Part shown: positions 1-64,000 of the stretch, one piece after another
Layout: every line of letters starts with the position of its first letter
Numbering within the stretch: position 1 is the first letter of the stretch
NCBI GenBank assembly: GCA_964399295.1
Contig: CAYNQD010000002.1
Span: 104,358 to 168,357, forward strand
Direction of reading: 5' to 3'
DNA length: 64,000 nt
DNA from: an uncultured Candidatus Saccharibacteria bacterium
Lineage (GTDB): Bacteria; Patescibacteriota; Minisyncoccia; Phycocordibacterales; UBA918
Notes under the pieces: model-generated
What the model saw: the letters and a program-made list of their open reading frames with translations, nothing else
What the model was told of the DNA's origin: nothing
The model's database searches: none
Made by a program: the position numbers and the translations under genes

Positions 1-2
1 AT

Positions 3-164
3 GAAGATATGGCGGAAACTTTCATTTATTTTGTGCGCGAAGACAAGCCGCAAACCACCACCGTTCGCGACCGGAAAATTTTAGCTTTCTATCAAGAGCC
101 GGAATTGGTAGAAATCAGAACCCAAATAAGAAATAATTTAAGGATTTTGGGCGTGGGGTATTGA
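3..164 (+). CDS. 3' end of an upstream gene running off the window start; product unknown
   Basis: Frame 3 is open from the window edge to TGA at 162-164. Its translation (...EDMAETFIYFVREDKPQTTTVRDRKILAFYQEPELVEIRTQIRNNLRILGVGY) looks protein-like. Confidence 0.3.
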   Translation, partial: EDMAETFIYFVREDKPQTTTVRDRKILAFYQEPELVEIRTQIRNNLRILGVGY

Positions 165-182
165 GTTAGATTCAGGGTAATT

Positions 183-437
183 ATGGCTAGAGATACAGAA
201 GTACAAAATGAAGACGTAAAGATACTTTTTCAAGGGAGTTGGTCCGCCGGGGAGGTTGATGTTGATGAGGTGTCTTCTGCTCGGGCAATAGATAATGACC
301 TGGAAAAAACACTAATTTCCTCTTGGGATAACACCCTTCATACAGCAAACGAGCAAGGTAAAAAAATCTGGGATAGTGTTATTTATCGATTTGAAGATTG
401 TGAAATGTCTTCACAAAAACTACACCTGCATTGCTGA
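183..437 (+). CDS. hypothetical small acidic protein
   Basis: 84-aa ORF from the track with non-repetitive acidic composition. No recognisable motif. Confidence 0.25.
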   Translation: MARDTEVQNEDVKILFQGSWSAGEVDVDEVSSARAIDNDLEKTLISSWDNTLHTANEQGKKIWDSVIYRFEDCEMSSQKLHLHC

Positions 438-555
438 AAGAGAAGTTCTGGAAGAATATTGAAGGTTCTTTGATAATCTCGGGCGGCTTTTTTCCAGTAA
501 TCTTTGGGAGCAGGTCTACCGCCTCAGTCCTTGCCAAAAAAAGCTTTGTCGTGTA

Positions 556-575
556 TTGTTCGTAGGTACGAACAA
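556..575. promoter_or_regulatory. 9-2-9 inverted repeat TTGTTCGTA-GG-TACGAACAA abutting the regulator start codon; candidate DtxR/MntR-type operator
   Basis: Perfect 9-bp arms read directly. It ends at the A of the ATG at 575. DtxR/IdeR/MntR boxes are about 19-20 bp palindromes. Confidence 0.45.
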
Positions 576-1009
576 TGTCTAATACCATAAAACCAATTAA
601 CGCCACCAGAGAAGACTATGTCCGAGCGATTTACATATTGCAGGAATCGGCTCAGGATACTGGCGTTAAGCAGATTGCCGAACGTTTGAGTTTAAGCAAG
701 TCAACCGTATCTGAGCGACTAAAAGGTTTGGTAAAAGACGGTTTGGTAACGGCTGATTTGTATGCGCCAGCAAAGCTAACTAAAAAAGGTTTGGACGTGG
801 GAAGAAAATTAACATACAAACACCGCATCATTGAGGTTTTTTTGAGTCAGGTTCTCGATGTCCCGGCCAATCGTGTTCACGAGGAAGCGGAAAAGTTGGA
901 ACATGCTTGCAGCGATGATGTTATTAAGCGTATTGCTAAATTATTAAATTATCCAACTAGCGACCCGCACGGATCTATTATTCCCAAGGTCAAAAATTGG
1001 AATTGTTAA
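575..1009 (+). CDS. DtxR/MntR-family metal-dependent transcriptional repressor
   Basis: N-terminal wHTH (RAIYILQ...GVKQIAERLSLSKSTVSERLKGLVKDGLV) followed by a metal-binding/dimerisation region (HEEAEKLEHACSDD). Sits immediately upstream of a metal ABC importer. Confidence 0.85.
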   Translation: MSNTIKPINATREDYVRAIYILQESAQDTGVKQIAERLSLSKSTVSERLKGLVKDGLVTADLYAPAKLTKKGLDVGRKLTYKHRIIEVFLSQVLDVPANRVHEEAEKLEHACSDDVIKRIAKLLNYPTSDPHGSIIPKVKNWNC

Positions 1010-1032
1010 AAATTAAAAACTAAGATTTAAAT

Positions 1033-1956
1033 ATGAACAAAGTAATTATTATAGGTATTTTATTATTGGTGATTATCGGCGGCCTTTTCCTTTTGAATGG
1101 AAATTCTTCAGACAGGAATACTGAAAATAAAACTGATAAAATTATTGCTCTCAGCACTTTCACTATCATCGCTGATATGGTGAGTGAAGTGGGAGGAGAT
1201 AGGGTGGAGTCGATTTCACTAACGAAACCCGGAGCGGAAATTCATGGTTATGAACCAACTCCCGGAGATTTGGTCGGTGCTTCCAAAGCGGAAGTGATTT
1301 TTGAAAACGGCATGAATTTGGAATTGTGGACGACAAAATTAAAAGCCAGTCTTCCCAATGTGCCGGTCGTTACCATTAGTGAAGGCATAGAAGTGGTTTC
1401 AATCGTTGAAGGTACTTACGAAGGAAAGCCCAATCCTCACGCTTGGATGTCGCCAAAACAAGGGCTGGTGTACGTTGAGAACATCAGGAAAACTTTAACG
1501 GAATTAGCTCCCGAGCAGGCCGCTTATTTCCAGGCCAATGCCGATGATTATTCTGAAAAATTAAGACAGCTTGATGTTGAGTTGGCTGAGGCCTTGGCGG
1601 TTTTGTCTTTGGATCAGCGTTACCTGGTCACCTGTGAGGGAGCCTTTACTTATCTAACCAATGACTACAACCTAAGCGAGATATATTTGTGGGCAATCAA
1701 TGACGAGTCGGGTGGTTCGCCGCAACAGGTGGCCAAGGTTATCAATCTGGTAAAACAAAACCAAATCCCAACTGTCTTCTGTGAAAGTACCGTTGAGTCG
1801 GGCATTCAAAGAGAAGTGGCCAATGCTTCCGGCGCCAGTCTCGGCGGTGTGCTTTATGTGGACTCTTTGTCTGAAGCTGATGGCCCGGCTCCAACCTACT
1901 TGGCTTTACTTGAACATACTGTGAACACCATCATTGGCGGTTTGGTTAAGAATTAA
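1033..1956 (+). CDS. metal (Zn/Mn) ABC transporter substrate-binding protein, TroA/ZnuA family
   Basis: N-terminal TM/signal segment. Cluster 9 SBP motifs (ADMVSEVGGDRV, EIHGYEPTPGD, PHAWMSP, FTYL). Confidence 0.85.
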   Translation: MNKVIIIGILLLVIIGGLFLLNGNSSDRNTENKTDKIIALSTFTIIADMVSEVGGDRVESISLTKPGAEIHGYEPTPGDLVGASKAEVIFENGMNLELWTTKLKASLPNVPVVTISEGIEVVSIVEGTYEGKPNPHAWMSPKQGLVYVENIRKTLTELAPEQAAYFQANADDYSEKLRQLDVELAEALAVLSLDQRYLVTCEGAFTYLTNDYNLSEIYLWAINDESGGSPQQVAKVINLVKQNQIPTVFCESTVESGIQREVANASGASLGGVLYVDSLSEADGPAPTYLALLEHTVNTIIGGLVKN

Positions 1957-1962
1957 AATCGT

Positions 1963-2715
1963 ATGGAATCAACTAGTGATTACGCCATTAAAATAAATGA
2001 TGTCAGGGTGAGTTATGGCAGCACCTTGGCGCTTGATAATGCTTCTATCCAAATTCCTTATGGAACTTTCTCGGGTGTGATTGGTATGAACGGGGCGGGC
2101 AAGTCTACTTTGTTCAAGCTGATTATGGGTTTGGTGGAAGCGAAAAGCGGTGAAGTTTTAATCTGTGGCGATGAGCCAAAAGTCGCTCAAAAACACGGCC
2201 ACGTGGCTTACGTGCCGCAAACGGAATTAGTGGATTGGGATTTTCCGGTTTCTGTTTATGACGTGGTGATGATGGGTCGGCTGGGTTCGCAAAATATATT
2301 TAAGACCGCCAGCCAAGAAGACCATCAATTTGTCGAGGAAGCCTTGCAAAAAGTGAGCATGCTTGGCTTTGCTGACCGGCAGATCGGTGAATTGTCGGGC
2401 GGGCAAAAAAAGCGAGTCTTTGTGGCCAGAGCTTTGGCTCAGGGAGCTGATATATTTTTACTCGATGAACCTTTTGCCGGTCTCGATTCTGTCAGTGAAA
2501 AATCATTGACGGCTTTACTGGTGGCGCTCAAAGATGAGGGGAAGACAATTATTCTCGCCACTCATGACCTAATGTCTTTGTCCGACAATTGTGATCGAGT
2601 CGCCTTGATAAAGCATACTGTCTTGGCCTACGGCCCTACTAAAGAAGTCTTTACCAAGGATTTGGTGTCGCAGACCTTTGATGGCGTCGTGCACAACATT
2701 AAATTTAATGAATAA
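1963..2715 (+). CDS. metal ABC transporter ATP-binding protein
   Basis: Walker A GMNGAGKST, ABC signature LSGGQKKR, Walker B IFLLDEP, H-loop ATHD. Confidence 0.9.
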   Translation: MESTSDYAIKINDVRVSYGSTLALDNASIQIPYGTFSGVIGMNGAGKSTLFKLIMGLVEAKSGEVLICGDEPKVAQKHGHVAYVPQTELVDWDFPVSVYDVVMMGRLGSQNIFKTASQEDHQFVEEALQKVSMLGFADRQIGELSGGQKKRVFVARALAQGADIFLLDEPFAGLDSVSEKSLTALLVALKDEGKTIILATHDLMSLSDNCDRVALIKHTVLAYGPTKEVFTKDLVSQTFDGVVHNIKFNE

Positions 2716-2717
2716 GT

Positions 2718-3569
2718 ATGGATATTTTACAATTTATTTTAGAGCCATTGCAGTATGCGTTTATAGTGAAAGCACTCTGGGTTTCAATGGTGGTGGGCGC
2801 TACTTGCGCTATTCTTTCTTGTTTTATGATTTTGAAAGGCTGGTCGTTGCTTGGTGACGCTATCTCGCATGCGGTTTTGCCGGGGGTGGTAATAGCTTAT
2901 ATTATCGGTATTCCTTTTAGCCTGGGAGCTTTTGTTTTTGCGCTCTTGGCGGTGGCGTTGATTGGTTTGGTAAAAACCAACACCAAGATAAAAGAAGATG
3001 CCATCATGGGAATTGTTTTCACAACGCTCTTTGCTTTTGGTTTGATTTTGATTTCTCAGGTAAAAAGCACGGTAGACCTCACTCACGTATTGTTTGGTTA
3101 TGTGCTTGGGATTTCTGATGAGTCTGCCATTTACACGATTGGCGTGCTGGCTGTCGTAGCGGCTGTGATTTTGGTTTTTAGGAGAGTGTTTTTGGTTTTT
3201 AGTTTTGATGCCACGCATGCGGAGTCTATTGGCATGCCGGTCAAGCTCATTCAATATGCGCTTTTGGTGCTTTTGGCTATAACCATCACCAGCTCTTTGC
3301 AGACCGTGGGTATAATCCTTGTGATTGCCATGCTTATTACTCCCGGCTCGACAGCTTTTCTTTTGACTAAGAAATTTTCTTCGATGCTTTGGATTGCGGC
3401 ATTTGTCAGCGTACTAAGCTCGATAGTGGGTGTCTATGCCAGCTTCTATCTTGATATTTCAACCGGTGGCGCCATTGTGTTTACGCAAGGTTTGATTTTC
3501 TTGGGAGTGTTTGTTTATCACTTGGGGAAATTTGGCAGTGAGGTGAAAGTCGCGGTGAAGGGAAGTTAG
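2718..3569 (+). CDS. metal ABC transporter permease (ZnuB/MntB-like)
   Basis: 283-aa multi-TM protein. The start is 3 nt after the ATPase stop. ABC-3 permease-like sequence. Confidence 0.85.
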   Translation: MDILQFILEPLQYAFIVKALWVSMVVGATCAILSCFMILKGWSLLGDAISHAVLPGVVIAYIIGIPFSLGAFVFALLAVALIGLVKTNTKIKEDAIMGIVFTTLFAFGLILISQVKSTVDLTHVLFGYVLGISDESAIYTIGVLAVVAAVILVFRRVFLVFSFDATHAESIGMPVKLIQYALLVLLAITITSSLQTVGIILVIAMLITPGSTAFLLTKKFSSMLWIAAFVSVLSSIVGVYASFYLDISTGGAIVFTQGLIFLGVFVYHLGKFGSEVKVAVKGS

Positions 3570-3625
3570 GAACACAAAACAAAAGTGCCGCCAGCGAAGC
3601 TGGCGGCACTTTTGTTTTGTGTTCC
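3569..3625. terminator. bidirectional intrinsic terminator (about 25-bp perfect stem) between convergent znuB-like and rhodanese genes
   Basis: GGAACACAAAACAAAAGTGCCGCCAGC-GAA-GCTGGCGGCACTTTTGTTTTGTGTTCC, with U/A tracts in both directions. Confidence 0.8.
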
Positions 3626-3638
3626 AGTTATCTAATCA

Positions 3639-4250
3639 CTAACAACCAAACTCACTATTCTCACTGCAAGGACTGATGATGGTGTTTTCCAAGCTCGGTA
3701 CGCCTGGCTCATTTCCAGTGGTGGTAAAATCTTCAGCTTTCAAACCGTCTTCACCATTCCACATTGTCCAATAATATTTCCATTCATACCAACCGATATT
3801 GAGATGCTTGGTGGCAATTCCATTTTCAGAAAGAGCGAGGCCCACTTTTCGGCTAGCCATGCAGGCGGCACTGTAGCAGTAGGTAATAATGTCTTTATTT
3901 GGGTTGTCGGCTTTTAGTTCAGCAAAAGCGTTTACTATTCTTTCATTATTATCCTGTCCTGAAACCGCCGGGTCTATATAATTAGGAATGTTGATTGCGC
4001 TGGTGATGTGTTCGGCTTCATATTCAGCTGGAGTGCGAAGGTCTACCAAGACAAAAGAATCCTGTGTATTTCTTTGCAAGGCTGATTTAATATCGTAGGG
4101 ACTTACGGAAACCAAGTTTTCTATTTTGTAATATTCCGCGATGTGTTCCTCTTTAGTTTGATCAGAAAAGCTTGAGGTTGCGAGTACTCCCAAGCCACCA
4201 ATAACAACCCCCAGTATAAGGGCAACAATATGTGTATGTGTAATTTTCAT
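3639..4250 (-). CDS. membrane-anchored rhodanese-domain sulfurtransferase
   Basis: N-terminal TM helix. Rhodanese signature (VLVDLRTPAEYEAEHITSAINIP ... ITYCYSAAC catalytic Cys loop). Confidence 0.75.
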   Translation of the reverse strand: MKITHTHIVALILGVVIGGLGVLATSSFSDQTKEEHIAEYYKIENLVSVSPYDIKSALQRNTQDSFVLVDLRTPAEYEAEHITSAINIPNYIDPAVSGQDNNERIVNAFAELKADNPNKDIITYCYSAACMASRKVGLALSENGIATKHLNIGWYEWKYYWTMWNGEDGLKAEDFTTTGNEPGVPSLENTIISPCSENSEFGC

Positions 4251-4363
4251 ATAAGGAGAAGCATACCATTGTAGATAAATTATGAAAAGCAGTAGCTGGG
4301 CGAAAATTTGGAAAATAGGTAATTGTGTTGTATAATGAGGAGATGTTGGGGGTATTTCAAAAT

Positions 4364-6187
4364 ATGTTTCTCTTGTCGAGAAGCTTTATCTGTTTAGTGG
4401 CCGGCCTTGTGGCCGTGCCGGCTTTCTTCTTTGTGGCTACTGGTATGGCTTGGGCGCAAAGTGAAGGTTATCAAGTGGAGTTTAAGAGTACGGCTATTGA
4501 TTTAGGTCAAAGCGTGAAGGTGGAATGGCAAGCGCCGGCCGATCGTTTGAATGGCGCTTGGATCGGTATTTTCACGGAAGGTACCGGCAACAATAACTAT
4601 CGCACTTGGAAATATCTGCCCAAAGGAGTTACTTCCGGCGAAATGGATTTTGCCGTCAATGTGGCTGGTACTTATGAAGTGCGGTTGTTTTCTGATAGTG
4701 GTTATAACAAAGCGGCGGAGGGTTCTCATAAGCTGGTCATAACTAAAGCTGGCACTGTCGGCAGTGATACCGGTAATACCGGCAGTAGTGGCAGTGGTAG
4801 CAATAATGGAAATACCAACAACGGCAATAATAACAATTCTAATTCCGGTACCGGCAACAATTCTACCGGACAATATACTTTGTCCGCCAGTAAAAGCACT
4901 TATGAATTTGGAGAAACATTGCTGGTAAGCTTCACCACTCCTAGTCCCAGGACTAATGCCGACAGCGGGGCTTGGATCGGTATTTTCACGGAAGGTGCCA
5001 ATAATAATAATTACCGCACTTGGAAATACCTACCCAAAGGAGTCACGTCTGGCGAAATGGATTTTGCTGTAAGTGTGGCTGGTACTTATGAAGCCAGATT
5101 ATTTTCTGGTAGTTATACCAAGGTGACTGACTCAGATACTTTTTTAATCAAACCAAAAAGTAGCGTGGTCACACCACCACCAACCACACCACCACCAACT
5201 CAACCGCCAAGTGCTGACGAAAATTTTTCTTTAACTGTCAGTAGTCAGGCGATTGGCGTTGGTGGTTCGGTGACTGTGAGTTGGGAAGCTCCAACGGGAA
5301 TAGATCTGCGCAATGACTGGGTCGGTATTTATCGTACCGGAGCTTCAAATTTTTCTTACTTGAGTTATTTTTATACCAACGCCACCACCAACGGCAGCGC
5401 TACTTTTAGTATCACTGCGCCCGGTAGTTATGAGTTTCGTTATTTTCGCAATGGCTCATACACTCGGGTTTCTACTTCACCGGTGGTAAATGTCAGTGCC
5501 GATACCAGTAGTTTGCAGTGTAATTTATCCAACTCTACTTTGCAGAGTGTCACCAACTATCCGCCAAGTTCGGGGCCGATTATCGCTTTTGGTGATAGCT
5601 TGACGGCTGGGGTGGGAGCGACAGCGGGGCAGGATTATGTCAGTCAGTTGTCTCGCAAATCGGGAGTGCCAATAATCAACGCTGGTATTTCCGGCAACAC
5701 CACCCGCGATGCCGCGGCCCGTTTGCAGTCTGATGTCTTATCCAGAAATCCATCAGTGGTCATTGTGTGGCTGGGTGGAAATGATATTTTGCAACGCCAC
5801 TACGAAGGATTGTTTAATGGCGCCAATAATCCAAATCTCTACGAATCTTTGCGCCTGATTTTGCTGCGTGTCACCGGTAAAATTCCAGCGCCGCAAGGTA
5901 TTACCGAAGCTGAGACTTTCGCCAATCTGAAAGAAATTGTGGAAGATATTCAAGATCGGGGAGCTGTAACCATCGTGGTTGGTTTTAGCGGTGGAGTTTT
6001 TGACGCCAAACTGGAAGCTCTTTATAAAAAAGTGGCGGATGAAACCAACTCAATATACGTGCCAAACGCCATGAGCGGCATCATCGGCCGCGTGACTTTG
6101 ATGAGTGACTTGGTACACCCCAATAACGCCGGCTATGGCCTGGTAGCAGATAAGGTTTTACCATATTTGGTTTGTGTGGCGGGGTAG
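4364..6187 (+). CDS. secreted SGNH/GDSL-family hydrolase with three N-terminal ~100-aa beta-rich repeats and low-complexity Gly/Asn/Ser and Pro/Thr linkers
   Basis: Signal peptide starting at the Met at 4364 (the ORF is open from GTG 4325). Three repeats share AWIGIFTEG...YRTWKYLPKGVTSGEMDFAV.VAGTYE.RLFS. The C-terminus carries SGNH blocks (IIAFGDSLTAG, VVIVWLGGNDI, DLVHPN). Confidence 0.7.
   Translation: MFLLSRSFICLVAGLVAVPAFFFVATGMAWAQSEGYQVEFKSTAIDLGQSVKVEWQAPADRLNGAWIGIFTEGTGNNNYRTWKYLPKGVTSGEMDFAVNVAGTYEVRLFSDSGYNKAAEGSHKLVITKAGTVGSDTGNTGSSGSGSNNGNTNNGNNNNSNSGTGNNSTGQYTLSASKSTYEFGETLLVSFTTPSPRTNADSGAWIGIFTEGANNNNYRTWKYLPKGVTSGEMDFAVSVAGTYEARLFSGSYTKVTDSDTFLIKPKSSVVTPPPTTPPPTQPPSADENFSLTVSSQAIGVGGSVTVSWEAPTGIDLRNDWVGIYRTGASNFSYLSYFYTNATTNGSATFSITAPGSYEFRYFRNGSYTRVSTSPVVNVSADTSSLQCNLSNSTLQSVTNYPPSSGPIIAFGDSLTAGVGATAGQDYVSQLSRKSGVPIINAGISGNTTRDAAARLQSDVLSRNPSVVIVWLGGNDILQRHYEGLFNGANNPNLYESLRLILLRVTGKIPAPQGITEAETFANLKEIVEDIQDRGAVTIVVGFSGGVFDAKLEALYKKVADETNSIYVPNAMSGIIGRVTLMSDLVHPNNAGYGLVADKVLPYLVCVAG
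4553..4694 (+). repeat. intragenic tandem duplication, copy 1 (about 142 nt, about 85-90% identical to copy 2)
   Basis: The DNA stretch ggcgcttggatcggtattttcacggaagg...gaaatggattttgc...gctggtacttatgaag recurs at 4967-5108. Confidence 0.8.
4967..5108 (+). repeat. intragenic tandem duplication, copy 2
   Basis: See copy 1. Encodes the second AWIGIFTEG...GTYE repeat. Confidence 0.8.
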
Positions 6188-6560
6188 GTAAATGAATAGA
6201 TTTCTGTCAGGAAAGCTGTCAAAGCAGTTTCTAACATTCTGTTGATAATTTTACTTATGCAATAAATTTTTTCAGATTTGTGTCACGTGGTTTTGAGGAT
6301 CAAATATCTGTGCCAACTTCATAACGCCGTCTGACACTTCTAAATCAAGAATATCGTTTGAGTCTACGAAGCGTATTTCCATACATTCACGCGAAGGGGT
6401 GAAATCAAAATCAGCAACCTGACATTCATAAACTATTTATGCTGACGCGATAGAAGCAGTCGGATATTGCTAGTGATGTTTTTGTGGACATGGTACTTTG
6501 ATTGTATCATGTTTTTAGTACCCAATCGTAATTAAAGATTTATATAAAAGTAAACTGATT

Positions 6561-6590
6561 AAATAAAAAAAGCCACCTCGTAGGGTGGCT
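6561..6590 (-). terminator. intrinsic terminator oriented for the minus strand
   Basis: AGCCACC-TCGTA-GGGTGGCT, followed on the minus strand by a T9 tract (A-run 6561-6570 on plus). Lies inside the 3' part of the 77-aa minus ORF 6515-6748. Confidence 0.5.
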
Positions 6591-6872
6591 AAAGTTAAGT
6601 CTTTTTCCTGTTGCAGGTCGAGCCATTCACTAGCTATCCGTTGCCTGACTGTTTTTGTAACCTCGTGAATCTGGTGGTGTTTCAGGCTATTTTCAACCAG
6701 TCTTTTACAACCTTCTGCCATTTCGGCAAATACCAAATCCTTAGACAAAAGGAACTCGAATCACTTGGTCATAAGGTTTATCGTATTTAGTACACTCGGT
6801 GGTGGCATAATCATACACAAGAAATTAACTCACTGCTTGCGTACCTAGAGCAGCTCTAGATATAATAATATT

Positions 6873-7346
6873 ATGAAAAATCAAGACATTAGATTTGCAC
6901 GTAATTTAGTAAAAGGAAAGATTGCTGAAACGGTATTTGCACAAATGCTCCGCTCGACGGGGGCTTTCACCGTTCTCGAGTTTGGCTATGAGAAAATTAT
7001 TCCCGAACTAGTAGGGAGAGGAAGGGGTGGTGATAGCGAAATGGTGGAAACATTACGCACCGCACCAGACTTTGCGGTAATCAATAACACCACCAAAGAA
7101 GTACATTTGATTGAGGTTAAGTATCGAGCTAGGTTCACCAAGCAGAATGTTTTAAATATTGCCGAGAGAATGAGTAGGAACTGGAATCCTTCGTATCTAT
7201 TTTTAGCCAGTGAAGACGGATTCTATTTTGGAGAAGTAAAGACTTTGATAGAAAACGGAGGTGACATTCAATGTCTTGACCACCCCCAGATACCAATAGA
7301 GACTCAAACAGAGTTTTTAAAGATACTAAATGATTTTGAAGGCTAG
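6873..7346 (+). CDS. PD-(D/E)xK nuclease-fold protein (YraN/Hjc-like small nuclease)
   Basis: Core motif APDFAV...(14 aa)...HLIEVKYR, which is a PD...ExK pattern. N-terminal helix G.IAE..FAQML..G as in UPF0102/Hjc-type proteins. Confidence 0.5.
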   Translation: MKNQDIRFARNLVKGKIAETVFAQMLRSTGAFTVLEFGYEKIIPELVGRGRGGDSEMVETLRTAPDFAVINNTTKEVHLIEVKYRARFTKQNVLNIAERMSRNWNPSYLFLASEDGFYFGEVKTLIENGGDIQCLDHPQIPIETQTEFLKILNDFEG

Positions 7347-7415
7347 CTTACCTAGCTAAACAAAAACAACCTCGCAAGAGGCTGTTTTTGTACCCTTCTC
7401 GGGCTAGCTCTAAAA

Positions 7416-7490
7416 GGGGCGACTACTGGGAATCGAACCCAGATAACCGGTACCACAAACCGGAGTAATAGCCGTTATACGATAGCCGCC
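7416..7490 (-). tRNA. tRNA-His (anticodon GTG) with genomically encoded G-1 pairing the discriminator C73
   Basis: Cloverleaf folded by hand. G-1 plus acceptor GCGGCTA/TAGTCGC. U8. D-arm GTAT/TTAC. Anticodon stem CCGGT/ACCGG with loop TTGTGGT. T-arm CTGGG-TTCGATT-CCCAG. Confidence 0.8.
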
Positions 7491-7501
7491 ATTTTTTTTG
7501 A

Positions 7502-7544
7502 GAAGTGAAGGAGGGGCGCGCGAAGCGCGCCCCTCCTTCACTTC
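7502..7544. repeat. 20-bp perfect GC-rich palindrome (GAAGTGAAGGAGGGGCGCGC-GAA-GCGCGCCCCTCCTTCACTTC) flanked by T9 on plus, directly 5' of tRNA-His
   Basis: Read directly. Extreme GC in an AT-rich context. No U-tract follows it on either strand, so it is not a canonical terminator. Confidence 0.7.
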
Positions 7545-7567
7545 CATCCTACATTTATACCCATTTT

Positions 7568-7596
7568 TTGCAAAAAAGTCGAGAGAGGGTATAAAT
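7568..7596 (+). promoter_or_regulatory. sigma70-like promoter (-35 TTGCAA, 17-bp spacer, -10 ATAAAT) for the small TM-peptide/YibE-F transcription unit
   Basis: Hexamers and spacing read directly. Confidence 0.5.
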
Positions 7597-7639
7597 ATTC
7601 CTTGTTGTTGGTATTGGTTGGTGTTAAAGTTAAATCATT

Positions 7640-7729
7640 ATGGATCAAGAAGCGTTGATGGTTACGTTGTTTTTTACCTTTATTTTGGGGGCGGGGGTTG
7701 GTTTTTATGTCGCTCGCTTTTTGTTTTGA
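7640..7729 (+). CDS. 29-aa single-TM peptide resembling the N-terminal helix of the UPF0154/YneF family (possibly truncated)
   Basis: MDQEALMVTLFFTFILGAGVGFYVARFLF. The GxGxGFxxAR helix resembles YneF LAGVAGGFFIARKY. It stops right after the TM. Not in the ORF track because it is under 60 aa. Confidence 0.3.
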   Translation: MDQEALMVTLFFTFILGAGVGFYVARFLF

Positions 7730-7770
7730 GAAAGACGTGGATTTGTAATGGCTTAAAATATAATTATCAA

Positions 7771-8922
7771 ATGCTGATGACAAAATTTTTTACTACCAAT
7801 ATATTGCTGTTATTTTTACTCCCTTTTTTTGTTCAGGCGCAGGAAGTACATCAGGAATTTCAGGAGACAATAAAAGCGGAAGTGATTGAAGTAGTAACAG
7901 AATATGATCGTATTATTATGGGTACTGAGACCTTAACCACGGTGCAAGAGCTGCGGATTCAGCTGAAAGGGGGAGAAAAAAGCGGTGAAGTGGTGAAATT
8001 AGAAAACGACCTGATGGTACTGGCAGCCGGCGATAAGATTTTTGTTAATCGTTTGGTTTCTTTTGATGGCGTTGAGTATTATGTCTTCAAAGATGTGGAG
8101 AGAAGAATGCCACTTTTGATTATCGTCTTGGTGTTTGTGGCTTTGACTATTTGGCTTTCCGGTCGGCAGGGGGTGAGGGCCATTATTAGTTTGGGTATAA
8201 GTATCGCGGCGATTATTTTCTTGCTGATACCGGCGCTGTTGGCTGGCTATTCGCCAGCTTGGACGAGCTTGGGTATTTCCGGTTTGATTTTAAGTTTCAC
8301 TTTATTTTTTACTCACGGCATCAAACCCAGAGTAGTGATTACTTTTCTGGGGACTTTTTCTGCTGTATTCGTCACGTGTTTTATCGCCTGGATTTGGGTG
8401 GAGTGGATGAGATTTACCGGCTTCAGCGACGATGCTTCTGTCTATTTAAATTTTGCGACTGGCGGCACTCTTGATCTGACTGGACTGCTCCTCGGTAGTA
8501 TTATCATTGGTTTTCTTGGATTGCTTGATGATGTTTCCATTACGCAAGCCTCGGTTGTACAGCAGTTAAAGGGAGCCAATAGAGATTTTGGTTTTAAAGA
8601 ATTATATCTTAGGGCTATTAAGGTGGGGCGCGATCATGTTGGTTCTTTGGTTAATACGCTGGCTTTTGCTTACGTGGGTGCCGCCTTGCCGATGATACTG
8701 CTTTATTCTTATTCTGAATCCTCAATCATGACCATTATAAATCAAGAGGTAGTCGCGGCTGAAATCCTGAGAATTGTTGTCGGTAGTATTGGGTTGATTT
8801 TGGCCGTGCCTTTGACCACTGTTATGGCGGCTTGGTATTTTAGGAATAAGGAGCCACGGGAAGAGGATATTCATACCTGTGCCGATCATCAGGAAGGTGG
8901 AATTCACAATCATGGCCACTAA
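7771..8922 (+). CDS. YibE/F-family integral membrane protein
   Basis: Signal/TM start MLMTKFFTTNILLLFLLPFFVQA at ATG 7771. The tracked ORF begins at 7498 but its first 91 codons translate the GC palindrome and promoter. Multi-TM with a GLLDDVSITQASV motif typical of YibE/F. Confidence 0.7.
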   Translation: MLMTKFFTTNILLLFLLPFFVQAQEVHQEFQETIKAEVIEVVTEYDRIIMGTETLTTVQELRIQLKGGEKSGEVVKLENDLMVLAAGDKIFVNRLVSFDGVEYYVFKDVERRMPLLIIVLVFVALTIWLSGRQGVRAIISLGISIAAIIFLLIPALLAGYSPAWTSLGISGLILSFTLFFTHGIKPRVVITFLGTFSAVFVTCFIAWIWVEWMRFTGFSDDASVYLNFATGGTLDLTGLLLGSIIIGFLGLLDDVSITQASVVQQLKGANRDFGFKELYLRAIKVGRDHVGSLVNTLAFAYVGAALPMILLYSYSESSIMTIINQEVVAAEILRIVVGSIGLILAVPLTTVMAAWYFRNKEPREEDIHTCADHQEGGIHNHGH

Positions 8923-8967
8923 GCTAAAATGGTATTATTATAAAGCATTAGTTTAATTGGATTATTT

Positions 8968-9351
8968 ATGAAAAATTTCTTGAACGAGTTTAAGGCTTTT
9001 GCCATGAAAGGCAATGTTATTGATTTGGCGGTGGCGGTGGTGATTGGAGCGGCTTTTGGGAAGATTGTTTCTTCTTTGGTTGAAAATATCATTACTCCTC
9101 TTATTGGAATACTGGTCGGAGGAATTGATTTTACCAGTTATAGTTTTGTCTTTAAGGCTGCGGAAATAAAGTACGGGATGTTTTTGCAAAATGTTTTTGA
9201 TTTTGTGATTATTGCGTTCTCTATATTTATCGCGGTAAAAGCCCTAAAAACCCTACAGAGAAAGGAGGAGGAGAAAAAAGAAGAAAAACCAAAGGAGATA
9301 CCGGAGGATATTTTGTTGTTGCGGGAAATTAGGGATAGTTTGAAGAAGTAG
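8968..9351 (+). CDS. mscL: large-conductance mechanosensitive channel MscL
   Basis: [34 protein letters not shown]... is a canonical MscL N-terminus and TM1. Confidence 0.9.
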
Positions 9352-9675
9352 GTAAACCACAGAACATTTTTATCAGACCACAACTACCCAAGCCTAAAAA
9401 TTACTATCATAACTACAAAGTAACCAGTAGTTATCCACATTCCGTAACTGTTGATATCTAAAGAAAATCCTTTTTTATAGCCATTCCCCAAAAAGATATA
9501 ATTTTTCTGAAGATGGTATTATATAGGCACGCACGAATTCTACACCGTGTGTTTCTTATATAGAGTTATATTTTCACACGCAGTTTGTATCTTTCTTAAA
9601 CTTAATTGCGTCCTACATCAACACTTAAGTTTGTGAGAGATAAGGTTAAATTTTATTAGTTTTATTTATCAGAAG

Positions 9676-10998
9676 TTGTTATTTATGGAGATTAAGCACA
9701 TTCGTAAGAGAGATGGTTCAGTTCAGCCTTTTCACATGGTCAAGATTGAAAACGCCATCTTGAAAGCTCTTTTTGAGACTGGAGAAGGAGAGGTGGCTGA
9801 TGCCAAAAAAGTAGCTGACCTAGTACACCAAAAGACAATCGCTATGTGCGTCCAAGCAGCGACCGCTGATCCAAGCAGCGCCTTAGCGAAAAAATGTGTT
9901 GATGGCTATCCGGCGGTGGAAGAGATTCAAGACTTGGTAGAGCAGGCCCTGATGGAGCTGGATTACTTTGAAACCGCTAAAGCGTACATTATTTACCGCA
10001 ATGCTCGCAAAAAATTACGCGAGCGCGACATCTTCAAAAAACGAACCAACCTCAAGCCTTACGAATACCCGGAATTGTATGAGTATGTGAGTTCCATAAG
10101 GCATTCCTATTGGATTCATACTGAGTTCAATTTCACCAGTGACCTCAATGATTTTCATATCAATGTCACACCAGCTGAAAGAAACGCCATAAAAAACGCC
10201 ATGCTAGCCATTGCCCAGATTGAGGTAGCTGTAAAAACTTTCTGGGGCGATATCTACAAGAAAATGCCAAAGCCGGAAATTGGTGCTGTGGGCTTTACCT
10301 TTGCCGAAAGTGAAGTTAGGCACATGGACGCTTACTCGCACTTGGTAGAAATTCTCGGCCTTAATTCAGAATTTGAAAATATCACGAAAGTTCCAGTTAT
10401 TCAGCAGAGGATTGCCTACCTTGAAAAAACCGTCGCTCTAGCCAGGACTGAAGAGAATCGCCAGTACATGCACTCAGTAATGCTCTTTTCGCTATTTATT
10501 GAGCATGTGTCTCTATTTTCACAGTTTCTTATTATCATGTCCTTCAATAAGCACCGTAATCTGTTCAAGGGTATCAGCAACGCGGTGGAGGCGACATCAA
10601 AAGAAGAGCAAATTCACGGTATGTTTGGTATTGATATCATCAATATAATCAAGAAGGAACATCCGGAGTGGTTTGATGACAATTGCAAAAACATGATTAT
10701 CAAGGCCTGCGAGGAAGCTTATGAAGCGGAAAGCAAGGTGATTGATTGGATTTATGAGGCTGGGGAATTGGATTTTTTACCTTCTACCAACGTTAAGGAA
10801 TTTGTTAAGCATCGTTTCAACAATTCCTTGGTGGCGGTTGGTTTGCCTAGGATTTTTGATGTCAGTGAGGCTCTACTTGAAGAAACAGACTGGTTTGATA
10901 ATGAAGTGATTGCGACTAAGCACGTGGATTTTTTCCAGAAGCGTTCCATCAACTACAACAAACGCAGCGCCAGTGTTACCAGTGATGATTTATTTTAA
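9676..10998 (+). CDS. nrdB: class I ribonucleotide reductase beta subunit (R2) with an N-terminal ATP-cone
   Basis: N-terminal about 90 aa read as an ATP-cone (KRDGSVQPFHMVKIENAILKA). Ferritin-like di-metal ligands E...EVRH...Y with the E115/H118/Y122 spacing, E in FIEH, and EEQIH. Confidence 0.8.
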   Translation: MLFMEIKHIRKRDGSVQPFHMVKIENAILKALFETGEGEVADAKKVADLVHQKTIAMCVQAATADPSSALAKKCVDGYPAVEEIQDLVEQALMELDYFETAKAYIIYRNARKKLRERDIFKKRTNLKPYEYPELYEYVSSIRHSYWIHTEFNFTSDLNDFHINVTPAERNAIKNAMLAIAQIEVAVKTFWGDIYKKMPKPEIGAVGFTFAESEVRHMDAYSHLVEILGLNSEFENITKVPVIQQRIAYLEKTVALARTEENRQYMHSVMLFSLFIEHVSLFSQFLIIMSFNKHRNLFKGISNAVEATSKEEQIHGMFGIDIINIIKKEHPEWFDDNCKNMIIKACEEAYEAESKVIDWIYEAGELDFLPSTNVKEFVKHRFNNSLVAVGLPRIFDVSEALLEETDWFDNEVIATKHVDFFQKRSINYNKRSASVTSDDLF

Positions 10999-11022
10999 TT
11001 TGTAATAAGACATACAACGTAT

Positions 11023-12699
11023 ATGGAATCTTGGTATTGGTTGAACGAAAACAGTCGGAATTTTTTGGCCAGAGGTTATTTGGCCAAAGGTCAGACGGCG
11101 GAAGAGCGGATTCAAGTGATTGCGAAGACAGCAGGCAAATTTTTGAATCGCCCAGACTTCGCAGACAAATTTGTTGACTATATGAGCAAGGGTTGGATAT
11201 CTTTGGCTTCTCCCGTCTGGTCAAATTTTGGTATAGATAAAGGATTGCCGATTAGTTGTTTTGGCTCTTACGTGGACGACAACATGGGAAGCATTCTCTA
11301 CACCAATGCCGAGGTGGGAATGCAAAGCAAGTTTGGCGGCGGCTGCTCAGGCTATTTTGGCGATTTGCGCAGTCGGGGAGCGACGATTTCCGGTAATGGT
11401 CACTCCTCTGGATCAGTGCATTTCATGCAGTTGTTTGAGACTTTGGTTGATGTTGTTAGTCAGGGTTCTGTCAGACGGGGGCATTTTTCTCCTTATCTGC
11501 CGATTGAGCACGAAGATATAATGGAATTTTTGGATATTGGCACTGAGGGCAATCCCATCCAAAAGCTCACCCACGGCGTGACCGTGACCGATGAATGGAT
11601 GAAAAAAATGATTGACGGTGATGAGGAAAAAAGAGCTATTTGGGCCAGAGTCATCCAGCGGCGCGGGGAAATGGGTTATCCGTACATTATGTTTAAGGAT
11701 GCGGCTAACAAAAATACCGTGGATGTTTATAAGGATAAAAATCTCACCATTCATGCCAGCAACATGTGCAGTGAGATTATGTTACCTTCAAATGATGAAT
11801 GGTCATTTGTCTGCTGCTTGTCTTCCGTCAATCTGCTGCACTACGAAGCTTGGAAAGATACAGACCTGATCGAAACCATGATTGCTTTTCTCGATGCTGT
11901 GATGGAGGATTTTATTCAAAAACTTGAAGCCATGCGTGATAGTAAAGATAAAGAGAAACGCCTGGCTTTTGGCTTCATGGAGAGAGCGTTTAATTTTGCC
12001 AAAGCCAACCGCGCGTTGGGTCTGGGTGTTCTTGGTTGGCATTCGCTTTTGCAAGCCAGAAAACTTTCTTTCGAGAGCAAGGAGGCCGCAGTGCTAAATA
12101 TTGAAGTGTTCAAATACATCGACACCAAAGCACAATTGGCCACCAAAACTTTAGCTAAGGAGCTGGGTGAACCGGAAATCCTCAAGGGCTACGGCCGACG
12201 CAACACCACGCTCTTGGCTATTGCTCCCACTACTTCTTCTGCCTTTATTATGGGGCAGGTGTCGCAGGGTATTGAGCCAATCTGGTCAAATTGTTATACC
12301 AAAGACGTGGCCAAGCTAAAAGTCACTATCAAAAATCCAAATCTCAAAGAATTGTTGGAAGAAAAAGGCCAGGACACCAAAGAAGTGTGGGACAGCATTC
12401 GCGACCACGATGGTTCGGTTCAGCATTTGGATTTTTTGACGACAGCAGAAAGAGAAGTGTTCCGTACTTTCTCCGAGATCGACCAATCCGTAGTTATCAA
12501 GCAAGCAGCCGATCGACAAAAGTATATCGACCAAGGCCAGTCGCTAAATATTATGGTTGAGCCAGCCACTCCAGTCAAAGAAATCAATCAGCTCTATATT
12601 CAGGCTTGGAAGCAAGGGGTAAAGTCTCTTTACTATCAGCACTCCATGAACGCGGCCCAGCAAATGGTAAGAAAAAAGTTAACGGAAGGGAAGGGGTAG
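11023..12699 (+). CDS. nrdA: ribonucleotide reductase catalytic alpha subunit, short form without an ATP-cone
   Basis: Catalytic NxCxE motif (HASNMCSEIMLPSNDE). C-terminal YY (KSLYYQHS) but no terminal Cys pair. 558 aa. Confidence 0.8.
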   Translation: MESWYWLNENSRNFLARGYLAKGQTAEERIQVIAKTAGKFLNRPDFADKFVDYMSKGWISLASPVWSNFGIDKGLPISCFGSYVDDNMGSILYTNAEVGMQSKFGGGCSGYFGDLRSRGATISGNGHSSGSVHFMQLFETLVDVVSQGSVRRGHFSPYLPIEHEDIMEFLDIGTEGNPIQKLTHGVTVTDEWMKKMIDGDEEKRAIWARVIQRRGEMGYPYIMFKDAANKNTVDVYKDKNLTIHASNMCSEIMLPSNDEWSFVCCLSSVNLLHYEAWKDTDLIETMIAFLDAVMEDFIQKLEAMRDSKDKEKRLAFGFMERAFNFAKANRALGLGVLGWHSLLQARKLSFESKEAAVLNIEVFKYIDTKAQLATKTLAKELGEPEILKGYGRRNTTLLAIAPTTSSAFIMGQVSQGIEPIWSNCYTKDVAKLKVTIKNPNLKELLEEKGQDTKEVWDSIRDHDGSVQHLDFLTTAEREVFRTFSEIDQSVVIKQAADRQKYIDQGQSLNIMVEPATPVKEINQLYIQAWKQGVKSLYYQHSMNAAQQMVRKKLTEGKG

Positions 12700-12780
12700 A
12701 TGAATCTCTTGGTGAATTTGTTGTGAGTGGTATAGTTTAATCATAAAATAATCTTTGAATTTTAAACTAATAATACCCTT

Positions 12781-13242
12781 ATGAAATGGAAGCAAACACC
12801 TATAGCCAAAATCTACGAAGCTCTTGGTTGTGTGGCCGATGGGAGGGTTGAAGTATCTGGTGATACCTCCAAGGTCTTTTCTTCCAGTGGTGGAAAATTT
12901 TACACAGTCACTTACGATCCGGTATCGCAAGCGATTATGGTCAATGACAACGGATCGTTCTGGGGAGGATATTTGGGTTATCCGGCTGTGGCCTACTTGA
13001 TGATAGTGGGGGAGTTGTCGTACTCCCCCAAGATAGCCGCGGAGCTTAAGGGCATCGCTTGGAAAGATATAAACCAAAAATTCAAAAATGACTTTGATAA
13101 GGCTGTTGAATTTATCTTGAGCAGCAAGCCGCTGGAAATCAAAGAAGCCATCGAAGCAGAAGTGAATAAAATATACGGCCAATTAACGGCCAAGAGCTAT
13201 AATCTGCTTGGTAGGAAAATGCGACCGCCGGCTGGGTACTAG
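12781..13242 (+). CDS. hypothetical protein
   Basis: 153-aa ORF with non-repetitive, protein-like composition. Preferred over the overlapping minus ORF 12679-13182. Confidence 0.45.
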   Translation: MKWKQTPIAKIYEALGCVADGRVEVSGDTSKVFSSSGGKFYTVTYDPVSQAIMVNDNGSFWGGYLGYPAVAYLMIVGELSYSPKIAAELKGIAWKDINQKFKNDFDKAVEFILSSKPLEIKEAIEAEVNKIYGQLTAKSYNLLGRKMRPPAGY

Positions 13243-13347
13243 TACTTGCCGTCAAGGCCGTACACAGATTTGACATAAAAGCTTTATGGCGGTAATTTAC
13301 CGATGGTAGTTGAGGCAAATTCCATAAATTTAAAAAAGGAGGCTGGT

Positions 13348-13494
13348 ATGAATAAGATTGAAGAACCATTAGTTCCTGATGAGAGTCAAAAAGGGAGGAA
13401 GTTAAAGTTCGTTAGAAGGTTCTTTAGTCACTCCATAAGAAAAAAGTTCAGAAAAATACGCTGGAAATTGTTGCCGGCACATAGGAGAAAATAA
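13348..13494 (+). CDS. 48-aa protein with an acidic N-terminus and a very basic C-terminus (GRKLKFVRRFFSHSIRKKFRKIRWKLLPAHRRK)
   Basis: Perfect SD AGGAGG 6 nt upstream of ATG 13348. A candidate promoter upstream (-35 TTGACA 13270-13275, 17-bp spacer, -10 TAATTT 13293-13298). Its own terminator at 13513-13540. Confidence 0.45.
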   Translation: MNKIEEPLVPDESQKGRKLKFVRRFFSHSIRKKFRKIRWKLLPAHRRK

Positions 13495-13512
13495 ATTTTT
13501 TAGAGTTCCAAA

Positions 13513-13540
13513 GGCGATCGCAAGATCGCCTTTTCTTTTC
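13513..13540 (+). terminator. intrinsic terminator
   Basis: GGCGATC-GCAA-GATCGCC followed by TTTTCTTTTC. Confidence 0.8.
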
Positions 13541-13572
13541 TCCGCAAAAATTGGTATTATTTAAAAATCAAT

Positions 13573-14517
13573 ATGCGACAACTGCTTGTTTTTTCATTGC
13601 TATTTACTTTAATTTTTGGCACCAGCTATTGGTATACGAGCTCGGCCTATCTTTGTCCGATTCCCATTAAATATGGGGTTGGTGAGATTGATGACCGGTT
13701 TCTTATTACTAAAGAGGAAGTAAGAGATATTTTATTGGAAGCCGAGGCGGTTTGGGAAGGTCCAACCAACCGCGATTTATTTGTCTATGATAAAGAAGCT
13801 GCTTTTATGGTTAATTTTGTTTTTGACGAAAGGCAGCAGTTGGTCAGAACTGAAGAAGAGTGGCGAACAAATTTGGATGAACAGGAAAGGATTGGTTTGG
13901 AAATGGCGGCCAAGGTAAAAAATTTGAGTGAAGAATATAAAAGATTAGAGGCTGATTACCTGAAGCAACGGGCACTTTATGAAAGTCAGTTGGATATCTA
14001 CAACAAAAAAGTTGAATCCTACAACGAGCAAGGCGGCGTGCCAAGAGAAGTTTTTGCAGAGATGAAACAAGAACAGGATTATCTGTCTGGTTTGTTGTCA
14101 AAACTAGTTTCAGCGGAGCAAATTCTAAGCCAGACCGCCGATGATATAAATACCCAAGGCGAACAAAGCAACAAAATTATTGAAGACTACAATGCTGGCG
14201 TAGAGAGGTACAACGAAATTTTTGGCAGCCAATACACTTTTACGCAGGGAGATTTCAGGCGCGAAAGAATCAATATATATAAATTTACAGACAAAGCCGA
14301 GCTGGTCAGGGTGATGGCGCATGAGCTTGGACACGCTCTCGGTATATCTCATGTTGAAGAGGAGGAGTCGGTGATGTATTATTTAACTAAAGAACAGTTG
14401 GGGTCTACGGTATTGTCCATACAGGATTTAGAAGCCCTGGTGGACATTTGTGGCGATGGGACCGAACTTTCTCATAAATTAAGAAAAGCAATCCGCGTTT
14501 TATTATCAAAGTTTTAA
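13573..14517 (+). CDS. membrane-anchored metzincin (matrixin-like) zinc metalloprotease with a coiled-coil region
   Basis: N-terminal TM. HELGHALGISH plus a downstream Met-turn (SVMYY) match the HExxHxxGxxH metzincin signature. Confidence 0.65.
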   Translation: MRQLLVFSLLFTLIFGTSYWYTSSAYLCPIPIKYGVGEIDDRFLITKEEVRDILLEAEAVWEGPTNRDLFVYDKEAAFMVNFVFDERQQLVRTEEEWRTNLDEQERIGLEMAAKVKNLSEEYKRLEADYLKQRALYESQLDIYNKKVESYNEQGGVPREVFAEMKQEQDYLSGLLSKLVSAEQILSQTADDINTQGEQSNKIIEDYNAGVERYNEIFGSQYTFTQGDFRRERINIYKFTDKAELVRVMAHELGHALGISHVEEEESVMYYLTKEQLGSTVLSIQDLEALVDICGDGTELSHKLRKAIRVLLSKF

Positions 14518-14527
14518 TATTTTAATC

Positions 14528-15316
14528 ATGGAAAATACATTTTTTAGTTCTAAGAGCAACAGAAGTTTGGTAACTATTGTTTTGTTGTTTTTGATCGTAG
14601 CTTTGGCAGCTTATGCTTGCTACACAATAAAGCAAACGAAGTATCTATACACCGGGCCAACCACGATTTCGGTGACTGGAGTGGGTGAAGTGATGGCGGT
14701 GCCGGATATTGGACAGTTTAGTTTCTCGGTTGTCGCCACCGGTACCGACGCTACTTTGGCTCAGGAAGAATCAGGAAATAGAATAAACGCCATTCTCGCT
14801 TTCCTGAAAGAGGCCGGAGTGGAAGAAAAAGACATAAAGACTGAATCATACAACATGAATCCTCGATATCGTTATGAAACAGGGGATTGTCCGGTCAATG
14901 TTTTTTGTCCTGGTGTGCAGGTGCAAGATGGGTTTGAGGTTTATCAAAGTGTAAGGGTTAAGGTGCGAGATTTAAATAATTCCGGCCGACTTATTGCCGG
15001 TGTGGGGAATTTGGGCGCTACCAATATCACTAGTCTGCAATTCACTATCGACGATACTAATGTCTTGAAAGCAGAAGCTCGAACAAAAGCCATCAACGAC
15101 GCCAGAGCCAAGGCTGTGGTACTAAGTCGACAATTAGGTGTTAGATTTGTGAAGATGGTGGGCTACTATGAAAACGACGGTCAGCAAGTGCCATATTACG
15201 ATTACGCTAGAGCGGGAAACATGATGGAGATGTCAGACATGGCTAAAGGGCCGTCTTTGCCAACTGGTGAAAATACGGTAACAAGCCAGGTGACCATTAC
15301 CTACCAGACTCGGTAG
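14528..15316 (+). CDS. SIMPL-domain (DUF541, YggE-like) protein
   Basis: N-terminal TM followed by VPD.GQFSFSV...SYNM.PRY and a C-terminal GENTVTS..VTIT pattern typical of SIMPL/DUF541. Confidence 0.7.
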   Translation: MENTFFSSKSNRSLVTIVLLFLIVALAAYACYTIKQTKYLYTGPTTISVTGVGEVMAVPDIGQFSFSVVATGTDATLAQEESGNRINAILAFLKEAGVEEKDIKTESYNMNPRYRYETGDCPVNVFCPGVQVQDGFEVYQSVRVKVRDLNNSGRLIAGVGNLGATNITSLQFTIDDTNVLKAEARTKAINDARAKAVVLSRQLGVRFVKMVGYYENDGQQVPYYDYARAGNMMEMSDMAKGPSLPTGENTVTSQVTITYQTR

Positions 15317-15336
15317 TGGAGTATAGATTGACGTAA

Positions 15337-15377
15337 AGCTAAAAAGGGCGCCGGCGAAGCCGGCGCCCTTTTTAGCT
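15337..15377. terminator. bidirectional intrinsic terminator (19-bp arms)
   Basis: AGCTAAAAAGGGCGCCGGC-GAA-GCCGGCGCCCTTTTTAGCT. Confidence 0.8.
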
Positions 15378-15405
15378 TTGACATTATTTTAAATAAGCGT
15401 ACAAT
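15378..15405 (+). promoter_or_regulatory. sigma70-like promoter for secE-nusG (-35 TTGACA, 16-bp spacer, -10 TACAAT)
   Basis: Consensus hexamers read directly. A short hairpin plus U-run (CGCC-TCCAG-GGCG-TTTTTATTTT) lies in the predicted 5' UTR. Confidence 0.6.
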
Positions 15406-15456
15406 GGTAGGGACTCGCCTCCAGGGCGTTTTTATTTTGGTAAAACTATATTTATT

Positions 15457-15648
15457 ATGAGCAATTTTGGAAATTATTTGCGTGACACCGCCGCTGAGAT
15501 GAAGCAGGTGACTTGGCCGACACAAAAACAAGCTTTTTTGTATACGGTTTTAGTGATTGTTATTTCTGTTATCGTATCATTATTTTTAGGGCTGTTTGAC
15601 TATCTTTTTCAGATGGGCATTGATGCGATTGTAAATGGTCTTTACTAA
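15457..15648 (+). CDS. secE: preprotein translocase subunit SecE
   Basis: 63-aa protein with a single C-terminal TM, directly upstream of nusG. WPT..E motif (KQVTWPTQKQAF). Confidence 0.75.
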   Translation: MSNFGNYLRDTAAEMKQVTWPTQKQAFLYTVLVIVISVIVSLFLGLFDYLFQMGIDAIVNGLY

Positions 15649-15662
15649 TAAAATCTTATTAT

Positions 15663-16208
15663 ATGGCTAAACAAACAAACACAGGCGAAAGGCATTGGTA
15701 CGCTATCCATACTTACTCTGGATATGAAAATGCCGTCACTCGCAATCTAAAACAACGCATTGATTCGCTGGGCATGAGTGATAAAATCTTCAATGTGGTC
15801 GTACCTACAGAAAAGAAGATTAGGGTCAAGGGTGGCAAGCGCGTGATGGAAGAAGAGCGCATCTATCCTGGATATGTGCTGGTGGAGATGATTGTCGATG
15901 ATGAGTCCTGGTATGTGGTGCGCAACACTCCTCGAGTGACCGGTTTTGTCGGTAGTGGCACCCAGCCGGTACCTTTGACGGAAGAGGAATACAACGCGTT
16001 GATGAAGCAAATGTCTACCGACACCATCAAACATAAAGTTGATTTAACAGCGGGAGATATCGTGAGTATTGTGGACGGTCCCTTTAAAGACCTTGAAGGT
16101 CGTGTCGGTGAGATTGATGAAAAGAGCGGCAAGGTAAAAGTCTTGGTGCCAATGTTTGGTCGTGAGACTCCGGTAGAATTGGACTTTTTGCAGGTGAAGC
16201 GAGTGTAA
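15663..16208 (+). CDS. nusG: transcription termination/antitermination factor NusG
   Basis: NGN domain (WYAIHTYSGYENAV) and a C-terminal KOW (GDIVSIVDGPFKDLEGRVGEIDEKSGKVKVLV). Confidence 0.9.
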   Translation: MAKQTNTGERHWYAIHTYSGYENAVTRNLKQRIDSLGMSDKIFNVVVPTEKKIRVKGGKRVMEEERIYPGYVLVEMIVDDESWYVVRNTPRVTGFVGSGTQPVPLTEEEYNALMKQMSTDTIKHKVDLTAGDIVSIVDGPFKDLEGRVGEIDEKSGKVKVLVPMFGRETPVELDFLQVKRV

Positions 16209-16230
16209 TGTATTTCAAATTACCCGCTCA

Positions 16231-16297
16231 TATCCTATCAAAAGATTGAAATAATCCTATCATTTTGATAGGATTATTGATTATAAATGATAGGATT
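16231..16297. promoter_or_regulatory. operator-like array: four copies of ATCCTATCA/TGATAGGAT, including the 23-bp perfect palindrome AATCCTATCA-TTT-TGATAGGATT (16253-16275)
   Basis: Read directly. The last copy ends at the ATG of the Fic gene. Confidence 0.6.
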
Positions 16298-17344
16298 ATG
16301 ATTTCACTAAATATTAGACAAAAAGCTATTTTGGCTCACTACACCCAGATAGATGCCTTTACTCCTCAGCAGGCCAAAGAAGCTCTCGGGCTCACCGCTT
16401 CTTTGGTGACAGTGCGTCGTGATATACGAGCTTTGGTTGACTTTTCTTACTTGAAAGAAGATGGTGCGGGTCCAGCGTTGCGATATTTTAAAACTATTCT
16501 TGGTACACTACTTACTCCGATTGACGCTACGGAGTACCAGAATATTGATGTTGACAAGCGTGGTCAAAAAATCACTTTCAACCAAGCTCTTTTCCCACAA
16601 TTTCCCAAAAATATCTTTTCGTCTGAAGAGATGGAAAAACTAAATGGAGCTACCACGCGTTATAAAAAGAAGATAGAAAATCAGACACAAAATATTCACG
16701 CTAAAGAGCTTGAGCGTTTTGTTATTGAGCTGTCATGGAAGTCGTCAAGAATTGAGGGAAATACATACACGCTTTTGGACACAGAATTACTTTTAAAAGA
16801 AGGGACACCCGCGCTGGGAAAAACACCTGAAGAAACCACCATGATTCTAAATCATAAAACCGCTTTTACTTTTATCATGGAGCAACGACAGTTTTTACGG
16901 CAAGGCAATCTTATCCATTTTCTGGAAGAACTTCACCGGCTACTGACTGATAATCTGTCTATCGACCAAGGGATCCGTAAATCGCTAGTTGGTATTACCG
17001 GTACCAACTACGTACCTTTAGAAATTGGCTTTCAAATACAAGAAGCTCTTAATGATTTGTGTGAAAGTATAGAGCGAGCCTCCAGTGCCTACCAAAAAGC
17101 TCTTTTAGCCTTGGTGGGAGTTTCTTATATCCAACCTTTTGTTGATGGCAATAAGCGTACGGCACGATTGTTTGCCAATGCTTTTTTGATATCTGAAAAT
17201 TTGGCGCCACTATCGTACCGGAATGTTGACGAAAGAGATTATCGAGAAGCTATATTAGTCTTTTACGAACGTAACTCAATTTTGCCAATGAAGAATATAT
17301 TTATTGAGCAATATCTATTTTCTACCGAAAACTATACTCTGTAG
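16298..17344 (+). CDS. Fic/Doc-family protein with an N-terminal HTH domain
   Basis: Fic active-site motif variant QPFVDGNKRTAR (HPFx[DE]GNGR). N-terminal DeoR-like HTH (KAILAHYTQIDAFTPQQAKEALGLTASLVTVRRDIRAL). Start set at ATG 16298. The ORF is open from TTG 16265 through the operator repeats. Confidence 0.75.
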   Translation: MISLNIRQKAILAHYTQIDAFTPQQAKEALGLTASLVTVRRDIRALVDFSYLKEDGAGPALRYFKTILGTLLTPIDATEYQNIDVDKRGQKITFNQALFPQFPKNIFSSEEMEKLNGATTRYKKKIENQTQNIHAKELERFVIELSWKSSRIEGNTYTLLDTELLLKEGTPALGKTPEETTMILNHKTAFTFIMEQRQFLRQGNLIHFLEELHRLLTDNLSIDQGIRKSLVGITGTNYVPLEIGFQIQEALNDLCESIERASSAYQKALLALVGVSYIQPFVDGNKRTARLFANAFLISENLAPLSYRNVDERDYREAILVFYERNSILPMKNIFIEQYLFSTENYTL

Positions 17345-17412
17345 TTTTTGTGCTGTGCAACCTCTCTCCACAGGAAGCATGTGACCCCAAGACTAGTGTG
17401 TCGTACATAAGC

Positions 17413-17441
17413 TTGCAAAAACCTTGATTTTCTTGTACTAT
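17413..17441 (+). promoter_or_regulatory. sigma70-like promoter for rplK (-35 TTGCAA, 17-bp spacer, -10 TACTAT)
   Basis: Read directly. Confidence 0.55.
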
Positions 17442-17520
17442 GCGCAGGCTTCTATTGGGGGGTCTGGCTATGGAGCAGACAACTCAGACAAAAAATAATT
17501 CTTAAAATATACATAAAAAT

Positions 17521-17946
17521 ATGGCAAAAAAACTAGTAAAGAAGATTAAGGTGCAAGCTGTGGGAGGCAAAGCTACGCCAGCTCCACCTTTGGGGCCGGT
17601 CTTGGGTCAGGCGGGTATCAATATCGGTGAGTTTGTAAATCAGTTTAATGAACAGACTCGCGACCGCATGGGTGAGGTGGTACCGGTAGAGCTTTCAGTA
17701 TTTGATGACCGTACTTTTACTTTCATCACCAAAGTTTCCCCAATGTCACGTTTGATTTTGAAGAAGCTCGGCAAAGATAAGGGTGCGAGTAAGAATAAGG
17801 TATCGAAGGTCGGTACCTTGACCAAAATCCAAGTACGAGAAATCGCAGAAATGAAAATGCCCGATCTAAACGCCGCTTCAATCGAAGCCGCCATGAAGAC
17901 AGTTGCCGGCACGGCACGCTCGATGGGGGTACAGGTGGAGGAGTAG
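17521..17946 (+). CDS. rplK: 50S ribosomal protein L11
   Basis: MAKKLVKKIKVQAVGGKATPAPPLGPVLGQAGINIGEFVNQFN is canonical L11. Confidence 0.95.
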   Translation: MAKKLVKKIKVQAVGGKATPAPPLGPVLGQAGINIGEFVNQFNEQTRDRMGEVVPVELSVFDDRTFTFITKVSPMSRLILKKLGKDKGASKNKVSKVGTLTKIQVREIAEMKMPDLNAASIEAAMKTVAGTARSMGVQVEE

Positions 17947-17966
17947 TTTTTAGATAGAGAAAAGTA

Positions 17967-18003
17967 ACAAAACACCGGATTAAGTTCCGGTGTTTTGTTT
18001 TCT
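17967..18003 (+). terminator. intrinsic terminator after rplK
   Basis: ACAAAACACCGGA-TTAAGT-TCCGGTGTTTTGT followed by TTTCT. No rplA follows. Confidence 0.8.
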
Positions 18004-18138
18004 ATGGGAATCTCTAGTTAAGGTGCGCGTGTCGAAGGAGTCGAAGGCTTCCTCTCCGGCCAGCAACGAGCGTCCGACGACAGATGTCCTCGAAGCCCTT
18101 CGTCAGAAATGGGGCTCAAGATAGATTTTTAGTTTAAA

Positions 18139-18182
18139 GAGTGAAGCGTGTGCGTAAAATTGTACCGCTTCACTCCTTTTTT
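18139..18182 (+). terminator. second intrinsic terminator (10-bp stem GAGTGAAGCG/CGCTTCACTC, 17-nt loop, T6), about 135 nt downstream of the first
   Basis: Read directly. It would bound a short independent transcript covering 18004-18182. Confidence 0.6.
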
Positions 18183-18253
18183 ATATGATTATGGCATAAA
18201 ACCTCCCGCCTGTCTTTTTATAATTGACTGTTCTTTTGTATAATAAAACCACT

Positions 18254-18931
18254 ATGTCACACTACGAAATTGAAATAAAAAGTTTATTGGGTACAAAAGA
18301 AAAGGCCGAGGATTTGGTGGTGAGGATGTTGGATGTTGATCCCGATATAAGGGTGGTGGGTGAGAGTTGCCAGCTTACTCATTATTTTATTGGTGGTGAT
18401 ATTCACCATCTGTACAAAAAAGTGGAGTCTTTATTTTCCAGTGCTCAGCATGATAAATTCAAAATGATTGCTGAGAAAGGAAAAGAATTTTCCATTCGGT
18501 CTAGGCAAAAGGATGACGAGGTATTTCTTGTCATAAAAGCGTCTTTGAACGGCAGTGACAGCGTCAATGGTGTGTCGCGATTGGAGTTTGAAGAACCGGT
18601 TACTGCGCTTACTTTGGATGAATTGGACAAGTTGATTTTGGAAGCTGGCTATACCTACGAAGCCAAGTGGTCTCGCGATCGAATCGAATATGCTTGCAAA
18701 GACATAAATGTCTGTTTGGATAAAAACGCTGGTTATGGTTATTTGGCCGAGTTTGAAATTGTCACGGAAGACGAATCCACTTTGCAGGTGGCGAGAGAAA
18801 AGTTGGTGGCTTTGATGGAGGAATTGGAGGTAGAGGAATTACCACAGGATCGCTTGGCGCGAATGTTTGCTCACTATAATGCCAACTGGCCGGATTATTA
18901 CGGTACTGAGAAAACTTTTATTATTGAGTAA
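18254..18931 (+). CDS. CYTH-domain (triphosphate tunnel metalloenzyme) protein
   Basis: N-terminal ExExK signature (YEIEIKSLL) at the Met at 18254. The ORF is open from 18224. Confidence 0.6.
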   Translation: MSHYEIEIKSLLGTKEKAEDLVVRMLDVDPDIRVVGESCQLTHYFIGGDIHHLYKKVESLFSSAQHDKFKMIAEKGKEFSIRSRQKDDEVFLVIKASLNGSDSVNGVSRLEFEEPVTALTLDELDKLILEAGYTYEAKWSRDRIEYACKDINVCLDKNAGYGYLAEFEIVTEDESTLQVAREKLVALMEELEVEELPQDRLARMFAHYNANWPDYYGTEKTFIIE

Positions 18932-18940
18932 ACCAATTCT

Positions 18941-19486
18941 ATGTTTCTTTCTGATGTAGATATTAAAAAGGGAATCGAGAGCGGTGCGCTAATAATTGAG
19001 CCATTTAATAATGAGCAGCTCCAATTGGCCAGCTACGATGTGGTGCTGGGAAATGAATTTGAGGTGGTGGATAGACACATGATTGAAGCTTCAGATCCGG
19101 CCCGAAAAATATATCCCACTACCAGAAAACTGACCGTGGCCGATGACGAGGAATTTGTCCTGCATCCAGGAGAGAATGTGCTGGGAAAACAGCGGGAGTT
19201 TGTCGGAGTTGATAATGAACATTTAATTTTGTTGTCGGGAAAGAGTAGTTTGGCGCGAATTGGTCTGGTAGTACACAATACCGCTATGCTTTTCAATCCC
19301 GGCCATCGGTTTTATCCAACCTTTGAACTGGTAAATGCCAGCAACATTCCGATTATTCTTCGTCCGGGTATGACTATTGCCCAATTGCTATTTGCTCGTC
19401 TGACTTCACCAACCAGCAAGTCTTATGAAGAGGTGGGAAGGTACGACAGTGAAAATTCCAATCACTTTGCCGAACCAAAACAGTAA
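18941..19486 (+). CDS. dcd: dCTP deaminase
   Basis: MFLSDVDIKKGIESGALIIEPF...ASYDV.LG is a dCTP deaminase/dUTPase-superfamily N-terminus. 181 aa. Confidence 0.8.
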   Translation: MFLSDVDIKKGIESGALIIEPFNNEQLQLASYDVVLGNEFEVVDRHMIEASDPARKIYPTTRKLTVADDEEFVLHPGENVLGKQREFVGVDNEHLILLSGKSSLARIGLVVHNTAMLFNPGHRFYPTFELVNASNIPIILRPGMTIAQLLFARLTSPTSKSYEEVGRYDSENSNHFAEPKQ

Positions 19487-19509
19487 ATTTTCTTTAGTTA
19501 AATTTAGTT

Positions 19510-20865
19510 CTAGTCTTTCTTTTGGATATCATGTTCACCCCGCTTTACATCAAAGCGATCCATTTCCGGATCAAGGTGAATCACTAAACCTTCGTTTTTA
19601 AATTCAGCTTCAAGTAGTCGTGCCATTTCTGCCGCTTGGTGACGGAGGGTGGGGTGTACAAAGCGAGTTGCTCTTAGCTCTACCAGGTAGACAATGGCGG
19701 GGAGGTCGCCGGTGAAGTAGTTGCTGGTGTTGTATCCCATGGCTACATAATACTGAGTGTCCTCTGGCGACAGTGTCAGTCTACCGATGGCTTCCGCTTG
19801 AGTCGTGATGAGCGCTTCCGCTTCGGCTCGAAGAGTGTCGGACAATTCGTCGAGATACCAATTATTAAAGCCAAGCTCGGTGGTGAGTAGTGGCATGCGC
19901 TGGGTAATGGCACGGTGACGTTGGATATCTCGAAAAGATCCAAAATCAAGTTGGTAGGCGAAAGCCACATCACCGGCAGTACCGATCCATTTTGGTAGCT
20001 CTGTTTTAGCGGGGCGCGTTGCCAACAGATTTTTCATGGTCGCTAATTCGGCGCGGTTGATACCATTATGGACAAGTTTACATTTTGGCACGTTGGTATC
20101 GTGATAATAGTATGACCTCATGATCTGTGCGTTGTAGGTTTCGGTTGCCTCGTATCGCTTGTCAGTGAAAGAGCTGGGGAAAGCTTCAAGTAGGGCTTGT
20201 TCAATTGTTTCAGCAATTTCACGGACTTCAGATAATGGATGGTGACGAAGGAGCGCTAGCTTATCCGAAAACTGCCGCAAATTTCCATGCCAGGCAAGGT
20301 TGGTAGTGGCGCCGGCGGGGAGAAAACCACGAGTGGTATCAAACGCTCTGGCCGCGATAGCTTTTTCATACACCGTTTCCTTTTCCTCCGCGGCTCTCGG
20401 GTAGCGTTCTTTTAATACTTTCTTCATCTCTTCAACCGCTTTTAGATAGAATGTCCGCCAAGTCTCTTGCACGGTTTTACCTTCTACACCGCCCTTAGGA
20501 TTAAGAAAAATTTGATTGGTAAAATCAATGTAGCGGGTTGATGATTCTTGGCCGGAATACAGTTTCCAGTCTTGGATTGCTTTGGCGGCGAGCATGGATA
20601 CTCCTTCAATAAATAGAGTGGCACTTCCACAATCACCAATTGATTTATGTCCATAGCCCACATAATAGCTCGACATAAATTTTTCTGAGCCTCTTTCCGC
20701 CAGGACTTTGAGGTGTCCATCAATGCCTTCGGTTGAGCGCGAATGGAGCGCTTGAAGCATGGCTTCGCTTTCGGGGCTAATAATCGCACCAGTATCAAGG
20801 ACGACCACTTGTCCGCCGTCAGATAGTGATTTGCGAGTATGTTTAATTGAATCAATGGCACTCAT
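19510..20865 (-). CDS. thyX: long, tandem-duplicated flavin-dependent thymidylate synthase (ThyX-like)
   Basis: Two ThyX-like halves. The N-half carries HKSIGDCGSATLFIEGVSMLAAKAIQD but no RHR. The C-half carries FRDIQRHRAITQR. A NLRxF...LRxxxxxxEI block appears twice. Start set at ATG 20865. The tracked ORF runs on to 21174, overlapping tmk. Genomic context is dcd/tmk/dut/glyA. Confidence 0.55.
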   Translation of the reverse strand: MSAIDSIKHTRKSLSDGGQVVVLDTGAIISPESEAMLQALHSRSTEGIDGHLKVLAERGSEKFMSSYYVGYGHKSIGDCGSATLFIEGVSMLAAKAIQDWKLYSGQESSTRYIDFTNQIFLNPKGGVEGKTVQETWRTFYLKAVEEMKKVLKERYPRAAEEKETVYEKAIAARAFDTTRGFLPAGATTNLAWHGNLRQFSDKLALLRHHPLSEVREIAETIEQALLEAFPSSFTDKRYEATETYNAQIMRSYYYHDTNVPKCKLVHNGINRAELATMKNLLATRPAKTELPKWIGTAGDVAFAYQLDFGSFRDIQRHRAITQRMPLLTTELGFNNWYLDELSDTLRAEAEALITTQAEAIGRLTLSPEDTQYYVAMGYNTSNYFTGDLPAIVYLVELRATRFVHPTLRHQAAEMARLLEAEFKNEGLVIHLDPEMDRFDVKRGEHDIQKKD

Positions 20866-20980
20866 GGGTAGATTGATTAGAAATAATAGGTATTGTACAC
20901 TATTTCCAGCCCCAATATCTGCTTCCCGCAAACAGTGAGTTTGTTGCGAGGTGGTGGTATGGTGAGGTATTATAACGATC

Positions 20981-21661
20981 GTGAGAGGAAAATTAATTGT
21001 GATTGATGGTGGTGATGGGGCGGGAAAAGCGACGCAGGTGGCACTGCTGGTAAAGCGACTACAAGCAGACGGACACAAGGTCGAGACTCTTGATTTTCCA
21101 CAGTACACGCAAAATACTTTCGGGGCGTTGATTCGCGAATGTCTTGATGGGAAGCGAGGGGATTTTATGGCCATTGACGCGCGTATTGCATCGACACTTT
21201 ACGCGGCTGACCGTTTTGAAAGTAAATTTCATTTGGAACAGTGGCTTGAAGAAGGGAAGATCGTTGTTTTAGATCGTTACGTTAGCGCTAATATGATGCA
21301 TCAAGGAGCCAAGATCGATAATGAAGAAGCTCTGGAGTCATTCTTGAGTTGGCTTGATTATATGGAACATTCAATTTTTGGAGTACCAAGACCAGACCTT
21401 ATTTTGTATTTGGAAGTGCCTTTTGCCATTAGGATTAAATTAAAATCGGAGGCAGTAGCTGGGGCCAAGCATGGGAAAGACGTAAAGGTTGATGTGGCGG
21501 AAAGAAATATCGAGCACCAAGCCAAAACCGAGGACAGAGCGAGGAAAATAGTCGCTGCTAAAAATAGTTGGGCGACTATCAGTTGTGTTGAAGAGGGAAC
21601 TATTCGTTCCAGGGAATCAATTCATGAGGATATTTATTTGGCAGTAAAATTAATATTATAA
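20981..21661 (+). CDS. tmk: thymidylate (dTMP) kinase
   Basis: P-loop LIVIDGGDGAGKATQ, DRY motif (VLDRYVSANMMHQ) and a lid region. GTG start. Confidence 0.85.
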   Translation: MRGKLIVIDGGDGAGKATQVALLVKRLQADGHKVETLDFPQYTQNTFGALIRECLDGKRGDFMAIDARIASTLYAADRFESKFHLEQWLEEGKIVVLDRYVSANMMHQGAKIDNEEALESFLSWLDYMEHSIFGVPRPDLILYLEVPFAIRIKLKSEAVAGAKHGKDVKVDVAERNIEHQAKTEDRARKIVAAKNSWATISCVEEGTIRSRESIHEDIYLAVKLIL

Positions 21662-21665
21662 ATTT

Positions 21666-22088
21666 ATGCAACTCAAAATTAAAAAACTCCATCCAAGCGC
21701 GGTTGTACCAAGCTATGCTCATCATAATGATGCCGGAATGGATCTGTGTGCGGCGGCTGAAATCACAATTGCGGCTGGCGAGCGGGTACAGGTACCAACG
21801 GGGATTGCGATGCAGATTCCTGATGGCTACGTCGGATTGGTTTGGGATAAAAGCGGCGTGTCGCACAAGGGCGGCCTCAAGACGTTGGGCGGGGTGATTG
21901 ACGCGGGGTATCGGGGTGAGATATTGGTGGGAATGGTAAATACAAGCCATGAAGCCTTTACCTTCATGGTCGGTCAAAAAGTCGCGCAGCTGCTGATACA
22001 AAAAATTGAGCAGCCAGATATTGAGGTGGTCGATGAGCTCGACGACTCAGTACGCGGCACTAGTGCGTTTGGGAGCACAGGGAAGTAG
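21666..22088 (+). CDS. dut: dUTP diphosphatase
   Basis: dUTPase motifs (AGMDLCAA, GLVWDKSG, GVIDAGYRGEI). 140 aa. Confidence 0.9.
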   Translation: MQLKIKKLHPSAVVPSYAHHNDAGMDLCAAAEITIAAGERVQVPTGIAMQIPDGYVGLVWDKSGVSHKGGLKTLGGVIDAGYRGEILVGMVNTSHEAFTFMVGQKVAQLLIQKIEQPDIEVVDELDDSVRGTSAFGSTGK

Positions 22089-22229
22089 GGCTACTCTAAT
22101 AAGAGTGTTAGGCAAGAAAGAAGAACAAATATTGGTGTTATAATAAGCGCAATAAAACTTTCATCATGATTTAAATTCGTTCGTTCAATTTTAGATTCAG
22201 ACTTTAATTACTTTTTAACTATTTCTTTT

Positions 22230-23498
22230 ATGAACGAATATAAATTTATCAAAGACCAAGACGAAGAATTGTATGCGGCGCTCGTGGGCGAGGAGGAGCG
22301 GGAGCGAAAAGGAGTTGAGCTGATTCCCAGTGAAAATTATGTGTCGCGAGCCGTTCGCGAAGCGAACGGCTCCATTTTTACCAACAAGTATTCCGAAGGT
22401 TATCCCGGCCGGCGATATTATGGCGGGCAGGAATTTACCGACCAAGTGGAAATTATCGCCGTTGAGAGAGCTAAGCAGTTATTTAAAGCCAAGTACGCCA
22501 ACGTCCAGCCTTTGGGCGGAGCCAATGCCAACGTGGCGATGTACTTTGCGCTGATGCAGCCGGGCGATACAGTACTGGGAATGGACTTGAGTCATGGTGG
22601 ACACCTGACGCATGGTCATCCGACCACGGCCATCAATCAAGTTTTCAACTTTGTCCGCTACAAAATGAAGAACGTTGATACCGGAGCCATTGATTATGAC
22701 GAATTGCGAGCGGTCGCTTTGCGAGAAAAACCAAAAATCATTTTAGCCGGTTTTTCCGCTTATAGCCGTGAGCTTGATTATTCTAAATTTGCCGCCATTG
22801 CCAAGGAGGTGGGAGCTTATACTGTGGCTGACGTGGCACACATTGCCGGTTTGATTGCTGGCGGAGTTGCTAAAAATCCTTTTAATTTTGATTTTGACGT
22901 CATGACCACCACGACGCACAAGACTTTGCGCGGCCCGCGCGGCGGAATGATTTTGGTGCGAGAAGACGCTGATATTGCCAAGCGTATCAACAAAGCAGTT
23001 TTTCCCGGCATGCAGGGCGGTCCGCACATGCACATTATTGCCGCCAAGGCTGTAGCTTTTGGTGAAGCTCTTTCGCCAGCTTTCAAAATCTACGCCAGTC
23101 AAATATTAAAAAACGCCAAGGCCATGGAAGTGGTTTTCAAGCAAGCCGGAATCCGGCTTTTGGGTGGTGGTACCGACAATCATCTTTTGTTGGCAGATGT
23201 TTATGGTTCACTTGGTATTACCGGACAGGAAGCGGAGACTGTCTTAGATGAAGTGGGAATTACTCTTAATAAAAACATGATCGCCGACGAGACTCGTACC
23301 GCTCTTGATCCTTCCGGTATTCGTTTTGGCACACCGGCCATGACTACTCGCAAGATGAAAGAGAAAGAAGCCACGTGCTTGGCTGAAATAATGATAGCAG
23401 CCATGCACGCCAAAAATGACTCCATCAAAAAACAACAACTACAAAAAGAGGTAGAGGAGTTGTGCGAAGCTTTTCCGGTACCGGAGCGGTTTGTCTAA
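22230..23498 (+). CDS. glyA: serine hydroxymethyltransferase
   Basis: ELIPSENYVSRAVREANGS.FTNKYSEGYPGRRYYGG. PLP lysine motif TTTTHKTLRGPRGG. Confidence 0.95.
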   Translation: MNEYKFIKDQDEELYAALVGEEERERKGVELIPSENYVSRAVREANGSIFTNKYSEGYPGRRYYGGQEFTDQVEIIAVERAKQLFKAKYANVQPLGGANANVAMYFALMQPGDTVLGMDLSHGGHLTHGHPTTAINQVFNFVRYKMKNVDTGAIDYDELRAVALREKPKIILAGFSAYSRELDYSKFAAIAKEVGAYTVADVAHIAGLIAGGVAKNPFNFDFDVMTTTTHKTLRGPRGGMILVREDADIAKRINKAVFPGMQGGPHMHIIAAKAVAFGEALSPAFKIYASQILKNAKAMEVVFKQAGIRLLGGGTDNHLLLADVYGSLGITGQEAETVLDEVGITLNKNMIADETRTALDPSGIRFGTPAMTTRKMKEKEATCLAEIMIAAMHAKNDSIKKQQLQKEVEELCEAFPVPERFV

Positions 23499-23657
23499 CA
23501 ATTTTACAGCTCACAATGTTATATTGTAAAATATAGGAAAATGTGTCATACCGATTCAGGCCAAACCTGAGTCAAGGCATCAAGCAGGTGGTTGTATTTT
23601 TTAATGAATATGCTATTTTACTCTCAGATTGACCTTAGGACCGTTAATCGACTTTAA

Positions 23658-23688
23658 GCGCCTCTTGTAGCCAGAGGCGCTTTTTTTT
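23658..23688 (+). terminator. intrinsic terminator after glyA
   Basis: GCGCCTCT-TGTAGCC-AGAGGCGC followed by T8. Confidence 0.8.
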
Positions 23689-23743
23689 ATTTATTAAATA
23701 CAGAGGCTTTTATCCTGGTAAATAAAATCATACAATTAAGCTT

Positions 23744-24832
23744 GTGAATGATAATTACGCCCCATCAAATTTTTTTGTTTCTTTTATAAAGAAGCATTGG
23801 CTGACACTATCTTTTTTGTTGGGGTTTGTTACTGATTTTTTATTGCTTAATCGGGTTGATGACAGATTGGATAATCTGGTTTTGCTTTTTCACGTCACTC
23901 TAGCTACTAGCTCGATTCTGCTTTTCTACGTTGGGGTGGCAGAAAGGGGTGGTGAATGGTGGTCGGCTAAATTGCGTCATTTAATGCCGGTTTTCATGCA
24001 ATATTCTTTCGGCGGTATTCTTTCGGGAATGCTGATATTTTATGGGCGCAGTGGTGATTTTTTTGCCAGTGCGCCGTTTTTTGTTTTGATAATTTCGGTG
24101 ATTGCCGTTAATGAATTGGTAAAAAAACAATCAAACAGACTGATTTATAATCTGGCGGTTTATTTTGTCGGTTTGTTTTCGTACTGCGTGTTGGTGGTGC
24201 CGGTGGTGATTGGGGATATGGGCGACATAATTTTTATTGGCAGCGGAATATTGGCTCTGCTGATACTGATTTTGGTGGTCAAAATTTTGTCTGTCATTAT
24301 TCCAAATTTTATTGCCCTGCAAAAACGAACTCTGGTTTTTGTGGTTGGCGTGTTGTATGTGTTATTTAACGGTTTTTATTTTTTTAATATTATTCCGCCG
24401 ATTCCGCTGTCGCTAACTGAGCTTAGTATTTATCAATCGGTGGAAAAAATTGGCAGCAATTATCACATCATCAAAGAGGAAACTTCGTGGTTTAAGCGGT
24501 TGTCTTTGGCGCCAATTACTTTTCATCCCCAAGCTGGACAGGGAGCCTCGTGTTTTGCCAGAGTCTACGCTCCCACAAAAATAACCGCCAATATTACCCA
24601 GCGCTGGGAGTATCTTGACAGCGACGGCAACTGGAATGAACACTACAAACAGGCTTATCGAATTACCGGCGAAAATAAAAACGGCTATCGTGGTTATACT
24701 AAAATCACCAGTATTCATAATGGAAAGTGGCGGTGCAGTGTCGAAAATGCTCGCGGGCAGGTTTTGGGGCGGAAGACTTTTATTGTTGACGATACCAGGC
24801 CACCGGAAGAACTAGTGACAATCGTTGAATAA
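23744..24832 (+). CDS. polytopic membrane protein with a C-terminal soluble domain; function unknown
   Basis: At least six predicted TM helices, then a Trp/Tyr-rich C-terminal domain (RWEYLDSDGNWNEHYKQAYRITGENKNGYRGY). Confidence 0.5.
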   Translation: MNDNYAPSNFFVSFIKKHWLTLSFLLGFVTDFLLLNRVDDRLDNLVLLFHVTLATSSILLFYVGVAERGGEWWSAKLRHLMPVFMQYSFGGILSGMLIFYGRSGDFFASAPFFVLIISVIAVNELVKKQSNRLIYNLAVYFVGLFSYCVLVVPVVIGDMGDIIFIGSGILALLILILVVKILSVIIPNFIALQKRTLVFVVGVLYVLFNGFYFFNIIPPIPLSLTELSIYQSVEKIGSNYHIIKEETSWFKRLSLAPITFHPQAGQGASCFARVYAPTKITANITQRWEYLDSDGNWNEHYKQAYRITGENKNGYRGYTKITSIHNGKWRCSVENARGQVLGRKTFIVDDTRPPEELVTIVE

Positions 24833-24849
24833 TTGGTTATTGTACGAAC

Positions 24850-26535
24850 ATGAAAACGGTGATTAGAACAGCTATTGATGAGGTTTTGGCGGAGCAAGGT
24901 TTTGCTGAGGTGAATTTTACCATTGAACATCCGGCTGATATTTCCCATGGTGATTATGCTTGCAACGTGGCTATGGTGCTGGCGCGGAGGGTGGGTAAAG
25001 CGCCGCGGCAAGTTGCGGAGCAACTTGCCGCGGCGCTCGCCGACCAAATCGAATACGTAGACCGCATTGAAATTGCCGGCCCCGGTTTTATAAATTTCTA
25101 TTTAGCTCGTGATTTTTTTGTCGGTGAAATAAGCCGCGCAAATGTAGAAAAAGAGTTCTGGGGGAGAAATGATTCTTGGACAGGAAAGAAAGTGTTGGTT
25201 GAATACACAGACCCGAATCCATTTAAGGAAATTCACATTGGACATCTCTTCACCAATACTGTCGGTGAAAGTATCGCTCGTCTTTTCATGATGAATGGTG
25301 CCGATACAAAGAGAATAAACTACCAAGGAGATGTTGGTCTGCATGTAGCTCATGCTATTTGGGGAATGAAGCAACTTGGGCTTTCAGTCGAGGATAACCT
25401 GACAGCTTCTGATCTTGGTAAAGCGTATGCTTTTGGTGCGACTGCTTATAAAAAAGATGAAGTGGCGCAGAGCGAAATACGTGCTCTCAATAAAATCATC
25501 TATGAAAGAACTGATGAAGAGATAAACACTATTTATGATAAGGGTCGGAAGATTTCATTGGACTACTTTGAAACAGTTTACAAACTCATTGATACTCAGT
25601 TTGACGAATATTTTTTTGAAAGTGAATCCGGACCAAAGGGAAAAAAATTAGTGCTTGATAACCCAGAGGTTTTTGTGGAAAGCAAAGGCGCATATATTTT
25701 TGAGGGAGAGAAATATGGTCTGCATACTCGTGTTTTCTTAAATAAGGAGGGCTTGCCGACTTATGAGGCAAAGGAGTTGGCTCTGGCAAAGATGAAGGAA
25801 GATAGATTTGGTCAATACGATTGGTCTGTTGTATCGACAGCTAATGAAGTAAATGAATATTTCAAAGTTTTGAAAAAAGCGATGAGTTTCATTTATCCGG
25901 AACTTGAAGCAAAAACCGAGCATGTTGGCCATGGAACGGTCAGGTTGACGACAGGAAAGATGTCATCAAGAACTGGTGATGTGATCCGGGCTTTAGATTT
26001 TATTGATGAAGTGTCCGCTATGGCGGCTGCTAAGATGGATGAAGGAGGGAAGGTTGTTCCGGATGATGCTTTGGCAAAGGACGTAGCTATTGCTGCCATC
26101 AAGTATGCGACTCTGAGAGGAAGTATTAAACAGGATTCAATTTTCGACAAAGAAAAATCGTTATCTTTTGAAGGTAATTCCGGTCCGTATTTGCAATACA
26201 CTCACGCTCGAATTGGTTCGGTGCTGGAAAAAGCCAAGCAAGCGGGATTGGTGGGGGACATCAAATCTGCTCCCGAAACTTCTTACGAGATAGAGCGATT
26301 GATTTATCAGTTTCCTGAGGTGATCGAGGCTGCGCTGGCAGAACGAGCGCCTCACAAGGTGGTGTGGTATTTGACGGAATTGGCCGGAGCTTTTAATTCT
26401 TTCTACGGACAAGAAAAAATCGCCGACGCAACTGACCCCCACGCTCCCTACAAGATGATGATAGCCAAAGCCGTACAAACAACACTCAAAAATGGTCTAT
26501 GGGTGCTAGGTATCAAAGCTCCGGAGCGGATGTAA
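24850..26535 (+). CDS. argS: arginyl-tRNA synthetase
   Basis: Class I HIGH variant (IHIGHLF). An Arg-RS N-terminal add-on domain. 561 aa. Confidence 0.9.
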   Translation: MKTVIRTAIDEVLAEQGFAEVNFTIEHPADISHGDYACNVAMVLARRVGKAPRQVAEQLAAALADQIEYVDRIEIAGPGFINFYLARDFFVGEISRANVEKEFWGRNDSWTGKKVLVEYTDPNPFKEIHIGHLFTNTVGESIARLFMMNGADTKRINYQGDVGLHVAHAIWGMKQLGLSVEDNLTASDLGKAYAFGATAYKKDEVAQSEIRALNKIIYERTDEEINTIYDKGRKISLDYFETVYKLIDTQFDEYFFESESGPKGKKLVLDNPEVFVESKGAYIFEGEKYGLHTRVFLNKEGLPTYEAKELALAKMKEDRFGQYDWSVVSTANEVNEYFKVLKKAMSFIYPELEAKTEHVGHGTVRLTTGKMSSRTGDVIRALDFIDEVSAMAAAKMDEGGKVVPDDALAKDVAIAAIKYATLRGSIKQDSIFDKEKSLSFEGNSGPYLQYTHARIGSVLEKAKQAGLVGDIKSAPETSYEIERLIYQFPEVIEAALAERAPHKVVWYLTELAGAFNSFYGQEKIADATDPHAPYKMMIAKAVQTTLKNGLWVLGIKAPERM

Positions 26536-26750
26536 AATGAGCCAACGAGCGAAGCGACTATGGCGAATTTTGTTCCCGATTTGCCCTTCTCCGGGCAAAT
26601 CGCTGGAACTCGCGGTTTATAATTATTATGAAATCTAAATAGCAGTGTTTCGCCAGTAATTTTTCCTCCCAGAAAAATTATCGGCGCATTACCACTCTGA
26701 TATCAAAACCACTTTCTCATAGTAACCATAGCGAATTAAACAAAATAAAA

Positions 26751-26785
26751 CCCCGCAATACATCGCGGGGCTACTTCTTTTTTGT
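26751..26785 (+). terminator. weak terminator-like hairpin (CCCCGC/GCGGGG plus a T-rich run) inside the 650-nt non-coding spacer after argS
   Basis: Read directly. No plus-strand gene precedes it, so it may be the 3' end of an unannotated small transcript. Confidence 0.3.
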
Positions 26786-27271
26786 CTCACCGCCTTTTTC
26801 TATTCCAAGACGGAGTAACAATATTATTTTTCTTCCTATCCAACCGAAGCTTTAAATTTGCGTCGACTGGAAACAAACTTATTAAAGATAAAAACTTAAC
26901 TTTAATTTGTTGCAATATGTCTATAAATAAACCCATGATATTTTTCCTCGTCTATTTGAAAAATGTAACTTGCCCTTCCCCTTATAACATAAAATTATCC
27001 AATCGGACAGTCTCAATTTGCACGGTCCGTTTTTTGTGTTAAACTAAGCCACATGTCTTTGAGAAAGATTGCTACTAATATTTGGTTTATTTTCTTTATT
27101 TTTACTCCTCGGGAGAAGGTTTTTGCTGTTTAGATTTTCAGAACAAGAAAGTAAAAGCCTCCTCCCAGGGAGGTTTTTGTTTTGGAGAATGTTTTTAAAT
27201 TATTGAAAATATTCTCCAGGATAAAATATAAAATCCTGGACGGTGGTTCTTTTAAATTTTTTGGAGACTCC

Positions 27272-28264
27272 AAAATGATTACGCAAAAAGAGTTTGGACC
27301 TTGGCAGTTGAATATCTCAGACGAGATAGAAATTGTATCCGGACACATTAAGGAAGATATAGAGAGGTTTATAAACCACGAATATCTTTCTGTAGCAATG
27401 AGTGACTATAAAAAAGATTATCCTTGTCATAATTTTGCTATGACCAAATGGGGTGTGCCGGCTCCAGTCATCAGGCTGGATATGGCTCCGTGTTCTGATG
27501 GTGAAGAGGTGTCTATCTATGAAGTCGAAGCCAACATAGCGGGGCCGGGGATTATGAAGAAATTTTTCCCGGAAAGTAATTTTTCCCGCGAAGTGGGTAA
27601 GGCTTTGTTGAATTTGGGTATATCAAAAGTAGGATATACAACCACGCCTTGTCGAAAAGAACAGTGGATGGACTTATCTATCCTGATGTCCTCTTTGAGA
27701 GAAGAGGGGATAGAGACTAAAAATGTGAATATCTACAATGGGGAGTCTGATGATTTTCCTCTTTGGCTCCGTTCGGGGCAAGAGGATATTGAGTTGATAT
27801 CTCCTCTTATGAACAGGTGTTTACTTTTGCATCATCATGGTGGTGGGCATAAGAATTATCTTCGGTCTCTATCGGGAGCCTTCCTGCTTTCAGAATTTTC
27901 ATCAGTTGATGAAGTTTTTGATCGCTTTCCGGATGGCTTTGTTCTAAAACCTTTTGGTGGCTGGGGAACCCGTGATGTTTATATTTGGGCAACTCGGCGG
28001 CCTTGGCGGGAAAAGTCCAGAACCAAAACCAGTCTTAACAAAAAAATTGGTTGCATATTTGAATCAAATTTAGGGATGGATTGGTTGGTGCAACCATTTA
28101 ATCCACCTCGTTTTGTTAACGGTATGTTTCGGATCTGGCGTTTATTTGCCGTCTGGGATGGGTCTGAATTTAAAATCATAGACTCTTTCTGGTCGGAAAG
28201 AAACTCTCTCCTAAACCACGGAGCTTCCGATACGGTTATTGGAAGCTTGAGGGTTGAGGTTTAG
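27272..28264 (+). CDS. ATP-grasp-like enzyme, function unknown
   Basis: ATP-grasp hallmarks (FVLKPFGGWGTRDVYIW, WLVQPFNPPRFVNGMFRIWRLFAVWDG, ...N...GAS). The ORF is open from TTG 27182. ATG 27272 has GGAG 8 nt upstream. Confidence 0.5.
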   Translation, partial: KMITQKEFGPWQLNISDEIEIVSGHIKEDIERFINHEYLSVAMSDYKKDYPCHNFAMTKWGVPAPVIRLDMAPCSDGEEVSIYEVEANIAGPGIMKKFFPESNFSREVGKALLNLGISKVGYTTTPCRKEQWMDLSILMSSLREEGIETKNVNIYNGESDDFPLWLRSGQEDIELISPLMNRCLLLHHHGGGHKNYLRSLSGAFLLSEFSSVDEVFDRFPDGFVLKPFGGWGTRDVYIWATRRPWREKSRTKTSLNKKIGCIFESNLGMDWLVQPFNPPRFVNGMFRIWRLFAVWDGSEFKIIDSFWSERNSLLNHGASDTVIGSLRVEV

Positions 28265-28350
28265 AGCCTAAGTCGAAGTTTTTTATCTAATACCTCCCTA
28301 ATTTTTTTGGGAGGTATTTTTTTAATTTTGTATTATACTGTTTTGTACGT

Positions 28351-29265
28351 ATGAAATATTCACTGATGATACATGGTGGCGCCGGACTTATTAAAGATGA
28401 CACCGGTGTTTTAGAAGGTATAAAAAGAATTATGGTTGTGGGTGAGGAGAGACTGCTCGCAGGTGAAAGTGCTCTTGACGTGGTGGAGGGGTGTGTCAGT
28501 TTGTTGGAAAATGATGAGCATTTTAATGCTGGGCGCGGTGCGGTACTTAATAGTGAAGGAAAGGTTGAACTCGACGCTCTTATTATAGATGGCACCAATT
28601 TGGAAGCGGGAGCCGTAGCCGGAGTTAAAAATATTAAAAATCCCATAACCTTGGCTAGAAAAGTCATGGAAGAGAGTGAACACGTATTTTTGATTGGCGA
28701 AGGTGCTATGGTGTTTGCCAAGCAGGTAGGAGTAGAGCTTGAGTCGGAAGATTATTTTATTATTGAGAACCGAAAACTGCAGTGGGAAGAAGCCAAGAAA
28801 GCGGGCAAGGTAGTCTTGGATCATAGTGATCTGTCTGATAAAGGTTTAGAAAAAAAATACGGAACAGTGGGAGCAGTTGCTATGGATATGAAAGGCAATC
28901 TAGCTTCAGCGACTTCCACTGGCGGGATTGTAAATAAGAAGTTTGGTCGGGTGGGTGATACGCCGGTGGTTGGCGCCGGCGGTTTTGCCGATAATGAATC
29001 TTGCGCCGTATCGGCTACCGGATACGGAGAGCAAATGCTCAGGTTTTCTCTGGCAAAAACTATTAGTGATATTATTATTTATGAAAAGGTCGAGGCTCAA
29101 GAGGCAGCTGACAAGGCTATGGCTTTGTTTGTAAAAAAAGTGAATGGTTTGGGTGGGGTGATTGTAATTGACCGATTTGGTAACTGTGGCGTGTCTTATT
29201 CAACGAAAGGTATTATTTACGGACAAGTCCAGCAAGGTCAGGAGATAATAGTTGCTTTGAAATAA
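28351..29265 (+). CDS. isoaspartyl peptidase / L-asparaginase (Ntn-hydrolase, plant-type)
   Basis: MIHGGAG. Autoprocessing site GTVGAVAMD (Thr nucleophile). GAGGFADNE. Confidence 0.85.
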   Translation: MKYSLMIHGGAGLIKDDTGVLEGIKRIMVVGEERLLAGESALDVVEGCVSLLENDEHFNAGRGAVLNSEGKVELDALIIDGTNLEAGAVAGVKNIKNPITLARKVMEESEHVFLIGEGAMVFAKQVGVELESEDYFIIENRKLQWEEAKKAGKVVLDHSDLSDKGLEKKYGTVGAVAMDMKGNLASATSTGGIVNKKFGRVGDTPVVGAGGFADNESCAVSATGYGEQMLRFSLAKTISDIIIYEKVEAQEAADKAMALFVKKVNGLGGVIVIDRFGNCGVSYSTKGIIYGQVQQGQEIIVALK

Positions 29266-29354
29266 GGTAGGGGCGGGTTTAAAATTGGTAATAAAAGTCG
29301 GAAGCTGGTCTTATCCCTGTTCAAAAAAAATACTCGTGGTAATATGAAAAAGCC

Positions 29355-29392
29355 TGTCTGATATGCAGGTTTATTATTATGTCTGATATACA
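29355..29392 (+). repeat. two direct copies of TGTCTGATAT(G/A)CA, 25 bp apart, in the ileS 5' region
   Basis: Read directly at 29355-29367 and 29380-29392. Confidence 0.4.
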
Positions 29393-29404
29393 TATTATAT
29401 TTTT

Positions 29405-32400
29405 ATGTCTAAAAAATTAATTAGAGAAAAAGAGAATAAGAAGGGGGATTATGAGGTGAAAGAGGTTGTTCTTGGGCAGGACTTGGCTGTGGTGCCATTG
29501 GTGGAAAAGAGTGAGGTTGCTAAGCGAGAGGAGAGGGTGCAGGCCTTTTGGCAGGCGGAAGATATTTTTAATAAAAGCGTGTCTAAGCCGGCCGGTGATG
29601 AGCCAAAAGGTGATTTTATATTTTATGACGGGCCGCCGTTTGCTACCGGATTGCCTCACTATGGGCATATTTTGGCCGGTACTATGAAGGATGCCATTCC
29701 TAGGTTTTGGACAATGAATGGTTTTCGGGTGCGTCGGCGCTGGGGCTGGGACTGTCATGGCTTGCCGCTTGAAAATCTGATTGAGAAAAAACTTGGTTTG
29801 GCCAACAAAAAGGATATTGAAGAATTTGGTATTAAGAATTTTAACGAAGAGGCTCGAGAAGCCGTTTTGGAGTATCGTGATGATTGGCAGAAAATTATTC
29901 CGCGTCTGGGGCGTTTTGTGGACATGGACAATGACTACAAAACCATGGACAGTCCCTACACCGAAAGTGTGTGGTGGGTGTTTAAGCAGCTGCATGAAAA
30001 AGGGTTGGTCTATGAAGGCTTCAAGAGTATGCACATGTGTCCGCGTTGTGGCACTACCTTGTCCAATTTTGAGGTCAACTTAGGATACAAAGACGTAAAG
30101 GATATCGCTGTCACGGTACGTCTGCCACTCTTGGATAATGAAGGTAACGTGACCGACACCAGTCTTTTGGTATGGACGACCACTCCTTGGACGCTGCCGG
30201 GCAATATGGCGGCGGCGGTGCATCGTAATTTGGATTATGTAAAAGTAAAAGTGGAAACTGGGGGTGGGGCTGAGCTTATGATTTTGGCCAAGGGTCGTTT
30301 GGCGCAGTTGGGCGATTTGGTTTATGAATTAGTGGAAGAAATAAAAGGTGCGGATTTAATCGGACGTTCTTATCTGCCGCCATTTAACTACTTTGTCGAC
30401 CAAGATATCAAAGGTAAAGAAAACGCTTGGAAAATTTATCACGGTGATTTTGTGGAAGTGGGCGAGGAGGGTACTGGTGCGGTGCATATCGCACCAGCCT
30501 ATGGTGAAGACGATATGAACTTGGCCAAGGAAAATAATGTTCCCATTGCTCATCATGTGGATTTTGAGGGGCGGTTTATGCCGCTGGTGACTGATTTTGC
30601 GGGGATGTTGGTAAAACCAAAAGATGATGATGTGACTGGCGTATCGCACCTTGATGCTGACATTAAGGTTCTTAAATACCTGCAAGAAAGCGGTCGGGTT
30701 TTTAAGAAAGAAAATATCACCCACAGCTATCCGCATTGTTGGCGTGATGATACGCCTTTGCTCAATTACGCGACTACTTCTTGGTTTGTTAATGTGCCAA
30801 AAATCAAGGACGATTTAGTGGCCGCCAATAATAAAGTGAAGTGGGTGCCAGGTCATGTCGGCAGCAATCGCTTTGGGAATTGGCTGGAAGGCGCGCGTGA
30901 TTGGGCGATATCTAGGCAGCGTTATTGGGGCGCGCCGCTACCGATTTGGCGAAATAAAAAAACTGGCGAGTATAAGGTTTTTGGTTCGTTGGCGCAAATG
31001 CAAGAATACGTGCCTAAGAGTGGCAATACTTATTTTTTGATTCGGCATGGGGAATCTCAGTCTAATGTCGATCATATTTTGAACGGCCGTGTCGGGGTAG
31101 AAAATCCTTTGACCAATCTGGGAAAAGATCAGGTTATAAAAGCCGCCAAGGATATGCTTGGTGATATTGATTATATTTTTTATTCACCGTTGCAAAGAAC
31201 CAAAGAAACAGCCTTCATTATGGCCGAGACTCTTGGTTTATCAGAAGAACAGATCATAGAAGATGATCGCATCAGGGAATCCGGCATGGGTACTTTTGAA
31301 GGCCGGCCCAGCGCGGACAAAGAAAAGGAATTCAATCACCCTCAAGATGAATTTACTGAGACTGTCGGAGGAATGGAAACCTTGCTTGAGGTCAAGTCTC
31401 GCTTGGCGGAATTTATAAAGGACATTGATGCAAAATATAAAGGTAAGAAAATTGCCGTCGTTTCTCATGGAGATCCGCTGTGGATGTTGGAAGCTTTCTT
31501 GCAGGGGGCAACAATCGAGGAAGCGATTAAGCTTGAAGAAAATTATCCCAAAAACGCTGAAATAAGAAAACACACCTATACCTCTTTTCCGCACAATGAC
31601 AATTATGAATTGGATTATCACCGGCCTTATATCGACGAGATTGAGCTGTATGAAAATGGGGAAAAGCTGGAGCGAGTACCGGATGTTTTTGACTGCTGGT
31701 TTGAAAGCGGCTCGATGCCTTATGGTCAGAATCATTATCCGTTTGCCAACGAAGATGATTTTGAGCAAGAACGGTTTCCGGCAAAATTTATAGCGGAAGG
31801 ACTCGACCAAACTCGGGGGTGGTTTTATTCGATGTTGGTTTTGGGGGTAGCGCTTTTTGGCAAAAGCCCTTATGAGAACGTGATGGTCAATGGGCTCGTC
31901 TTGGCTGAAGACGGTAAAAAGATGAGTAAGTCTTTGCAGAATTATCCTGACCCGATGGAGTTGGTAAATCGCTTGGGAGCCGACGCGGTGCGCTTTTATC
32001 TATTGTCTTCACCGGCGGTGCGCGGGGAAGATTTGAATTTTTCTGAGAAGGAAGTCTTGGAATTGCAGCGTAAAAATATCGGCCGTTTGCACAATGTGTT
32101 GGCGATGTATGAGATGTTTGCACAGGAGGGGGGTGGGGTAAAGACGCGCCACGATTCCAATAATGTTTTGGATAAATGGATCGTGGCGCGTCTCAACCAG
32201 CTCATTACCGAAACTACCAACGGCTACAAATCCTACGAACTCGATAAAGCCACGCGTCCACTAACGGACTTCATTGATGATTTGTCGGTGTGGTATTTAC
32301 GGCGTTCGCGCGAGCGTTTGAAGGGTGATGATGAGGAAGACAAAGAGCTGGCTCTTGGTACTTTGCGCTTCGCGCTTTGTGGATTGGCCAAAGTGATGGC

Positions 32401-32989
32401 GCCGGCCATGCCTTTTTACGCCGAATATTTATATCGCGCTTTGCGCGCGGAAGATGAGCCCGAAAGCGTTCATCTCACGAGGTGGCCGGAAGGCGGCGTA
32501 GTCGATGAAGTTTTGCTTGAGGATATGAAAAAAACCAGAGAATTTGTCTCCATGTCGCTCGAGGCTCGCGCTAAGGCTGGTATAAAAGTGCGCCAGCCAC
32601 TGAAAACCATCTCGATTAACGAGTGTCTCAATCCCGAATTTCTTGCTGTTGTCGCCGAAGAAGTAAATGTGAAAACTGTAAAAGTAAATGAGAATCAGGC
32701 TGAGGCGGTGATTTTGGATACCGATATTACCCCCGAGTTAAAAATGGAGGGCGATGCCCGTGAACTAATCAGGACAATTCAAGATTTACGCAAGGAAGCT
32801 AACCTAAAACCTCAGGATGCAATTGTTCTAACGCTAGATACTTCTAAAGCTGGAAAGGAGACCGTCATGACTTTGTCGGAGATGATAAGAAAAGTCGTCG
32901 GCGCGCAGGAAATTGTTTTTACTCAGACCGAAGGCAAGGAAATAAAAATTGGAGACAATTCCTTTATTATTTCTATCCGAAAAATCTAA
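29405..32989 (+). CDS. ileS: isoleucyl-tRNA synthetase (type 2) carrying an inserted histidine-phosphatase (PGAM-family) domain
   Basis: HIGH variant GPPFATGLPHYGHIL. KMSKS. CP1/editing region. An in-frame insertion YFLIRHGESQSN...YSPLQRTKETA...ESGMGTFEG...VVSHGDPL (about nt 31031-31550) between the PIWRNKKTGE and DYHRPYIDE...DCWFESGSMPY blocks. 1194 aa. Confidence 0.9.
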   Translation: MSKKLIREKENKKGDYEVKEVVLGQDLAVVPLVEKSEVAKREERVQAFWQAEDIFNKSVSKPAGDEPKGDFIFYDGPPFATGLPHYGHILAGTMKDAIPRFWTMNGFRVRRRWGWDCHGLPLENLIEKKLGLANKKDIEEFGIKNFNEEAREAVLEYRDDWQKIIPRLGRFVDMDNDYKTMDSPYTESVWWVFKQLHEKGLVYEGFKSMHMCPRCGTTLSNFEVNLGYKDVKDIAVTVRLPLLDNEGNVTDTSLLVWTTTPWTLPGNMAAAVHRNLDYVKVKVETGGGAELMILAKGRLAQLGDLVYELVEEIKGADLIGRSYLPPFNYFVDQDIKGKENAWKIYHGDFVEVGEEGTGAVHIAPAYGEDDMNLAKENNVPIAHHVDFEGRFMPLVTDFAGMLVKPKDDDVTGVSHLDADIKVLKYLQESGRVFKKENITHSYPHCWRDDTPLLNYATTSWFVNVPKIKDDLVAANNKVKWVPGHVGSNRFGNWLEGARDWAISRQRYWGAPLPIWRNKKTGEYKVFGSLAQMQEYVPKSGNTYFLIRHGESQSNVDHILNGRVGVENPLTNLGKDQVIKAAKDMLGDIDYIFYSPLQRTKETAFIMAETLGLSEEQIIEDDRIRESGMGTFEGRPSADKEKEFNHPQDEFTETVGGMETLLEVKSRLAEFIKDIDAKYKGKKIAVVSHGDPLWMLEAFLQGATIEEAIKLEENYPKNAEIRKHTYTSFPHNDNYELDYHRPYIDEIELYENGEKLERVPDVFDCWFESGSMPYGQNHYPFANEDDFEQERFPAKFIAEGLDQTRGWFYSMLVLGVALFGKSPYENVMVNGLVLAEDGKKMSKSLQNYPDPMELVNRLGADAVRFYLLSSPAVRGEDLNFSEKEVLELQRKNIGRLHNVLAMYEMFAQEGGGVKTRHDSNNVLDKWIVARLNQLITETTNGYKSYELDKATRPLTDFIDDLSVWYLRRSRERLKGDDEEDKELALGTLRFALCGLAKVMAPAMPFYAEYLYRALRAEDEPESVHLTRWPEGGVVDEVLLEDMKKTREFVSMSLEARAKAGIKVRQPLKTISINECLNPEFLAVVAEEVNVKTVKVNENQAEAVILDTDITPELKMEGDARELIRTIQDLRKEANLKPQDAIVLTLDTSKAGKETVMTLSEMIRKVVGAQEIVFTQTEGKEIKIGDNSFIISIRKI

Positions 32990-33571
32990 ATGTCCTACCA
33001 AACCTACATCACTGAGGCTCTGGTGTGTGGAAGTTTTTTGCACAATACCGCTGATAAGGTGTTTGTGTTGTTTACCCGCGAGGCCGGAATGCTCTACGCT
33101 ACCGCCAGAAGCGTGCGCGAAGAAAGGTCAAAACAGCGTCAGTCCATGCAGGAATTTTCTTTGGTGCGCGTGTCTCTAATCAAAGGCAAGCAGGGATGGA
33201 GAGTGGGCAGCGTGGAAGCCGGCCCTAATTATTTTGCTTTAACTCAAAGTCGTGAGGCTCGCGGTAGTGTGGTCTTGGTTTTCAAAACCCTGAGACGTTT
33301 TATTCATGGGGAAGACCCGCATGCCGATTTATTTGATTTTTGTATTTGGTCTTTGCAGAGATTAGTCGCTGAAATTGAAGATAGAAAATTCATGGAGTTG
33401 CTGATCCAGCTCAAGCTTATGATTGAGCTGGGATATGTTGATGAAAGTCTGGTGCCTAAGAATTTCAAGATAAATCTCTCGTCAGTCGATGTCATCCAAT
33501 ATAAAAACGAACTGTCGGCGGAAAAAATAGAAAAATTGCTCAAAAAAGCAGTTGAGAATAGCCATCTATAG
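32990..33571 (+). CDS. recO: RecO-like DNA repair protein (short form)
   Basis: ATG immediately after the ileS stop. The N-terminal OB-fold-like region resembles RecO. Only 193 aa. Confidence 0.4.
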   Translation: MSYQTYITEALVCGSFLHNTADKVFVLFTREAGMLYATARSVREERSKQRQSMQEFSLVRVSLIKGKQGWRVGSVEAGPNYFALTQSREARGSVVLVFKTLRRFIHGEDPHADLFDFCIWSLQRLVAEIEDRKFMELLIQLKLMIELGYVDESLVPKNFKINLSSVDVIQYKNELSAEKIEKLLKKAVENSHL

Positions 33572-33606
33572 TATCTCGCGTATAATGCTATAATTATCAG
33601 CGAGTT

Positions 33607-35580
33607 ATGTCAGGAATAAAAGATCAAGAAAATATTGATGAGCTTAGGAAGCGTCTTTATGACCGTGGCTGGGAAGAGAGTGGGATGAAAAGACACGAAC
33701 TAACCAAGGCGGCCTTTGACGTGGCTAGAGGCTGGGGCGATAATACCAACAAACCCAAGCCGGAACCAATTTCCGAGTTCACGCAATCTTTGGAGGTGGT
33801 TTCTGATATTCCAGCTAAAAATGATTTTCCTATAGTTGATCCGGCTCCACTAGTGATAAAACCCAAAGGAAAAAGCCGATCCTACCGCAAAATAATTTTG
33901 CTGTTTAGCCTGGGTATATTTATTTTATCTTGTCTGTTTTCTATATTTCATCTCTTTTTCGGTGGCAACCAAATTTCCGCCAGCAACATAGACATCTCCA
34001 TAAACGCTCCTTTCGCGGTGGCGGGTGGTGACGTTGTTCCCATTCAGGTTGGTATTACCAATCAAAATTCAGTACCGATTGAGTCGGCTACTTTGATTGT
34101 AAATTACCCGACGGGAACAAAATCAGTTGAAGAAGGGGGGCGTGATTTGTATGAAGAAAGATTGTCGCTTAACGATATTGAAGCCGGTGGGGTGATAAAT
34201 TTGCCGATACAGGTAATTTTATTTGGTGAAGAAAATGAAGACAAGGAGATAAAGGCTACAATTGAATATCGGGTCAGTAATTCCAACGGCACTTTCTTCA
34301 AAGAAGCCGCTCCGGTAACGGTAAAAATAAATTCATCACCGCTGGTGATAAGGACTGAGTCGGTCGATAAAATCTCTTCCGGGCAAGACTTAGAAATAAC
34401 TTTAACCCTGATATCAAACGCGCAAAACCCGATGCGCAATGTCTTGGTGCAGGCAAATTATCCGAACAGTTTTTCTTTTATTAGTTCTGATCCACAGACA
34501 TCGGGCGGACAAAATACCTGGATATTTGATGAGATTTTACCCAACAAAGCCTACACCATAAAGCTAAAAGGCCTAGTGACAGGCTTGACCAACGAAACCT
34601 ATGAAATGCAGTTTAAAGCCGGCAATCCAAGGGCGGACAACCAATCAGAAATGGGTTCAACTTTAACTCAGACCAAAATAAATTACATAATAGAAAGGCC
34701 GTTTATAGACGTGGTGGTTGGTATAAATGGTGATCGAGACGGTTCTGCGATTTTAAATTCCGGAGTCGAAGCCAATGTGGTGGTCTTGGTGAAGAATACC
34801 TTAGATGAAGCTGTGTATGACATGCGGGTGGAATTAGTTCCAAATGGCAATCTCATCAATGATAATCGGTTATCCATAAAAAGTGGTTTTTATGATTCCG
34901 CAACAAAAAGAATCAACTGGGAAATTGCCGGCATGCCTTCACTGCAACAGGTTAGACCAGGTGAGAGTAGGGAGTTCGCTTTTTCTATTTCACCGGATGT
35001 TGGCCAGAGTACCGGCTCCTTTGATGTTTCAGCTAAGGTTTTCGCGCGCCGCGTGAATGAAGCTAGTGCCAGTGAAAGTTTGATTGGAACAGCCATTGCT
35101 GAGGCTAAGTATTCTTCGGTAATAAATCTGTCCGGTGAGGTTGGTCGCGACAACTCAGCTAGCGGCCCGATTCCGCCGATTGCCGGACAAACTACCAATT
35201 ATACAATTATCTTGGTTGCCAATGCTGGCGTGAATGATATTTCCGGCGGCGTGGTGACGACTTCACTACCACAGCATGTTAATTGGCTAAATATGACCAA
35301 CGGTGATGGCGTTATTGAGTATAATCCGGTTTCAAAACAAATAAGATGGGATGTGGGCAGTATTTCTGCTCGTGAAAGCAAGCAAATAAAGATGCAAGTT
35401 GGCCTCTTGCCAAGTGTCACGCATATTGGTAGAACATTAGTGTTGCTTGAATCACAGGATTTCACGGCAACAGACCGATTTACGGGGGTATCTTTAAGAG
35501 CAGGTAATACTAGGTTTGATAATAAATTATCCGGAGAATTAGGTTTTTCTGAAGATAACGGAATAGTTCGAGCTGAGTAA
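33607..35580 (+). CDS. single-pass membrane protein with a large extracytoplasmic, repeat-rich beta domain; function unknown
   Basis: Cytoplasmic N-terminus, one TM (IILLFSLGIFILSCLF), then about 540 aa that are Ser/Thr/Asn/Gly/Val-rich with Ig-like periodicity. Confidence 0.5.
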   Translation: MSGIKDQENIDELRKRLYDRGWEESGMKRHELTKAAFDVARGWGDNTNKPKPEPISEFTQSLEVVSDIPAKNDFPIVDPAPLVIKPKGKSRSYRKIILLFSLGIFILSCLFSIFHLFFGGNQISASNIDISINAPFAVAGGDVVPIQVGITNQNSVPIESATLIVNYPTGTKSVEEGGRDLYEERLSLNDIEAGGVINLPIQVILFGEENEDKEIKATIEYRVSNSNGTFFKEAAPVTVKINSSPLVIRTESVDKISSGQDLEITLTLISNAQNPMRNVLVQANYPNSFSFISSDPQTSGGQNTWIFDEILPNKAYTIKLKGLVTGLTNETYEMQFKAGNPRADNQSEMGSTLTQTKINYIIERPFIDVVVGINGDRDGSAILNSGVEANVVVLVKNTLDEAVYDMRVELVPNGNLINDNRLSIKSGFYDSATKRINWEIAGMPSLQQVRPGESREFAFSISPDVGQSTGSFDVSAKVFARRVNEASASESLIGTAIAEAKYSSVINLSGEVGRDNSASGPIPPIAGQTTNYTIILVANAGVNDISGGVVTTSLPQHVNWLNMTNGDGVIEYNPVSKQIRWDVGSISARESKQIKMQVGLLPSVTHIGRTLVLLESQDFTATDRFTGVSLRAGNTRFDNKLSGELGFSEDNGIVRAE

Positions 35581-35598
35581 GGTTAATTTCTAAATAAT

Positions 35599-36984
35599 AT
35601 GAAAAACGATAAAATGGACAAAATTGTCTCGCTTTGTAAGCGTCGAGGGTTTGTGTTCCCGGGGAGTGAGATTTATGGTGGATTTGTCGGGTCTTTTGAT
35701 TTTGGTCCTTATGGCGTGGAGCTGGCCAACAATATCAAAAATGCTTGGTGGCAGGCGATGGTACAGCGGGAAAAAAATATCGTGGGACTGGATTCAGCTA
35801 TTGTCACTCACCCAAAGGTTTGGGAGGCCTCAGGACATGTCGGCGGTTTTTCTGATCCATTAGTGGAATGTCGAGAGTGCAATACGCGCTCACGAGCTGA
35901 CCACTTGCTGGAAGAAGTAGGCGCTTTTGCTGATGAAAAAATGACCGTGGAAGAAATTAACCAAATTTTTGATGACAAGCGTGATGAACTAAAATGTCCG
36001 CAGTGTGGCGCGCAAAACTTCGGTGCTGTACGCAAATTCAATCTCCTAGCACAAACCAATCTCGGCAATTTTTCCGAAGATTGGACTAAAGAACCAACCT
36101 ATTTGCGAGGCGAGACTTGCCAAGGCATTTATCTTAATTTTAAAAATGTCTTAGCCAGCACCAGAGTAAAGGTTCCGTTTGGTATCGCGCAGATTGGTAA
36201 GGCTTTTCGTAACGAAATTGCACCGCGCCAATACATTTTCCGCAAACGGGAGTTTGAGCAAATGGAGATGCAGATGTTTGTCAGTCCGGAGGAGGAAATG
36301 TCCGCTTACGAAACTTGGAAGCAAAAGCGCTGGCAGTATTATTTGGACTTAGGTTTTAAAGCGGAAAATATCCGTTGGCACGAGCATGAAAACTTAGTGT
36401 TTTATGCTAAAGCCGCTTTTGACATTGAGTATAATTTTCCGTTTGGCTTTAAGGAACTGGAAGGAGTGCATGCGCGTGGCAATTATGATTTATCACAGCA
36501 CCAAAAATTCTCCGGCGTGGATATGGAATACACCGACCCGTACACCAACGAAAAATACATCCCGCACGTGGTCGAGACTTCAGTTGGTTTGGACCGTACT
36601 TTCTTGGCGGTGATGACTGAGTTTTATGATGAGGATGAATTGGGCGGGGAAACTCGGACGGTAATGCGCTTTCCCAAGAAGTTGGCACCAATCAAGGCGG
36701 CAGTTTTTCCGCTTCTAAAAAACAAGCCGGTATTGGTGGAAAAAGCCGAAGCTGTTTTTGCGCTGGTCTGCCAACACTTGCGAGCCGAATTTGACGACAA
36801 CGGCAACATTGGCAAACGCTATCGTCGGCAGGATGAGATTGGTACGCCTTATTGCGTGGTGATAGATTTTGAAACTCTAGGTGAAGAAAAACCGGAATTA
36901 AAAGATACAGTCACGGTGCGCGACCGCGACACCGGCGAGCAGGTACGAGTGCCGATTGCGGAGTTGGTAGAGTATTTGCGGTAG
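35599..36984 (+). CDS. glyQS: glycyl-tRNA synthetase (dimeric class II type)
   Basis: KIVSLCKRRGFVFPGSEIYGG... Class II motifs. C-terminal anticodon-binding domain. 461 aa. Confidence 0.9.
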   Translation: MKNDKMDKIVSLCKRRGFVFPGSEIYGGFVGSFDFGPYGVELANNIKNAWWQAMVQREKNIVGLDSAIVTHPKVWEASGHVGGFSDPLVECRECNTRSRADHLLEEVGAFADEKMTVEEINQIFDDKRDELKCPQCGAQNFGAVRKFNLLAQTNLGNFSEDWTKEPTYLRGETCQGIYLNFKNVLASTRVKVPFGIAQIGKAFRNEIAPRQYIFRKREFEQMEMQMFVSPEEEMSAYETWKQKRWQYYLDLGFKAENIRWHEHENLVFYAKAAFDIEYNFPFGFKELEGVHARGNYDLSQHQKFSGVDMEYTDPYTNEKYIPHVVETSVGLDRTFLAVMTEFYDEDELGGETRTVMRFPKKLAPIKAAVFPLLKNKPVLVEKAEAVFALVCQHLRAEFDDNGNIGKRYRRQDEIGTPYCVVIDFETLGEEKPELKDTVTVRDRDTGEQVRVPIAELVEYLR

Positions 36985-36994
36985 GGATGGGTAG

Positions 36995-37038
36995 GGTTGA
37001 GAAAGCCCGGTGCCGTAGGCACCGGGCTTTCTCAACCT
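36995..37038 (+). terminator. 20-bp perfect hairpin after glyQS (GGTTGAGAAAGCCCGGTGCC-GTAG-GGCACCGGGCTTTCTCAACC) with a weak U-tract
   Basis: Read directly. Confidence 0.5.
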
Positions 37039-37063
37039 CAGGATTTTGTGCTAAAGTACCATT

Positions 37064-38500
37064 ATGTCAAACCAAAAAGCCAGATACATTACTACCACTT
37101 TGCCGTATGTAAACAACAGTCCGCATTTGGGACACGCCCTGGAATTTGTTCAGGCTGATACCTTGTCTCGCCACTATCGAGCTTTGGGACAGGAAGTTTT
37201 TTTTAATGTCGGCGTGGACGAACATGGTCAAAAAATCGCCAGGGTTGCTGATGAAAAAGGAATCGACAGACAAGCTTATGTTGACAAATACGCGGCTGAA
37301 TTTAACAAGCTAAAAGAAGCACTTGATTTAAGTTACGATAGTTTTGTTCGGACTTCCAGTCCGGCTCACAAAAAAGCGGCTCAGGAGATGTGGCAAAGGT
37401 GTGAAGCCAATGGTGATATTTATAAAAAAGCCTACAAGGGCTGGTATTGTGTCGGTTGTGAAGCTTTCAAAACCGAGTCAGACTTGGAAGACGGCAAGTG
37501 TCCCATTCACTTGACGACACCAGAATTGGTGGAAGAAGAAAATTACTTCTTCCGTTTGTCTAAGTATCAGAATTATTTAGAAGAGTATTTGGCCAAGGAG
37601 GAAGCCACGATACCGGATTGGCGCCGTTTGGAGTTATTGAATTTTGTTAAAAATGGTTTGGCGGATTTGAGTATTTCGCGAGAAAAATCGCGCATGGATT
37701 GGGGTATAGCGGTACCAAATGATGAGGAGCATGTCATGTACGTTTGGTTTGATGCTTTGACCAACTACATTTCTTGTTTGGGTTGGCCGAGTGATGAAGC
37801 GGGACAATATAAAAAATTTTGGGAGCAAGGTCAGACTTTGCAATTGGCCGGCAAAGACCAGTTGCGATTCCAGTCGGTTATCTGGCAGGCCATGCTCAAA
37901 AGCGCCGGTTTGCCGGCGACGGATATCATTTTTTATCACGGCTTTATCAATAGCGGTGGCCAAAAAATGAGCAAGAGTCTCGGTAACGTAATCTCCCCGT
38001 ATGATTTGGTAGAAAAATATGGGACTGATGCCGTTCGATATATTTTCCTTCGTCACGTGCATCCGGTTGATGATTCGGATTTGACTTGGGAAAAAATGGA
38101 CGAGTATTACACCGCTAATTTAGTAAATGGTCTGGGTAATTTGGTGGCGCGAGTGATGAAGATGTCGGAAACGCATTTGCCGGAGCCAATTGGTGTGCCG
38201 GAGTCAACCGACTCGCCAGCAGAATATCTTCAAGCCTTCGCCGAATTTAATTTCCAAACAGCGACGGACATTGTTTGGAAAAAAATTGGCGACCTCGACG
38301 AGTACATAGCTGAAACCGAGCCGTTTAAGTTGATAAAGACGGATAAAGAAAAGGGGATTGATTCTATAAAACATTTAGTGAATGAGTTGCTTGTCATTGG
38401 TCAGTTGCTCAGTCCATTTTTGCCAAATACCAGTCAGATCATTATTGAGGCGGTAAAACAAAACCAAAAACCGGATAATATTTTTCAGCGTTTGAGTTAA
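37064..38500 (+). CDS. metG: methionyl-tRNA synthetase (short form)
   Basis: HIGH variant (SPHLGHAL), KMSKS, and the Met-RS connective peptide CxxC...C (CVGCEAF...KCPIH). Confidence 0.9.
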   Translation: MSNQKARYITTTLPYVNNSPHLGHALEFVQADTLSRHYRALGQEVFFNVGVDEHGQKIARVADEKGIDRQAYVDKYAAEFNKLKEALDLSYDSFVRTSSPAHKKAAQEMWQRCEANGDIYKKAYKGWYCVGCEAFKTESDLEDGKCPIHLTTPELVEEENYFFRLSKYQNYLEEYLAKEEATIPDWRRLELLNFVKNGLADLSISREKSRMDWGIAVPNDEEHVMYVWFDALTNYISCLGWPSDEAGQYKKFWEQGQTLQLAGKDQLRFQSVIWQAMLKSAGLPATDIIFYHGFINSGGQKMSKSLGNVISPYDLVEKYGTDAVRYIFLRHVHPVDDSDLTWEKMDEYYTANLVNGLGNLVARVMKMSETHLPEPIGVPESTDSPAEYLQAFAEFNFQTATDIVWKKIGDLDEYIAETEPFKLIKTDKEKGIDSIKHLVNELLVIGQLLSPFLPNTSQIIIEAVKQNQKPDNIFQRLS

Positions 38501-38513
38501 TATTTCATGAATT

Positions 38514-39104
38514 GTGGCTTTGGCTGAAGGCCGAGTCGGTAAGGTTGGAGATAAGGAAAAAATAATTGCTAGTGAAGCTAGAGAGATTATTAAAACTCCT
38601 TGGGCGGACTTAACCTTTTCTGATAGAGGCTGGGAGATAAGCGCGGGGGTTGATGAATCAAACGCGGAGGAGGGCCTAATTCTCATGCCCAAAAATCCTT
38701 TTTTATCAGCTGAAATTATAAGAAATCAGATTAAGGAGTATTTTGGCCTAAAAAAGGTTGGAGTTATCATTAGCGATACTAAAAGTGTACCGCTTAGGGT
38801 GGGGACGGTTGGTCGTGCTGTCGGCTGTGCCGGTTTTGAGCCGATAAAAAGTTACATTGGGAAAGAAGATTTATTTGGTCGCAAAAGTCGGATCACGGTT
38901 GGCAATACTGCCGATGCTCTGGCGGCCTCGGCTGTTTTGGTAATGGGCGAGGGTAACGAACAGGCACCTTTAGCTGTAATTCGGCAAGCACCAGTGGTTT
39001 TTGTTGACCGAGCTTTGACTGCTAAAGATAGGGAAATGCAGATTTTGCCTAAAGACGATATCTTCTCCTATATTTTTGCTAAGTATTTTTCCGATAAAAA
39101 ATAA
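38514..39104 (+). CDS. CofE-like (coenzyme F420-0:gamma-glutamyl ligase family) protein, N-terminally short
   Basis: Strong collinear similarity to CofE (ALAEGR ~ ISKAEGR; GLILMPKNP...KVGVIISDTKSVPLRVGTVGRAVGCAGF...IGKEDLFGR...VGNTADALAASAVLVMGEGNEQAPLAVIR). GTG start with an in-frame stop immediately upstream. Confidence 0.6.
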   Translation: MALAEGRVGKVGDKEKIIASEAREIIKTPWADLTFSDRGWEISAGVDESNAEEGLILMPKNPFLSAEIIRNQIKEYFGLKKVGVIISDTKSVPLRVGTVGRAVGCAGFEPIKSYIGKEDLFGRKSRITVGNTADALAASAVLVMGEGNEQAPLAVIRQAPVVFVDRALTAKDREMQILPKDDIFSYIFAKYFSDKK

Positions 39105-39105
39105 A

Positions 39106-39134
39106 AGCTGGAGTTTTCTCCAGCTTTTTTTTTA
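39106..39134. terminator. bidirectional intrinsic terminator between convergent genes
   Basis: AGCTGGAG-TTTT-CTCCAGCT flanked by A- and T-runs. Confidence 0.8.
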
Positions 39135-39141
39135 ATGAGTA

Positions 39142-40173
39142 CTACTTATTATTACATAATTTCTCCATGTGCTTTAATACTTTTCGGTATAGGGCTTTAA
39201 CTATCTGGACTTGTTCCTTCCCAAGTTTGACGTAGTTGTCCAAGCCCGGCGCAGCGTTGATTTCCAATATCCAGTAGTTTTTAGGTTTATCAGCGATATC
39301 GCCGTCAATTATCAGGTCAACTCCACATAGACGCAAATTCATGTCTCGGGTCAGGTTTATCGCCAGTTTTTTAAACTTAGGATGAACCTTTTTTGTGACA
39401 TCAACAGAGTCTCCACCGGAGGAAAGGTTGGCGTTATCAAGTAAATAAATAACTTCTGCCTTATTCGGTATGGAATCCAAAGTCAGACCTCGGTGTTTTA
39501 ACTTATTTTTAATTCGGACATCGTCGATTTTAATAACGGTGTCCCGACTAATGGCGACAAACTGTTGCTGTTTTTTCTCTAAGAGTTGCCGGATGGTTGA
39601 TTTTCCGTTGCCAACAACATTGAGTGGAATCCGTCTGTACGCGGAAATAACTTTGTTGTCTAAAACTACAACCCTATAATCATTGCCGGTGATGTGTGGT
39701 TGCACAATCGCAATGCGGTCAACTCTAAAGATGGCCCGCATGGCGAAATAAAACTCTTTTTTGTTGTGAACCAATGTCACTCCCGAACCCTGGCTACCGC
39801 TATTGGGTTTGACAATCACCGGGAAAGTTAATTGCTGAGCATAAGCGTAAGCCATATCAATGTTGCGTTCCGGCTCACCAATCGCCTTACCCCAAGCGGG
39901 AGAAAAGAAGGTGTTATTGGAAATAGTTTTATAGCCCATGCTTTGCATAAAAAATGAGGCAAATCCCTTATCTTTAGCAATATCAGAGGCTCCCATTGGA
40001 TTTAAGTCCAGGGAGTTATATCTGAAATATGACCCACTGCCATTTTTAAAAGTAATTTGTCCGGCAATTTTCCATTCCGGCTCCATTAGTATGCTGGCAC
40101 CTATCTCAGCGGCAATTTCCGCAAATGTTTGTCCAAGCACTAAGGATTCACCTTTTTTAGATTTATTACTCAT
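39142..40173 (-). CDS. RimK/CofF/MptN-like ATP-grasp amino-acid ligase
   Basis: VIVKPNSGSQGSGV, RVVVLD, EINAAPGL and N..GGD, the ATP-grasp glutamate-ligase hallmarks. Confidence 0.75.
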   Translation of the reverse strand: MSNKSKKGESLVLGQTFAEIAAEIGASILMEPEWKIAGQITFKNGSGSYFRYNSLDLNPMGASDIAKDKGFASFFMQSMGYKTISNNTFFSPAWGKAIGEPERNIDMAYAYAQQLTFPVIVKPNSGSQGSGVTLVHNKKEFYFAMRAIFRVDRIAIVQPHITGNDYRVVVLDNKVISAYRRIPLNVVGNGKSTIRQLLEKKQQQFVAISRDTVIKIDDVRIKNKLKHRGLTLDSIPNKAEVIYLLDNANLSSGGDSVDVTKKVHPKFKKLAINLTRDMNLRLCGVDLIIDGDIADKPKNYWILEINAAPGLDNYVKLGKEQVQIVKALYRKVLKHMEKLCNNK

Positions 40174-40289
40174 GGTTATCCCTGTAGTTTTGTCTTAAGA
40201 ATTAAAACAAAGCTACATGTTAGGAGAGGGTCTGTCAATTAGACCAGGCTTATCAATAGTGTTATTCTTTAATGGAGATTTATTTACTT

Positions 40290-41186
40290 ATGAAATACAC
40301 CCACATCGACACCCATACCCACCTCAATCTCTCGGCTTTTAAGGAAGACCGCGAGGCGGTTTTGGTGCGGACTCGTGAGGCGGGGGTGGCGCATATAAAT
40401 GTCGGCACCAAGGAAAGTACTAGCCAAAAAGCGGTGGAGATAGCGAGGGGCAGTGATGGAGCCTGGGCGATTGTTGGTCTGCACCCGATTCAGACGACGC
40501 CGGATTTTCATGATGAAGAAGTAGTGGGCGAGGGTGGTCAGCCGTTTGCTTCCAGGGGCGAAGAATTTAATCCTGATTTCTACCGGCAGCTGGCCAGGAG
40601 TAAAAAAGTAGTGGGAATCGGTGAATGTGGTTTTGATTATTTTCATTCCGGCGGAGCAACTGCGGCGGAAACGCACATCAAGCAAGAAACGGCTTTTATT
40701 GCGCAGATAGAATTGGCCAACGAACTGCAACTACCACTAATGATTCACACACGTGATCCCAAGCCAGGCAATGTCAGTCCGACAGGGCAAAGTGCCTACG
40801 AAGATGTCTATCAGATTTTGCGACAATACGCCAAGGTTCGGGGCAATATTCACTTTTATGCCGGCACCTACGAGCAGGCCAAGAAATTCTTTGAGCTTGG
40901 CTTCACGGTGTCTTTTACCGGCGTGATTACTTTTGCCGCTGTCTATGAGGAGGTGGTGCGAGCAGTGCCTTTGGAGCTGATGCATGCCGAGACAGATAGT
41001 CCTTACGTCAGTCCGGTGCCGTACCGCGGACAAAGATGCGAGCCAAGGTACGTGAAAGAGGTGGTGAAAAAAATCGCTGCTATTAAAAATTTGCCGCTGG
41101 AAGCGGTTGAGTGGCAATTGCTAAAAAACGCGGAGGAGCTGTATGGGATTGAATTGTTGAAACAACCTCTTAGTCAAAAATCTTAA
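40290..41186 (+). CDS. TatD-family metal-dependent hydrolase/DNase
   Basis: HIDTHTHL start motif and downstream TatD His/Glu/Asp ligands (MIHTRD, HFYAG, ETDSPY). The ORF is open from 40272. Confidence 0.8.
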   Translation: MKYTHIDTHTHLNLSAFKEDREAVLVRTREAGVAHINVGTKESTSQKAVEIARGSDGAWAIVGLHPIQTTPDFHDEEVVGEGGQPFASRGEEFNPDFYRQLARSKKVVGIGECGFDYFHSGGATAAETHIKQETAFIAQIELANELQLPLMIHTRDPKPGNVSPTGQSAYEDVYQILRQYAKVRGNIHFYAGTYEQAKKFFELGFTVSFTGVITFAAVYEEVVRAVPLELMHAETDSPYVSPVPYRGQRCEPRYVKEVVKKIAAIKNLPLEAVEWQLLKNAEELYGIELLKQPLSQKS

Positions 41187-42120
41187 TCAAATACTCATCA
41201 ATTCGTCTTTGTTCCCAATCATAAAAACTGTCGCCGCTACGGTCTAAGTCTCTGGCCAAATCAACTCCCACAAAACGCCAGTGCCAAGGCTCAAAGACAT
41301 AAAACTGATTGCCCTCTGGATAAGAAAGTATAAAACCATACCTATGAGCGTTGTTTTTGAGCCACTTGTAGGCGTCGGTGCTGGCAAAGGTGGGTGAGGT
41401 GGTCTGGGTATTGGTATCGACTATATCAACCGCCGTTCCCAGCTGGTGTTCGGAGTAGCCTTGGTCGGCCGAAAAAGCATTAGCGCCGCCGCCATAGACT
41501 TGGGTAAATTGACCTTTGAGCTCTTGCTGCTCGTCGAAAGAACGATAGGCGGAAATAATTTTTATATTATGGCCGGCGCGGCTGGCATCATCAAGCAATC
41601 TTTCTAAAAAACTGATGGCATCACCATGAAAATACTGATCTTTTTTGCCTGGCATGATGTATTTATTGCTGATTTGGGAAAGTTTTAGAGGAACAAAATT
41701 TTCATTTAGAAAATAAGTTCGGGAATACTTTTGCAATAGTTCGCGGTCGGTACGGGACAGTTTGTCCAAGTCTCGTACTGTTCCGGACAAAGAACGAATC
41801 TGATTCTCAAAATCGTCGTTTATATTTCTCTCTCGTCGCAAATCATCTTCGATATTTTCCAATCGCTCCTTATTTAGAAGCAATTTTTCGGACAGGTCAT
41901 TTATGGTCATGTCGGCTTGGCGGATGTCGTTTTCCAACCGTTCCTTGGTTTGAGCTAGTTCAAGCTGCAATTGTTTTTTTTCAATTTCCAAAGATGATAT
42001 CGCGCTGGCTTTTTGGCTGGCATCAAAAAAAAGATACAAAACCAATGATGCCAACAGCAAAACGATTATTATAAGAATAATCTTGAGAGAATTTGACTGA
42101 GGACTTTTTTCGGGCGACAT
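41170..42120 (-). CDS. membrane-anchored VanY/M15B-family D,D-carboxypeptidase with a coiled-coil linker
   Basis: N-terminal TM, coiled coil, then SAYRSFDEQ, SEHQLGTAVD and EPWHWRF, the M15B zinc-peptidase motifs. Confidence 0.75.
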   Translation of the reverse strand: MSPEKSPQSNSLKIILIIIVLLLASLVLYLFFDASQKASAISSLEIEKKQLQLELAQTKERLENDIRQADMTINDLSEKLLLNKERLENIEDDLRRERNINDDFENQIRSLSGTVRDLDKLSRTDRELLQKYSRTYFLNENFVPLKLSQISNKYIMPGKKDQYFHGDAISFLERLLDDASRAGHNIKIISAYRSFDEQQELKGQFTQVYGGGANAFSADQGYSEHQLGTAVDIVDTNTQTTSPTFASTDAYKWLKNNAHRYGFILSYPEGNQFYVFEPWHWRFVGVDLARDLDRSGDSFYDWEQRRIDEYLIKIFD

Positions 42121-42357
42121 GGCAGTTTAATTTTAACACAGATTTTATAACTTTTGTTCCCTACATGCTCACCGAGAGTCATATCGGAGGTCATTGTCCT
42201 TGTGGTTTTTTATTTGTTTATATTAGACAGCGAGATTGAAAAAACTCTCCTAGCATAATTTACTTGAGGCAGTTATTTGATTGACGATAACACGCTGTTG
42301 AATAGCTTGGATTTGTGTGGTAAGGTGTAGCTGTTATTAGGTTAAGTTCTGTAATAA

Positions 42358-42888
42358 ATGTCAGAAACAAAAATGCCGGCAACTGAAGCAAGTCAGGCTG
42401 ATGAGCGCGAGCTTGTCAGCTACGAATTTGCTTTCCACGTACTTCCAACAGTTGCTGAAGGGGAAGTAACCAAGATTTTTGATGAAATCAAAAATCAAAT
42501 TACTAAAGTCGGAGGCGAGTTGACGGGAGAAGAGTCTCCAAAAAGGTTTGACTTGGCGTATGAAATCGTCAAGCACTTGGAGGGTAAAAATCGAAAGTTT
42601 GGTAGCGCTTATTTTGGCTGGGTACGTTTTCGCGCGGAGTCTGCACAAATGGATTCTCTAAAGGAAACTTTTGACGCTACCAAAGAATTATTGCGTTTCA
42701 TTTTGATTAAGCTTTCTAAGGTTGAAGAACAAACTCCTTTTCGTTTTCATGACTCGATTGTAAACAAGCAAGTGCGGGTGATTGAAGGTGAAGATTCGGT
42801 AGTTGAGGAGGTAGTTGCCGAAGTAGAATCCAAGGAAGAAGTTGTCGCGGAGGCTGAGGATGACAAAGAGGAGAAAGAAGCAGTATAA
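42358..42888 (+). CDS. rpsF: 30S ribosomal protein S6 with an acidic C-terminal tail
   Basis: S6-like core (YEFAFHVLP...RFDLAYEI...GWVRF) in rpsF-ssb-rpsR order. Glu-rich tail. Confidence 0.7.
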   Translation: MSETKMPATEASQADERELVSYEFAFHVLPTVAEGEVTKIFDEIKNQITKVGGELTGEESPKRFDLAYEIVKHLEGKNRKFGSAYFGWVRFRAESAQMDSLKETFDATKELLRFILIKLSKVEEQTPFRFHDSIVNKQVRVIEGEDSVVEEVVAEVESKEEVVAEAEDDKEEKEAV

Positions 42889-42920
42889 TTAGTTTCTAAT
42901 TAGTCTAATCTACACAAAAT

Positions 42921-43358
42921 ATGTATCTCAACAAAGCAATGGTTTTTGGCAACCTAACCCGCGATCCGGAATTGAAGGCTTTGCCTAGCGGAATGCAGGT
43001 TTGCTCATTTTCATTGGCGACCAATCGTGTCTACAATGATCGTGACGGCAAGAAGCAAGAATCAACCGACTACCACAATATCGTGGTCTTTGGCAAGCAG
43101 GCCGAAAACAGTGCTAAGTATTTGACAAAAGGCAACAGCGCTTATGTTGAGGGGAGAATGCAGACCAGGAGCTGGGATAAAGACGGACAAAAGCAATACC
43201 GCACGGAAATAGTGGCCGACAGAGTACAGTTTGGTCCAAAAGGCGGCGGTAGCGGTGCTCCAAGCAATACCGACAAGCCGGGAAACAGCGAAGATAATCG
43301 TTCAGCTCTGCCTGATTATCCGGAAGAAGAAATCAATCCTGAGGACATTCCTTTTTAA
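42921..43358 (+). CDS. ssb: single-stranded DNA-binding protein
   Basis: OB fold (NKAMVFGNLTRDPEL...) and the C-terminal acidic tip DIPF. Confidence 0.9.
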   Translation: MYLNKAMVFGNLTRDPELKALPSGMQVCSFSLATNRVYNDRDGKKQESTDYHNIVVFGKQAENSAKYLTKGNSAYVEGRMQTRSWDKDGQKQYRTEIVADRVQFGPKGGGSGAPSNTDKPGNSEDNRSALPDYPEEEINPEDIPF

Positions 43359-43376
43359 TTTATTAGCTTAATTACA

Positions 43377-43589
43377 TTGAAAGATATGGAACAACACAAT
43401 CTACACAAGAAGACAGCTATCGAGCATATCGACTACAAAGACATCACTCGTCTTGGTGCTTACGTAAATCCGCACGCTAGAATGTTGAATCGTCGCCGAA
43501 CCGGCTTTTCTGCCAAGTCACAGCGTGATTTTGCCAGAGCTATCAAGCGCGCCAGGTTCATGGCTTTGATGCCTTACATCCAGCACTAA
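43377..43589 (+). CDS. rpsR: 30S ribosomal protein S18
   Basis: IDYKDITRLGAYV...RRRTGFSAKSQRDFARAIKRARFMALMPY. Confidence 0.9.
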   Translation: MKDMEQHNLHKKTAIEHIDYKDITRLGAYVNPHARMLNRRRTGFSAKSQRDFARAIKRARFMALMPYIQH

Positions 43590-43604
43590 TTTGGTGTGAA
43601 AAAA

Positions 43605-43644
43605 CCAAGCCCGCTACCAACAGGTAGGCGGGCTTGGTTTTTTA
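43605..43644 (+). terminator. intrinsic terminator after rpsR
   Basis: CCAAGCCCGCTACC...GGTAGGCGGGCTTGG followed by TTTTTT. No rplI follows. Confidence 0.75.
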
Positions 43645-43708
43645 TAAAAGTGTACTATAATGAAAGCTGAAGTTTTTTCTAAAAATTTTCTTTAAAAAGG
43701 AGAAAAAG

Positions 43709-43831
43709 ATGAAAAAGTTTTTTCGCCGGATTAAATCCGGATTTAAGTGGTTTTTTAGCCTCGAAACCTGGGTCTCTAGTGACCCCTGGTATGATGAGGC
43801 GGACGAAGAACTCAGGAATAAGGGTCTGTGA
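43709..43831 (+). CDS. 40-aa Trp/Phe-rich peptide, unknown function
   Basis: AAGGAG 7 nt upstream of ATG 43709. Sequence MKKFFRRIKSGFKWFFSLETWVSSDPWYDEADEELRNKGL. Not in the ORF track because it is under 60 aa. Confidence 0.3.
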   Translation: MKKFFRRIKSGFKWFFSLETWVSSDPWYDEADEELRNKGL

Positions 43832-43906
43832 ATGACTTTTATTCCTACAAAGAAGCCCGTAACATTATATGTTGCGGGCTTATTTAATTATATGTAGAAA
43901 CGAAGA

Positions 43907-44482
43907 CTAAGCTTTCTCAGATCGTTCTGAATATTCTCCGGTTTCGGTATTGATGGAAATGATATCGCCTTCATTTATAAACATCGGCACCATAATGGTA
44001 GCGCCAGTCTCCAGAGTAACCTCTTTTTGTGCGCCGGAAGAGGTGTTGCCTTTGACTGCCTCCATGGCTTCCTTGACCTTGAGTTCAATTTTAATCGGTA
44101 TTTTTACCCCAATCACTTCATCGTCGTAGACTAGAGCATCCAGTTCGGAGCGTTCCTTGATAAATTTTCCCTGATCGCCTATCAATTCCGCAGATAGGGA
44201 AAATCGCTCGCCTGGCTTGCCGGCAATATGAAACCAGTATTCATTATCCTTGCGGTATATGAAAGTAATCTTACGATTTTCCAAATCAGCCTCCTCGGCG
44301 GTTTCGTTTACGTGGAAAGTATTTTCCATGGCGCGACCGGATTTTAGGCCTTTTAATTTGGTTATGTTGACCGGTTTACGTTGTTGTTTTCTAAAAACGT
44401 GATAAGAAAGAACCAAGCAAGGCTCGTCGTTGAAGAGGATAACCTTTTTGGGCGTGATTTCGTTGTATGATAAGACAGCCAT
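43907..44482 (-). CDS. efp: elongation factor P
   Basis: Three-domain EF-P. C-terminal ETGATIMVPMFINEGDIISINTETGEY. Confidence 0.85.
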   Translation of the reverse strand: MAVLSYNEITPKKVILFNDEPCLVLSYHVFRKQQRKPVNITKLKGLKSGRAMENTFHVNETAEEADLENRKITFIYRKDNEYWFHIAGKPGERFSLSAELIGDQGKFIKERSELDALVYDDEVIGVKIPIKIELKVKEAMEAVKGNTSSGAQKEVTLETGATIMVPMFINEGDIISINTETGEYSERSEKA

Positions 44483-44609
44483 ATTAAGAATTTAAAATAA
44501 TACACTATAAGAAGCAAGAAGATACTACCATATATGCGACATCTATACTAATCAACCTAGTCATATTTTCACAACACTGGTAAAACTACTTCGTGAAAAA
44601 ATATAATTC

Positions 44610-46343
44610 ATGATAAAATATTTTGCAATGTCAATAGAACGAGGTGTGCGTCAAGACGATACATGGATAACAGTAGATTCCGTGGTTGGTTGTGCAAAAA
44701 GTTGTGGCTATTGTTTCTTACAGGGATACGATAAAACACTTAAGCCGGGCATGCCAATTATGTCGGCGGATAAAGCAATAGATAACGTATTGTCATTCGA
44801 AAATTATAGAATTGATAGTCCTATAATGGTTGGTAGTGAGACCGATGCTTTTATGAACCGCTCTAACATAAATTACTTTACTGAATTCTTTAGAATTTAC
44901 TCCGAACGTGAGCTGCCCAACCCCCTTGTGTTTTCAACAAAATGTAAAATTCCTAATGAGTTTATTGAGTTAGTAAGAAGTAACGAAGCAGTAAAGACTG
45001 TTTTTTATTTAAGCTTCTCTGGATTACCGCAAACAATTGAGCCCACAATAAAAGGCGAACATATTAGGGGTAACTTTGAACGATTGAGTGAGGCAGAAAT
45101 TCCAACAATTCACTATTGGCGTCCATTCTTGCCTCAAAATGCACAACGAGAGAAAATTAGAGAAATAATTGATTATGTTGCAAAGCTGGCTACCTGTAGT
45201 GTTGCTGTAGGTTTGAAAACTAATGATGAAATAATTAAACATCTACTCGCAGCGTGGCCGGAACTAGGTAATAATACAGAAGAGGCAAAGGCTGCGGCTG
45301 ACGTATGGCCAGAGGGTGTAAAAGATTATATTGAGGAATACACCAGTATAAAATTTCCGGAGTATCCACTTTTTTGGGTTAATTCATGCGCCCTAGCGTA
45401 CGCGCTACAAAAACCAGATTTTAATGCAATGTTTAAGGGAACTGCCTGCGATGCCAATCATTGCCCGCCCGACCAACGTGAACGGTGCGCGATAAATCTA
45501 TTAGGTTACAAACCATCTCCAGACAGCATTCGTGAAGCTTTGACGCAAATGGGTTTAGAAGATTGTAAGTTTGAAATTGATGAAAAGGAGAGAGTTGTTT
45601 CTGTGCAAGGTGATGTTACACATGGTCAACTTATTTACTTGAGGCAGAAGTTGAATTATCCAATCAAAGTACGAGGGGAGTTCTTGAGTACAAATGAATG
45701 GTCGGGACACGCGACAAACAAAGAGTCTATGCACTTACCATACGCAACCGAAAACTTCGATATTGATGTTATTTGGGAACGAGCTCAATATACTCGAAAT
45801 TTATTTCGTTCAGTAGAAAGAGTTGAATGGGGCGCGGAGCAGTACGCGCTTGAGTTGATGGTGCAAGTAGGACATCTATCAGACTTAGTACTAAGACAAG
45901 AACATAAACTAAATCGTCGCACAGAAGAAGAAAATGCTGATGCAATTGCTGATGAGATAAGTGACGTTGTTTTAAATATCTTTTCTATTGCGGATGCTTT
46001 TACTATTTCTGTTCCAACTCTAGTTAGAGAGAAATTAGGTATCTACTGGAGCGATATTGTTGATAGTAGAAAACTTATTGAAGACCTTGAATCAAGTCAT
46101 CCAACGAGCGATCAAATCGGTTTGGCCATGCTTGAATTATCAAAACAATCTGCATTGCTTGCAAGTATGGTTATTTCAGTTGGAAAAGAGGATATTGGAC
46201 AGAAGGAATTAAGTCAAGCGTTACTAGATTCCCTTCGTGCATGTTTTTCTGTACTGAATTTCTACAACGTCAATTTACATAAAGCATTTGACAAAATGAT
46301 CCTCGAATCTGAAGCATTTGTCGAAAAAAATAAACTCGCATAA
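44610..46343 (+). CDS. fusion protein: SplB-like radical-SAM domain plus C-terminal tandem MazG-like NTP-pyrophosphohydrolase domains
   Basis: CxxxCxxC as GCAKSCGYCFLQ, the COG1533/SplB-type context. C-terminal E-rich helices RRTEEENADAIADEISDVVLNIFSIA and ...LLDSLRACFSVLNFYNVNL match the MazG EExxE...DE.GD.L pattern twice. Confidence 0.6.
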   Translation: MIKYFAMSIERGVRQDDTWITVDSVVGCAKSCGYCFLQGYDKTLKPGMPIMSADKAIDNVLSFENYRIDSPIMVGSETDAFMNRSNINYFTEFFRIYSERELPNPLVFSTKCKIPNEFIELVRSNEAVKTVFYLSFSGLPQTIEPTIKGEHIRGNFERLSEAEIPTIHYWRPFLPQNAQREKIREIIDYVAKLATCSVAVGLKTNDEIIKHLLAAWPELGNNTEEAKAAADVWPEGVKDYIEEYTSIKFPEYPLFWVNSCALAYALQKPDFNAMFKGTACDANHCPPDQRERCAINLLGYKPSPDSIREALTQMGLEDCKFEIDEKERVVSVQGDVTHGQLIYLRQKLNYPIKVRGEFLSTNEWSGHATNKESMHLPYATENFDIDVIWERAQYTRNLFRSVERVEWGAEQYALELMVQVGHLSDLVLRQEHKLNRRTEEENADAIADEISDVVLNIFSIADAFTISVPTLVREKLGIYWSDIVDSRKLIEDLESSHPTSDQIGLAMLELSKQSALLASMVISVGKEDIGQKELSQALLDSLRACFSVLNFYNVNLHKAFDKMILESEAFVEKNKLA

Positions 46344-46354
46344 TTATTTCATAC

Positions 46355-46999
46355 ATGAAAGAAGAAATACTTCCAATTTACGACGCGTTTAACAAGTCAG
46401 CGGGAACGGCAAGTCGGTCAGAAATTCATACTAAAGGACTTTGGCATAGGTCTGTTAATTTTATCGTCCTCGATCCTAAAAAAAGAACTGTGATTTTTCA
46501 AGACTCAAATACCCTTGATACGTACGATGTTGAAAAATTCTTTGTAAAAATGAATGGCGGGCATGTTCAGGGCGATAATATGATTCAAGAAATGTCTCGT
46601 GAGCTTAATGAAGAGCTGGGTTTAAAAATTGATAAGGCCGATGACGTTCATTTTTTAGGTGTGTATCAAATTTCATTTGAGCCAACAAAGGACTTTATAA
46701 ATCATGAGTTTATGTATTTTTACTTGGTAGCTTTTTCTAATGCTTTTGAAAAAATAAATATGGACGGCACGGAAGTTAAATCTATTTTTGAAATAAAAAT
46801 AGATGAAGCTGTTGATTTACTAATTAGCGAGAGAAACATGGTCCAAGTTACCGCTAGGGATGTAGGAGGAAAAAACATAACTCTTAACTTCACCAAGCAA
46901 TCCTTTAAAAATTTCACTGACGATTCTTTATACTTAAGAATCTTCCTTGCTTTACAAGACTTTTGTAACGGAAGAAACAAAAAATATATAGTGATTTAA
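46355..46999 (+). CDS. Nudix hydrolase
   Basis: Nudix box GGHVQGDNMIQEMSRELNEELGL (Gx5[E/D]x7REUxEExGU). Confidence 0.7.
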   Translation: MKEEILPIYDAFNKSAGTASRSEIHTKGLWHRSVNFIVLDPKKRTVIFQDSNTLDTYDVEKFFVKMNGGHVQGDNMIQEMSRELNEELGLKIDKADDVHFLGVYQISFEPTKDFINHEFMYFYLVAFSNAFEKINMDGTEVKSIFEIKIDEAVDLLISERNMVQVTARDVGGKNITLNFTKQSFKNFTDDSLYLRIFLALQDFCNGRNKKYIVI

Positions 47000-47042
47000 A
47001 AGCACCCTTACCAGTTTTGGTTGAGGGTGCTTGTGGTCATAC

Positions 47043-47462
47043 TTAGAACAAAGACATAACTCGCTCTTTTGAGAAGAAAATCACTGCTTCTCTGAAAAAT
47101 TGGTCGAAGTTTTCACTTGAGTGAGCAAGATTGTGGGCAATGTCGCAACCCATGTTCCTTATTGTGCCTGGAAGACTGAGTTTCGGCTCGTTGATACCAA
47201 CCAGAGCATTGAGCTGGTCTATAGCACGACGTCCTGAAACAATTACTCCATGACAGTCACCAGAGGTCATGTGGCGACACAAATCATCGAAATAGTGTTC
47301 AAAACGACATTGATGATAGAACAGACGAGCTTCAGCAGGACTGAACGATCTCCGGTCCTGCATGATAATTTCAAGACCTTGGTCGACTATCATCTGTATA
47401 CAATGTTCAACCAATTGACGTTCAACACAATCTGGCTTGAGTAAGCAAAATGAGTAAATCAT
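47043..47462 (-). CDS. ndk: nucleoside diphosphate kinase (short form)
   Basis: LLKPD, LPGTIR and N..H.S active-site His context. 139 aa. Confidence 0.7.
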   Translation of the reverse strand: MIYSFCLLKPDCVERQLVEHCIQMIVDQGLEIIMQDRRSFSPAEARLFYHQCRFEHYFDDLCRHMTSGDCHGVIVSGRRAIDQLNALVGINEPKLSLPGTIRNMGCDIAHNLAHSSENFDQFFREAVIFFSKERVMSLF

Positions 47463-47616
47463 GATAAGAACCTCCTAATATTAATCTGAAAACAGAATAG
47501 TACACCTGGTAGTTGATAGTCAAGTACGGACAAGGTTCCATTACACATAATTGGAGAGAGGGCTTCCTGAGATTTGATATTGTGTTGATTAGTACAAGGG
47601 TCGCAGAAGCTTACTT

Positions 47617-48693
47617 TTAAGCCTTGCCGGACTCCTCCTTTAGAGCTTTGCGAATATGCCCCAGTATTTCTTTCAGCAGCTTAGGATCGGCCTTTAGAGT
47701 GGTACGGGCAGCATCGTAGCCGCGACCAAGCTTGATTTCGGTGCTTTCGTCACCTCCTGGTGGAATATAAGTATATGAGGCTCCGGATTTTTTAATAAAT
47801 TTATATTTCTCACCCAAAGCCAACATTTCACCCTCGCGAGAAATACCCTCGCCGTAGATCAGGTCAAACTCAGTGGTGCGGAAAGGGGAGGCGACTTTGT
47901 TTTTTACCACTTTTACGCGGTGACGACCACCGACAACTTCCTCACCTTTTTTGATTTGCGCTATGCGGCGGATATCAAGCCGCACTGAAGTGTAAAACTT
48001 AAGCGCCTTACCGCCAGGGGTGGTTTCCGGATTGCCAAACATCACACCCACCTGCATGCGGATTTGATTGATAAAGATAACAACCGTTTTTGATTTAGCG
48101 ACGATACCGGTCAATTTTCGCAAAGCCTGGCTCATTAGCCGAGCTTGCTTGCCTACGTGATGCGCTCCCATCTCGCCTTCAATTTCATCCCGCGGGGTAA
48201 GGGCAGCTACAGAGTCAATAACAATAATGTCAATTTTGCCGGATCGGACTAAAGATTCAACGATCTCCAGAGCTTGCTCGCCATTATCCGGCTGCGAAAT
48301 GAGCAATTCTTCCAGCTTCACGCCGATATTTTTGGCGTACTCTGGGTCCATAGCGTGCTCGGCATCGATAAAGGCGCAAATACCACCCATTTTTTGCGCT
48401 TCCGCCACGGCGTGCAGGGAAAGGGTGGTCTTGCCGGAAGATTCCGGTCCAAAGATTTCAATGATGCGGCCGCGCGGAAAACCGCCAATGCCAAGAGCGT
48501 CATCAAGCCCAATCGAGCCGCTGGGAATAGCATCAATGTCCACTTTCTTGCTTTCGTCTAAAGTCATGATGGCTTCGTCGCCAAATTTAGTCTTAATTGC
48601 GCGCAGGGTTTCGGCGATGCTGGAAATGCCTTGCTCTTTATTTTCACTGGATTCAATTGTTTTCTTTGTCTTAGTGGCTTTTTTCTTTAACAT
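47617..48693 (-). CDS. recA: recombinase RecA
   Basis: Walker [11 protein letters not shown]1/L2 loops, IVIDSVAAL. Confidence 0.95.
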
Positions 48694-48702
48694 ATTTTTT
48701 TA

Positions 48703-49074
48703 TTATTTAATAATTGACGCAGGTACATAAACAAACGATCTCACCAATTTTGTCTCTCGGCCATATCTGTCTTTGGCTCTAAGGGTAGTCAGGGTATAGC
48801 CATTTTCCAACACTAGATTTTCGGTAAAATTGCCATTCTCGTCGGTAAAAATAGGACGGTCATTTAGCCAAAGATGGGTAATGTTGGTGGTGGCACCTTT
48901 CAATTCTACCACTCTGGAGTTATGTTTTGTAGCTGGTTCTTCAGCTAAGACAATCTGAGGGCCGATAATAACAAATCTAGCTTGAAAAATTACATAGACG
49001 CTGAAAAGCAAGATTATGGTGATGATACCAATCAATTTCAAAATATTTCTTAATTCAAAAGTAATTGGTGACAT
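48703..49074 (-). CDS. small membrane-anchored protein, unknown function (operonic between ftsK and recA)
   Basis: N-terminal TM. 10-nt gaps to both neighbours. Confidence 0.5.
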   Translation of the reverse strand: MSPITFELRNILKLIGIITIILLFSVYVIFQARFVIIGPQIVLAEEPATKHNSRVVELKGATTNITHLWLNDRPIFTDENGNFTENLVLENGYTLTTLRAKDRYGRETKLVRSFVYVPASIIK

Positions 49075-49082
49075 ATTATTTG

Positions 49083-51296
49083 TTATTCACGATTTTCCTC
49101 GGAGTCGGAATCCTCAGTAGTTTTATTTTTACCAATTAAGACCTCACGCGGTCTGGAGCCGTCCGCTGGTCCGACGATTCCTTGTTCTTCCAGTATATCA
49201 ACCAATCTGGCCGCCCTGGAATAACCGATGCGCAATCGGCGTTGCAAATAGGAGGTGGAGGCTTTGCCACTTTCCATGACAATTTGTTTGGCTTCTTCAA
49301 ATAATTCATCCTCGTCCCCACCGCTTTCGCCGTCGATTGAAGCCATAAAGGAATTGGCATTGCCATCTTTTGATTCTTCAAAATCAATTGTATCTAGCAT
49401 ATCGGCATCTTGAGCTTTGAGGTAACTCACCACTTTTTTGATTTCTTCACCGGAAATGTATGCCGATTGGATGCGAGTCAGGCGAGGGCTGTCGGAAGAT
49501 AAATAAAGCATATCGCCTTGGCCTAGGAGTTTTTCCGCCCCCATTTGGTCAATGATGGTGCGGGAATCAATCTGTGAAGCCACATTGAGGGCGATGCGGG
49601 TAGGGACGTTGGCTTTGATGGTACCGGTAATAACATTTACGGATGGCCTTTGCGTGGCCAAGAGCAAATGAATACCCACTGCGCGGCTCATTTGCGCCAA
49701 GCGAACAATCAAAGCTTCCAGTTCTCGTGGATAGGCTTGCATCAGGTCATTAAGCTCGTCAAGGATAATGACAATATATGGCAGTGGTTCGGGCAGGTTC
49801 TCTCTCTCCTCTTCTGGTGAACCTTTAGCCTCCCATTCCTTTTTAGCCGGATGGTAGACGTTGCCGTGATAAAGGTCTATGCCTTGTATGCCTTCGGCTT
49901 GCAGAATGTCGTATCGTCTGGCCATTTCCTTAACCGCCCAACTAAGTGATTTGAGGGCTTTTTTCGGTTCGGTGATTACCGGAGTGAGGAGGTGGGGAAT
50001 GCCGTTGTACAGGGTAAGTTCTACTCGCTTGGGGTCAACGAGAATGAAGCGTAGCTGGTCGGGAGAATTACGAAACAAAAGAGAAATAATAATATTATGT
50101 ATGGTCACAGACTTGCCGGAGCCGGTGGTACCGGCAATGAGGGCGTGGGGCATGCGGGCGATATTGGCAAAATGCACCCCACCAGCCACGTCTCTTCCCA
50201 GTGCTACCAGCAGTGGTCGCGGAGAGTCTGTGTACTCAGGATTTCGCAAAATCGAGGCCAAGCCCACGGTGGAGCGGATGGCGTTTGGTACCTCAATACC
50301 CACCAATGACTTACCCGGAATCGGCGCTTCAATACGAATGGTGCTGGCTTTGAGGGCGAGCTGGAGCTCTTGTTGCAAGGCGACAATTCTCGATATACGT
50401 ACGCCTTGCGCCGGCTTGAGTGAGTAACGCGTAATCGCCGGCCCGCTTTCAACGGCGTCCATTTCCACATTGATGCCGAATTCCTTAAGTGTGCGTTTGA
50501 TGGTCAGGGAATTTGCCTTGACGTCACCGGCCACGGCCTTGCCTTTGTCACGGTTTAGGAGATTTAGAGAAGGGGGGATGTATGGACCACTGAAGTGCTT
50601 GATGGTGATGTCGCTGTCATTTTTAACGGCAGTCAGAGTTTCTTTGACCTTGCTGGTGATGGCCTGAAGCGGTCTTTTTGGTTCGGTTGTTTCTTCTGTT
50701 TCGCCCTCTTTTTCAAATTTTTCATCTACAAGGTCTGGAATATCTAAGTCCGCAATATCAAAATCGTCGTCAATATTTTCCAAATCCTCGTCGATTGATT
50801 TTTTAAATTTAGGCAGAGCTAAGCCGGTGTTGAAAGTAAGGAAAATGCCAATCAGAACAAAACCAGATAAGAGGATACCTGTGACCATATTGCCAAAAAG
50901 GTAGGCGAGAGGGAAGGTGAGAGACAGTCCTGCCCAGCCACCCAAGCCGGCTTGATAAAGCTCAAGTAGCGCAAGGAGAGAGAGAAATACCATGGAGATG
51001 CCAATGACCTTGGAAGTACTAACCCGCTCATCTTCACGCGGCCGCAGCAATGCGAAAACATAAAAAACGGAGGCAATCGGGGCTAGCCAAGCTCCTGTGC
51101 CAAAAAGTCTGGTTAGTGCCATTTCGGTATATCCACCTACTCTTCCAGCGTAGCCAAGTAGTGAAAGCAGGAAAAAAATACCTAAGATACCAATGACAAC
51201 CGCACCAATAGCTTGCTTGGCCTGTGGTGACAAATCATCAAACATAGGCACTTTTTCTTTTTCGATAGTAACCCCGCTTTTCTTTTTTTTGGACAT
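49083..51296 (-). CDS. ftsK: DNA translocase FtsK
   Basis: N-terminal TM helices. Motor domain with Walker A GTTGSGKS. C-terminal gamma wHTH domain. Confidence 0.9.
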   Translation of the reverse strand: MSKKKKSGVTIEKEKVPMFDDLSPQAKQAIGAVVIGILGIFFLLSLLGYAGRVGGYTEMALTRLFGTGAWLAPIASVFYVFALLRPREDERVSTSKVIGISMVFLSLLALLELYQAGLGGWAGLSLTFPLAYLFGNMVTGILLSGFVLIGIFLTFNTGLALPKFKKSIDEDLENIDDDFDIADLDIPDLVDEKFEKEGETEETTEPKRPLQAITSKVKETLTAVKNDSDITIKHFSGPYIPPSLNLLNRDKGKAVAGDVKANSLTIKRTLKEFGINVEMDAVESGPAITRYSLKPAQGVRISRIVALQQELQLALKASTIRIEAPIPGKSLVGIEVPNAIRSTVGLASILRNPEYTDSPRPLLVALGRDVAGGVHFANIARMPHALIAGTTGSGKSVTIHNIIISLLFRNSPDQLRFILVDPKRVELTLYNGIPHLLTPVITEPKKALKSLSWAVKEMARRYDILQAEGIQGIDLYHGNVYHPAKKEWEAKGSPEEERENLPEPLPYIVIILDELNDLMQAYPRELEALIVRLAQMSRAVGIHLLLATQRPSVNVITGTIKANVPTRIALNVASQIDSRTIIDQMGAEKLLGQGDMLYLSSDSPRLTRIQSAYISGEEIKKVVSYLKAQDADMLDTIDFEESKDGNANSFMASIDGESGGDEDELFEEAKQIVMESGKASTSYLQRRLRIGYSRAARLVDILEEQGIVGPADGSRPREVLIGKNKTTEDSDSEENRE

Positions 51297-51559
51297 AACA
51301 AAATAACTGAAACTTTAGAATACGCCAATAATACCATGGATATTGAGTTAAAAAACCAGTGGATTAAGACCAACGAGAAGAAAAGATATCTTTCATTCTC
51401 CACCAAAGTACCAGACACGAATCTTTCTTAAGGACAGAATAAACCCTTGCAAATAAACAAAATGTCTTTATAGTAAGGAGAGATTTTTGAAAGAGACAAA
51501 AACAGGGAAGGCAAGACTATCAGACATTATAAAAGACCAAAGAGACTGTAATAGACAAT

Positions 51560-52291
51560 ATGGAAAAAGACAATATCTACGCAATAAAAAGACTATCTAG
51601 TAATAATGAATACTACAGTAATGTTTTTAAAAAGACAGAAAGAACAATTTCTGTTGTCTTCTATATATTGTCTTATATTGATAAAAATGAACACTCCGAA
51701 TTTCACATAAAGACCATGAGTGAAAAAGCCATGCAGGTCCATGAGGCTTCATTGGCGACACTGTCTTTATACGAATACGAAGCTAGGGAAAAGATTTTTC
51801 CTTTCCAGCAGTCTTTGGTCGCTTTGGAGGGTGTCTTAAGAATCGCCAACGCCGCCAGGGTTCTGACGGACGAGGTGTTGACATTGCTTTTGAGTGAAGT
51901 TGATTTAGTGCAGCGTTATTTGAAGAACCATTTTATGAGTGAAAGTCCAATGGTAATAAAAGAGGAAAATTACGCTACTTTATCACCTGAACCGGTTTTG
52001 TCTTTGGGTCACAAAAAGCCCTCTATCTCCCCGCGATCGTCGCGAGTAAATATCCCCAAGGGGGATATAAGTTCGGATGCCCACTTTGTGTACAGCCAAT
52101 TGGTAGATAGAGCCACGCGCATAAAGACAGTCCTTGAAGCCAAGCCGGAAGCCACCATAAAAGACATTGCAGAAATAATCACCGACGTAAGCGAAAAGAC
52201 AATCCAACGTGAACTCAATGGTCTGATAGAAAAAGGACAAGTAATCAGACAGGGCGAAAGGCGGTGGTCTAAATACTCAATAGCAAAATAA
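51560..52291 (+). CDS. hypothetical protein with a C-terminal winged-HTH
   Basis: C-terminal IKDIAEIITDVSEKTIQRELNGLIEKGQVIRQGERRWSKY. Confidence 0.5.
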   Translation: MEKDNIYAIKRLSSNNEYYSNVFKKTERTISVVFYILSYIDKNEHSEFHIKTMSEKAMQVHEASLATLSLYEYEAREKIFPFQQSLVALEGVLRIANAARVLTDEVLTLLLSEVDLVQRYLKNHFMSESPMVIKEENYATLSPEPVLSLGHKKPSISPRSSRVNIPKGDISSDAHFVYSQLVDRATRIKTVLEAKPEATIKDIAEIITDVSEKTIQRELNGLIEKGQVIRQGERRWSKYSIAK

Positions 52292-52998
52292 AAGACAGAA
52301 ATTTAAGCGTTGTTATTATAACTATTTTATATAGGACAAGAATATAAAACTGTCTAATAATCACTTTAGTTACAAATACACCCCGTTGTCCTCTATTGCT
52401 TTTTTAGAATTTTATTTTTTAATATTTTTTAGCAGTAAGAATGCCGGTATCGCCTCGTCATCACAGGCAGATAGAAGAGTTCAGTAGCATTGACGTTTTT
52501 TGTACTTTCACGTATCGTGTCGGTTACAGTGCTTTTGGTAAGTTGTTGTTATTTATATACGCCTACTCGTTGCTTATTTATCCTAAATAGGGAACAAGAG
52601 ATGGAGTGAATAATCCACACACTTAATATCCAAAGACTGTAGCAAAGTATAAGAACCTGCTATACTGTTCTTGTGCGCTCGTGCGCTTTTTTATTAAGGT
52701 TTGTTGTCTGTGTTGTGTAAGCCACAATTTCAGTTGAATCTTTTTACTAAAAAAGTGACACGAGGTATGAACGTTCTTTGATAAACATGCCAACCAAACT
52801 TCCTGTGTCTAAGCGACATGAGTTTTGTTGACAGGGTTGTGTAGAATGCTACACGATTTTCATATCTTACTTACCGCGTCTTGATGGCTGCCCTGCAAAG
52901 GGTAGATACAATATAATTGTTTCATCAAGTTCGCTTCCTGTTTGACCTTGTCCCGTTTCTATCCGCTTGTCCGCTTTCAGACCTTATACGCAGCTAAC

Positions 52999-53073
52999 CT
53001 GTATTCTCAAACGAAAAATTCGTCTGAGAATACAGTTAGTGATATTGCGTAGTTGGCGTGATAAACCAACTAC
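52999..53073. promoter_or_regulatory. two inverted repeats in the 885-nt leader of the surface-protein gene: CTGTATTCTCA-N15-TGAGAATACAG and GTAGTTGG-N9-CCAACTAC
   Basis: Read directly. Confidence 0.5.
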
Positions 53074-53176
53074 GAAATATGAATTAATTCATATTATCAG
53101 CCGTTATCAAATTTAACCGCTCAATTATATTGAGTATGCGTGTTAATCCCACGTAAAAAATTATTTAATTATATTT

Positions 53177-55153
53177 ATGACTATTGCAAAAGATTTTGTT
53201 GCAAAAGCTCTCGTAGCTTTTGTGGCTCTTGCGATGATCTTCACTACTTACACCCCTGCGGCGCAGGCTCAGTCAGCTGAAGATTTGCAAGCGATGATTA
53301 ATCAACTGCTAGCGCAGATTACTTCTCTCCAATCACAAGTTGGACAAGGTTCTGCTACAGCTTCAGGCTACACTTGGACTCGTGATCTTTCACAAGGTTC
53401 AACTGGTGCCGATGTAAGGGAACTACAAAAGTTCTTGAACTCAGATCCTGACACTCGCGTAGCTGCTACCGGTGTTGGCTCTGCTGGAATGGAAACTGAG
53501 TATTACGGACCGGCTACAGCAGCTGCCGTATCAAAGTTCCAAGTTAAGTACCGAGCGGATATTCTTTCTCCGTCTGGTCTTGTAAATCCAACTGGATACT
53601 TTGGTCCTAGCTCACGAGCTAAGGCTAACGCACAAAACACACCAGTGGTTGTGATTCCTGTTGATCCAAATGATGGAAATGATGATGACAATAATGGAGG
53701 TAGTACTCCAGGATTGAGTAGTTCAGAAGCAGAACTTAAGAGCTTCAATCTTCGCGCCGGTGATTACACCGAAGTAGAAGAGGGACGCGCTGACGTTGCT
53801 GTTGCTGAAGTAGAATTTGACGTAGAAGATGGTGATGCTCGCGTTGACCGTCTTGATGTTTGGTTTGACCGATCACAAGTTACTGGTAGCGCTGACGAAG
53901 ACCCATGGCGTGTCTTCCGTGAAGTATCTATCTGGGTAGATGGCGAGAAGGTAGCTTCAAAGCGTGTTGACAGTCGAAATGACTGGTCACGTAATGTTGA
54001 AACTGATCGTGATCGTATCCGCTTCACCGGTCTAGACATTGTCTACCGAGAAGATGACCGTGCTGAAATCATTATCGCTGTTACTTCACAGACATCAGTT
54101 CAGGACCCGGTTAATGCCAAGTGGCAAGTTATCGTTCCTAATGATGGTATCCGTGCTCGTGATGGTGCTGGTATCGACCAAACTATCGGTGATACTGCAC
54201 AGAACGTACAGTTTACTATCGCTCGCGATGGTAAGGACGATGAAGTTCGCGTTCGCAAGGCTTCATCAGATCCAGCTGCTACAGTACTTGAACTTGAAGA
54301 TGACAAGACTTCAAATTACCTAACAGTGTTTGCTTTCGAGCTTGACACTCGTGACAGTACTTCAGATATTGAAATCAACAAGTTGACTCTTAACGCTCAA
54401 GTAAGTTCATCTACTCTAAAGGACTTGGCTTCAGACATTCGTTTGCGAGCTGATGGCCGAACTTACTCACGTTCTAGTACAACTGCTAACGTTGTTGACT
54501 TCAACTTCAATGACGGTGAGCTTGTGATTGACCGTGGTGGTCGAGTAGTAGTGGAAGTCCTTGTTCGCTTCAATGCTTTGAAGCCAGGTGACGCCGGTAC
54601 AACTCTATCTATGAGTCTTAACTCAAATGGTATTACAGCTGAAGGTGCACGTACTCTACAGTCTAACGACATCTCAGGTGGCGCAACTGGTGAGACACAC
54701 ACCCTTATCACTGAAGGTCTACGATTCGTGAAGAAGTCACTTACATCTACTCGTATTCCTGGTTCTGGTAATAATCCAGTAGACAGTGCTGAATTCACAC
54801 TTGTAGTTGATGTTACTGCCGTTGGTGAGCAGTTCTTTATTGAGGATGATGCCGCCGCTTTCGCAGCGACTGTACTTCGAAATGGAACTACCACTGGTGT
54901 ATCTGGTGCTTCAACCACAAAGACCATGACTTCAAATGCGAACAAGGAGCAAAACCGCTTCCGTATTGATGAAGGTCAGACTCGTACCTTCACTCTAAAG
55001 GTCACTTACCGACCTTCAGGTGATGCTATGAACTTCCGAACCCAGTTTAACAGCTTGACATTCTACGATGCTCCAGCTGCTGGTACTTCAAAGACACAGA
55101 CCTTCACTCCAATTTCCGAGTACCGATCAGATGATGTAACTATCATTAACTAA
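53177..55153 (+). CDS. secreted surface (S-layer-like) protein with a PG_binding_1-like domain and a long Cys-free acidic beta-rich region
   Basis: Signal peptide ending AAQA-QSA. A putative peptidoglycan-binding domain (GSTGADVRELQKFLN...GPATAAAVSKFQ). About 480 aa rich in Thr/Asp/Val/Gly/Ser with no Cys. Codon choice is strongly biased (CGT, GGT, GCT, ACT, GAC, TTC) like rplL, unlike neighbouring genes. Confidence 0.65.
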   Translation: MTIAKDFVAKALVAFVALAMIFTTYTPAAQAQSAEDLQAMINQLLAQITSLQSQVGQGSATASGYTWTRDLSQGSTGADVRELQKFLNSDPDTRVAATGVGSAGMETEYYGPATAAAVSKFQVKYRADILSPSGLVNPTGYFGPSSRAKANAQNTPVVVIPVDPNDGNDDDNNGGSTPGLSSSEAELKSFNLRAGDYTEVEEGRADVAVAEVEFDVEDGDARVDRLDVWFDRSQVTGSADEDPWRVFREVSIWVDGEKVASKRVDSRNDWSRNVETDRDRIRFTGLDIVYREDDRAEIIIAVTSQTSVQDPVNAKWQVIVPNDGIRARDGAGIDQTIGDTAQNVQFTIARDGKDDEVRVRKASSDPAATVLELEDDKTSNYLTVFAFELDTRDSTSDIEINKLTLNAQVSSSTLKDLASDIRLRADGRTYSRSSTTANVVDFNFNDGELVIDRGGRVVVEVLVRFNALKPGDAGTTLSMSLNSNGITAEGARTLQSNDISGGATGETHTLITEGLRFVKKSLTSTRIPGSGNNPVDSAEFTLVVDVTAVGEQFFIEDDAAAFAATVLRNGTTTGVSGASTTKTMTSNANKEQNRFRIDEGQTRTFTLKVTYRPSGDAMNFRTQFNSLTFYDAPAAGTSKTQTFTPISEYRSDDVTIIN

Positions 55154-55204
55154 TAAGTTAGGATAAGTTCTTCTTCTCTTCGTAAAAGAGAAAGGTGAAA
55201 AGAA

Positions 55205-55230
55205 AAACCCCGCTTCGGCGGGGTTTTTCT
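55205..55230 (+). terminator. intrinsic terminator
   Basis: AAACCCCGC-TTCG-GCGGGGTTT followed by TTCT. Confidence 0.85.
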
Positions 55231-55293
55231 GTGTATTGATTGAGCGGGGAATTTGATAATTGTTTGCTATAATGTATTCAATTTAGTTAATCT

Positions 55294-56253
55294 ATGTTTT
55301 GGTTCTTCAGTATTCCTATTTTGTTACTCTCAAGCATTTTGCTTTACATAGCGGGCGAGTTGATTGTGGCTAGCTTGTTGCGGTTGTCTCGTTATTTCAA
55401 GATGACGGAGTTTGTGGTGGCGTTTTTTGTGATGGCTTTTGCCGCCACTTTACCAAATTTGTTTGTCGGCATTACTTCGGCTTTGCAAGGTATTCCCGAA
55501 TTATCCTTTGGAGATATCATGGGCAACAATATCATAGCTCTCACTTTGGCGGTGGCGGCCGGAGTTTTCTTTGCCCCTAAGCGTGAGTTGCCGCTGGAAA
55601 ATCAAACCATTCAGGACACTACTTTTCTCACCGCCATCGCCGCCATCTTGCCACTTATCCTTATTTCCGACGGTGGTATTTCTCGAAGTGACGGCTTGGT
55701 TTTGCTTTTATTTTTCTTTGGTTATGTTTATTGGATGTTCTCAAAAAAAGAGAGATTTACAAAAGTGTTTGAGGAGGAGAGAGTCGATATCACTCGGGCA
55801 CAGGCTTTGCGCGAGCTTGTCCAGCTGGTCGGCGGTGTGATTTTATTATCGGTTGCGGCGCAGGGGATTGTTTATGGAGCTGAGTTGATTGCTTCTGGTC
55901 TTGGATTGTCTTTGCTGTTGGTGGGTATATTTATAATTGGCTTTGGCGGCGCTTTACCGGAAGTGTACTTTACCATCATTTCAGCCAAGCGCGATGAAGT
56001 GGGTCTGATTATAGGAAATTTGATGGGGGCAGTAATTATTCCGGCTACTTTTGTTTTGGGGATAGTGGCGATGATACACCCGATTGTAAATGATTCCTTG
56101 CAATTTCCGACGATAGCCAGAGTCTTTCTTGTTTTAGTTGCTCTTTTCTTTTTATATGTGTCGCAAACGAGAAATGTTATAACCACGCGTGAAGCAACAA
56201 TTTTAGTAATTAGCTATGTCGCCTTTTTACTAGCGTTTATTTTGTTGGTTTAG
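55294..56253 (+). CDS. CaCA-family sodium/calcium exchanger (YrbG-like)
   Basis: Two alpha-repeat regions (GELIVAS...FVVAFFVMAFAATLPNLFV and GLIIGNLMGAVII). Confidence 0.8.
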   Translation: MFWFFSIPILLLSSILLYIAGELIVASLLRLSRYFKMTEFVVAFFVMAFAATLPNLFVGITSALQGIPELSFGDIMGNNIIALTLAVAAGVFFAPKRELPLENQTIQDTTFLTAIAAILPLILISDGGISRSDGLVLLLFFFGYVYWMFSKKERFTKVFEEERVDITRAQALRELVQLVGGVILLSVAAQGIVYGAELIASGLGLSLLLVGIFIIGFGGALPEVYFTIISAKRDEVGLIIGNLMGAVIIPATFVLGIVAMIHPIVNDSLQFPTIARVFLVLVALFFLYVSQTRNVITTREATILVISYVAFLLAFILLV

Positions 56254-56401
56254 AAAGAAAACTTATTTACTAAATGTTACAATATTACGGATATGTTCAA
56301 TAAAACATTCTATAAGTTTTTGATAAGTTTTACGGCGGTAGTTGCTGGTACTTTGTTTTTTATTTTAGTTATAGGCGCTCGTGTGTAGTATATTTATTAA
56401 G

Positions 56402-56436
56402 AAAAATAGGGGCGGCCGTAGGCCGCCCCTATTTTA
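56402..56436. terminator. bidirectional intrinsic terminator
   Basis: AAAAATAGGGGCGGCC-GTA-GGCCGCCCCTATTTT. Confidence 0.85.
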
Positions 56437-56461
56437 ATCTTTATGCTTGATATGTACCAAA

Positions 56462-57481
56462 CTACCAAATTTTGCGTACCGCTCGCCAGCCAAATCTCAA
56501 AATCATTATTGCTATGAGCGCGTACAGAGTAAATTTGAAAACCTGAAAGACCACAATCAGCAAGCCAATCGTCAATTCCTGTATAATGTTGTTAATGGAA
56601 TTGATAAATGATCGAACCTCACGTTTCCAGGAATTAGCCAGAGCTTTTCCATCGAAGTATTTTAATTCCTGGATGTGTACTGAGAAGTAAGTGTTGTTTA
56701 GACGGTCTTCTTGGTCAGCCAAGGCACGATTGAGGACGTCAATTTCCTGCCTGGTTTGTTCCCGTCGTTGCTTGAGGTCGTCTATCAGCCTGATTTTTTC
56801 GCGTATAGCCGTGGCTAGGGAGGTAGCATCCTGTGCCGTCACTGCAAATTCTTGCAGCCGGTCGTAGTCGAGTATGGCTTCTTCTAGGATTTGTTCAGTT
56901 GATTTGAGGTTTTGACTGAGAATATCTCGTCGGTTCAGATTGTTTTCCAGCTGCTTTTTAATGTTTAATATTTTTTCTTGAAAAGATTTAGGATCTTTGG
57001 CTTTAAGAATGGCAATAATATTTTCAGCCTCGGAGTTGGCGGCCTTAAAATTGAAGTAGCAGGAGTTGGTACTTTTATTGGAAGACAAAAAGAGTACTCC
57101 CGATTGAGATTTGAAAGTTTCAATTTCACTACAAGTTCGGTCTAAGCTTCTGGTTTCTAAATGTATCAAATAATCACGAGTTTCAAAATTTTCTGCTGTC
57201 GGGGCCGGAGCCGCGGTGTTGTACGAAAACTCCTCTTGACCAACACCGCCACTAACTGCTCTCTGTTGCACGCTGGGGGCGAAATTATCATAAGAAGAGT
57301 TACTTAGACCAACACCGGAATAACGAATACCATTAAGACTGGCCAGAACAACAAAACCTAAAAATAAAATTACCAATAAGCCAGTAATGCCGACTAAGAC
57401 TTTTTTGCCTAAAGAAAAATTTTGCCAATACCGTTGTATTTTTTGCAGATAATTTACTTTTGTTTCTTCATTATTTTTCAT
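56462..57481 (-). CDS. DUF4349-like protein (N- and C-terminal TM helices flanking a coiled-coil domain)
   Basis: Architecture and coiled-coil heptads. The C-terminal TM is LLIVVFQVFKFTLYALIAIMIL. Confidence 0.5.
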   Translation of the reverse strand: MKNNEETKVNYLQKIQRYWQNFSLGKKVLVGITGLLVILFLGFVVLASLNGIRYSGVGLSNSSYDNFAPSVQQRAVSGGVGQEEFSYNTAAPAPTAENFETRDYLIHLETRSLDRTCSEIETFKSQSGVLFLSSNKSTNSCYFNFKAANSEAENIIAILKAKDPKSFQEKILNIKKQLENNLNRRDILSQNLKSTEQILEEAILDYDRLQEFAVTAQDATSLATAIREKIRLIDDLKQRREQTRQEIDVLNRALADQEDRLNNTYFSVHIQELKYFDGKALANSWKREVRSFINSINNIIQELTIGLLIVVFQVFKFTLYALIAIMILRFGWRAVRKIW

Positions 57482-57521
57482 ATTTATTTATAATATTAAA
57501 AGTTTTGCTAATAAACCTATG

Positions 57522-57592
57522 TCGGGATAGCCGGAATCGAACCGGCGCCACACCCACCCCATGGGCGCACACTACCACTATGCTATACCCCG
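57522..57592 (-). tRNA. tRNA-Pro (anticodon GGG)
   Basis: Cloverleaf folded by hand. Acceptor CGGGGTA/TATCCCG. Anticodon stem CGCCC/GGGTG with loop ATGGGGT. T-arm GCCGG-TTCGATT-CCGGC. No CCA is encoded. Confidence 0.7.
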
Positions 57593-57882
57593 AATTGTCG
57601 CCCTCTTACAGTATTGTGTATTGTACTAGAAAATTTAGAAAAGGGGAGAGGTCGGCTACAAACACTTGGCACCCCGCTGATATTTCCAAGTCATATTTGA
57701 CAATTTAGAAAATATGTATTTGAACTACAGCTGGGGATTGCATAAAATTTTAATTGGTCTATACTACAGACAGTTCATTTAGTTCATTCATTTTTTAAAT
57801 TTTTTGGTTTCTGAAACCATAATTTCTTCCGAAAACCTACTTAATATTATTAAGTGGGATTTTTTATTTTTCATACATAATT

Positions 57883-57911
57883 TTGACGCCTTCTCTTTTT
57901 TCTGATAGTAT
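57883..57911 (+). promoter_or_regulatory. sigma70-like promoter for rplJ-rplL (-35 TTGACG, 17-bp spacer, -10 TAGTAT), followed by a leader of about 150 nt (putative L10 autoregulatory leader)
   Basis: Hexamers read directly. Leader length is typical of the rplJ leader. Confidence 0.5.
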
Positions 57912-58066
57912 CCTCGGCAACAGGCTCGTGACAGTCGGTCGCACCACAAGTGCGGTAATTGATACAGTTGGTATCAGCCGGCCGAGGTCCAACTATTTTG
58001 GTTTGGGGTCGAAGCCTATGCGTGATTTAAAATCATGCCTGGCCTGTTTTATTAGATTAGTTATTT

Positions 58067-58561
58067 TTGAGTTTTATGGCCATTTCTAAAGCCAAGAAGC
58101 AAGACATTCTAGCCAAGCTGGAAACCGTGAGGGACAACTCCGAGTCTATTGTCTTTGTTCACTACAAGGGTCTGTCGGTAGCGGATACTACCGCTATGCG
58201 TCGTGGTTTGCGCGAGAAGGGAGTTGGTTATTTTGTCGCCAAAAAGACTTTGATGAAGCGCGCTTTCGGTGATACTTTTACCGGCGAAATGCCCGTGCTT
58301 GACGGCGAGATTGCTGTTGCCTACAGCGAGGACGCGATTGCGCCGGCGCAAAATGTCAAAGAATTTTCAGAAAAATTCAGCAAGAATCTAGCGATTGTGG
58401 GCGGAGTTTTTCAGGGTGTATATAAAAACCAGACAGAAATGACTGAAATTGCTTCCATTCCACCGCTGCAAACTTTGCGGGGTATGTTTGTCAATATCAT
58501 CAATTCACCGATTCAAGGTCTGGTTATCGCTCTTGACGCGATTGCCGCTAAGAAGGCTTAG
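58067..58561 (+). CDS. rplJ: 50S ribosomal protein L10
   Basis: ISKAKKQDILAKLE...ESIVFVHYKGLSVADTTAMRRGLRE. TTG at 58067, alternative ATG at 58076. Confidence 0.9.
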   Translation: MSFMAISKAKKQDILAKLETVRDNSESIVFVHYKGLSVADTTAMRRGLREKGVGYFVAKKTLMKRAFGDTFTGEMPVLDGEIAVAYSEDAIAPAQNVKEFSEKFSKNLAIVGGVFQGVYKNQTEMTEIASIPPLQTLRGMFVNIINSPIQGLVIALDAIAAKKA

Positions 58562-58717
58562 TTTTTAAGTCAATTTAGATTATTAAAATAAACACTAAAA
58601 TATATCAGAAGATAAATGAAGAAAGGAGCGCAAGCGACTATTCTGAATTTAGTTCCGAATTTGCTCATTCCTAGAGCAAATTCCTGGAACACACTGGTAT
58701 AAAATTAAACAATAAAT

Positions 58718-59200
58718 ATGTCAGAAGAAACAAATGTAGTTGAAGAAACTGTAGCTACTACTCCAGAAGTAGCGGAAACAGCCGAAGTGGCGACCGCCAC
58801 CACCACAAATGGCGTTGATGAATCAGTTGAAGTACCGGCTGAATTCAAGGCTTTGGTAGAGCAAGTGGAGAAGATGAGTGTGTTGGAACTACACTCTTTG
58901 GTAAAATTGCTGGAGAAGCGTTTTGGCGTATCAGCGCAGGCGGTAGCGGTAGCTGGCCCAGCGGCTGGCGGCGCGGCAGCTGAAGAGCAGTCAGAATTTA
59001 CCGTTGAACTTACCGAGGCTGGCGCGCAGAAGATTGCCGTGATTAAGGTGGTCAAGGAGGTGCTAAGTCTAGGTCTAAAGGAGGCTAAGGACATGGTAGA
59101 CGGCGCTCCAGCGGTAGTGAAGGAAGGTATGAAGAAAGAAGACGCTGAAGCTCTAAAGGCTAAGCTTGAAGAGGCTGGCGCGAAAGTAACGCTTAAGTAA
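58718..59200 (+). CDS. rplL: 50S ribosomal protein L7/L12
   Basis: N-terminal dimerisation domain, Ala/Glu hinge, and a C-terminal domain ([22 protein letters not shown]...). Confidence 0.95.
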
Positions 59201-59241
59201 TATAAGAGAAAACGATTCTTATTTCAGAATCTAGAAAAAAC

Positions 59242-59278
59242 AAAAGAGCGGCCCCTTCGGGGCCGCTCTTTTGTTTTT
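59242..59278 (+). terminator. intrinsic terminator after rplL
   Basis: GAGCGGCCCC-TTCG-GGGGCCGCTC followed by TTTTGTTTTTCT. No rpoB follows. Confidence 0.85.
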
Positions 59279-59332
59279 CTTATGAAGTGGGTTTTCCTGT
59301 TGATAAAAGTTTTGTGTTAGTATGTACAAATT

Positions 59333-60535
59333 ATGGATGATACAGCAGTAGACAAAAGTTGGTTTGAGTCTTATTCGCAGTATGGATTTGATGATATTGA
59401 TTACTTAAATTTTGATCAAGCGCATCTAAGTAAACAGAAGGAAAAATTCTTTAAAAATGAATTAGATAACCTCGACCTTGAATACAATATCAATTTGTCT
59501 ATTTTAGAAAAATATAAAACCGGTTTGTTGGGACTTCAGGCTGAAATTGAGTCCAGCCAATCTAGCCAGCCCGTCGTCAAAAAAGCCTATCTTTTAAAAT
59601 TAACTGAACAGCTAAATAAAATAAACTTATTGGAAGCTGTGTCTAAAAAAGACGACAGCTTAGTGCGCTTTTACTCCAGTCAGATTTATGGCGTACCCAA
59701 TAAAGAACTTATGAGGCGGGCAGTTTCGGCCATTCTCTATGTGGCTGAATACAAGCAATTTCCGCTTAGTCCCATTTGGCAAGACTTGGCTGAATATTTT
59801 GGCGCGAAAAGTGACGGCACGGACATCTCTTATTTTGACGGTGCTAATAACCAAGATTTTTTAAATACTCAGCAGTTGGTAGCTTTGTTTGAAAAAGCTT
59901 TAAGTGAAAAGAATATACCGTGGCAGGTTAGTGTTAGTTCCAGTCATTTGGCTGTAGCACTGAGTTATAAAGATTGGACAGTCTACATACCACAAGGCCG
60001 ACAAGTAACGGTCACTGAAGCCAAAGCGCTGATCGAACATGAAATAAACGTACACCTGCAAAGACATATCAACGGATTAAATAGTCGTCTGCTTCTTTTA
60101 TCATCTGGACTGAACGCTTATTTGTCTGGTGAAGAGGGTTTGGCGACGTACAAACAAGTTCTTGTCGATAAAAATAATATTCCGGGTTTAACAAACTATT
60201 TGTCGGTTGGATTGCTGAGTGGTTTGCATAGAGGTCGAGCTTGGAATTTTCAGCAACTATTTGCTTTGATAGAAGAATATCTGCTTCTGTCCGGTTTGGC
60301 GGCGGATAAGGTTTCCGAAACGGCCTGGAAGCGTACTTTGCGGGCTTTTCGGGGTTCGACCGGACAACTATCCGGTAATGTTTATACCAGAGGCATTATT
60401 TATTTTGGGGGCTATTTGAATATAAAAAATTTGGTTGAAAGAGGAGATAGTGAAACAGAGCGTCTTTTTGTAGGGAAATATGACCCTTTAAATTCAGACC
60501 ATATTGATATCTTGAATATTTTGGAAATCAAATAA
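59333..60535 (+). CDS. DUF1704/MATCAP-like putative metallopeptidase (QEGLA-motif family)
   Basis: HEINVH (HExxxH) and SGEEGLATYKQ, which resembles the QEGLA motif. About 400 aa. Confidence 0.4.
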   Translation: MDDTAVDKSWFESYSQYGFDDIDYLNFDQAHLSKQKEKFFKNELDNLDLEYNINLSILEKYKTGLLGLQAEIESSQSSQPVVKKAYLLKLTEQLNKINLLEAVSKKDDSLVRFYSSQIYGVPNKELMRRAVSAILYVAEYKQFPLSPIWQDLAEYFGAKSDGTDISYFDGANNQDFLNTQQLVALFEKALSEKNIPWQVSVSSSHLAVALSYKDWTVYIPQGRQVTVTEAKALIEHEINVHLQRHINGLNSRLLLLSSGLNAYLSGEEGLATYKQVLVDKNNIPGLTNYLSVGLLSGLHRGRAWNFQQLFALIEEYLLLSGLAADKVSETAWKRTLRAFRGSTGQLSGNVYTRGIIYFGGYLNIKNLVERGDSETERLFVGKYDPLNSDHIDILNILEIK

Positions 60536-60595
60536 ACTTAAAGATTTTGCTTCATGTTTCTAGGGCTTTGTCCAGATTTGTCTGAGGCGGGTTTG

Positions 60596-60604
60596 TGCTA
60601 TAAT
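60596..60604 (+). promoter_or_regulatory. extended -10 element TGCTATAAT with an upstream TTGTCT
   Basis: Read directly, 18 nt upstream of ATG 60622. Confidence 0.45.
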
Positions 60605-60621
60605 CTGGCAACTCATACATT

Positions 60622-61257
60622 ATGTCAGACCCACTTTCGATTCTGTTTGGTAGCACGGCGCGCGTTAAACTTTTGCGTTTTTTTCTGTTTAATCCGTCCA
60701 AGGAGTTCACTTTTGATGATATGTGCAAGCGGGCGCGCTTGGTGCGGCGCACGGCCCGGACGGAGATTTCAGCTTTGGAAAGAGCTGGGGTGATTTGTTC
60801 TCGCATCACGCCGATGGTTTTGCCGGGAAAAACCAAAAAAACCAAAGTCTTGAGTTATGGTTTAAATAAAAAATTTCCTGAGCTGCAAGCCCTGCAAACT
60901 TTCCTATTTGAAACGGCGCCGATTGATGGCAAAAATCTGCTGGCGCATTTACGCAAGGCCGGGCCGGTTGATTTTGTGGTGGTGTCTGGGGTGTTTGTGC
61001 GCGAGTTTGAGCAACGCTTGGATTTGTTGCTGGCGATGAAAAAATTATCACAAACCAAGGTGGAAAGCGCTGTGCGTTCTTTTGAAGCGGAGATTGGAAT
61101 TGAAATTCGTTTTGCCACCATGACTTCTGAAGATTTGCTTTATCGGGTCGGCATGTACGACAAGCTCACTCGCGATGTCTTTGACTATAAGCATCAAATA
61201 TTGGTAGACAAAATCGGCGTTCGTGATGAATTGCATACCGGGTCTTATCGAGGCTAG
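60622..61257 (+). CDS. hypothetical protein with an N-terminal winged-HTH
   Basis: 211-aa ORF. N-terminal wHTH-like region (ARVKLLRFFLFNPSKEFTFDDMCKRARLVRRTARTEISALERAGVI). Confidence 0.5.
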   Translation: MSDPLSILFGSTARVKLLRFFLFNPSKEFTFDDMCKRARLVRRTARTEISALERAGVICSRITPMVLPGKTKKTKVLSYGLNKKFPELQALQTFLFETAPIDGKNLLAHLRKAGPVDFVVVSGVFVREFEQRLDLLLAMKKLSQTKVESAVRSFEAEIGIEIRFATMTSEDLLYRVGMYDKLTRDVFDYKHQILVDKIGVRDELHTGSYRG

Positions 61258-61313
61258 AGTGTGTTATCATAAATATTGTATTCATTATACGTTTAATCGT
61301 TTAATAAAAATTT

Positions 61314-61991
61314 ATGAGAGAATATTCAATATTAGATTCACTACAGGTAGCTTTTAATAGTATGTGGGTGCAAGTAGGGAATTTTCTGCCGACTCTGGTC
61401 GTGGCTCTGGTTGTCTTGATCGCGGGGGTAATCATAGCCTCTTCATTGAAAAAGATTGTTCAAGGTCTGGCTGGGAGAGTAGGCTTGAATGAGGCTTTAC
61501 GCAACGCCGGTGCCGAAGAATTGACCAATCGTGCCGGCTTGAAGCTGGATGTCGGTGTCTTCATCGGTACTTTGGTCAAGTGGTTTGTCTTACTAGTCTT
61601 CCTGGTGGTAGTCTTTGATATTTTGCGCTTGTATGAGGTAAATACTTTCTTGCGTGAAATTGTTATCGGCTATTTACCCAATGTAATTGTCGCGGTGGTC
61701 ATTCTTATTGCGGCGGTTGTGATTGCCAGTGCGGTCAGACGCGCAGTGATTGCTTCAGCGGAATTGGCTAAGGTGGCGCGTCCGGCATTTTTCGGTAAGG
61801 TGGCTTACATGGCGATTTTGACGGTAGCGGTATTGGCTGCTCTTAATCAACTCAAAGTGGCTTCTGAGCTTATCCAGCCATTGTTTATGGGTGTTGTTTT
61901 CGCTGTTTCTTTGGCTTTAGGCTTGGCTTTTGGTCTTGGTGGCAAGGACGCGGCGGCTAGATTGATTGATTCTATTGCCAACAAGCGGTAG
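61314..61991 (+). CDS. membrane protein with conserved TM-helix repeats (MscS-associated TM_helix type)
   Basis: Four hydrophobic helices of the LPxLVVALVVLIAGVIIAS type separated by short charged loops. Confidence 0.55.
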   Translation: MREYSILDSLQVAFNSMWVQVGNFLPTLVVALVVLIAGVIIASSLKKIVQGLAGRVGLNEALRNAGAEELTNRAGLKLDVGVFIGTLVKWFVLLVFLVVVFDILRLYEVNTFLREIVIGYLPNVIVAVVILIAAVVIASAVRRAVIASAELAKVARPAFFGKVAYMAILTVAVLAALNQLKVASELIQPLFMGVVFAVSLALGLAFGLGGKDAAARLIDSIANKR

Positions 61992-62050
61992 TTGAATGTT
62001 GATGATTGAGTCGCAAATTGCGTGATTTGCGCGGAAATAAAAACAAAAAT

Positions 62051-62086
62051 AAAGCCGCGGCCCGAAGGGCCGTGGCTTTATTTTTT
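62051..62086 (+). terminator. intrinsic terminator
   Basis: AAAGCCGCGGCCC-GAA-GGGCCGTGGCTTT followed by ATTTTTTGTTT. Confidence 0.8.
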
Positions 62087-62232
62087 GTTTACGCCACATT
62101 TAATAGGCTAATCTTTAATTAAAATAATGATTATCAAAATCCAAAACCCTTGTTAAATAACCCTATAAATCCCTGTGTATAAAAGTGTGCATAAAAGGGA
62201 GATAACTAAAGGTTTTTGACCACAACTTACGC

Positions 62233-62260
62233 TTGACTTTATTTTTCATTCGTATACAAT
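62233..62260 (+). promoter_or_regulatory. sigma70-like promoter upstream of the 23S rRNA (-35 TTGACT, 16-bp spacer, -10 TACAAT)
   Basis: Read directly, about 500 nt upstream of the 23S 5' end. Confidence 0.55.
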
Positions 62261-62330
62261 GGCGCTCACGTATTTATGAGTTTTGGAAAAAAGAAAAGCT
62301 AGCCGCGCGAAATTCGTTTACGATTTTCAG

Positions 62331-62578
62331 CCGCGGTCACGCGGCCTTTTCTTTAAGACTCAGGGAGGATACGCGATCATTGACAGATCCGGCGACGGCC
62401 GCGTGAAAATGAAAAACTTTTCATTTTCACGCGGCCGAACAAAGTCGGAGTTGTATGACACCGGTCATGCAATCGCATATTCTTAAGGAACCGATTTGAT
62501 AAGGTCGGTTCCGAAAAATCCACGCGTGTTCGACGCACGCGTGGTAATGGCGTGAAAATTGCTTCGCAATTTTCACGC
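62331..62578. repeat. cluster of perfect palindromes in the rRNA leader, two of them sharing the half-site GCGTGAAAAT
   Basis: 62397-62436 GGCCGCGTGAAAATGAAAA-AC-TTTTCATTTTCACGCGGCC. 62550-62578 GCGTGAAAATTGC-TTC-GCAATTTTCACGC. 62520-62544 CCACGCGTG-N7-CACGCGTGG. 62487-62512 GGAACCGA-N10-TCGGTTCC. 62331-62347 GCCGCG-GTCA-CGCGGC. Confidence 0.75.
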
Positions 62579-62764
62579 TGTAGGTAAAATCGGTTTGTTG
62601 GGTAAAGACAATTGCCGCAAGGCGGGTCTTTTCGTCCCCAGCAAACCAAAACACAAGTCTAGTTCTGATTACTGTATTTTTCAGAGACTAGACAACACTC
62701 AAAAAATTGTGCAGCGGTGCACGACATTTACGTGAGAGAACAAAGTACACCAGATTTGGTATAT

Positions 62765-64000
<1,236 letters not shown>

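Follow-up and report, generated by a model that had tools for sequence, protein, structure and literature searches.

The F420-0:gamma-glutamyl ligase CofE and FbiB's N-terminal domain (AfCofE; PDB 2PHN, 2G9I, and 7ULD) have the PF01996 fold and the motifs NAG-x-D-x-SN, ITDT, and MGEG in common with the ligase family described here. CofE acts by a GTP- and metal-dependent mechanism that proceeds through an acyl phosphate (PMC10861534). The same superfamily includes FolC2 (CT611) of Chlamydia trachomatis, a host-dependent bacterium without F420 genes, in which the gene is clustered with folate genes. The FolC2 concept has been known since 2007, when CT611 was described as complementing an E. coli folC mutant, i.e., as a non-orthologous replacement for FolC (PMC1971073). 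FolC itself is of the Mur-ligase type and has a non-homologous fold. Further along the cofactor tail, CofF and MptN are ATP-grasp enzymes that act after or beside a gamma-glutamyl ligase, capping F420 and methanopterin, respectively, with alpha-L-glutamate, while the ATP-grasp ligases CphA1, CphA2, and GshAB take a peptide or N-acyl amino acid, activate its alpha-carboxylate, and attach an amino acid there. Biochemical work of 1986 reportedly described an alpha-linked activity on folylpolyglutamate in E. coli, and we know of no gene that has been assigned to it.

Here, we analyzed a stretch of 64,000 nucleotides from an uncultured Candidatus Saccharibacteria bacterium (hereafter, the window), in which a CofE-like gene lies behind metG and converges with an ATP-grasp gene. 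We think it fairly probable that this pair represents a Patescibacterial folate module, with the full-length ligase being of the FolC2 type and the ATP-grasp enzyme its partner, and that the ligase copy in the window is probably dead.

The CofE-Like Ligase Is Closest to a FolC2-Type Model

In a profile search, the window ligase matched PF01996 (F420_ligase) with an E-value of 1.2e-33 and 117 bits (cutoff 25), its residues 16–157 covering profile positions 75–217 of 218, and when used as a family profile it matched the AfCofE structures at an E-value of ~6e-39. This search was the check named in the original prediction, and it bears out the reading of ORF 38514–39104 as CofE-like. The top NCBIfam match was TIGR04132, the Chlamydia FolC2-type model named "putative folate metabolism gamma-glutamate ligase," which was aligned at profile positions 52–234 of 241. 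This model was also the best one for all 28 of the 28 family members, reaching an E-value of 2e-65 at best, compared to ~1e-46 with the CofE models. The scores obtained with TIGR04132 (152 bits for the window copy, 184 for the full-length relative P0002, and ~220 at most in the family) stay below its trusted cutoff of 350 bits; the Patescibacterial members are therefore a related clade rather than equivalogs. With the CofE model TIGR01916, the window copy scored 129.9 bits and P0002 153, both below the equivalog cutoff of 180.65.

We then considered whether the locus might be an ordinary cofE/cofF pair, with the genes of the F420 pathway located in another part of the genome. Such a reading would agree with the PF01996 match and with the label "coenzyme F420-0:L-glutamate ligase" that NCBI and JGI attach to the relatives. 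However, TIGR04132 outperforms TIGR01916, the recurrent neighbors are folate genes and never cof or fbi genes, and the ATP-grasp protein scores only 35 bits against CofF, so that we regard this explanation as extremely improbable. Pfam scans of ~45 ORFs of the window found no cofC, cofD, cofG, cofH, or fbiC-type domains, in agreement with the prediction that no deazaflavin or F420 genes were in view, and these domains were equally absent from the recurrent neighbors of ~165 related loci. To our knowledge, F420 production is not known from Patescibacteria.

Since TIGR04132 is the best model and the genes lie in folate one-carbon clusters across Patescibacteria, the acceptor of this CofE-like family is most likely folate and not F420. 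A different acceptor had indeed been proposed at the outset: the suggestion of a cofactor stands, with folate as the candidate, whereas a peptide or a ribosomal protein does not. The chemistry is presumably that of CofE, by analogy with its GTP- and metal-dependent acyl-phosphate mechanism. Unlike CofE, the Patescibacterial ligases fall below the equivalog cutoffs, are found without F420 context, and would use folate, and the window copy is missing the first 40–50 residues.

A Deletion at the metG Junction Has Truncated the Window Ligase

The pair directly follows metG, as predicted. The methionyl-tRNA synthetase gene is complete (37064..38500, + strand; PF09334, E-value 5.5e-101; TIGR00398, 417 bits) and ends with its own TAA stop at 38498–38500, 13 nt upstream of the CofE-like ORF. 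Two relatives, L004 and L008, have the same order, with the ligase ATG 2 nt past the metG stop. In the window, the interval between the two genes (38501..38513, + strand) is a deletion scar, as seen from the sequence, its three-frame translation, tblastn, and a comparison with L004 and L007 by DNA alignment. It contains an ATG at 38507–38509, which opens a 6-codon out-of-frame mini-ORF and is possibly the ancestral start codon of the ligase, together with an in-frame TGA at 38508–38510 that bounds the CofE-like frame on its upstream side. The full-length relatives are homologous from Ile 38511 onward, right after this TGA. A MetRS–ligase fusion or frameshift product was considered and rejected: metG ends at a stop of its own, in a frame other than that of the ligase, and the ATG at 38507 leads nowhere beyond the mini-ORF.

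What follows the scar is a 5′-truncated, FolC2-type gamma-glutamyl ligase of the CofE superfamily (38514..39104, + strand), identified by PF01996, TIGR04132, and alignment A2, which starts with GTG and encodes 196 aa, compared to 230–245 aa in its homologs. Its first residue corresponds to family position 41; compared to its Patescibacterial relatives it lacks 38–40 N-terminal residues, and compared to AfCofE ~50. The predicted N-terminal truncation and upstream in-frame stop are thus real, the estimate of ~45 missing residues becoming 38–40. We propose that a deletion of ~110 nt at the metG/ligase junction took the first 38–40 codons. According to the secondary structure of the AF2 model of P0002, the lost segment comprises strand 1, helix 1, strand 2, and most of helix 2, all of which are core elements modeled with a pLDDT of 93–97, and alignment A2 shows that the near-invariant T36-S37-K38 (TSK motif) has gone with it. 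When the N-termini of four relatives were searched by tblastn at E-values up to 100 against the whole window, including other frames, no remnant was recovered and only the junction was returned. Seven Logan contigs, derived from several sequencing runs, contain the same junction, as do two strains with 98.7% identity, and it is therefore not an assembly error. All of the 107 other internal copies that we examined are full length, making the window copy unique in its 5′ deletion; one locus (L172) carries an independent, nonsense-disrupted copy of the ligase.

The retained part shows no sign of decay. There are no internal stops in the 196 codons, all 27 invariant columns of A2 are kept, and only two of the 50 highly conserved columns are off consensus, as in full-length relatives, with no rate acceleration. 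Compared to strain L001, 161 sites differ over 12.6 kb, with none in the ligase gene, leaving no substitutions there from which to estimate dN/dS. The hairpin between the convergent genes (39103..39128), an 11-bp stem with a 4-nt loop and T-runs on both strands, resembles a bidirectional intrinsic terminator, and the predicted two-way terminator shared with a convergent ATP-grasp gene is thus in place.

These features leave room for the notion of a functional short form, in which translation coupled to metG would start at GTG 38514 and yield a 196-aa protein that still works as a gamma-glutamyl ligase, or as a subunit or regulator, together with the ATP-grasp enzyme. An intact ORF with its conserved residues and terminator preserved, on an allele common to two strains that are 1.3% divergent, would be in keeping with this notion. 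On the other hand, a recent deletion would leave the gene just as free of decay, the short form would have to do without core elements of the fold and the TSK motif, every other copy is full length, and GTG starts are rare in the window, leading us to judge it unlikely. Shine–Dalgarno sites are hardly used in this genome, and their absence at GTG 38514 is therefore uninformative. We conclude that the window ligase is most likely an inactive, recent relic, even if a truncated product may still be made from an ORF stacked so tightly behind metG. The earlier suggestion of a relic is accordingly the likelier description of this copy.

The Ligase Family Is Embedded in Folate Gene Neighborhoods

To describe the surroundings of the family, we sampled 81 species-level loci through the CofE-like gene and recorded neighbors within 4.5 kb. 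A folate enzyme was present in 35 of these loci, the neighbors being ThyA (16 loci), DHFR (15), RibD_C/DHFR-like proteins (12), SHMT (12), FolD (10), and 5-formyl-THF cyclo-ligase (5-FCL; 5), and the ATP-grasp gene was adjacent in 22. FolC was seen neither near any CofE-like locus sampled nor in the window. Searches with Rfam gathering thresholds returned only tRNAs and 23S rRNA, with no THF riboswitch in eight related loci and the whole window.

The most frequent immediate neighbor was a Vut_1 transporter, located immediately upstream in 40 of the 81 loci. It passes the cutoff of TIGR00697 (queuosine precursor transporter) with 134 bits, and its NCBIfam name is not that of a folate transporter. 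This raises the idea that the ligase family acts on the carboxylate of a 7-deazaguanine or queuosine precursor, e.g., CDG, imported by a Vut_1/YhhQ-type transporter. Yet no queuosine genes (tgt, queA, etc.) recur in these neighborhoods, where SHMT, FolD, DHFR, ThyA, and 5-FCL do; FolC substitutes for the ligase beside the ATP-grasp gene; and the FolC2 precedent points to folate. A queuosine-related role is, in our opinion, very improbable, and folate remains the preferred acceptor.

In the window, no folate gene adjoins the pair; two folate-related genes lie 15–19 kb upstream. One is glyA, encoding serine hydroxymethyltransferase (22230..23498, + strand; PF00464, E-value 3.5e-149), which by tblastn is 51–66% identical to the SHMTs that flank CofE-like genes in other genomes. 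The other is a long ORF for a ThyX-like flavin-dependent thymidylate synthase (19510..21174, − strand), with a Thy1 domain at residues 151–333 (PF02511, E-value 1.7e-23) and a TIGR02170 score of 52 bits, under the cutoff of 88; it is a second folate user, in place of the ThyA and DHFR of the relatives. The presence of both genes indicates that this genome uses folate, and the impression of missing context in the original prediction reflects a rearranged locus in this lineage. A VanY-type carboxypeptidase is encoded 1 kb from the pair, the neighbors being otherwise housekeeping genes.

The ATP-Grasp Partner Is Linked to Folate Genes

The convergent gene (39142..40173, − strand) encodes an intact ATP-grasp ligase of 343 aa that belongs to a Patescibacteria-wide family, as shown by profile searches and by sequence and fold searches of the PDB. 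It has the ATP-grasp fold (PF08443, E-value 6e-17), and the catalytic motifs KPNSGSQG and E304-x-N306 are invariant in the family. Dala_Dala_lig_C was also among its top Pfam matches. The original assignment to the RimK/CofF/MptN type holds at the superfamily level only: the protein scores 71.7 bits with rimK_fam (cutoff 143), 35 with CofF (300), and 47.5 with MptN (350), compared to 167 bits with the G domain of cyanophycin synthetase and 158 with GshAB. Similarly, a PDB sequence search found RimK structures at an E-value of 1e-7, versus 1e-37 for CphA2 and GshAB, and the nearest structures overall were the G domains of CphA1 and CphA2 and the C-terminal domain of GshAB (E-values of 1e-31 to 1e-37 by sequence and 1e-16 by Foldseek). 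Unlike these enzymes, the ATP-grasp protein stands alone, without the N or M domain of CphA and without a GshA domain. The name "cyanophycin synthetase," given to its relatives by NCBI, was rejected as an over-annotation; the match to TIGR02068 is confined to the G domain (profile positions 235–448 of 862; cutoff 850 bits) and the three-domain architecture of ~870 aa is missing.

An independent sample was drawn through the ATP-grasp gene, comprising 80 loci with neighbors within 4 kb. Folate genes were present in 53 of them and were not seen in 27. The ATP-grasp gene was accompanied by a CofE-like gene in 25 loci and by canonical FolC in 11, and never by both together. The latter are true folC genes (TIGR01499, 300–313 bits; cutoff 163), and in other Patescibacteria they are found beside the genes for the ATP-grasp protein, RibD_C, and 5-FCL, just as the CofE-like gene is. 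FolC and the CofE-like ligase thus occupy the same position beside the ATP-grasp gene, implying the same role. 5-FCL occurred in 24 of the 80 loci and was the commonest immediate neighbor (21 loci), which, together with the alternation of FolC and CofE-like genes, marks the ATP-grasp protein as an enzyme of the folate module. In L172, and in no other locus, a poly-gamma-glutamate hydrolase gene adjoins the ATP-grasp gene, an observation to which we attach little weight.

It could be argued that the adjacency is merely inherited synteny without function and that the ATP-grasp enzyme takes part in the synthesis of cell-wall peptides or glutathione-like peptides. Housekeeping neighbors and the nearby VanY-type gene in the window, the Dala_Dala_lig_C match, and the 27 loci devoid of folate genes would all be compatible with this. 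Against it, the adjacency is kept in at least seven gene orders and orientations across divergent classes, true FolC takes the place of the CofE-like gene in 11 loci, 5-FCL leads the list of immediate neighbors, and Mur or Ddl genes do not recur beside the ATP-grasp gene in the 80 loci; we hold this explanation to be improbable. The pairing of the ATP-grasp enzyme with the ligase is a conserved functional linkage and not chance synteny.

A Putative Module for Folate Retention

According to the folate module that we propose, a full-length CofE-superfamily ligase would serve as a FolC2-type folylpolyglutamate ligase, presumably GTP-dependent like CofE, and would stand in for canonical FolC in these genomes. 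Salvaged folate would be activated at its terminal gamma-carboxylate as an acyl phosphate, L-glutamate would then be added, and the resulting polyglutamylation would retain the cofactor and fit it to SHMT, FolD, and ThyA or ThyX. Since the nearest characterized relatives of the ATP-grasp protein all attach an amino acid at the alpha-carboxylate of a substrate that is itself an N-acylated amino acid or a peptide, its reaction is most likely the addition of an amino acid, such as Glu or Asp, to the glutamyl tail of folate. By functional analogy, this would be comparable to what CofF and MptN do with F420 and methanopterin, although the protein is placed outside the RimK clade and resembles both only at the superfamily level. 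More tentatively, and with considerable doubt, we suggest that the amino acid would be alpha-linked to folyl(poly)glutamate, in conjunction with FolC or FolC2, and that the importer of folate or folinate so far missing from these host-dependent bacteria would be the Vut_1/YhhQ-type protein.

Compared to Chlamydia FolC2, the Patescibacterial ligases form a distinct clade that is associated with an additional ATP-grasp partner and the Vut_1 transporter, and the window copy has lost its N-terminus. Folate in Patescibacteria also appears to be salvaged and not synthesized, in contrast to the FolC2 case. In a recent survey, folate-using enzymes were present in ~90% of Patescibacterial genomes, whereas a known folate transporter was not found (PMC11974145). 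A literature search for a link of CofE-like, ATP-grasp, or Vut_1 genes to folate in Patescibacteria retrieved the FolC2 paper of 2007 and a paper of 2025 on folate in CPR bacteria, with no account of a linkage of the ATP-grasp or Vut_1 genes in the papers covered.

A large part of bacterial diversity is accounted for by Patescibacteria, which rely on other cells for cofactors. Under the proposed reading, a module for folate salvage and retention would take in hundreds of proteins that now carry the names "F420-0:L-glutamate ligase" or "cyanophycin synthetase." FolC and a CofE-type ligase provide a clean case of non-orthologous alternation, and two testable candidates are singled out, namely the Vut_1 transporter and an ATP-grasp enzyme that is linked with polyglutamylation. 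As a recent deletion derivative, the ligase of the window would be an example of how a reduced genome is still losing genes. If the proposed role is true, the ATP-grasp family would be to folate what CofF and MptN are to F420 and methanopterin, namely a hitherto unrecognized family of tail ligases, conserved across Patescibacteria.

Organization of the Locus

The window is AT-rich (GC ~43%), its gene content and neighbors are of the Patescibacterium (CPR) type, and its close protein matches all come from CPR genomes. The CofE-like ligase is encoded on the plus strand at 38514-39104 (GTG start, 196 aa), just downstream of metG, which ends at 38500 on the same strand. PF01996 (F420_ligase; Pfam) matches it with an E-value of 1.2e-33 over profile positions 75-217 of 218 only; its frame is closed upstream by a TGA at 38508-10, and homology to relatives begins at the next codon, Ile 38511. 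The ATP-grasp gene (39142-40173, minus strand, 343 aa) converges on it, and the hairpin between the two genes (39103-39128; 11-bp stem) has T-runs on both strands. The factual parts of the original prediction, i.e., a truncated ligase gene following metG, lacking F420 context, and sharing a two-way terminator with a convergent ATP-grasp gene, were thus all confirmed.

The CofE-Like Family and Its Folate Gene Neighborhood

Among NCBIfam models, TIGR04132 ("putative folate metabolism gamma-glutamate ligase") ranked first for the window ligase, with 152 bits versus 130 for CofE. The same model ranked first in 28 of 28 family members (best E-value 2e-65 versus ~1e-46 for CofE models), with no family member tested reaching the trusted cutoff of either TIGR04132 or the CofE models. 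Assignment of the protein to a different family by profile search, which would have counted against the original prediction, came about only by half: the top-ranking model describes a sister family, but one of the same superfamily. The prototype of TIGR04132, CT611 (FolC2) of Chlamydia, a homologue of CofE encoded in a cluster with folate genes, was shown to complement an Escherichia coli folC mutant (PMC1971073); the Patescibacterial family resembles it both in being homologous to CofE and in clustering with folate genes.

We then analyzed the neighbors of CofE-like genes in 80 species-representative genomes, drawn from at least 575 matches, by clustering neighboring ORFs and checking representatives against Pfam. 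Within 4.5 kb of the gene, across 81 loci, we found ThyA (16 loci), DHFR (15), RibD_C/DHFR-like proteins (12), SHMT (12), FolD (10), dCMP deaminase (9), and 5-formyl-THF cyclo-ligase (5-FCL; 5), while a Vut_1 transporter lay immediately upstream in 40. One typical operon reads Vut_1, (RibD_C), CofE-like, (ATP-grasp), dCMP deaminase, and MazG, while DHFR and ThyA are encoded on the other strand; a second reads Vut_1, CofE-like, SHMT, and FolD. Canonical FolC was absent from the window and from the surroundings of all CofE-like loci examined. The window genome itself uses folate, as SHMT (22230-23498) and ThyX-like (19510-21174) genes are present.

The model ranking and the folate gene neighbors together point, with good confidence, to folate as the predicted acceptor of the CofE-like family. 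A cofactor other than F420 had been among the acceptors originally proposed, and this suggestion was borne out; a peptide or ribosomal protein found no support. By the scheme described for CofE (PMC10861534), the enzyme would form a nucleotide-dependent acyl-phosphate on the terminal carboxylate, which L-glutamate would then attack.

The Vut_1 membrane protein (PF02592) of the folate operons (e.g., locus L018 at about 5400-6100, L033, and L041 at 9379-10035) is absent from the window. By NCBIfam it would be labeled as a transporter of queuosine precursors (TIGR00697, 134 bits). A 2025 survey of CPR genomes explicitly reported no known folate transporter (PMC11974145), and Vut_1 is a candidate folate or folinate importer of CPR.

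Linkage and Possible Reaction of the ATP-Grasp Protein

The ATP-grasp gene adjoined the CofE-like gene in 22 of the 81 loci sampled through the latter. For an independent sample we used 80 metagenome loci and four look-ups centered on the ATP-grasp gene, of which 80 loci had at least one neighbor. Within 4 kb, 53/80 carried a folate gene of any kind, 25 a CofE-like ligase, and 11 a canonical FolC, with none carrying both ligases; 5-FCL was present in 24 and immediately adjacent in 21. These FolC neighbors are bona fide folC (TIGR01499, 300-313 bits versus a cutoff of 163). At least seven arrangements of the ATP-grasp and CofE-like pair, differing in gene order and orientation, were found, which argues for linkage under selection rather than inherited synteny. 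Moreover, the alternation of two nonhomologous glutamyl ligases beside the same ATP-grasp gene is a separate line of evidence for the CofE-like protein filling the role of FolC, and it ties the ATP-grasp protein to the glutamyl-ligase step. At a single locus (L172), a poly-gamma-glutamate hydrolase gene (PF05908; 3201-3755) adjoins the ATP-grasp gene.

The ATP-grasp family comprises 2,906 matches, with 63-78% identity across classes, and the catalytic motifs of the window protein are intact. Its strongest NCBIfam matches were to the cyanophycin synthetase G-domain region (167 bits), the GshAB C-terminal domain (158 bits), and N-acetylglutaminylglutamine synthetase (107 bits). CphA2, CphA1, and GshAB matched it with E-values of 1e-31 to 1e-37 by sequence (PDB profile) and 1e-16 by fold (Foldseek; model pLDDT 72), and Ddl and RimK at only about 1e-7. 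The RimK/CofF/MptN-type identity first given to this protein (72, 35, and 47 bits for RimK, CofF, and MptN, respectively) consequently holds at the superfamily level and was rejected at the family level, where CphA and GshAB score higher.

All of the nearest characterized relatives extend an N-acylated amino acid or peptide by an amino acid after activating its alpha-carboxylate. As folate is N-pteroyl-glutamate, the ATP-grasp protein might likewise attach a residue to the tail of folate through an alpha linkage. We advance this role of alpha-linking folate-tail ligase, a functional analogue of CofF and MptN, tentatively and as a rather doubtful proposal by analogy.

The Window Ligase Has Lost Its N Terminus

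Homologues of the window ligase number more than 300, nearly all of 230-245 aa. The closest, the Patescibacterial protein P0002 (231 aa, 69% identity), is encoded at perfectly syntenic loci (IleRS, RecO, DUF11 protein, GlyRS, MetRS, and CofE-like, then convergent ATP-grasp, TatD, VanY, S6, SSB, S18, and EF-P), where 2 nt separate the metG stop from the ligase ATG. The window ligase starts at family position 41 and thus lacks strand 1 (residues 2-6), helix 1 (17-24), strand 2 (31-36), and most of helix 2 (37-43), elements with a pLDDT of 93-97 in the AlphaFold model of P0002, together with the near-invariant T36-S37-K38. No remnant of the lost segment was found elsewhere in the window. An ATG at 38507, 6 nt past the metG stop and one base out of the ligase frame, may represent the original start codon, remaining after a deletion of ~110 nt. 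Several sequencing runs yielded the same junction, in seven contigs altogether, and a second strain (98.7% identity over 12.6 kb) has it too; it is therefore not an assembly artifact. Among 110 further loci with a CofE-like gene, all 107 copies internal to a contig have alignments to the full-length protein that begin no later than residue 5, leaving the window allele as the exception.

What remains of the ligase retains 27/27 invariant columns of a 28-sequence alignment and, like full-length relatives, deviates at 2 of 50 highly conserved columns; its identity to 25 outgroups (0.530 versus 0.554 and 0.531 for full-length relatives) makes it no more distant than these. Between the two strains the gene has no SNP from which selection could be gauged, and this genome makes so little use of Shine-Dalgarno sequences that ribosome-binding-site logic carries no weight for the start. 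These data are compatible with a recent inactivating deletion. A translated short form keeps some weight as an alternative; we weight a relic higher, given the loss of core fold elements and of a conserved motif. Further support for a relic comes from an independent disruption in another lineage (L172, 1425-2150), where a CofE-like gene still convergent with an ATP-grasp gene carries an in-frame TAA at codon 29 and MGEG changed to MREG. The window's own ligase gene is probably dead, and the relic status originally offered as an alternative applies to this genome's copy.

Other Features of the Window

The thymidylate module (18941-23498) comprises dCTP deaminase, a 554-aa ThyX-like ORF below the thyX cutoff (52 versus 88 bits), a thymidylate kinase ORF overlapped for ~190 nt by the 5' end of the ThyX-like ORF, and SHMT; relatives differ in having dCMP deaminase, DHFR, and ThyA beside the CofE-like gene. 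In the ribonucleotide reductase (9676-10998 and 11023-12699, both plus strand), an ATP-cone is N-terminal on the small subunit and none is shown by the 558-aa large subunit, an uncommon layout that puts allosteric control on NrdB. IleRS (29405-32989, plus strand, 1194 aa) has a His_Phos_1 domain (PF00300, precomputed Pfam) inserted between tRNA-synt_1 segments, an insertion that the 1200-aa orthologue from the relative L004 has conserved. Against the second strain (L001), SNPs at 33607-36984 reach 21 per kb in the DUF11 surface-protein gene and 64 per kb in GlyRS, with flanks at 0-2 per kb, and this cluster between two co-occurring strains looks like a recombination tract.

On the plus strand, a 577-aa ORF without a Pfam match (44610-46343) has a CxxxCxxC motif (GCAKSCGYCF) near its N terminus, reminiscent of radical-SAM enzymes, and its position beside EF-P is conserved in strains L001-L003. 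A MATCAP/QEGLA-family protein resembling tyrosine carboxypeptidase (59333-60535, plus strand; PF08014, E-value 1e-19; TIGR02421, 71 bits) is encoded beside the genes for L10 and L7/L12. A 23S rRNA gene starts at 62773 on the plus strand (window part 62773-64000), and a whole-window Rfam scan found no 16S rRNA or tRNA upstream of it in the window, so the rRNA genes appear unlinked.

Known and New Aspects of the Ligase Pair

A CofE homologue doing FolC's job has been on record since 2007 and is covered by a curated model. In the searchable literature we found no description of a CphA/GshB-like ATP-grasp linked to FolC or a CofE-type ligase, of its link to 5-FCL, or of the Vut_1 link. NCBI names many 336-aa stand-alone ATP-grasps "cyanophycin synthetase" and CofE-like proteins "coenzyme F420-0:L-glutamate ligase" (P0134, P0159, P0170, P0195, P0197, P0200, and P0228 among our database matches), and for Patescibacteria neither name is likely to be right. 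As for the ligase, it represents a new clade of a known type, and it is widely misannotated as an F420 enzyme.

Follow-up and report, generated by a model that had tools for sequence, protein, structure and literature searches.

Radical-SAM enzymes that act on free nucleotides (viperin, MoaA, QueE, OxsB, AbmM and the 4'-thiothymidine enzyme) have each opened a field, giving access to antiviral chain terminators, cofactors and nucleoside antibiotics. In phage T4, the dCTPase gp56 generates dCMP, gp42 modifies it, and kinases (gp1) together with nucleoside-diphosphate kinase (NDK) rebuild the triphosphate. The T4 enzymes and the Z-genome pair MazZ/PurZ share with the locus described here the combination of an all-alpha NTP pyrophosphatase, a nucleotide-modifying enzyme and kinases or NDK. 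Their modifying enzymes, however, are not radical-SAM proteins, and both systems are phage-borne and tied to replication, whereas the present family had no match in phage genomes.

The nearest precedent in logic appears, by analogy, to be thmABC of Photorhabdus asymbiotica, in which a radical-SAM enzyme, a nucleoside/nucleotide kinase and a nucleoside triphosphatase produce 4'-thiothymidine, the triphosphatase providing self-resistance against the producer's own nucleotide analogue (PMC12691670). It is a minimal, mobile three-gene unit of Enterobacterales and Vibrio whose flanks vary by species (PMC12691670). Compared by gene types alone, both systems cluster radical-SAM, kinase and NTPase genes within variable flanks. 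The kinase of thmABC is AbmG/dNK-like, whereas the one found here has the NDK fold, and neither the Nudix partner nor the fusion found here has been described for thmABC. Our scans found the present module family in neither Enterobacterales nor Vibrio. Viperins, too, commonly have a nucleotide kinase, and occasionally a triphosphatase domain, as a linked or fused partner (bioRxiv 10.1101/2023.09.13.557418), but nothing in them corresponds to the fused pyrophosphatase, the Nudix partner or the auxiliary four-Cys site seen here, and they show no specific sequence relationship to the module.

Organization of the locus

The window (the whole stretch of DNA that was analysed, 64,000 nucleotides from an uncultured Candidatus Saccharibacteria bacterium) contains, at 44610-47462, all the features that a first-pass annotation had described there: a radical-SAM/MazG-type fusion gene, a Nudix gene directly after it on the same strand, its ORF beginning 11 nt past the fusion stop, and a short but full-length NDK gene that converges on the Nudix gene (Table 1). 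The mechanical fusion ORF, 44610-46343 (+), encodes 577 amino acids. Every database homologue begins at the methionine encoded at 44628 ('MSIE...'), and a TATAAT sequence lies upstream at about 44602-44607, which makes 44628 the likelier start. A database protein of 571 residues (P0001) is 100% identical to the window protein. The fusion is present in more than ten protein clusters (75-100% identity), and more divergent fusions have arisen independently; it is therefore no assembly or frameshift artefact. The first reading of the DNA had not recognized the fusion as described, and our literature search for radical-SAM enzymes with MazG, Nudix, NDK or dUTPase likewise found no account of the module.

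Table 1 Features of the three-gene module (window coordinates)
Feature	Coordinates	Strand	Remarks
Radical-SAM / all-alpha NTP-pyrophosphohydrolase fusion gene	44628..46343	+	ORF; likely true start 44628 (571 aa)
Domain A: radical-SAM plus C-terminal alpha/beta subdomain, residues 7 to about 376 (577-aa numbering)	44628..45737	+	
CxxxCxYC (C28, C32, C35), predicted SAM-cleaving [4Fe-4S] ligands	44691..44714	+	In 54/56 distinct homologues; aligns with NifB cluster motif
Second four-Cys site C260, C280, C285, C293, with Q289, R290	45387..45488	+	Cys invariant 56/56; Q289/R290 in 54/56
Flexible linker between A and B, residues about 377-383	45738..45758	+	pLDDT <50 at residues 379-381; stand-alone A proteins stop here
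Domain B: all-alpha NTP-pyrophosphohydrolase, fold closest to dimeric dUTPase, residues 384-576	45759..46337	+	
Motif 1 of B, E415-L-M-V-Q419-V-G421-H422, where the canonical EExxE metal-binding helix would lie	45852..45875	+	E, Q, G, H invariant 40/40
Motif 2 of B, D448-E449-I-S-D452, equivalent of the canonical E-x-x-D metal-binding helix	45951..45965	+	Invariant 40/40
Gene D: Nudix hydrolase, IDI/YfcD-like branch, 214 aa	46355..46999	+	Pfam NUDIX (PF00293) 35.2 bits vs 21.1
Nudix box GGHVQGDNMIQEMSRELNEELGL, residues 68-90 of D	46556..46624	+	GX5DX7RELNEELGL; fits GX5EX7REUXEEXGU, Asp replacing first Glu
Stem-loop between convergent stop codons, probable bidirectional terminator	47000..47033	.	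-21 kcal/mol; z=-3.47 vs shuffles
Nucleoside-diphosphate kinase, divergent, 139 aa, convergent on Nudix gene	47043..47462	-	Pfam NDK (PF00334) 93.6 bits vs 27

The three genes span 2.9 kb. The GC content of the module, 0.381 where the window has 0.430, ranks in the 1st percentile among windows of the same size, and the unit looks horizontally acquired. Its neighbours in the window are EF-P and RecA, with recA 150 nt past the NDK gene; this context is absent beside the module in its relatives.

The radical-SAM domain

The assignment of the N-terminal half (domain A) to the radical-SAM enzymes is supported. The Cys cluster that had been pointed out at its N terminus reads GCAKSCGYC (residues 27-35), and the domain has the partial TIM-barrel core fold of the superfamily. 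On the window protein alone, the Radical_SAM profile (PF04055) remains below its gathering threshold (13.9 bits versus 29.5, E=0.064); a homologue from locus L059 passes it with 29.9 bits, and several database homologues carry a precomputed PF04055 match. Conservation was counted over 56 distinct A homologues from all phyla found. The second four-Cys site, invariant among them, is by its sequence pattern probably an auxiliary Fe-S cluster or another metal site.

The proposed context of the SplB/COG1533 family did not hold up. Domain A is 13% identical to spore photoproduct lyase (SPL), and its family profile aligns with the SPL of the PDB over 19 residues, the Cys motif only (E=0.55). Among the NCBIfam models, no SPL model matches; the only hit is rSAM_PA0069, with 11.7 bits against a cut-off of 360. 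DNA binding, moreover, is not evidenced for A, and SPL does not stand out as the closest structure. PFL-AE, SPL and NifB all score higher than viperin, whose likeness to A is that of the generic radical-SAM fold; membership of the viperin family was rejected, with no viperin or other defence model of the PADLOC library matching. One source names a homologue 'DNA repair photolyase'.

The pyrophosphohydrolase domain

The C-terminal half had been read as two consecutive MazG segments. Its membership in the MazG/HisE/dimeric-dUTPase superfamily of all-alpha NTP pyrophosphohydrolases is supported, and the all-alpha helical-bundle fold is present; the tandem arrangement was not borne out. The first of the two helical segments (EEENADAIADEISDVVLNIF) is the conserved DExxD helix, while the second (…LDSLRACFSVLNFYNVNL) contains no MazG motif. 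An hhalign comparison of the two halves gave no support for an internal duplication (probability 2%, E=0.024), and some fusions have one unit only (P0047). This half is better read as one dimeric-dUTPase-like domain (domain B) with a single conserved site.

In the window protein, domain B scores 15.4-17.4 bits against a Pfam threshold of 27 (MazG-like E=0.023, residues 428-476); the best B orthologue reaches 26.0 bits against 27, and 19.6 against 22.9 for dUTPase_2. Across the family, MazG-like, MazG, PRA-PH and dUTPase_2 all match below threshold. The window domain thus lies under every Pfam gathering threshold of the dimeric dUTPases and MazG-like enzymes, and, unlike these, B invariably occurs with a radical-SAM enzyme, either linked or fused. 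It is also very rare, with 25 cluster representatives among 1.84 billion proteins. The window domain is homologous to a separate gene beside stand-alone A in three loci (L006, L007 and L001; E=1e-23 to 5e-31).

An unusual feature of B is its site, E..QxGH...DExxD, kept in 40 of 40 distinct domains. Where dUTPase_2 (PF08761), MazG (PF03819), MazG-like (PF12643), DCTPP1/RS21-C6 and YpjD have EExxE, B has E-x3-Q-x-G-H, so that Gln419 and His422 stand in place of two canonical metal-binding glutamates. Hydrolytic activity is therefore not assured. B could instead serve to bind nucleotides or present substrate, bringing the nucleotide to its radical-SAM, NDK-fold and Nudix partners, as its position at the hub of every fusion (with A, C and D) and the replacement of both glutamates in every member might suggest. 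We regard this as improbable: E415, D448, E449 and D452 are invariant, histidine can bind metal, the pattern is conserved rather than degenerate, and relatives with Glu or Asp at the motif positions grade into ordinary MazG-like proteins. In what follows, B is treated as a putative pyrophosphohydrolase.

The Nudix protein and the kinase-type partner

The solved structures closest to the Nudix protein (D) are human IDI2 (2pny, E=4e-5) and YfcD (2fkb). Identity as a type 1 IDI was not supported: D scores 25.7 bits against 127 and 20.0 against 105.8 with the NCBIfam equivalogs, and IDI is its nearest branch only. D orthologues with 37-43% identity occur within two cassettes (L006 and L007), and a B-D fusion occurs in gut Bacilli. 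Mevalonate and terpene genes adjoin the cassette in L007 and L008; since D scores well short of the IDI thresholds and elsewhere forms part of fusions with B, this is probably coincidence. Judged by sequence, the module is a member of neither the SPL, the viperin nor the IDI family.

The window NDK retains the catalytic histidine (His114, in 'NLAHSSE'), which aligns with that of 3vvt. Its Pfam score is about half that of a canonical NDK (93.6 versus 192 bits), and it falls under the NCBIfam housekeeping equivalog cut-off (88.9 versus 155). In five further loci with differing flanks (L009, L010, L011, L017 and L019), NDK remains associated with the fusion and Nudix genes. The window NDK has an average GC content (0.424), and it could be the cell's sole housekeeping NDK that merely adjoins the operon.

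In other lineages, a different protein, family C, accompanies the module. C is an orphan by sequence with the NDK fold by structure. Kinship by sequence had been rejected before the fold was found: the hhalign probability between C and the window NDK is 0.1%, and C has no match in the PDB or Pfam. Because the partner C has the NDK fold, the window NDK fills what appears to be a recurrent kinase-type slot. Elsewhere this slot holds an APH kinase (Shapirobacteria), an HprK-like P-loop protein (Clostridia) or an AAA_28 P-loop protein (Rhizobium). The extra 100-140-aa tail of the B-D fusions of gut Bacilli has no similarity to NDK or C, and tblastn found no homologue of C or of the methyltransferase-like gene described below elsewhere in the window.

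Distribution and functional linkage

Seventy-two sources, comprising the fetched loci (53 of them from GTDB species representatives) and a 20-kb slice of the window, were surveyed with HMMs, which revealed the arrangements A-B / D / NDK; M,A,B,C,D; A,B-C; A,B-D; B-A; B,A; A,B,D; and D,B,A. A, B and D co-occur repeatedly, in CPR bacteria, gut Bacilli/Tenericutes, Clostridia and Alphaproteobacteria, and the survey of homologue neighbourhoods suggested in the first-pass annotation shows that these families stay clustered across distant lineages. The families may be encoded separately or be joined in independent fusions (A-B, B-A, B-D and B-C). Among close relatives, the trio of fusion, Nudix and NDK is retained in L009, L011 and the window while the flanks change. 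The functional linkage proposed at the outset is thus supported on comparative sequence grounds, the trio being conserved among differing flanks and the same families being adjacent or re-fused in distant lineages: the fusion, Nudix and NDK probably form one functional unit.

It is highly improbable that the genes share no pathway and that an SPL-like repair enzyme has simply clustered near recA with dUTPase-like, Nudix and NDK house-cleaning enzymes for DNA integrity. Such a grouping would fit the closeness of recA, the photolyase label of one homologue and the classic pool-maintenance roles of dUTPase, Nudix and NDK. But in sequence A matches SPL at the Cys motif only, relatives lack the recA/EF-P context, the Q/H site of B is unlike those of house-cleaning MazG proteins and dUTPases, and the rarity of B is unlike that of housekeeping genes. 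The repeated, independent joining of B to A, C and D in different phyla would be difficult to account for unless the proteins shared a pathway. A, B and C are three protein families without a studied member, joined by several independent fusions in at least five phyla, and comparative evidence for a shared pathway seldom comes stronger.

A proposed nucleotide-tailoring pathway

Most likely, to judge from its protein families, the module makes or handles a chemically modified nucleotide. Because no member of these families has been characterized, we infer the chemistry. NDK, or its stand-ins in other lineages, would set the di- or triphosphate state of a (deoxy)nucleotide, whose sugar or base the radical-SAM domain would alter through a 5'-deoxyadenosyl radical. 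Acting on the substrate or, as seems likelier, on the modified triphosphate within that polypeptide, the fused domain B may strip off pyrophosphate, and the Nudix protein may trim the nucleotide further or sanitize the pool. A modified nucleoside or nucleotide would in this way be produced without the toxic triphosphate reaching the cell's own polymerases. We give an even chance to the view that the three genes are a horizontally acquired-looking unit encoding such a short tailoring pathway. The likeliest use of its product would be as an antimetabolite or other bioactive nucleoside.

A more specific proposal, which we consider possible and put forward tentatively, is that A, B and C constitute an unrecognized radical-SAM route to a modified (deoxy)nucleotide, with a Gln/His-site pyrophosphatase and an NDK-fold phosphotransferase, and that ultra-small episymbionts (CPR, Micavibrio and Tenericutes-like gut Bacilli) would turn the product, as a chemical weapon or an antiviral nucleotide, on hosts, competitors or phages. 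On this view, the invariant four-Cys site could join the chemistry as an auxiliary cluster, for example as a source of a donor atom as in AbmM. The carriers, which also include Rickettsiales, often belong to groups labelled generally small-genome and host-dependent, the chemistry of which is little known. A product that proved to be a new nucleotide analogue could serve as a drug lead or represent a new immune effector; should it prove otherwise, the invariant Gln/His site in a MazG/dUTPase-type enzyme and an orphan NDK-fold family would still be new enzymology. With only three genes in 2.9 kb, the module is directly testable.

Genomic context and candidate roles

Some loci lie among toxin-antitoxin genes, recombinase, NOV_C, Schlafen-AlbA_2, DNA methyltransferases, Abi_2, VapC and ABC-three-component genes, surroundings that fit a defence role equally well. 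The module could be a viperin-type anti-phage system in which A turns an NTP supplied by NDK into a chain-terminating analogue, with the pyrophosphatase and Nudix limiting self-poisoning or resetting the pool. Besides these defence and mobile genes, the patchy distribution and low GC content of the module, the phage-like genes that border it in gut Tenericutes, and the kinase and triphosphatase partnerships of viperins would all be in keeping with this. We nevertheless think it unlikely. No model of the PADLOC defence library matches any of the three proteins, the resemblance of A to viperin is generic, and the window places the module next to EF-P and RecA. A LysR regulator and an ABC exporter accompany the operons of gut Bacilli, and their presence in the largest group of loci looks metabolic or biosynthetic. 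A fused pyrophosphatase, finally, would destroy a triphosphate effector.

A further alternative is that the modified nucleotide is fed into the DNA or RNA of the cell or a phage, B making an NMP, A modifying it, and kinases and NDK rebuilding the triphosphate. The dimeric dUTPases, to which B comes closest, produce dUMP, and an NDK-fold partner recurs. Several CPR cassettes have a class-I methyltransferase-like gene ahead of A, and DNA methyltransferases lie nearby in L001 and L011. However, the loci examined show no consistent link to a polymerase, glycosylase, transglycosylase or NMP kinase; the 50,697 phage genomes scanned contain no match, and only two IMG/VR contigs match (the one PHROG match is weak, and the function of that PHROG is not known). 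The fusion of Nudix to B favours phosphate breakdown over build-up. Incorporation into nucleic acid is for these reasons decidedly unlikely, and we return to a bioactive nucleoside or nucleotide as the preferred product.

Actinobacterial A homologues occur without B and D, from which it follows that A can function without either. Their surroundings are natural-product-like and include a GT4, a class II aldolase, a MurA-like protein, a P450 and a DUF6415 'natural product biosynthesis' protein. Streptomyces and Kitasatospora proteins of 788-834 aa that appeared to fuse an N-terminal domain to A were set aside, as they contain no EPSP or other domain and come from naive ORF calling in GC-rich DNA. 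An AbmG/dNK-like fragment precedes the cassette in L006. In L005 and L073, a separate MurA/EPSP-synthase-like gene lies upstream of A, a pairing that may resemble the logic of NikO/NikJ-PolA/PolH (PMC5365060).

Domain architecture of the fusion protein

In profile searches with the window protein alone, matches to Radical_SAM (E=0.064), rSAM_PA0069 (E=0.091) and a MazG-like profile (E=0.023) were suggestive; an AlphaFold model of the fusion, built on 22 homologues (pLDDT 81.8), resolves the identities of both halves at the level of predicted fold. The model places a radical-SAM core (domain A) before a helical NTP-pyrophosphohydrolase-type domain (domain B, residues 384-576), with a linker of low model confidence at residues 379-381 (numbering of the 577-aa ORF). 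We take the Met at 44628 ('MSIE...') as the start, because it is the first residue in every database relative (571 aa) and because TATAAT lies upstream, at about 44602-44607.

Features of the three-gene module in the window
Feature	Position	Strand or location	Remarks
A-B fusion ORF	44610-46343	+	577 aa as mechanical ORF; 571 aa from Met at 44628
Radical-SAM core	residues 7 to about 376	N-terminal half	predicted; AlphaFold model and Foldseek
Nudix ORF (D)	46355-46999	+	214 aa; 11 nt after fusion ORF
Stem-loop	47000-47033	between the two convergent stop codons	-21 kcal/mol, z=-3.5
NDK ORF	47043-47462	-	139 aa; converges on Nudix ORF

The CxxxCxYC motif is kept in 54/56 distinct A domains, and D79, K111, S135, S137, E144, H168, R171, P172 and G201 in all 56. 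By this motif and its predicted core fold, the window protein is a member of the radical-SAM superfamily, as the first-pass annotation had proposed from the sequence alone. The SplB-like identity proposed with it does not hold: Foldseek gave a probability of 1.0 to PFL-AE, SkfB, SuiB, NifB, viperin and SPL alike, so that A has no near relative among solved structures and SPL does not stand out, and the window protein lies outside the SPL family. Membership of the PA0069 and viperin families was likewise rejected. Four further cysteines (C260, C280, C285 and C293), present in 56/56 distinct A domains, may form an additional Fe-S cluster or metal site; 54/56 also retain Q289 and R290.

Domain B is, by its predicted fold, a member of the all-alpha NTP-pyrophosphohydrolase superfamily with a variant first motif, which agrees with the type first assigned to the C-terminal half. 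It scores under every Pfam threshold; its orthologues match MazG-like (E=1.1e-5) and dUTPase_2 (E=1.2e-3). When the two halves of B were compared in sequence, no similarity was detectable, and what had been described as a tandem MazG is therefore better called one dimeric-dUTPase-like domain. Family B is rare: when 1.84 billion cluster representatives were searched exhaustively with HMMER, only 25 proteins were returned at E<=0.001. These include more A-B fusions (database proteins P0033 and P0047, of which P0047 has a single helical unit), fusions of B to an orphan family (C) and a tail of 100-128-aa proteins, which match Pfam MazG, MazG-like and PRA-PH.

Seven residues, E415, Q419, G421, H422, D448, E449 and D452, are invariant in 40/40 distinct B domains. 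Q419 and H422 occupy what we take to be the places of two metal-binding Glu in DCTPP1-type motifs, and Glu or Asp is found at these positions in relatives of B that do not belong to the module. Such strict conservation between phyla speaks for a site that is active and specialised, not decayed. All structural relatives of B bind (d)NTPs or (d)NDPs; that B is a non-catalytic nucleotide-binding module is an improbable alternative.

Partner genes and conservation of the module

The Nudix hydrolase reported just after the fusion gene stands: the protein scores above the Pfam threshold, and its Nudix box is near-canonical. It is nearest to the IDI/YfcD branch, far under the IDI cut-offs. The convergent NDK, also recognized at first pass, is full length and retains the catalytic His; it is divergent (93.6 bits versus 192 for canonical NDK) and falls under the NCBIfam equivalog cut-offs. 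Compared with the solved NDK 3vvt, Asn replaces the Arg of the 'R-x-x-x-G-A-T' segment and Glu takes the place of the Asp that follows the catalytic His ('HSSE' versus 'HGSD' or 'HASD').

Ordinary chromosomal genes surround the module in the window, with rpsF, ssb, rpsR and EF-P upstream and RecA and FtsK downstream. The three-gene block has a GC content of 0.381 versus about 0.43 for the window, placing it in the 1st percentile among windows of the same size; the fusion gene (0.386) and the Nudix gene (0.335, the lowest) drive the drop, and the NDK gene (0.424) is average.

Full-length relatives of the fusion share 75-100% identity with the window protein. Close relatives are labelled Candidatus Pacebacteria or Candidatus Saccharibacteria in their sources, which places the organism among the CPR/Patescibacteria. 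In five loci from close relatives (L009, L010, L011, L017 and L019), fusion, Nudix and NDK genes occur together and both flanks differ, with DNA methyltransferases in L011 where the window has EF-P and RecA. Because the trio persists while its flanks change, the linkage of the NDK to the other two genes is supported, and the three can be treated as a unit, as first proposed. In L009 (L009:2664-11176), a PhdYeFM/PemK toxin-antitoxin pair lies on one side of the module and a serine recombinase, two NOV_C proteins and a Schlafen-AlbA_2 protein lie on the other, resembling a mobile or defence island.

More distant A relatives, of about 370 aa, end where the window linker begins. In Shapirobacteria, a stand-alone radical-SAM gene is directly followed by a gene for a 382-aa B-C fusion, the first 200 residues of which are homologous to B (BLASTP E=4e-25; hhalign probability 99.2%). 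Other CPR contigs carry separate genes in the order M (methyltransferase-like), A, B (173-187 aa), C (about 190 aa) and D; here B matches the window C-terminal domain (E=7e-25 to 5e-31) and D is 37-43% identical to the window Nudix. Family C has an NDK fold as judged from models, and the His and Asp of its invariant 'LHHIHA(P/A)D' motif can be read as spaced like those of NDK 'H-G-S-D'. The window NDK thus fills a slot that is taken by an NDK-fold protein in the other CPR cassettes.

Proposed role in nucleotide metabolism

Our functional statements rest on folds, motifs and gene linkage. B forms a hub, being fused in turn to a radical-SAM enzyme, an NDK-fold protein and a Nudix hydrolase. These recurring fusions make it very improbable that the genes are unrelated house-cleaning and repair genes. 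The simplest reading puts one nucleotide at the centre of a pathway: a phosphotransferase would set its phosphorylation state, the radical-SAM enzyme would alter it, and the pyrophosphatase and Nudix hydrolase would strip phosphates from substrate or product.

We therefore favour, at about even chances, a nucleotide-tailoring module that yields a modified nucleoside or nucleotide and in which B and D would limit the toxic triphosphate, because B is the hub of the fusions, its relatives bind nucleotides, and thmABC and the viperins offer parallels. In E. coli, the radical-SAM enzyme, kinase and nucleoside triphosphatase of thmABC suffice for 4'-thiothymidine, and the triphosphatase by itself confers self-resistance (PMC12691670). 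Judged by gene content, this is the nearest experimentally proven logic to that of the module; the thmABC genes (PMC12691670), like those of the module, also stay together while flanking genes vary. A pre-replicative nucleic-acid modification pathway appears quite unlikely.

Viperins tend to be linked or fused to nucleotide kinases and occasionally to a triphosphatase domain (bioRxiv 10.1101/2023.09.13.557418), a tendency towards nucleotide-processing partners that the module shares. A viperin-like defence role is a less likely candidate; the PADLOC defence library contained no match to the module. Nucleotide-tailoring clusters that combine a radical-SAM enzyme with kinases and phosphohydrolases are already known, and the one favoured here is built from unstudied families. 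Our literature search found no description of the module, consistent with the initial impression that the fusion is novel.

Distribution and genomic contexts

Scanning GTDB species representatives yielded 53 loci. CPR carriers belong to lineages labelled Saccharibacteria, Dojkabacteria, Shapirobacteria and Gracilibacteria; others are many gut Bacilli/Tenericutes MAGs, Clostridia, Micavibrio and other Alphaproteobacteria, Rickettsiales, Planctomycetota and the actinobacterial groups Streptomyces, Kitasatospora and Nocardia. Plasmids of Streptomyces and Rhizobiales are among the carriers, as are two IMG/VR contigs; none was found among sequenced phage genomes.

Gene arrangements from the HMM census (ORFs in the compared loci, L numbers, are simple calls, over-extended in GC-rich DNA)
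Arrangement	Where found
A-B fusion, D, NDK	window and close relatives
M, A, B, C, D	CPR
A, B-C fusion	Shapirobacteria
A, B-D fusion with extra tail	gut Bacilli; LysR regulator precedes
B-A fusion (reverse order)	L035
B, A	Clostridium
A, B, D	L059, L061
D, B, A	L026
A-B fusion, P-loop protein, D	L027, L028

In some lineages the phosphotransfer slot is occupied by other kinase-like proteins: Shapirobacteria have an APH kinase, Clostridia an HprK-like P-loop protein and Rhizobium an AAA_28 P-loop protein, there alongside a DEDD exonuclease and an HD protein (sub-threshold HD_assoc_2 match only). Actinobacterial A homologues lack B and D, and their contexts are natural-product-like (GT4, class II aldolase, a MurA/EPSP-synthase-like gene, P450).

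Distant A homologues (26-33% identity) on a Rhizobium plasmid (L072:5902-9693, NZ_CP072166.1) and a Streptomyces plasmid (L073) lie just upstream of genes for an RNase_T-type 3'-5' exonuclease and an AAA_28 P-loop protein. In Rhizobium these genes are immediate neighbours of the A homologue; in Streptomyces a small HTH gene lies between. The Rhizobium HD-domain protein adjoins VapC and an ABC-three-component system.

The B-D fusions of L044 (L044:9116-10690) and about 25 other gut Bacilli/Tenericutes loci carry a Lys-rich tail of 100-140 aa. The LysR regulator precedes their operons, and a conserved protein of ~158 aa, for which Pfam gave no match, comes after them. On the IMG/VR contigs (L070 and L071, 7.5-13 kb), phage-like genes lie downstream, with PHROG matches to a major tail protein (E=2e-8) and several PHROGs of unknown function; the module there thus borders a prophage-like or tail-like region (Tenericutes).

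In two CPR loci (L007:321-12863 and L008), the M-A-B-C-D cassette is bordered on one side by genes for terpene synthase and squalene-hopene cyclase and on the other by genes for polyprenyl synthase, guanylate kinase, a mevalonate-diphosphate-decarboxylase-like protein and GHMP kinase. The Nudix of the cassette belongs to the IDI/YfcD branch; this context may be coincidence or may reflect an isoprenoid-diphosphate link. On another CPR contig, a 98-aa ORF with a P-loop (L006:194-490) precedes the cassette and weakly matches deoxynucleoside kinase (PF01712, E=1.6e-4); it may be a truncated dNK-like gene, recalling the AbmG/ThmB-type kinase of thio-nucleoside clusters. This cassette is directly followed by a second radical-SAM/SPASM protein (L006:4065-4985) and by three glycosyltransferase or pyruvyl-transferase genes.

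What the first reader, a model, noticed from the sequence alone, without database searches (positions are those of the whole stretch)
52292..55153. Highly expressed-looking, Cys-free secreted protein (S-layer candidate) behind an 885-nt structured leader
The 658-aa protein has a classic signal peptide and a PG_binding_1-like module. It then has about 480 residues of acidic, Thr/Val/Asp/Gly-rich sequence with no cysteine. Its codon usage is sharply skewed toward CGT/GGT/GCT/ACT/GAC/TTC/AAC, the same skew seen in rplL and unlike neighbouring enzymes. Together these point to a very abundant cell-surface protein such as an S-layer or sheath. It is preceded by the longest gene-free stretch in the window. 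That stretch contains two inverted repeats (11-bp and 8-bp arms) and a GCGC hairpin plus T6 (about 52675-52700). These could mark a regulatory 5' UTR or a small upstream transcript.
Basis: partly seen in the sequence, partly recalled or inferred. Interest (0 to 1): 0.5.

Follow-up and report, generated by a model that had tools for sequence, protein, structure and literature searches.

The report
Surface-protein gene with conserved structured RNA leader
This is the main cell-surface protein gene of an ultra-small Paceibacteria (CPR) bacterium, and the long "empty" stretch in front of it is a previously undescribed, highly conserved, folded RNA leader found only in front of this gene family in hundreds of related genomes.

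Summary
ORF 53177-55153 encodes a 658-aa, Cys-free, acidic secreted protein. It has a PG_binding_1 anchor followed by Ig-like beta-sandwich domains and no catalytic domain. Its codon bias is the strongest in the window and most resembles L7/L12, NDK, L11, S6 and L10. It follows the longest ORF-free gap (885 nt).

The family is large: at least 1,880 clusters at 50% identity, all Paceibacteria/Patescibacteria. The gap is not empty. The last 187 nt (52990-53176) form five helices with strong covariation: 94.7% of cells paired and 34 of 42 pairs with compensatory changes. They surround an invariant 18-nt palindrome, ATATGAATTAATTCATAT.

A covariance model finds exactly one copy per locus, always abutting the family gene. 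A blind 22-nt metagenome scan landed in front of a family gene in 109 of 112 informative hits. Rfam 15 has no match.

Two further covarying helices, an extended -10 and an invariant GCGC hairpin suggest a leader of about 505 nt, preceded by promoter-like elements. A conserved HTH gene lies upstream in 72 of 81 loci.

An abundant wall-anchored surface protein with a regulatory leader is supported. S-layer self-assembly and the leader's mechanism remain untested.

The parts
53177..55153 (+). CDS of the 658-aa secreted surface protein. Signal peptide aa 1-31. Helix aa 34-55. PG_binding_1 aa ~65-155. Disordered D/N/G-rich linker aa 158-181. Three to four Ig-like beta-sandwich domains aa 186-656.
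55203..55229 (+). Strong intrinsic terminator AAAAACCCCGC-TTCG-GCGGGGTTTTTC, 50 nt after the stop codon. The gene is monocistronic.
   Evidence: Read directly from the sequence. The equivalent terminator is present in L083.
52990..53176 (+). Core structured leader RNA. P1 is 52993-53040. P2 is 53048-53074, with UGAUAA in its loop. P3 is the invariant palindrome AUAUGAAUUAAUUCAUAU at 53077-53094. UUAUCA is at 53104-53109. P4 is 53119-53135. P5 is 53138-53154. An A/U-rich run without a Shine-Dalgarno sequence leads to the AUG.
   Evidence: Covariance model R1 scores 143.9 bits, E 1.8e-24, and is the only hit in the window. Covariation. G-U against A-C asymmetry of 251:54. Folding z-score -7.55. 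No Rfam match.
52673..52989 (+). Probable 5' part of the leader. Invariant GCGC-N4-GCGC hairpin plus U6 at 52673-52692. Helix Ba at 52713-52727. Conserved block GGUAUGAACGUUCUUUGAUAAACAUG at 52764-52789. Helix Bc at 52835-52858. UUUCAUAUC at 52858-52866. Pyrimidine-rich block UCGCUUCCUGUUUGACCUUGUCCCG at 52931-52955. UUUCAGACC at 52975-52983.
   Evidence: Alignments A7 and A10. Covariation of Ba and Bc on a structure-blind alignment. Coordinates.
52658..52666 (+). Extended -10-like element TGCTATACT, 6 nt before the GCGC hairpin. This is candidate main promoter P3, which would put the transcription start near 52672-52673.
   Evidence: Conserved in all 30 sequences of A8. TGnTAnnnT lies 4-11 nt before the hairpin in 81 of 83 loci that carry the hairpin. 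No transcript-end data are available.
52490..52518 (+). Promoter-like element P2: TTGACG, 17 nt, TATCGT. In the window-like class the -35 is invariant and the -10 keeps TAnnnT.
52396..52425 (+). Promoter-like element P1: TTGCTT, 18 nt, TAATAT. The family consensus is cTTGCCa-N17/18-TAnT. Invariant blocks follow: GTAAG (52435-39), CGTCATCACAGGCAGA (52456-71) and AATCCACA (52612-19).
   Evidence: Alignment A7. Anchor census.
51560..52291 (+). 243-aa protein with a C-terminal winged-helix HTH. It is the conserved upstream neighbour and a candidate regulator of the locus.
   Evidence: Weak HTH matches to TrmB, DeoR and ArsR types. A homologue lies upstream on the same strand in 72 of 81 loci. At least 1,185 homologues, labelled by JGI as 'ArsR family regulator'.

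Best explanation
This is the primary envelope-protein locus of a Paceibacteria (Patescibacteria/CPR) bacterium.

The protein. The monocistronic gene encodes a Sec-secreted protein. Its PG_binding_1 module tethers it to the cell's own peptidoglycan. A flexible acidic linker then projects a rod of Ig-like beta-sandwich domains outward. It is made in very large amounts and most likely forms the outermost proteinaceous coat. It is S-layer-like in design and resembles Gram-positive S-layer proteins, with PG_binding_1 in place of SLH.

The leader. Expression runs through a long, conserved, highly structured 5' leader RNA. This is a new RNA family that occurs only in front of this gene family. The leader is at least 187 nt with five covarying helices around an invariant palindrome. 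It probably totals about 505 nt, starting at a 5'-terminal GC hairpin just behind a conserved extended -10. Further promoter-like elements lie upstream.

Proposed mechanism. The leader most likely stabilises the mRNA, because the 5' stem-loop and compact fold would block 5'-end-dependent decay. It probably also sets translation initiation in a genome that hardly uses Shine-Dalgarno sequences. The invariant unpaired and palindromic segments would serve as a binding platform for a trans-acting factor. The syntenic HTH protein is the obvious candidate.

What is shown and what is inferred. Shown: protein architecture, codon bias, family distribution, RNA covariation, exclusivity of the RNA to the gene, and synteny. 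Inferred: abundance in vivo, lattice formation, the transcription start, the stabiliser or regulator role, and the HTH link.

For: Literature. Signal-peptide proteins of unknown function with peptidoglycan-binding domains are among the five most highly expressed secreted-protein genes in three Paceibacteria (PMC10936435). An apparent S-layer was seen by cryo-EM on Ca. Nealsonbacteria (10.1101/2022.04.20.488981).

RNA. The covariance model finds one hit per locus in 73 loci, all on the + strand and abutting the ATG. 94.7% of cells are paired, against 72% when shuffled and 33-43% when slid. 34 of 42 pairs carry double changes. The same structure holds on the structure-blind alignment: 92.7% paired and 21 pairs with double changes. 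G-U against A-C is 251:54. Helices Ba and Bc covary further upstream. The 22-nt core is followed by a family gene in 109 of 112 informative metagenome hits. Paralogues without the leader also lack the HTH neighbour. TGnTAnnnT sits before the GCGC hairpin in 81 of 83 loci. A strong terminator follows the gene. Precedent exists: the slpA 5' UTR stem-loop, two promoters and a 15-min half-life (PMC10221546).
Against: There is no direct expression, transcript-end or proteomic data for this organism. Whether the published highly expressed proteins belong to this family was not verified by sequence. Nothing here tests lattice self-assembly. The fold matches are generic Ig-like arrays that are equally typical of adhesins.

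The hairpin plus U6 could be a terminator for transcripts from the upstream promoter-like elements, rather than a 5' end. The palindrome never varies except symmetrically, so it cannot be assigned to RNA or to DNA. The pseudoknot rests on co-occurrence and has only one compensatory case. The large covariation count comes from an alignment fitted to the model.
Confidence: 0.7

Rival explanations
1. The protein is a host-attachment adhesin, not a cell-covering S-layer. The Ig-like rod would bind the host cell surface. The PG-binding module would anchor it in the symbiont wall, or would bind host wall polymers.
For: The best fold matches are Ig-like arrays of adhesins and pili: SafDAA, PrgB, SspB, UafA, SdrC/E and integrin legs. 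Kuroda et al. propose host attachment for highly expressed PGBD proteins in archaea-parasitising Paceibacteria (PMC10936435). The C-terminal domains evolve fast, at 40-47% identity, while the neighbouring HTH protein keeps 70-80%.
Against: The family is near-universal and of uniform length (~640-710 aa) across Paceibacteria that have very different, and partly archaeal, hosts. Codon bias at the level of ribosomal proteins suggests bulk structural amounts. Adhesin and coat roles are not mutually exclusive.
Confidence: 0.3
2. The leader is a riboswitch or another ligand-sensing RNA. It would tune envelope-protein synthesis to a metabolite or second messenger, as proposed for the SLH motif upstream of S-layer-homology genes.
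For: A multi-helix junction with many invariant unpaired nucleotides and a possible pseudoknot. Strict association with one gene family. Precedent: the SLH riboswitch candidate (PMC6429828).
Against: No recognisable expression platform. There is no terminator between P5 and the AUG, and no Shine-Dalgarno sequence to sequester, since the genome uses them in only 2 of 42 genes. A single regulated gene type gives no clue to a ligand. P4 and P5 are replaced in a shorter leader class, whereas P1-P3 are kept.
Confidence: 0.2
3. The upstream 52396-52692 segment is an independent small-RNA gene of about 260 nt with its own promoter (P1) and terminator (the GCGC hairpin plus T6). The mRNA leader would start only further downstream.
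For: A promoter-like TTGCTT-18-TAATAT conserved across loci. Invariant blocks follow in conserved order and spacing: GTAAG, CGTCAT.., AATCCACA. The segment ends in a hairpin plus T-run.
Against: No covariation or consensus helices were found in this segment. It shows only invariant blocks separated by variable-length spacers, which is the signature of DNA sites. The hairpin stem is just four invariant G-C pairs. An extended -10 lies 4-11 nt before it in 81 of 83 loci, so the hairpin would sit at a transcript's 5' end. Rfam has no match.
Confidence: 0.2
4. The conserved upstream elements act purely at the DNA level as operators and promoters. The apparent helices would be incidental inverted repeats.
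For: The 18-nt palindrome, GAACGTTC and the GCGC repeats are sequence-invariant and symmetric, like binding sites for dimeric transcription factors. An HTH gene is syntenic. A single-sequence fold is equally stable on both strands.
Against: P1, P2, P4, P5, Ba and Bc change sequence freely while keeping their pairing. Each pair shows up to six pair types, and the loops are GNRA or UUCG types. G-U pairs outnumber A-C five to one, which only makes sense for RNA of the + strand.
Confidence: 0.1
5. The protein is a peptidoglycan hydrolase, as some database labels say ('peptidoglycan hydrolase-like protein with peptidoglycan-binding domain').
For: JGI labels on several homologues. PG_binding_1 commonly accompanies wall hydrolases (top hits).
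Confidence: 0.03

Closest known systems
Gram-positive S-layer proteins built as a wall anchor plus tandem beta-sandwich domains (B. anthracis Sap/EA1, Geobacillus SbsB). Recalled from my own knowledge, not tested here.
   Same: Sec signal peptide, an N-terminal cell-wall-anchoring module and a chain of Ig-like beta-sandwich domains. Acidic and Cys-poor. Very high expression. A monocistronic gene with a strong terminator.
   Different: The anchor is PG_binding_1 (PF01471), not SLH. There is no detectable sequence homology. No S-layer protein ranks among the top PDB fold matches. Lattice formation is not shown.
Highly expressed PGBD/Ig-like signal-peptide proteins of Ca. Yanofskyibacterium, Microsyncoccus and Minisyncoccus (Kuroda et al. 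2024, PMC10936435)
   Same: Class Paceibacteria. Signal peptide, peptidoglycan-binding domain, unknown function and similar predicted structures across species. Among the top five expressed secreted-protein genes. PMX_810_sub_00350 is 2,079 nt, close to this family's ~2.0 kb.
   Different: Sequence identity to this family was not verified. That paper interprets the proteins as host-attachment 'extracellular enzymes' and does not describe any upstream RNA.
Lactobacillus slpA expression signals: tandem promoters and a stabilising 5' UTR stem-loop (PMC10221546)
   Same: A long untranslated leader whose 5' end is base-paired. More than one promoter. The purpose is extreme, stable expression of a surface-layer gene.
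   Different: The leader here is far larger (at least 187 nt, probably ~505 nt). It has at least 7 covarying helices and long invariant single-stranded segments conserved across a whole class. That is more than a stabiliser hairpin would need.
SLH motif RNA, a riboswitch candidate upstream of S-layer-homology genes (Stav et al. 2019, PMC6429828)
   Same: A conserved structured RNA motif specifically upstream of cell-surface-layer protein genes. Its function is unknown.
   Different: Different taxa (Synergistaceae, Firmicutes), different downstream domain (SLH) and a different sequence and structure. No Rfam family matched this region even at E<=10.
Thermus thermophilus slpA control by SlrA/SlpM and binding of SlpA to its own 5' UTR. 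Recalled from my own knowledge, not checked.
   Same: An S-layer gene with a leader that serves as a protein-binding regulatory platform, plus dedicated transcription factors.
   Different: No homology was tested. Here the candidate regulator is a syntenic 243-aa HTH protein whose binding is purely hypothetical.

Membership tests
PG_binding_1 (PF01471) domain proteins | Pfam score at or above the gathering cut-off | tested here: met
   23.6 bits against a cut-off of 23.0, E 5.9e-5, aa 76-125. This is marginal, but many homologues also carry the precomputed PF01471 hit.
PG_binding_1 (PF01471) domain proteins | Three-helix PG-binding fold | tested here: met
S-layer protein | Secreted, with a cell-wall anchoring module | tested here: met
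   n-h-c signal peptide with AQA|Q, by inspection. PG_binding_1.
S-layer protein | One of the most abundant cellular proteins | tested here: inconclusive
   Only indirect evidence. Lowest Nc in the window and usage closest to ribosomal proteins. Literature on probable homologues. No data for this organism.
S-layer protein | Self-assembles into a 2-D paracrystalline lattice covering the cell | not testable with these tools
   Only monomer prediction was available. Cryo-EM of a related lineage reports an 'apparent S-layer' without identifying the protein.
S-layer protein | Homology to a known S-layer protein family or SLH domain | tested here: not met
Peptidoglycan hydrolases | A catalytic domain (amidase, peptidase, lysozyme or transglycosylase) | tested here: not met
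Any described RNA family (Rfam 15) | Covariance-model match at gathering score, or at least a suggestive E-value | tested here: not met
   No hit at gathering score in the gap. At E<=10 only noise: miRNA models, and GcvB at 16 bits against a threshold of 42.
Structured cis-regulatory mRNA leader | Conserved secondary structure supported by compensatory changes, on the coding strand and contiguous with the start codon | tested here: met
Riboswitch | Expression platform (a terminator/antiterminator or a start-site sequestering helix) coupled to the aptamer | tested here: inconclusive
   No terminator lies between P5 and the AUG. There is no Shine-Dalgarno sequence to mask. P5 ends about 22 nt before the AUG.
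Riboswitch | Specific ligand binding | not testable with these tools
   Requires in-line probing or ITC.
Intrinsic terminator (for 52673-52692) | G+C-rich hairpin followed by a U-tract at the 3' end of a transcription unit | tested here: inconclusive
   The hairpin plus T6 is present. The stem is only four invariant G-C pairs. It lies 4-11 nt after a conserved TGnTAnnnT in 81 of 83 loci. That fits a 5'-terminal stem-loop at least as well.
Sigma-70-type promoter (P1, P2, P3) | -35 and -10 hexamers at 16-18-nt spacing, or an extended -10, conserved in position | tested here: met
   Actual initiation was not tested. In the window alone the promoter scan was not above chance (6 found against 6.7 expected).

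The most novel reading that the evidence does not exclude
The ~500-nt conserved leader may be more than an mRNA stabiliser. It could be a new class of large regulatory RNA, either riboswitch-like or ribonucleoprotein. It would couple synthesis of the dominant envelope protein of Paceibacteria to a cellular or host-derived signal. The invariant palindrome and junction nucleotides would be the sensor or protein-binding core, and the syntenic HTH protein would be its partner. That would give the first class-wide post-transcriptional control circuit described for CPR bacteria. It would also provide a ready-made, portable expression and regulation module for these genetically intractable organisms.
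Probability: 0.22. Interest if true: 0.85.

Novelty: new variant of a known kind. Interest (0 to 1): 0.66.

Why it matters
Patescibacteria/CPR make up a large share of bacterial diversity, yet their envelope proteins and gene regulation are almost unknown.

This locus nominates one protein family as the major wall-anchored surface protein of class Paceibacteria. The family has about 1,900 clusters at 50% identity. That makes it testable by proteomics and cryo-ET.

The locus also reveals a large structured RNA element absent from Rfam. The element is as strongly conserved as many riboswitches and is strictly tied to that gene.

The RNA is a good target for structure probing. It marks the "primary" copy of the gene. 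It is also a candidate strong-expression cassette (promoters plus leader plus terminator) for emerging genetic tools in Patescibacteria.

Tried and rejected
- Rfam at gathering score and at E<=10 found nothing real in the gap.
- NCBIfam and PDB sequence searches gave no named family for the protein beyond the PG-binding domain.
- RNAalifold on raw MAFFT alignments recovered only P1 and the palindrome, because variable hairpin lengths break the alignment. I solved this with a hand-built seed and a covariance model.
- RNAalifold on the distal segment 52432-52699 found no covarying helices, only invariant CGTCA/TGACG and GCGC stems. I therefore read that segment as DNA-level promoter or operator blocks, not as a structured small RNA.
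- I looked for transcript ends in short public contigs. A 2,855-nt JGI contig (L083) looked mRNA-sized but contains the upstream promoter-like region. Two others start at arbitrary points. They give no transcription-start information.
- Lack of a Shine-Dalgarno sequence is not a special feature of this gene. Only 2 of 42 genes in the window have one.
- The P2-loop:UUAUCA pseudoknot has co-occurrence support but only one compensatory case, so I left it as unproven.
- The AFDB50 fold library was unavailable.
- I could not verify by sequence that Kuroda's PMX_* proteins belong to this family. Only gene length, signal peptide and domain description are available.
Full report
**What is at the coordinates**

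ORF 53177-55153 (+) encodes 658 aa. The 885 nt before it (52292-53176) is the longest stretch in the 64-kb window without an ORF of 90 aa or more. The next longest is 685 nt. The window comes from a Patescibacteria genome. All homologues of the protein come from Paceibacteria, Kaiserbacteria, Nomurabacteria or Parcubacteria metagenome-assembled genomes. Neighbouring genes are RecA, FtsK, NDK, EF-P and ribosomal proteins. A 23S rRNA gene starts at 62773 with no 16S gene anywhere upstream in the window.

**The protein**

Pfam finds only PG_binding_1, marginally: 23.6 bits against a cut-off of 23.0. NCBIfam finds nothing. PDB sequence search finds only the PG-binding domain of 1lbu.

An AlphaFold model built on 46 homologues has pLDDT 84.4. 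It shows these regions:
- a signal peptide
- a long helix (aa 34-55)
- a helical PG-binding domain (aa ~65-155)
- a disordered D/N/G-rich linker (aa 158-181)
- three to four beta-sandwich domains (aa 186-656)

The protein is acidic (95 D+E against 65 K+R) and has no Cys. However, the family consensus has two near-invariant Cys bracketing the PG-binding domain. Both are lost here.

**Expression signals in the coding sequence**

The gene has the lowest effective number of codons of 51 genes: 39.9 against a median of 54. Its synonymous usage differs from the rest of the window at p about 6e-49. The genes most like it are L7/L12, NDK, L11, S6, L10, RNR-small, SSB and NusG. This is the classic signature of translational selection. 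Third positions are A/T-biased across the whole family.

A strong intrinsic terminator lies 50 nt after the stop codon, at 55203-55229. The next gene has its own TATAAT. The gene is therefore monocistronic.

**Family size and literature**

A profile search of 1.84 billion representatives gives 1,880 clusters at 50% identity with E<=1e-30. Almost all are 640-710 aa and align over their full length.

Kuroda et al. (PMC10936435) reported on three Paceibacteria. Signal-peptide proteins of unknown function that carry a peptidoglycan-binding domain, with mutually similar predicted structures, are among the five most highly expressed secreted-protein genes. One of them, PMX_810_sub_00350, is 2,079 nt with a signal-peptide cleavage site at 26-27. 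This is probably the same family, but I could not verify it by sequence.

Cryo-EM of Ca. Nealsonbacteria shows "an apparent S-layer" (10.1101/2022.04.20.488981). A preprint reports S-layer proteins in Patescibacteria by homology (10.1101/2024.05.28.596244).

**The gap is a conserved structured RNA leader**

I aligned the gap with the syntenic gap of a relative whose protein is only 51% identical (L002). The alignment showed exact DNA blocks separated by hairpins of different sequence.

Among 82 loci (L001-L082), the core GAATTAATTC lies about 50-140 nt before the family gene's ATG in 72. A hand-curated seed of 16 sequences gave covariance model R1, with 172 positions and 42 base pairs. Searching 774 kb (the window plus 81 loci) returned one +-strand hit in each of 73 sources. 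Every hit abuts the ATG. The window has a single hit, 52990-53179, at 143.9 bits and E 1.8e-24.

Covariation on the resulting 74-row alignment:
- 94.7% of cells form standard pairs, against 71.7% when shuffled and 33-43% when partners are slid.
- 34 of 42 pairs carry changes on both sides.
- 630 cells are compensatory, against 161 when shuffled.
- Individual pairs show up to six pair types.

The same structure holds on the structure-blind MAFFT seed, with 92.7% paired and 21 pairs carrying double changes. RNAalifold independently recovers P1 and the palindrome hairpin.

G-U-type cells outnumber A-C-type cells 251 to 54. This assigns the structure to RNA of the gene's strand. A single-sequence fold cannot make that assignment, since z is -7.55 on one strand and -7.58 on the other. 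Hairpin loops are frequently GNRA or UUCG.

Helices in window coordinates:
- P1, 52993-53040
- P2, 53048-53074
- P3, the invariant palindrome AUAUGAAUUAAUUCAUAU, 53077-53094
- P4, 53119-53135
- P5, 53138-53154

The palindrome's only variants stay symmetric: AAGAAUUAAUUCUU in 10 sequences and GAAUAUAUUC in L068. Long junction segments are nearly invariant, namely GUUAGUGAUAUU, GAAUAUG...UAUUAUYAG and UUAUCAAA.

A pseudoknot between the P2 loop UGAUAA and UUAUCA (53104-09) is suggested because the two motifs are present or absent together. It has only one compensatory example.

**Exclusivity**

I ran a blind exact-match scan of 241 million metagenome records with the 22-nt core. In 109 of 112 informative hits a family gene starts 45-175 nt downstream on the same strand.

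Seven genome loci lack the leader. They are divergent paralogues with different N-termini, several in genomes that also hold a leader-bearing copy. They also lack the HTH neighbour.

Rfam 15 has no match at gathering score or at E<=10. Literature searches found no description. The nearest precedent is the unrelated SLH motif (PMC6429828).

**How far upstream the leader extends**

The long gap itself is conserved, at roughly 640-1,060 nt after a ~240-aa +-strand ORF in 29 of 49 measured loci.

Between 52700 and 52990 there are two more covarying helices. Ba (52713-52727) is 93% paired, with 4 of 5 pairs carrying double changes. Bc (52835-52858) has 8 of 9 pairs with double changes. Both were scored on a structure-blind alignment. 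The same stretch holds these invariant blocks:
- GGUAUGAACGUUCUUUGAUAAACAUG
- UUUCAUAUC
- a pyrimidine-rich block
- CAGAC

Its stem is just four G-C pairs and never varies. In 81 of the 83 loci that have it, a TGnTAnnnT extended -10 lies 4-11 nt upstream. In the window this is TGCTATACT at 52658-52666.

The simplest reading is a promoter whose transcript begins at the purine that opens the hairpin. That gives a 5'-terminal stem-loop and a leader of about 505 nt. This is the design known to stabilise Lactobacillus slpA mRNA (PMC10221546).

Further upstream the conserved sequence looks like DNA sites rather than RNA. The blocks are invariant, the spacers vary in length, and there is no covariation. 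They include two more promoter-like elements: TTGACG-17-TATCGT at 52490-52518 and TTGCTT-18-TAATAT at 52396-52425. I cannot exclude that transcripts from these elements end at the hairpin plus T6 as a ~260-nt small RNA.

**Context**

A 243-aa protein with a C-terminal winged-helix HTH (51560-52291) is the same-strand upstream neighbour in 72 of 81 loci. FtsK is present in 68 of 81. Downstream genes are not conserved. The HTH protein is more conserved than the surface protein, at 70-80% against 42-47% identity in the same genomes. It has at least 1,185 homologues, all in this clade. It is the obvious candidate to bind the invariant palindromes, but nothing here tests that.

The genome almost never uses Shine-Dalgarno sequences, with only 2 of 42 genes having one. 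The SD-less A/U-rich start region is therefore normal for this organism. Synonymous sites of codons 2-17 are less variable than later ones. This hints that RNA-level constraint runs about 50 nt into the coding sequence.

**Verdict**

S-layer lattice formation remains untested, and an adhesin role is a serious alternative.

The new result is the leader. It is a large, class-wide, covariation-supported RNA element that is strictly coupled to this gene family and absent from Rfam. Its most likely role is mRNA stabilisation and translation control, with a protein-binding core. A ligand-sensing role is possible but lacks an expression platform.

Noticed in passing
window 53177-55153 (aa ~63 and ~154); alignment A1: The family consensus has two near-invariant cysteines bracketing the PG-binding domain (..GVCPYTWTRDL.. 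and ..ANxLC..), probably a disulfide. This orthologue and its 99%-identical relative have lost both together.
   Followed up: partly
window 51560-52291 (+): A 243-aa protein with a C-terminal winged-helix HTH and an unassigned helical N-domain. It lies next to the leader in 72 of 81 loci and is more conserved than the surface protein. It has no PDB or Pfam family beyond weak HTH matches. It is a candidate dedicated regulator.
   Followed up: partly
whole window (42 gene starts): Only 2 of 42 genes have a Shine-Dalgarno-like sequence. Many have a TATAAT-like hexamer 10-25 nt before the ATG. This suggests very short leaders or leaderless mRNAs as the norm, which makes the ~500-nt leader stand out.
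   Followed up: partly
window 62773-64000 (+): The 23S rRNA gene starts here with no 16S rRNA gene anywhere in the preceding 62.7 kb. This indicates an unlinked rRNA operon.
   Followed up: no
L037 ~3830-3900, L050 ~1400-1470, L070 ~3790-3860: Three leaderless paralogues share a different conserved upstream element: TAAGACACAGTATGC..CTCACA..N..GTGTGAG. It may be another promoter or RNA motif specific to the second gene copy.
   Followed up: no
window 53180-53230 (codons 2-17): The signal-peptide N-region MTIAKDFASK.AVAFVA is unusually conserved for a signal peptide. Its synonymous sites are less variable than those downstream (for example GCA at codons 4 and 17). Small inverted repeats occur here (GCAAAAGAUUUUGC; AAAGCU..AGCUUU). 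The leader structure may extend into the coding sequence.
   Followed up: partly
window 52764-52789 and 53077-53094: Two invariant blocks share TGAA..TTC half-sites at different spacing: TGAACGTTC and TGAATTAATTCA. They could be sites for the same factor.
   Followed up: no
loci L003, L020, L023, L024, L047, L051, L055, L058, L065, L071, L073, L074, L081, L082: A second leader class keeps P1-P3 and the palindrome. It has only 47-70 nt between the palindrome and the ATG, with P4 and P5 replaced by one short hairpin. P1-P3 are therefore the conserved core.
   Followed up: partly
window 6188-6872, 26536-27181, 57482-58066, 43359-43906: Other ORF-free gaps of 550-685 nt were not examined. The one at 57482-58066 holds tRNA-Pro(GGG) at 57521-57592 on the minus strand.
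   Followed up: no
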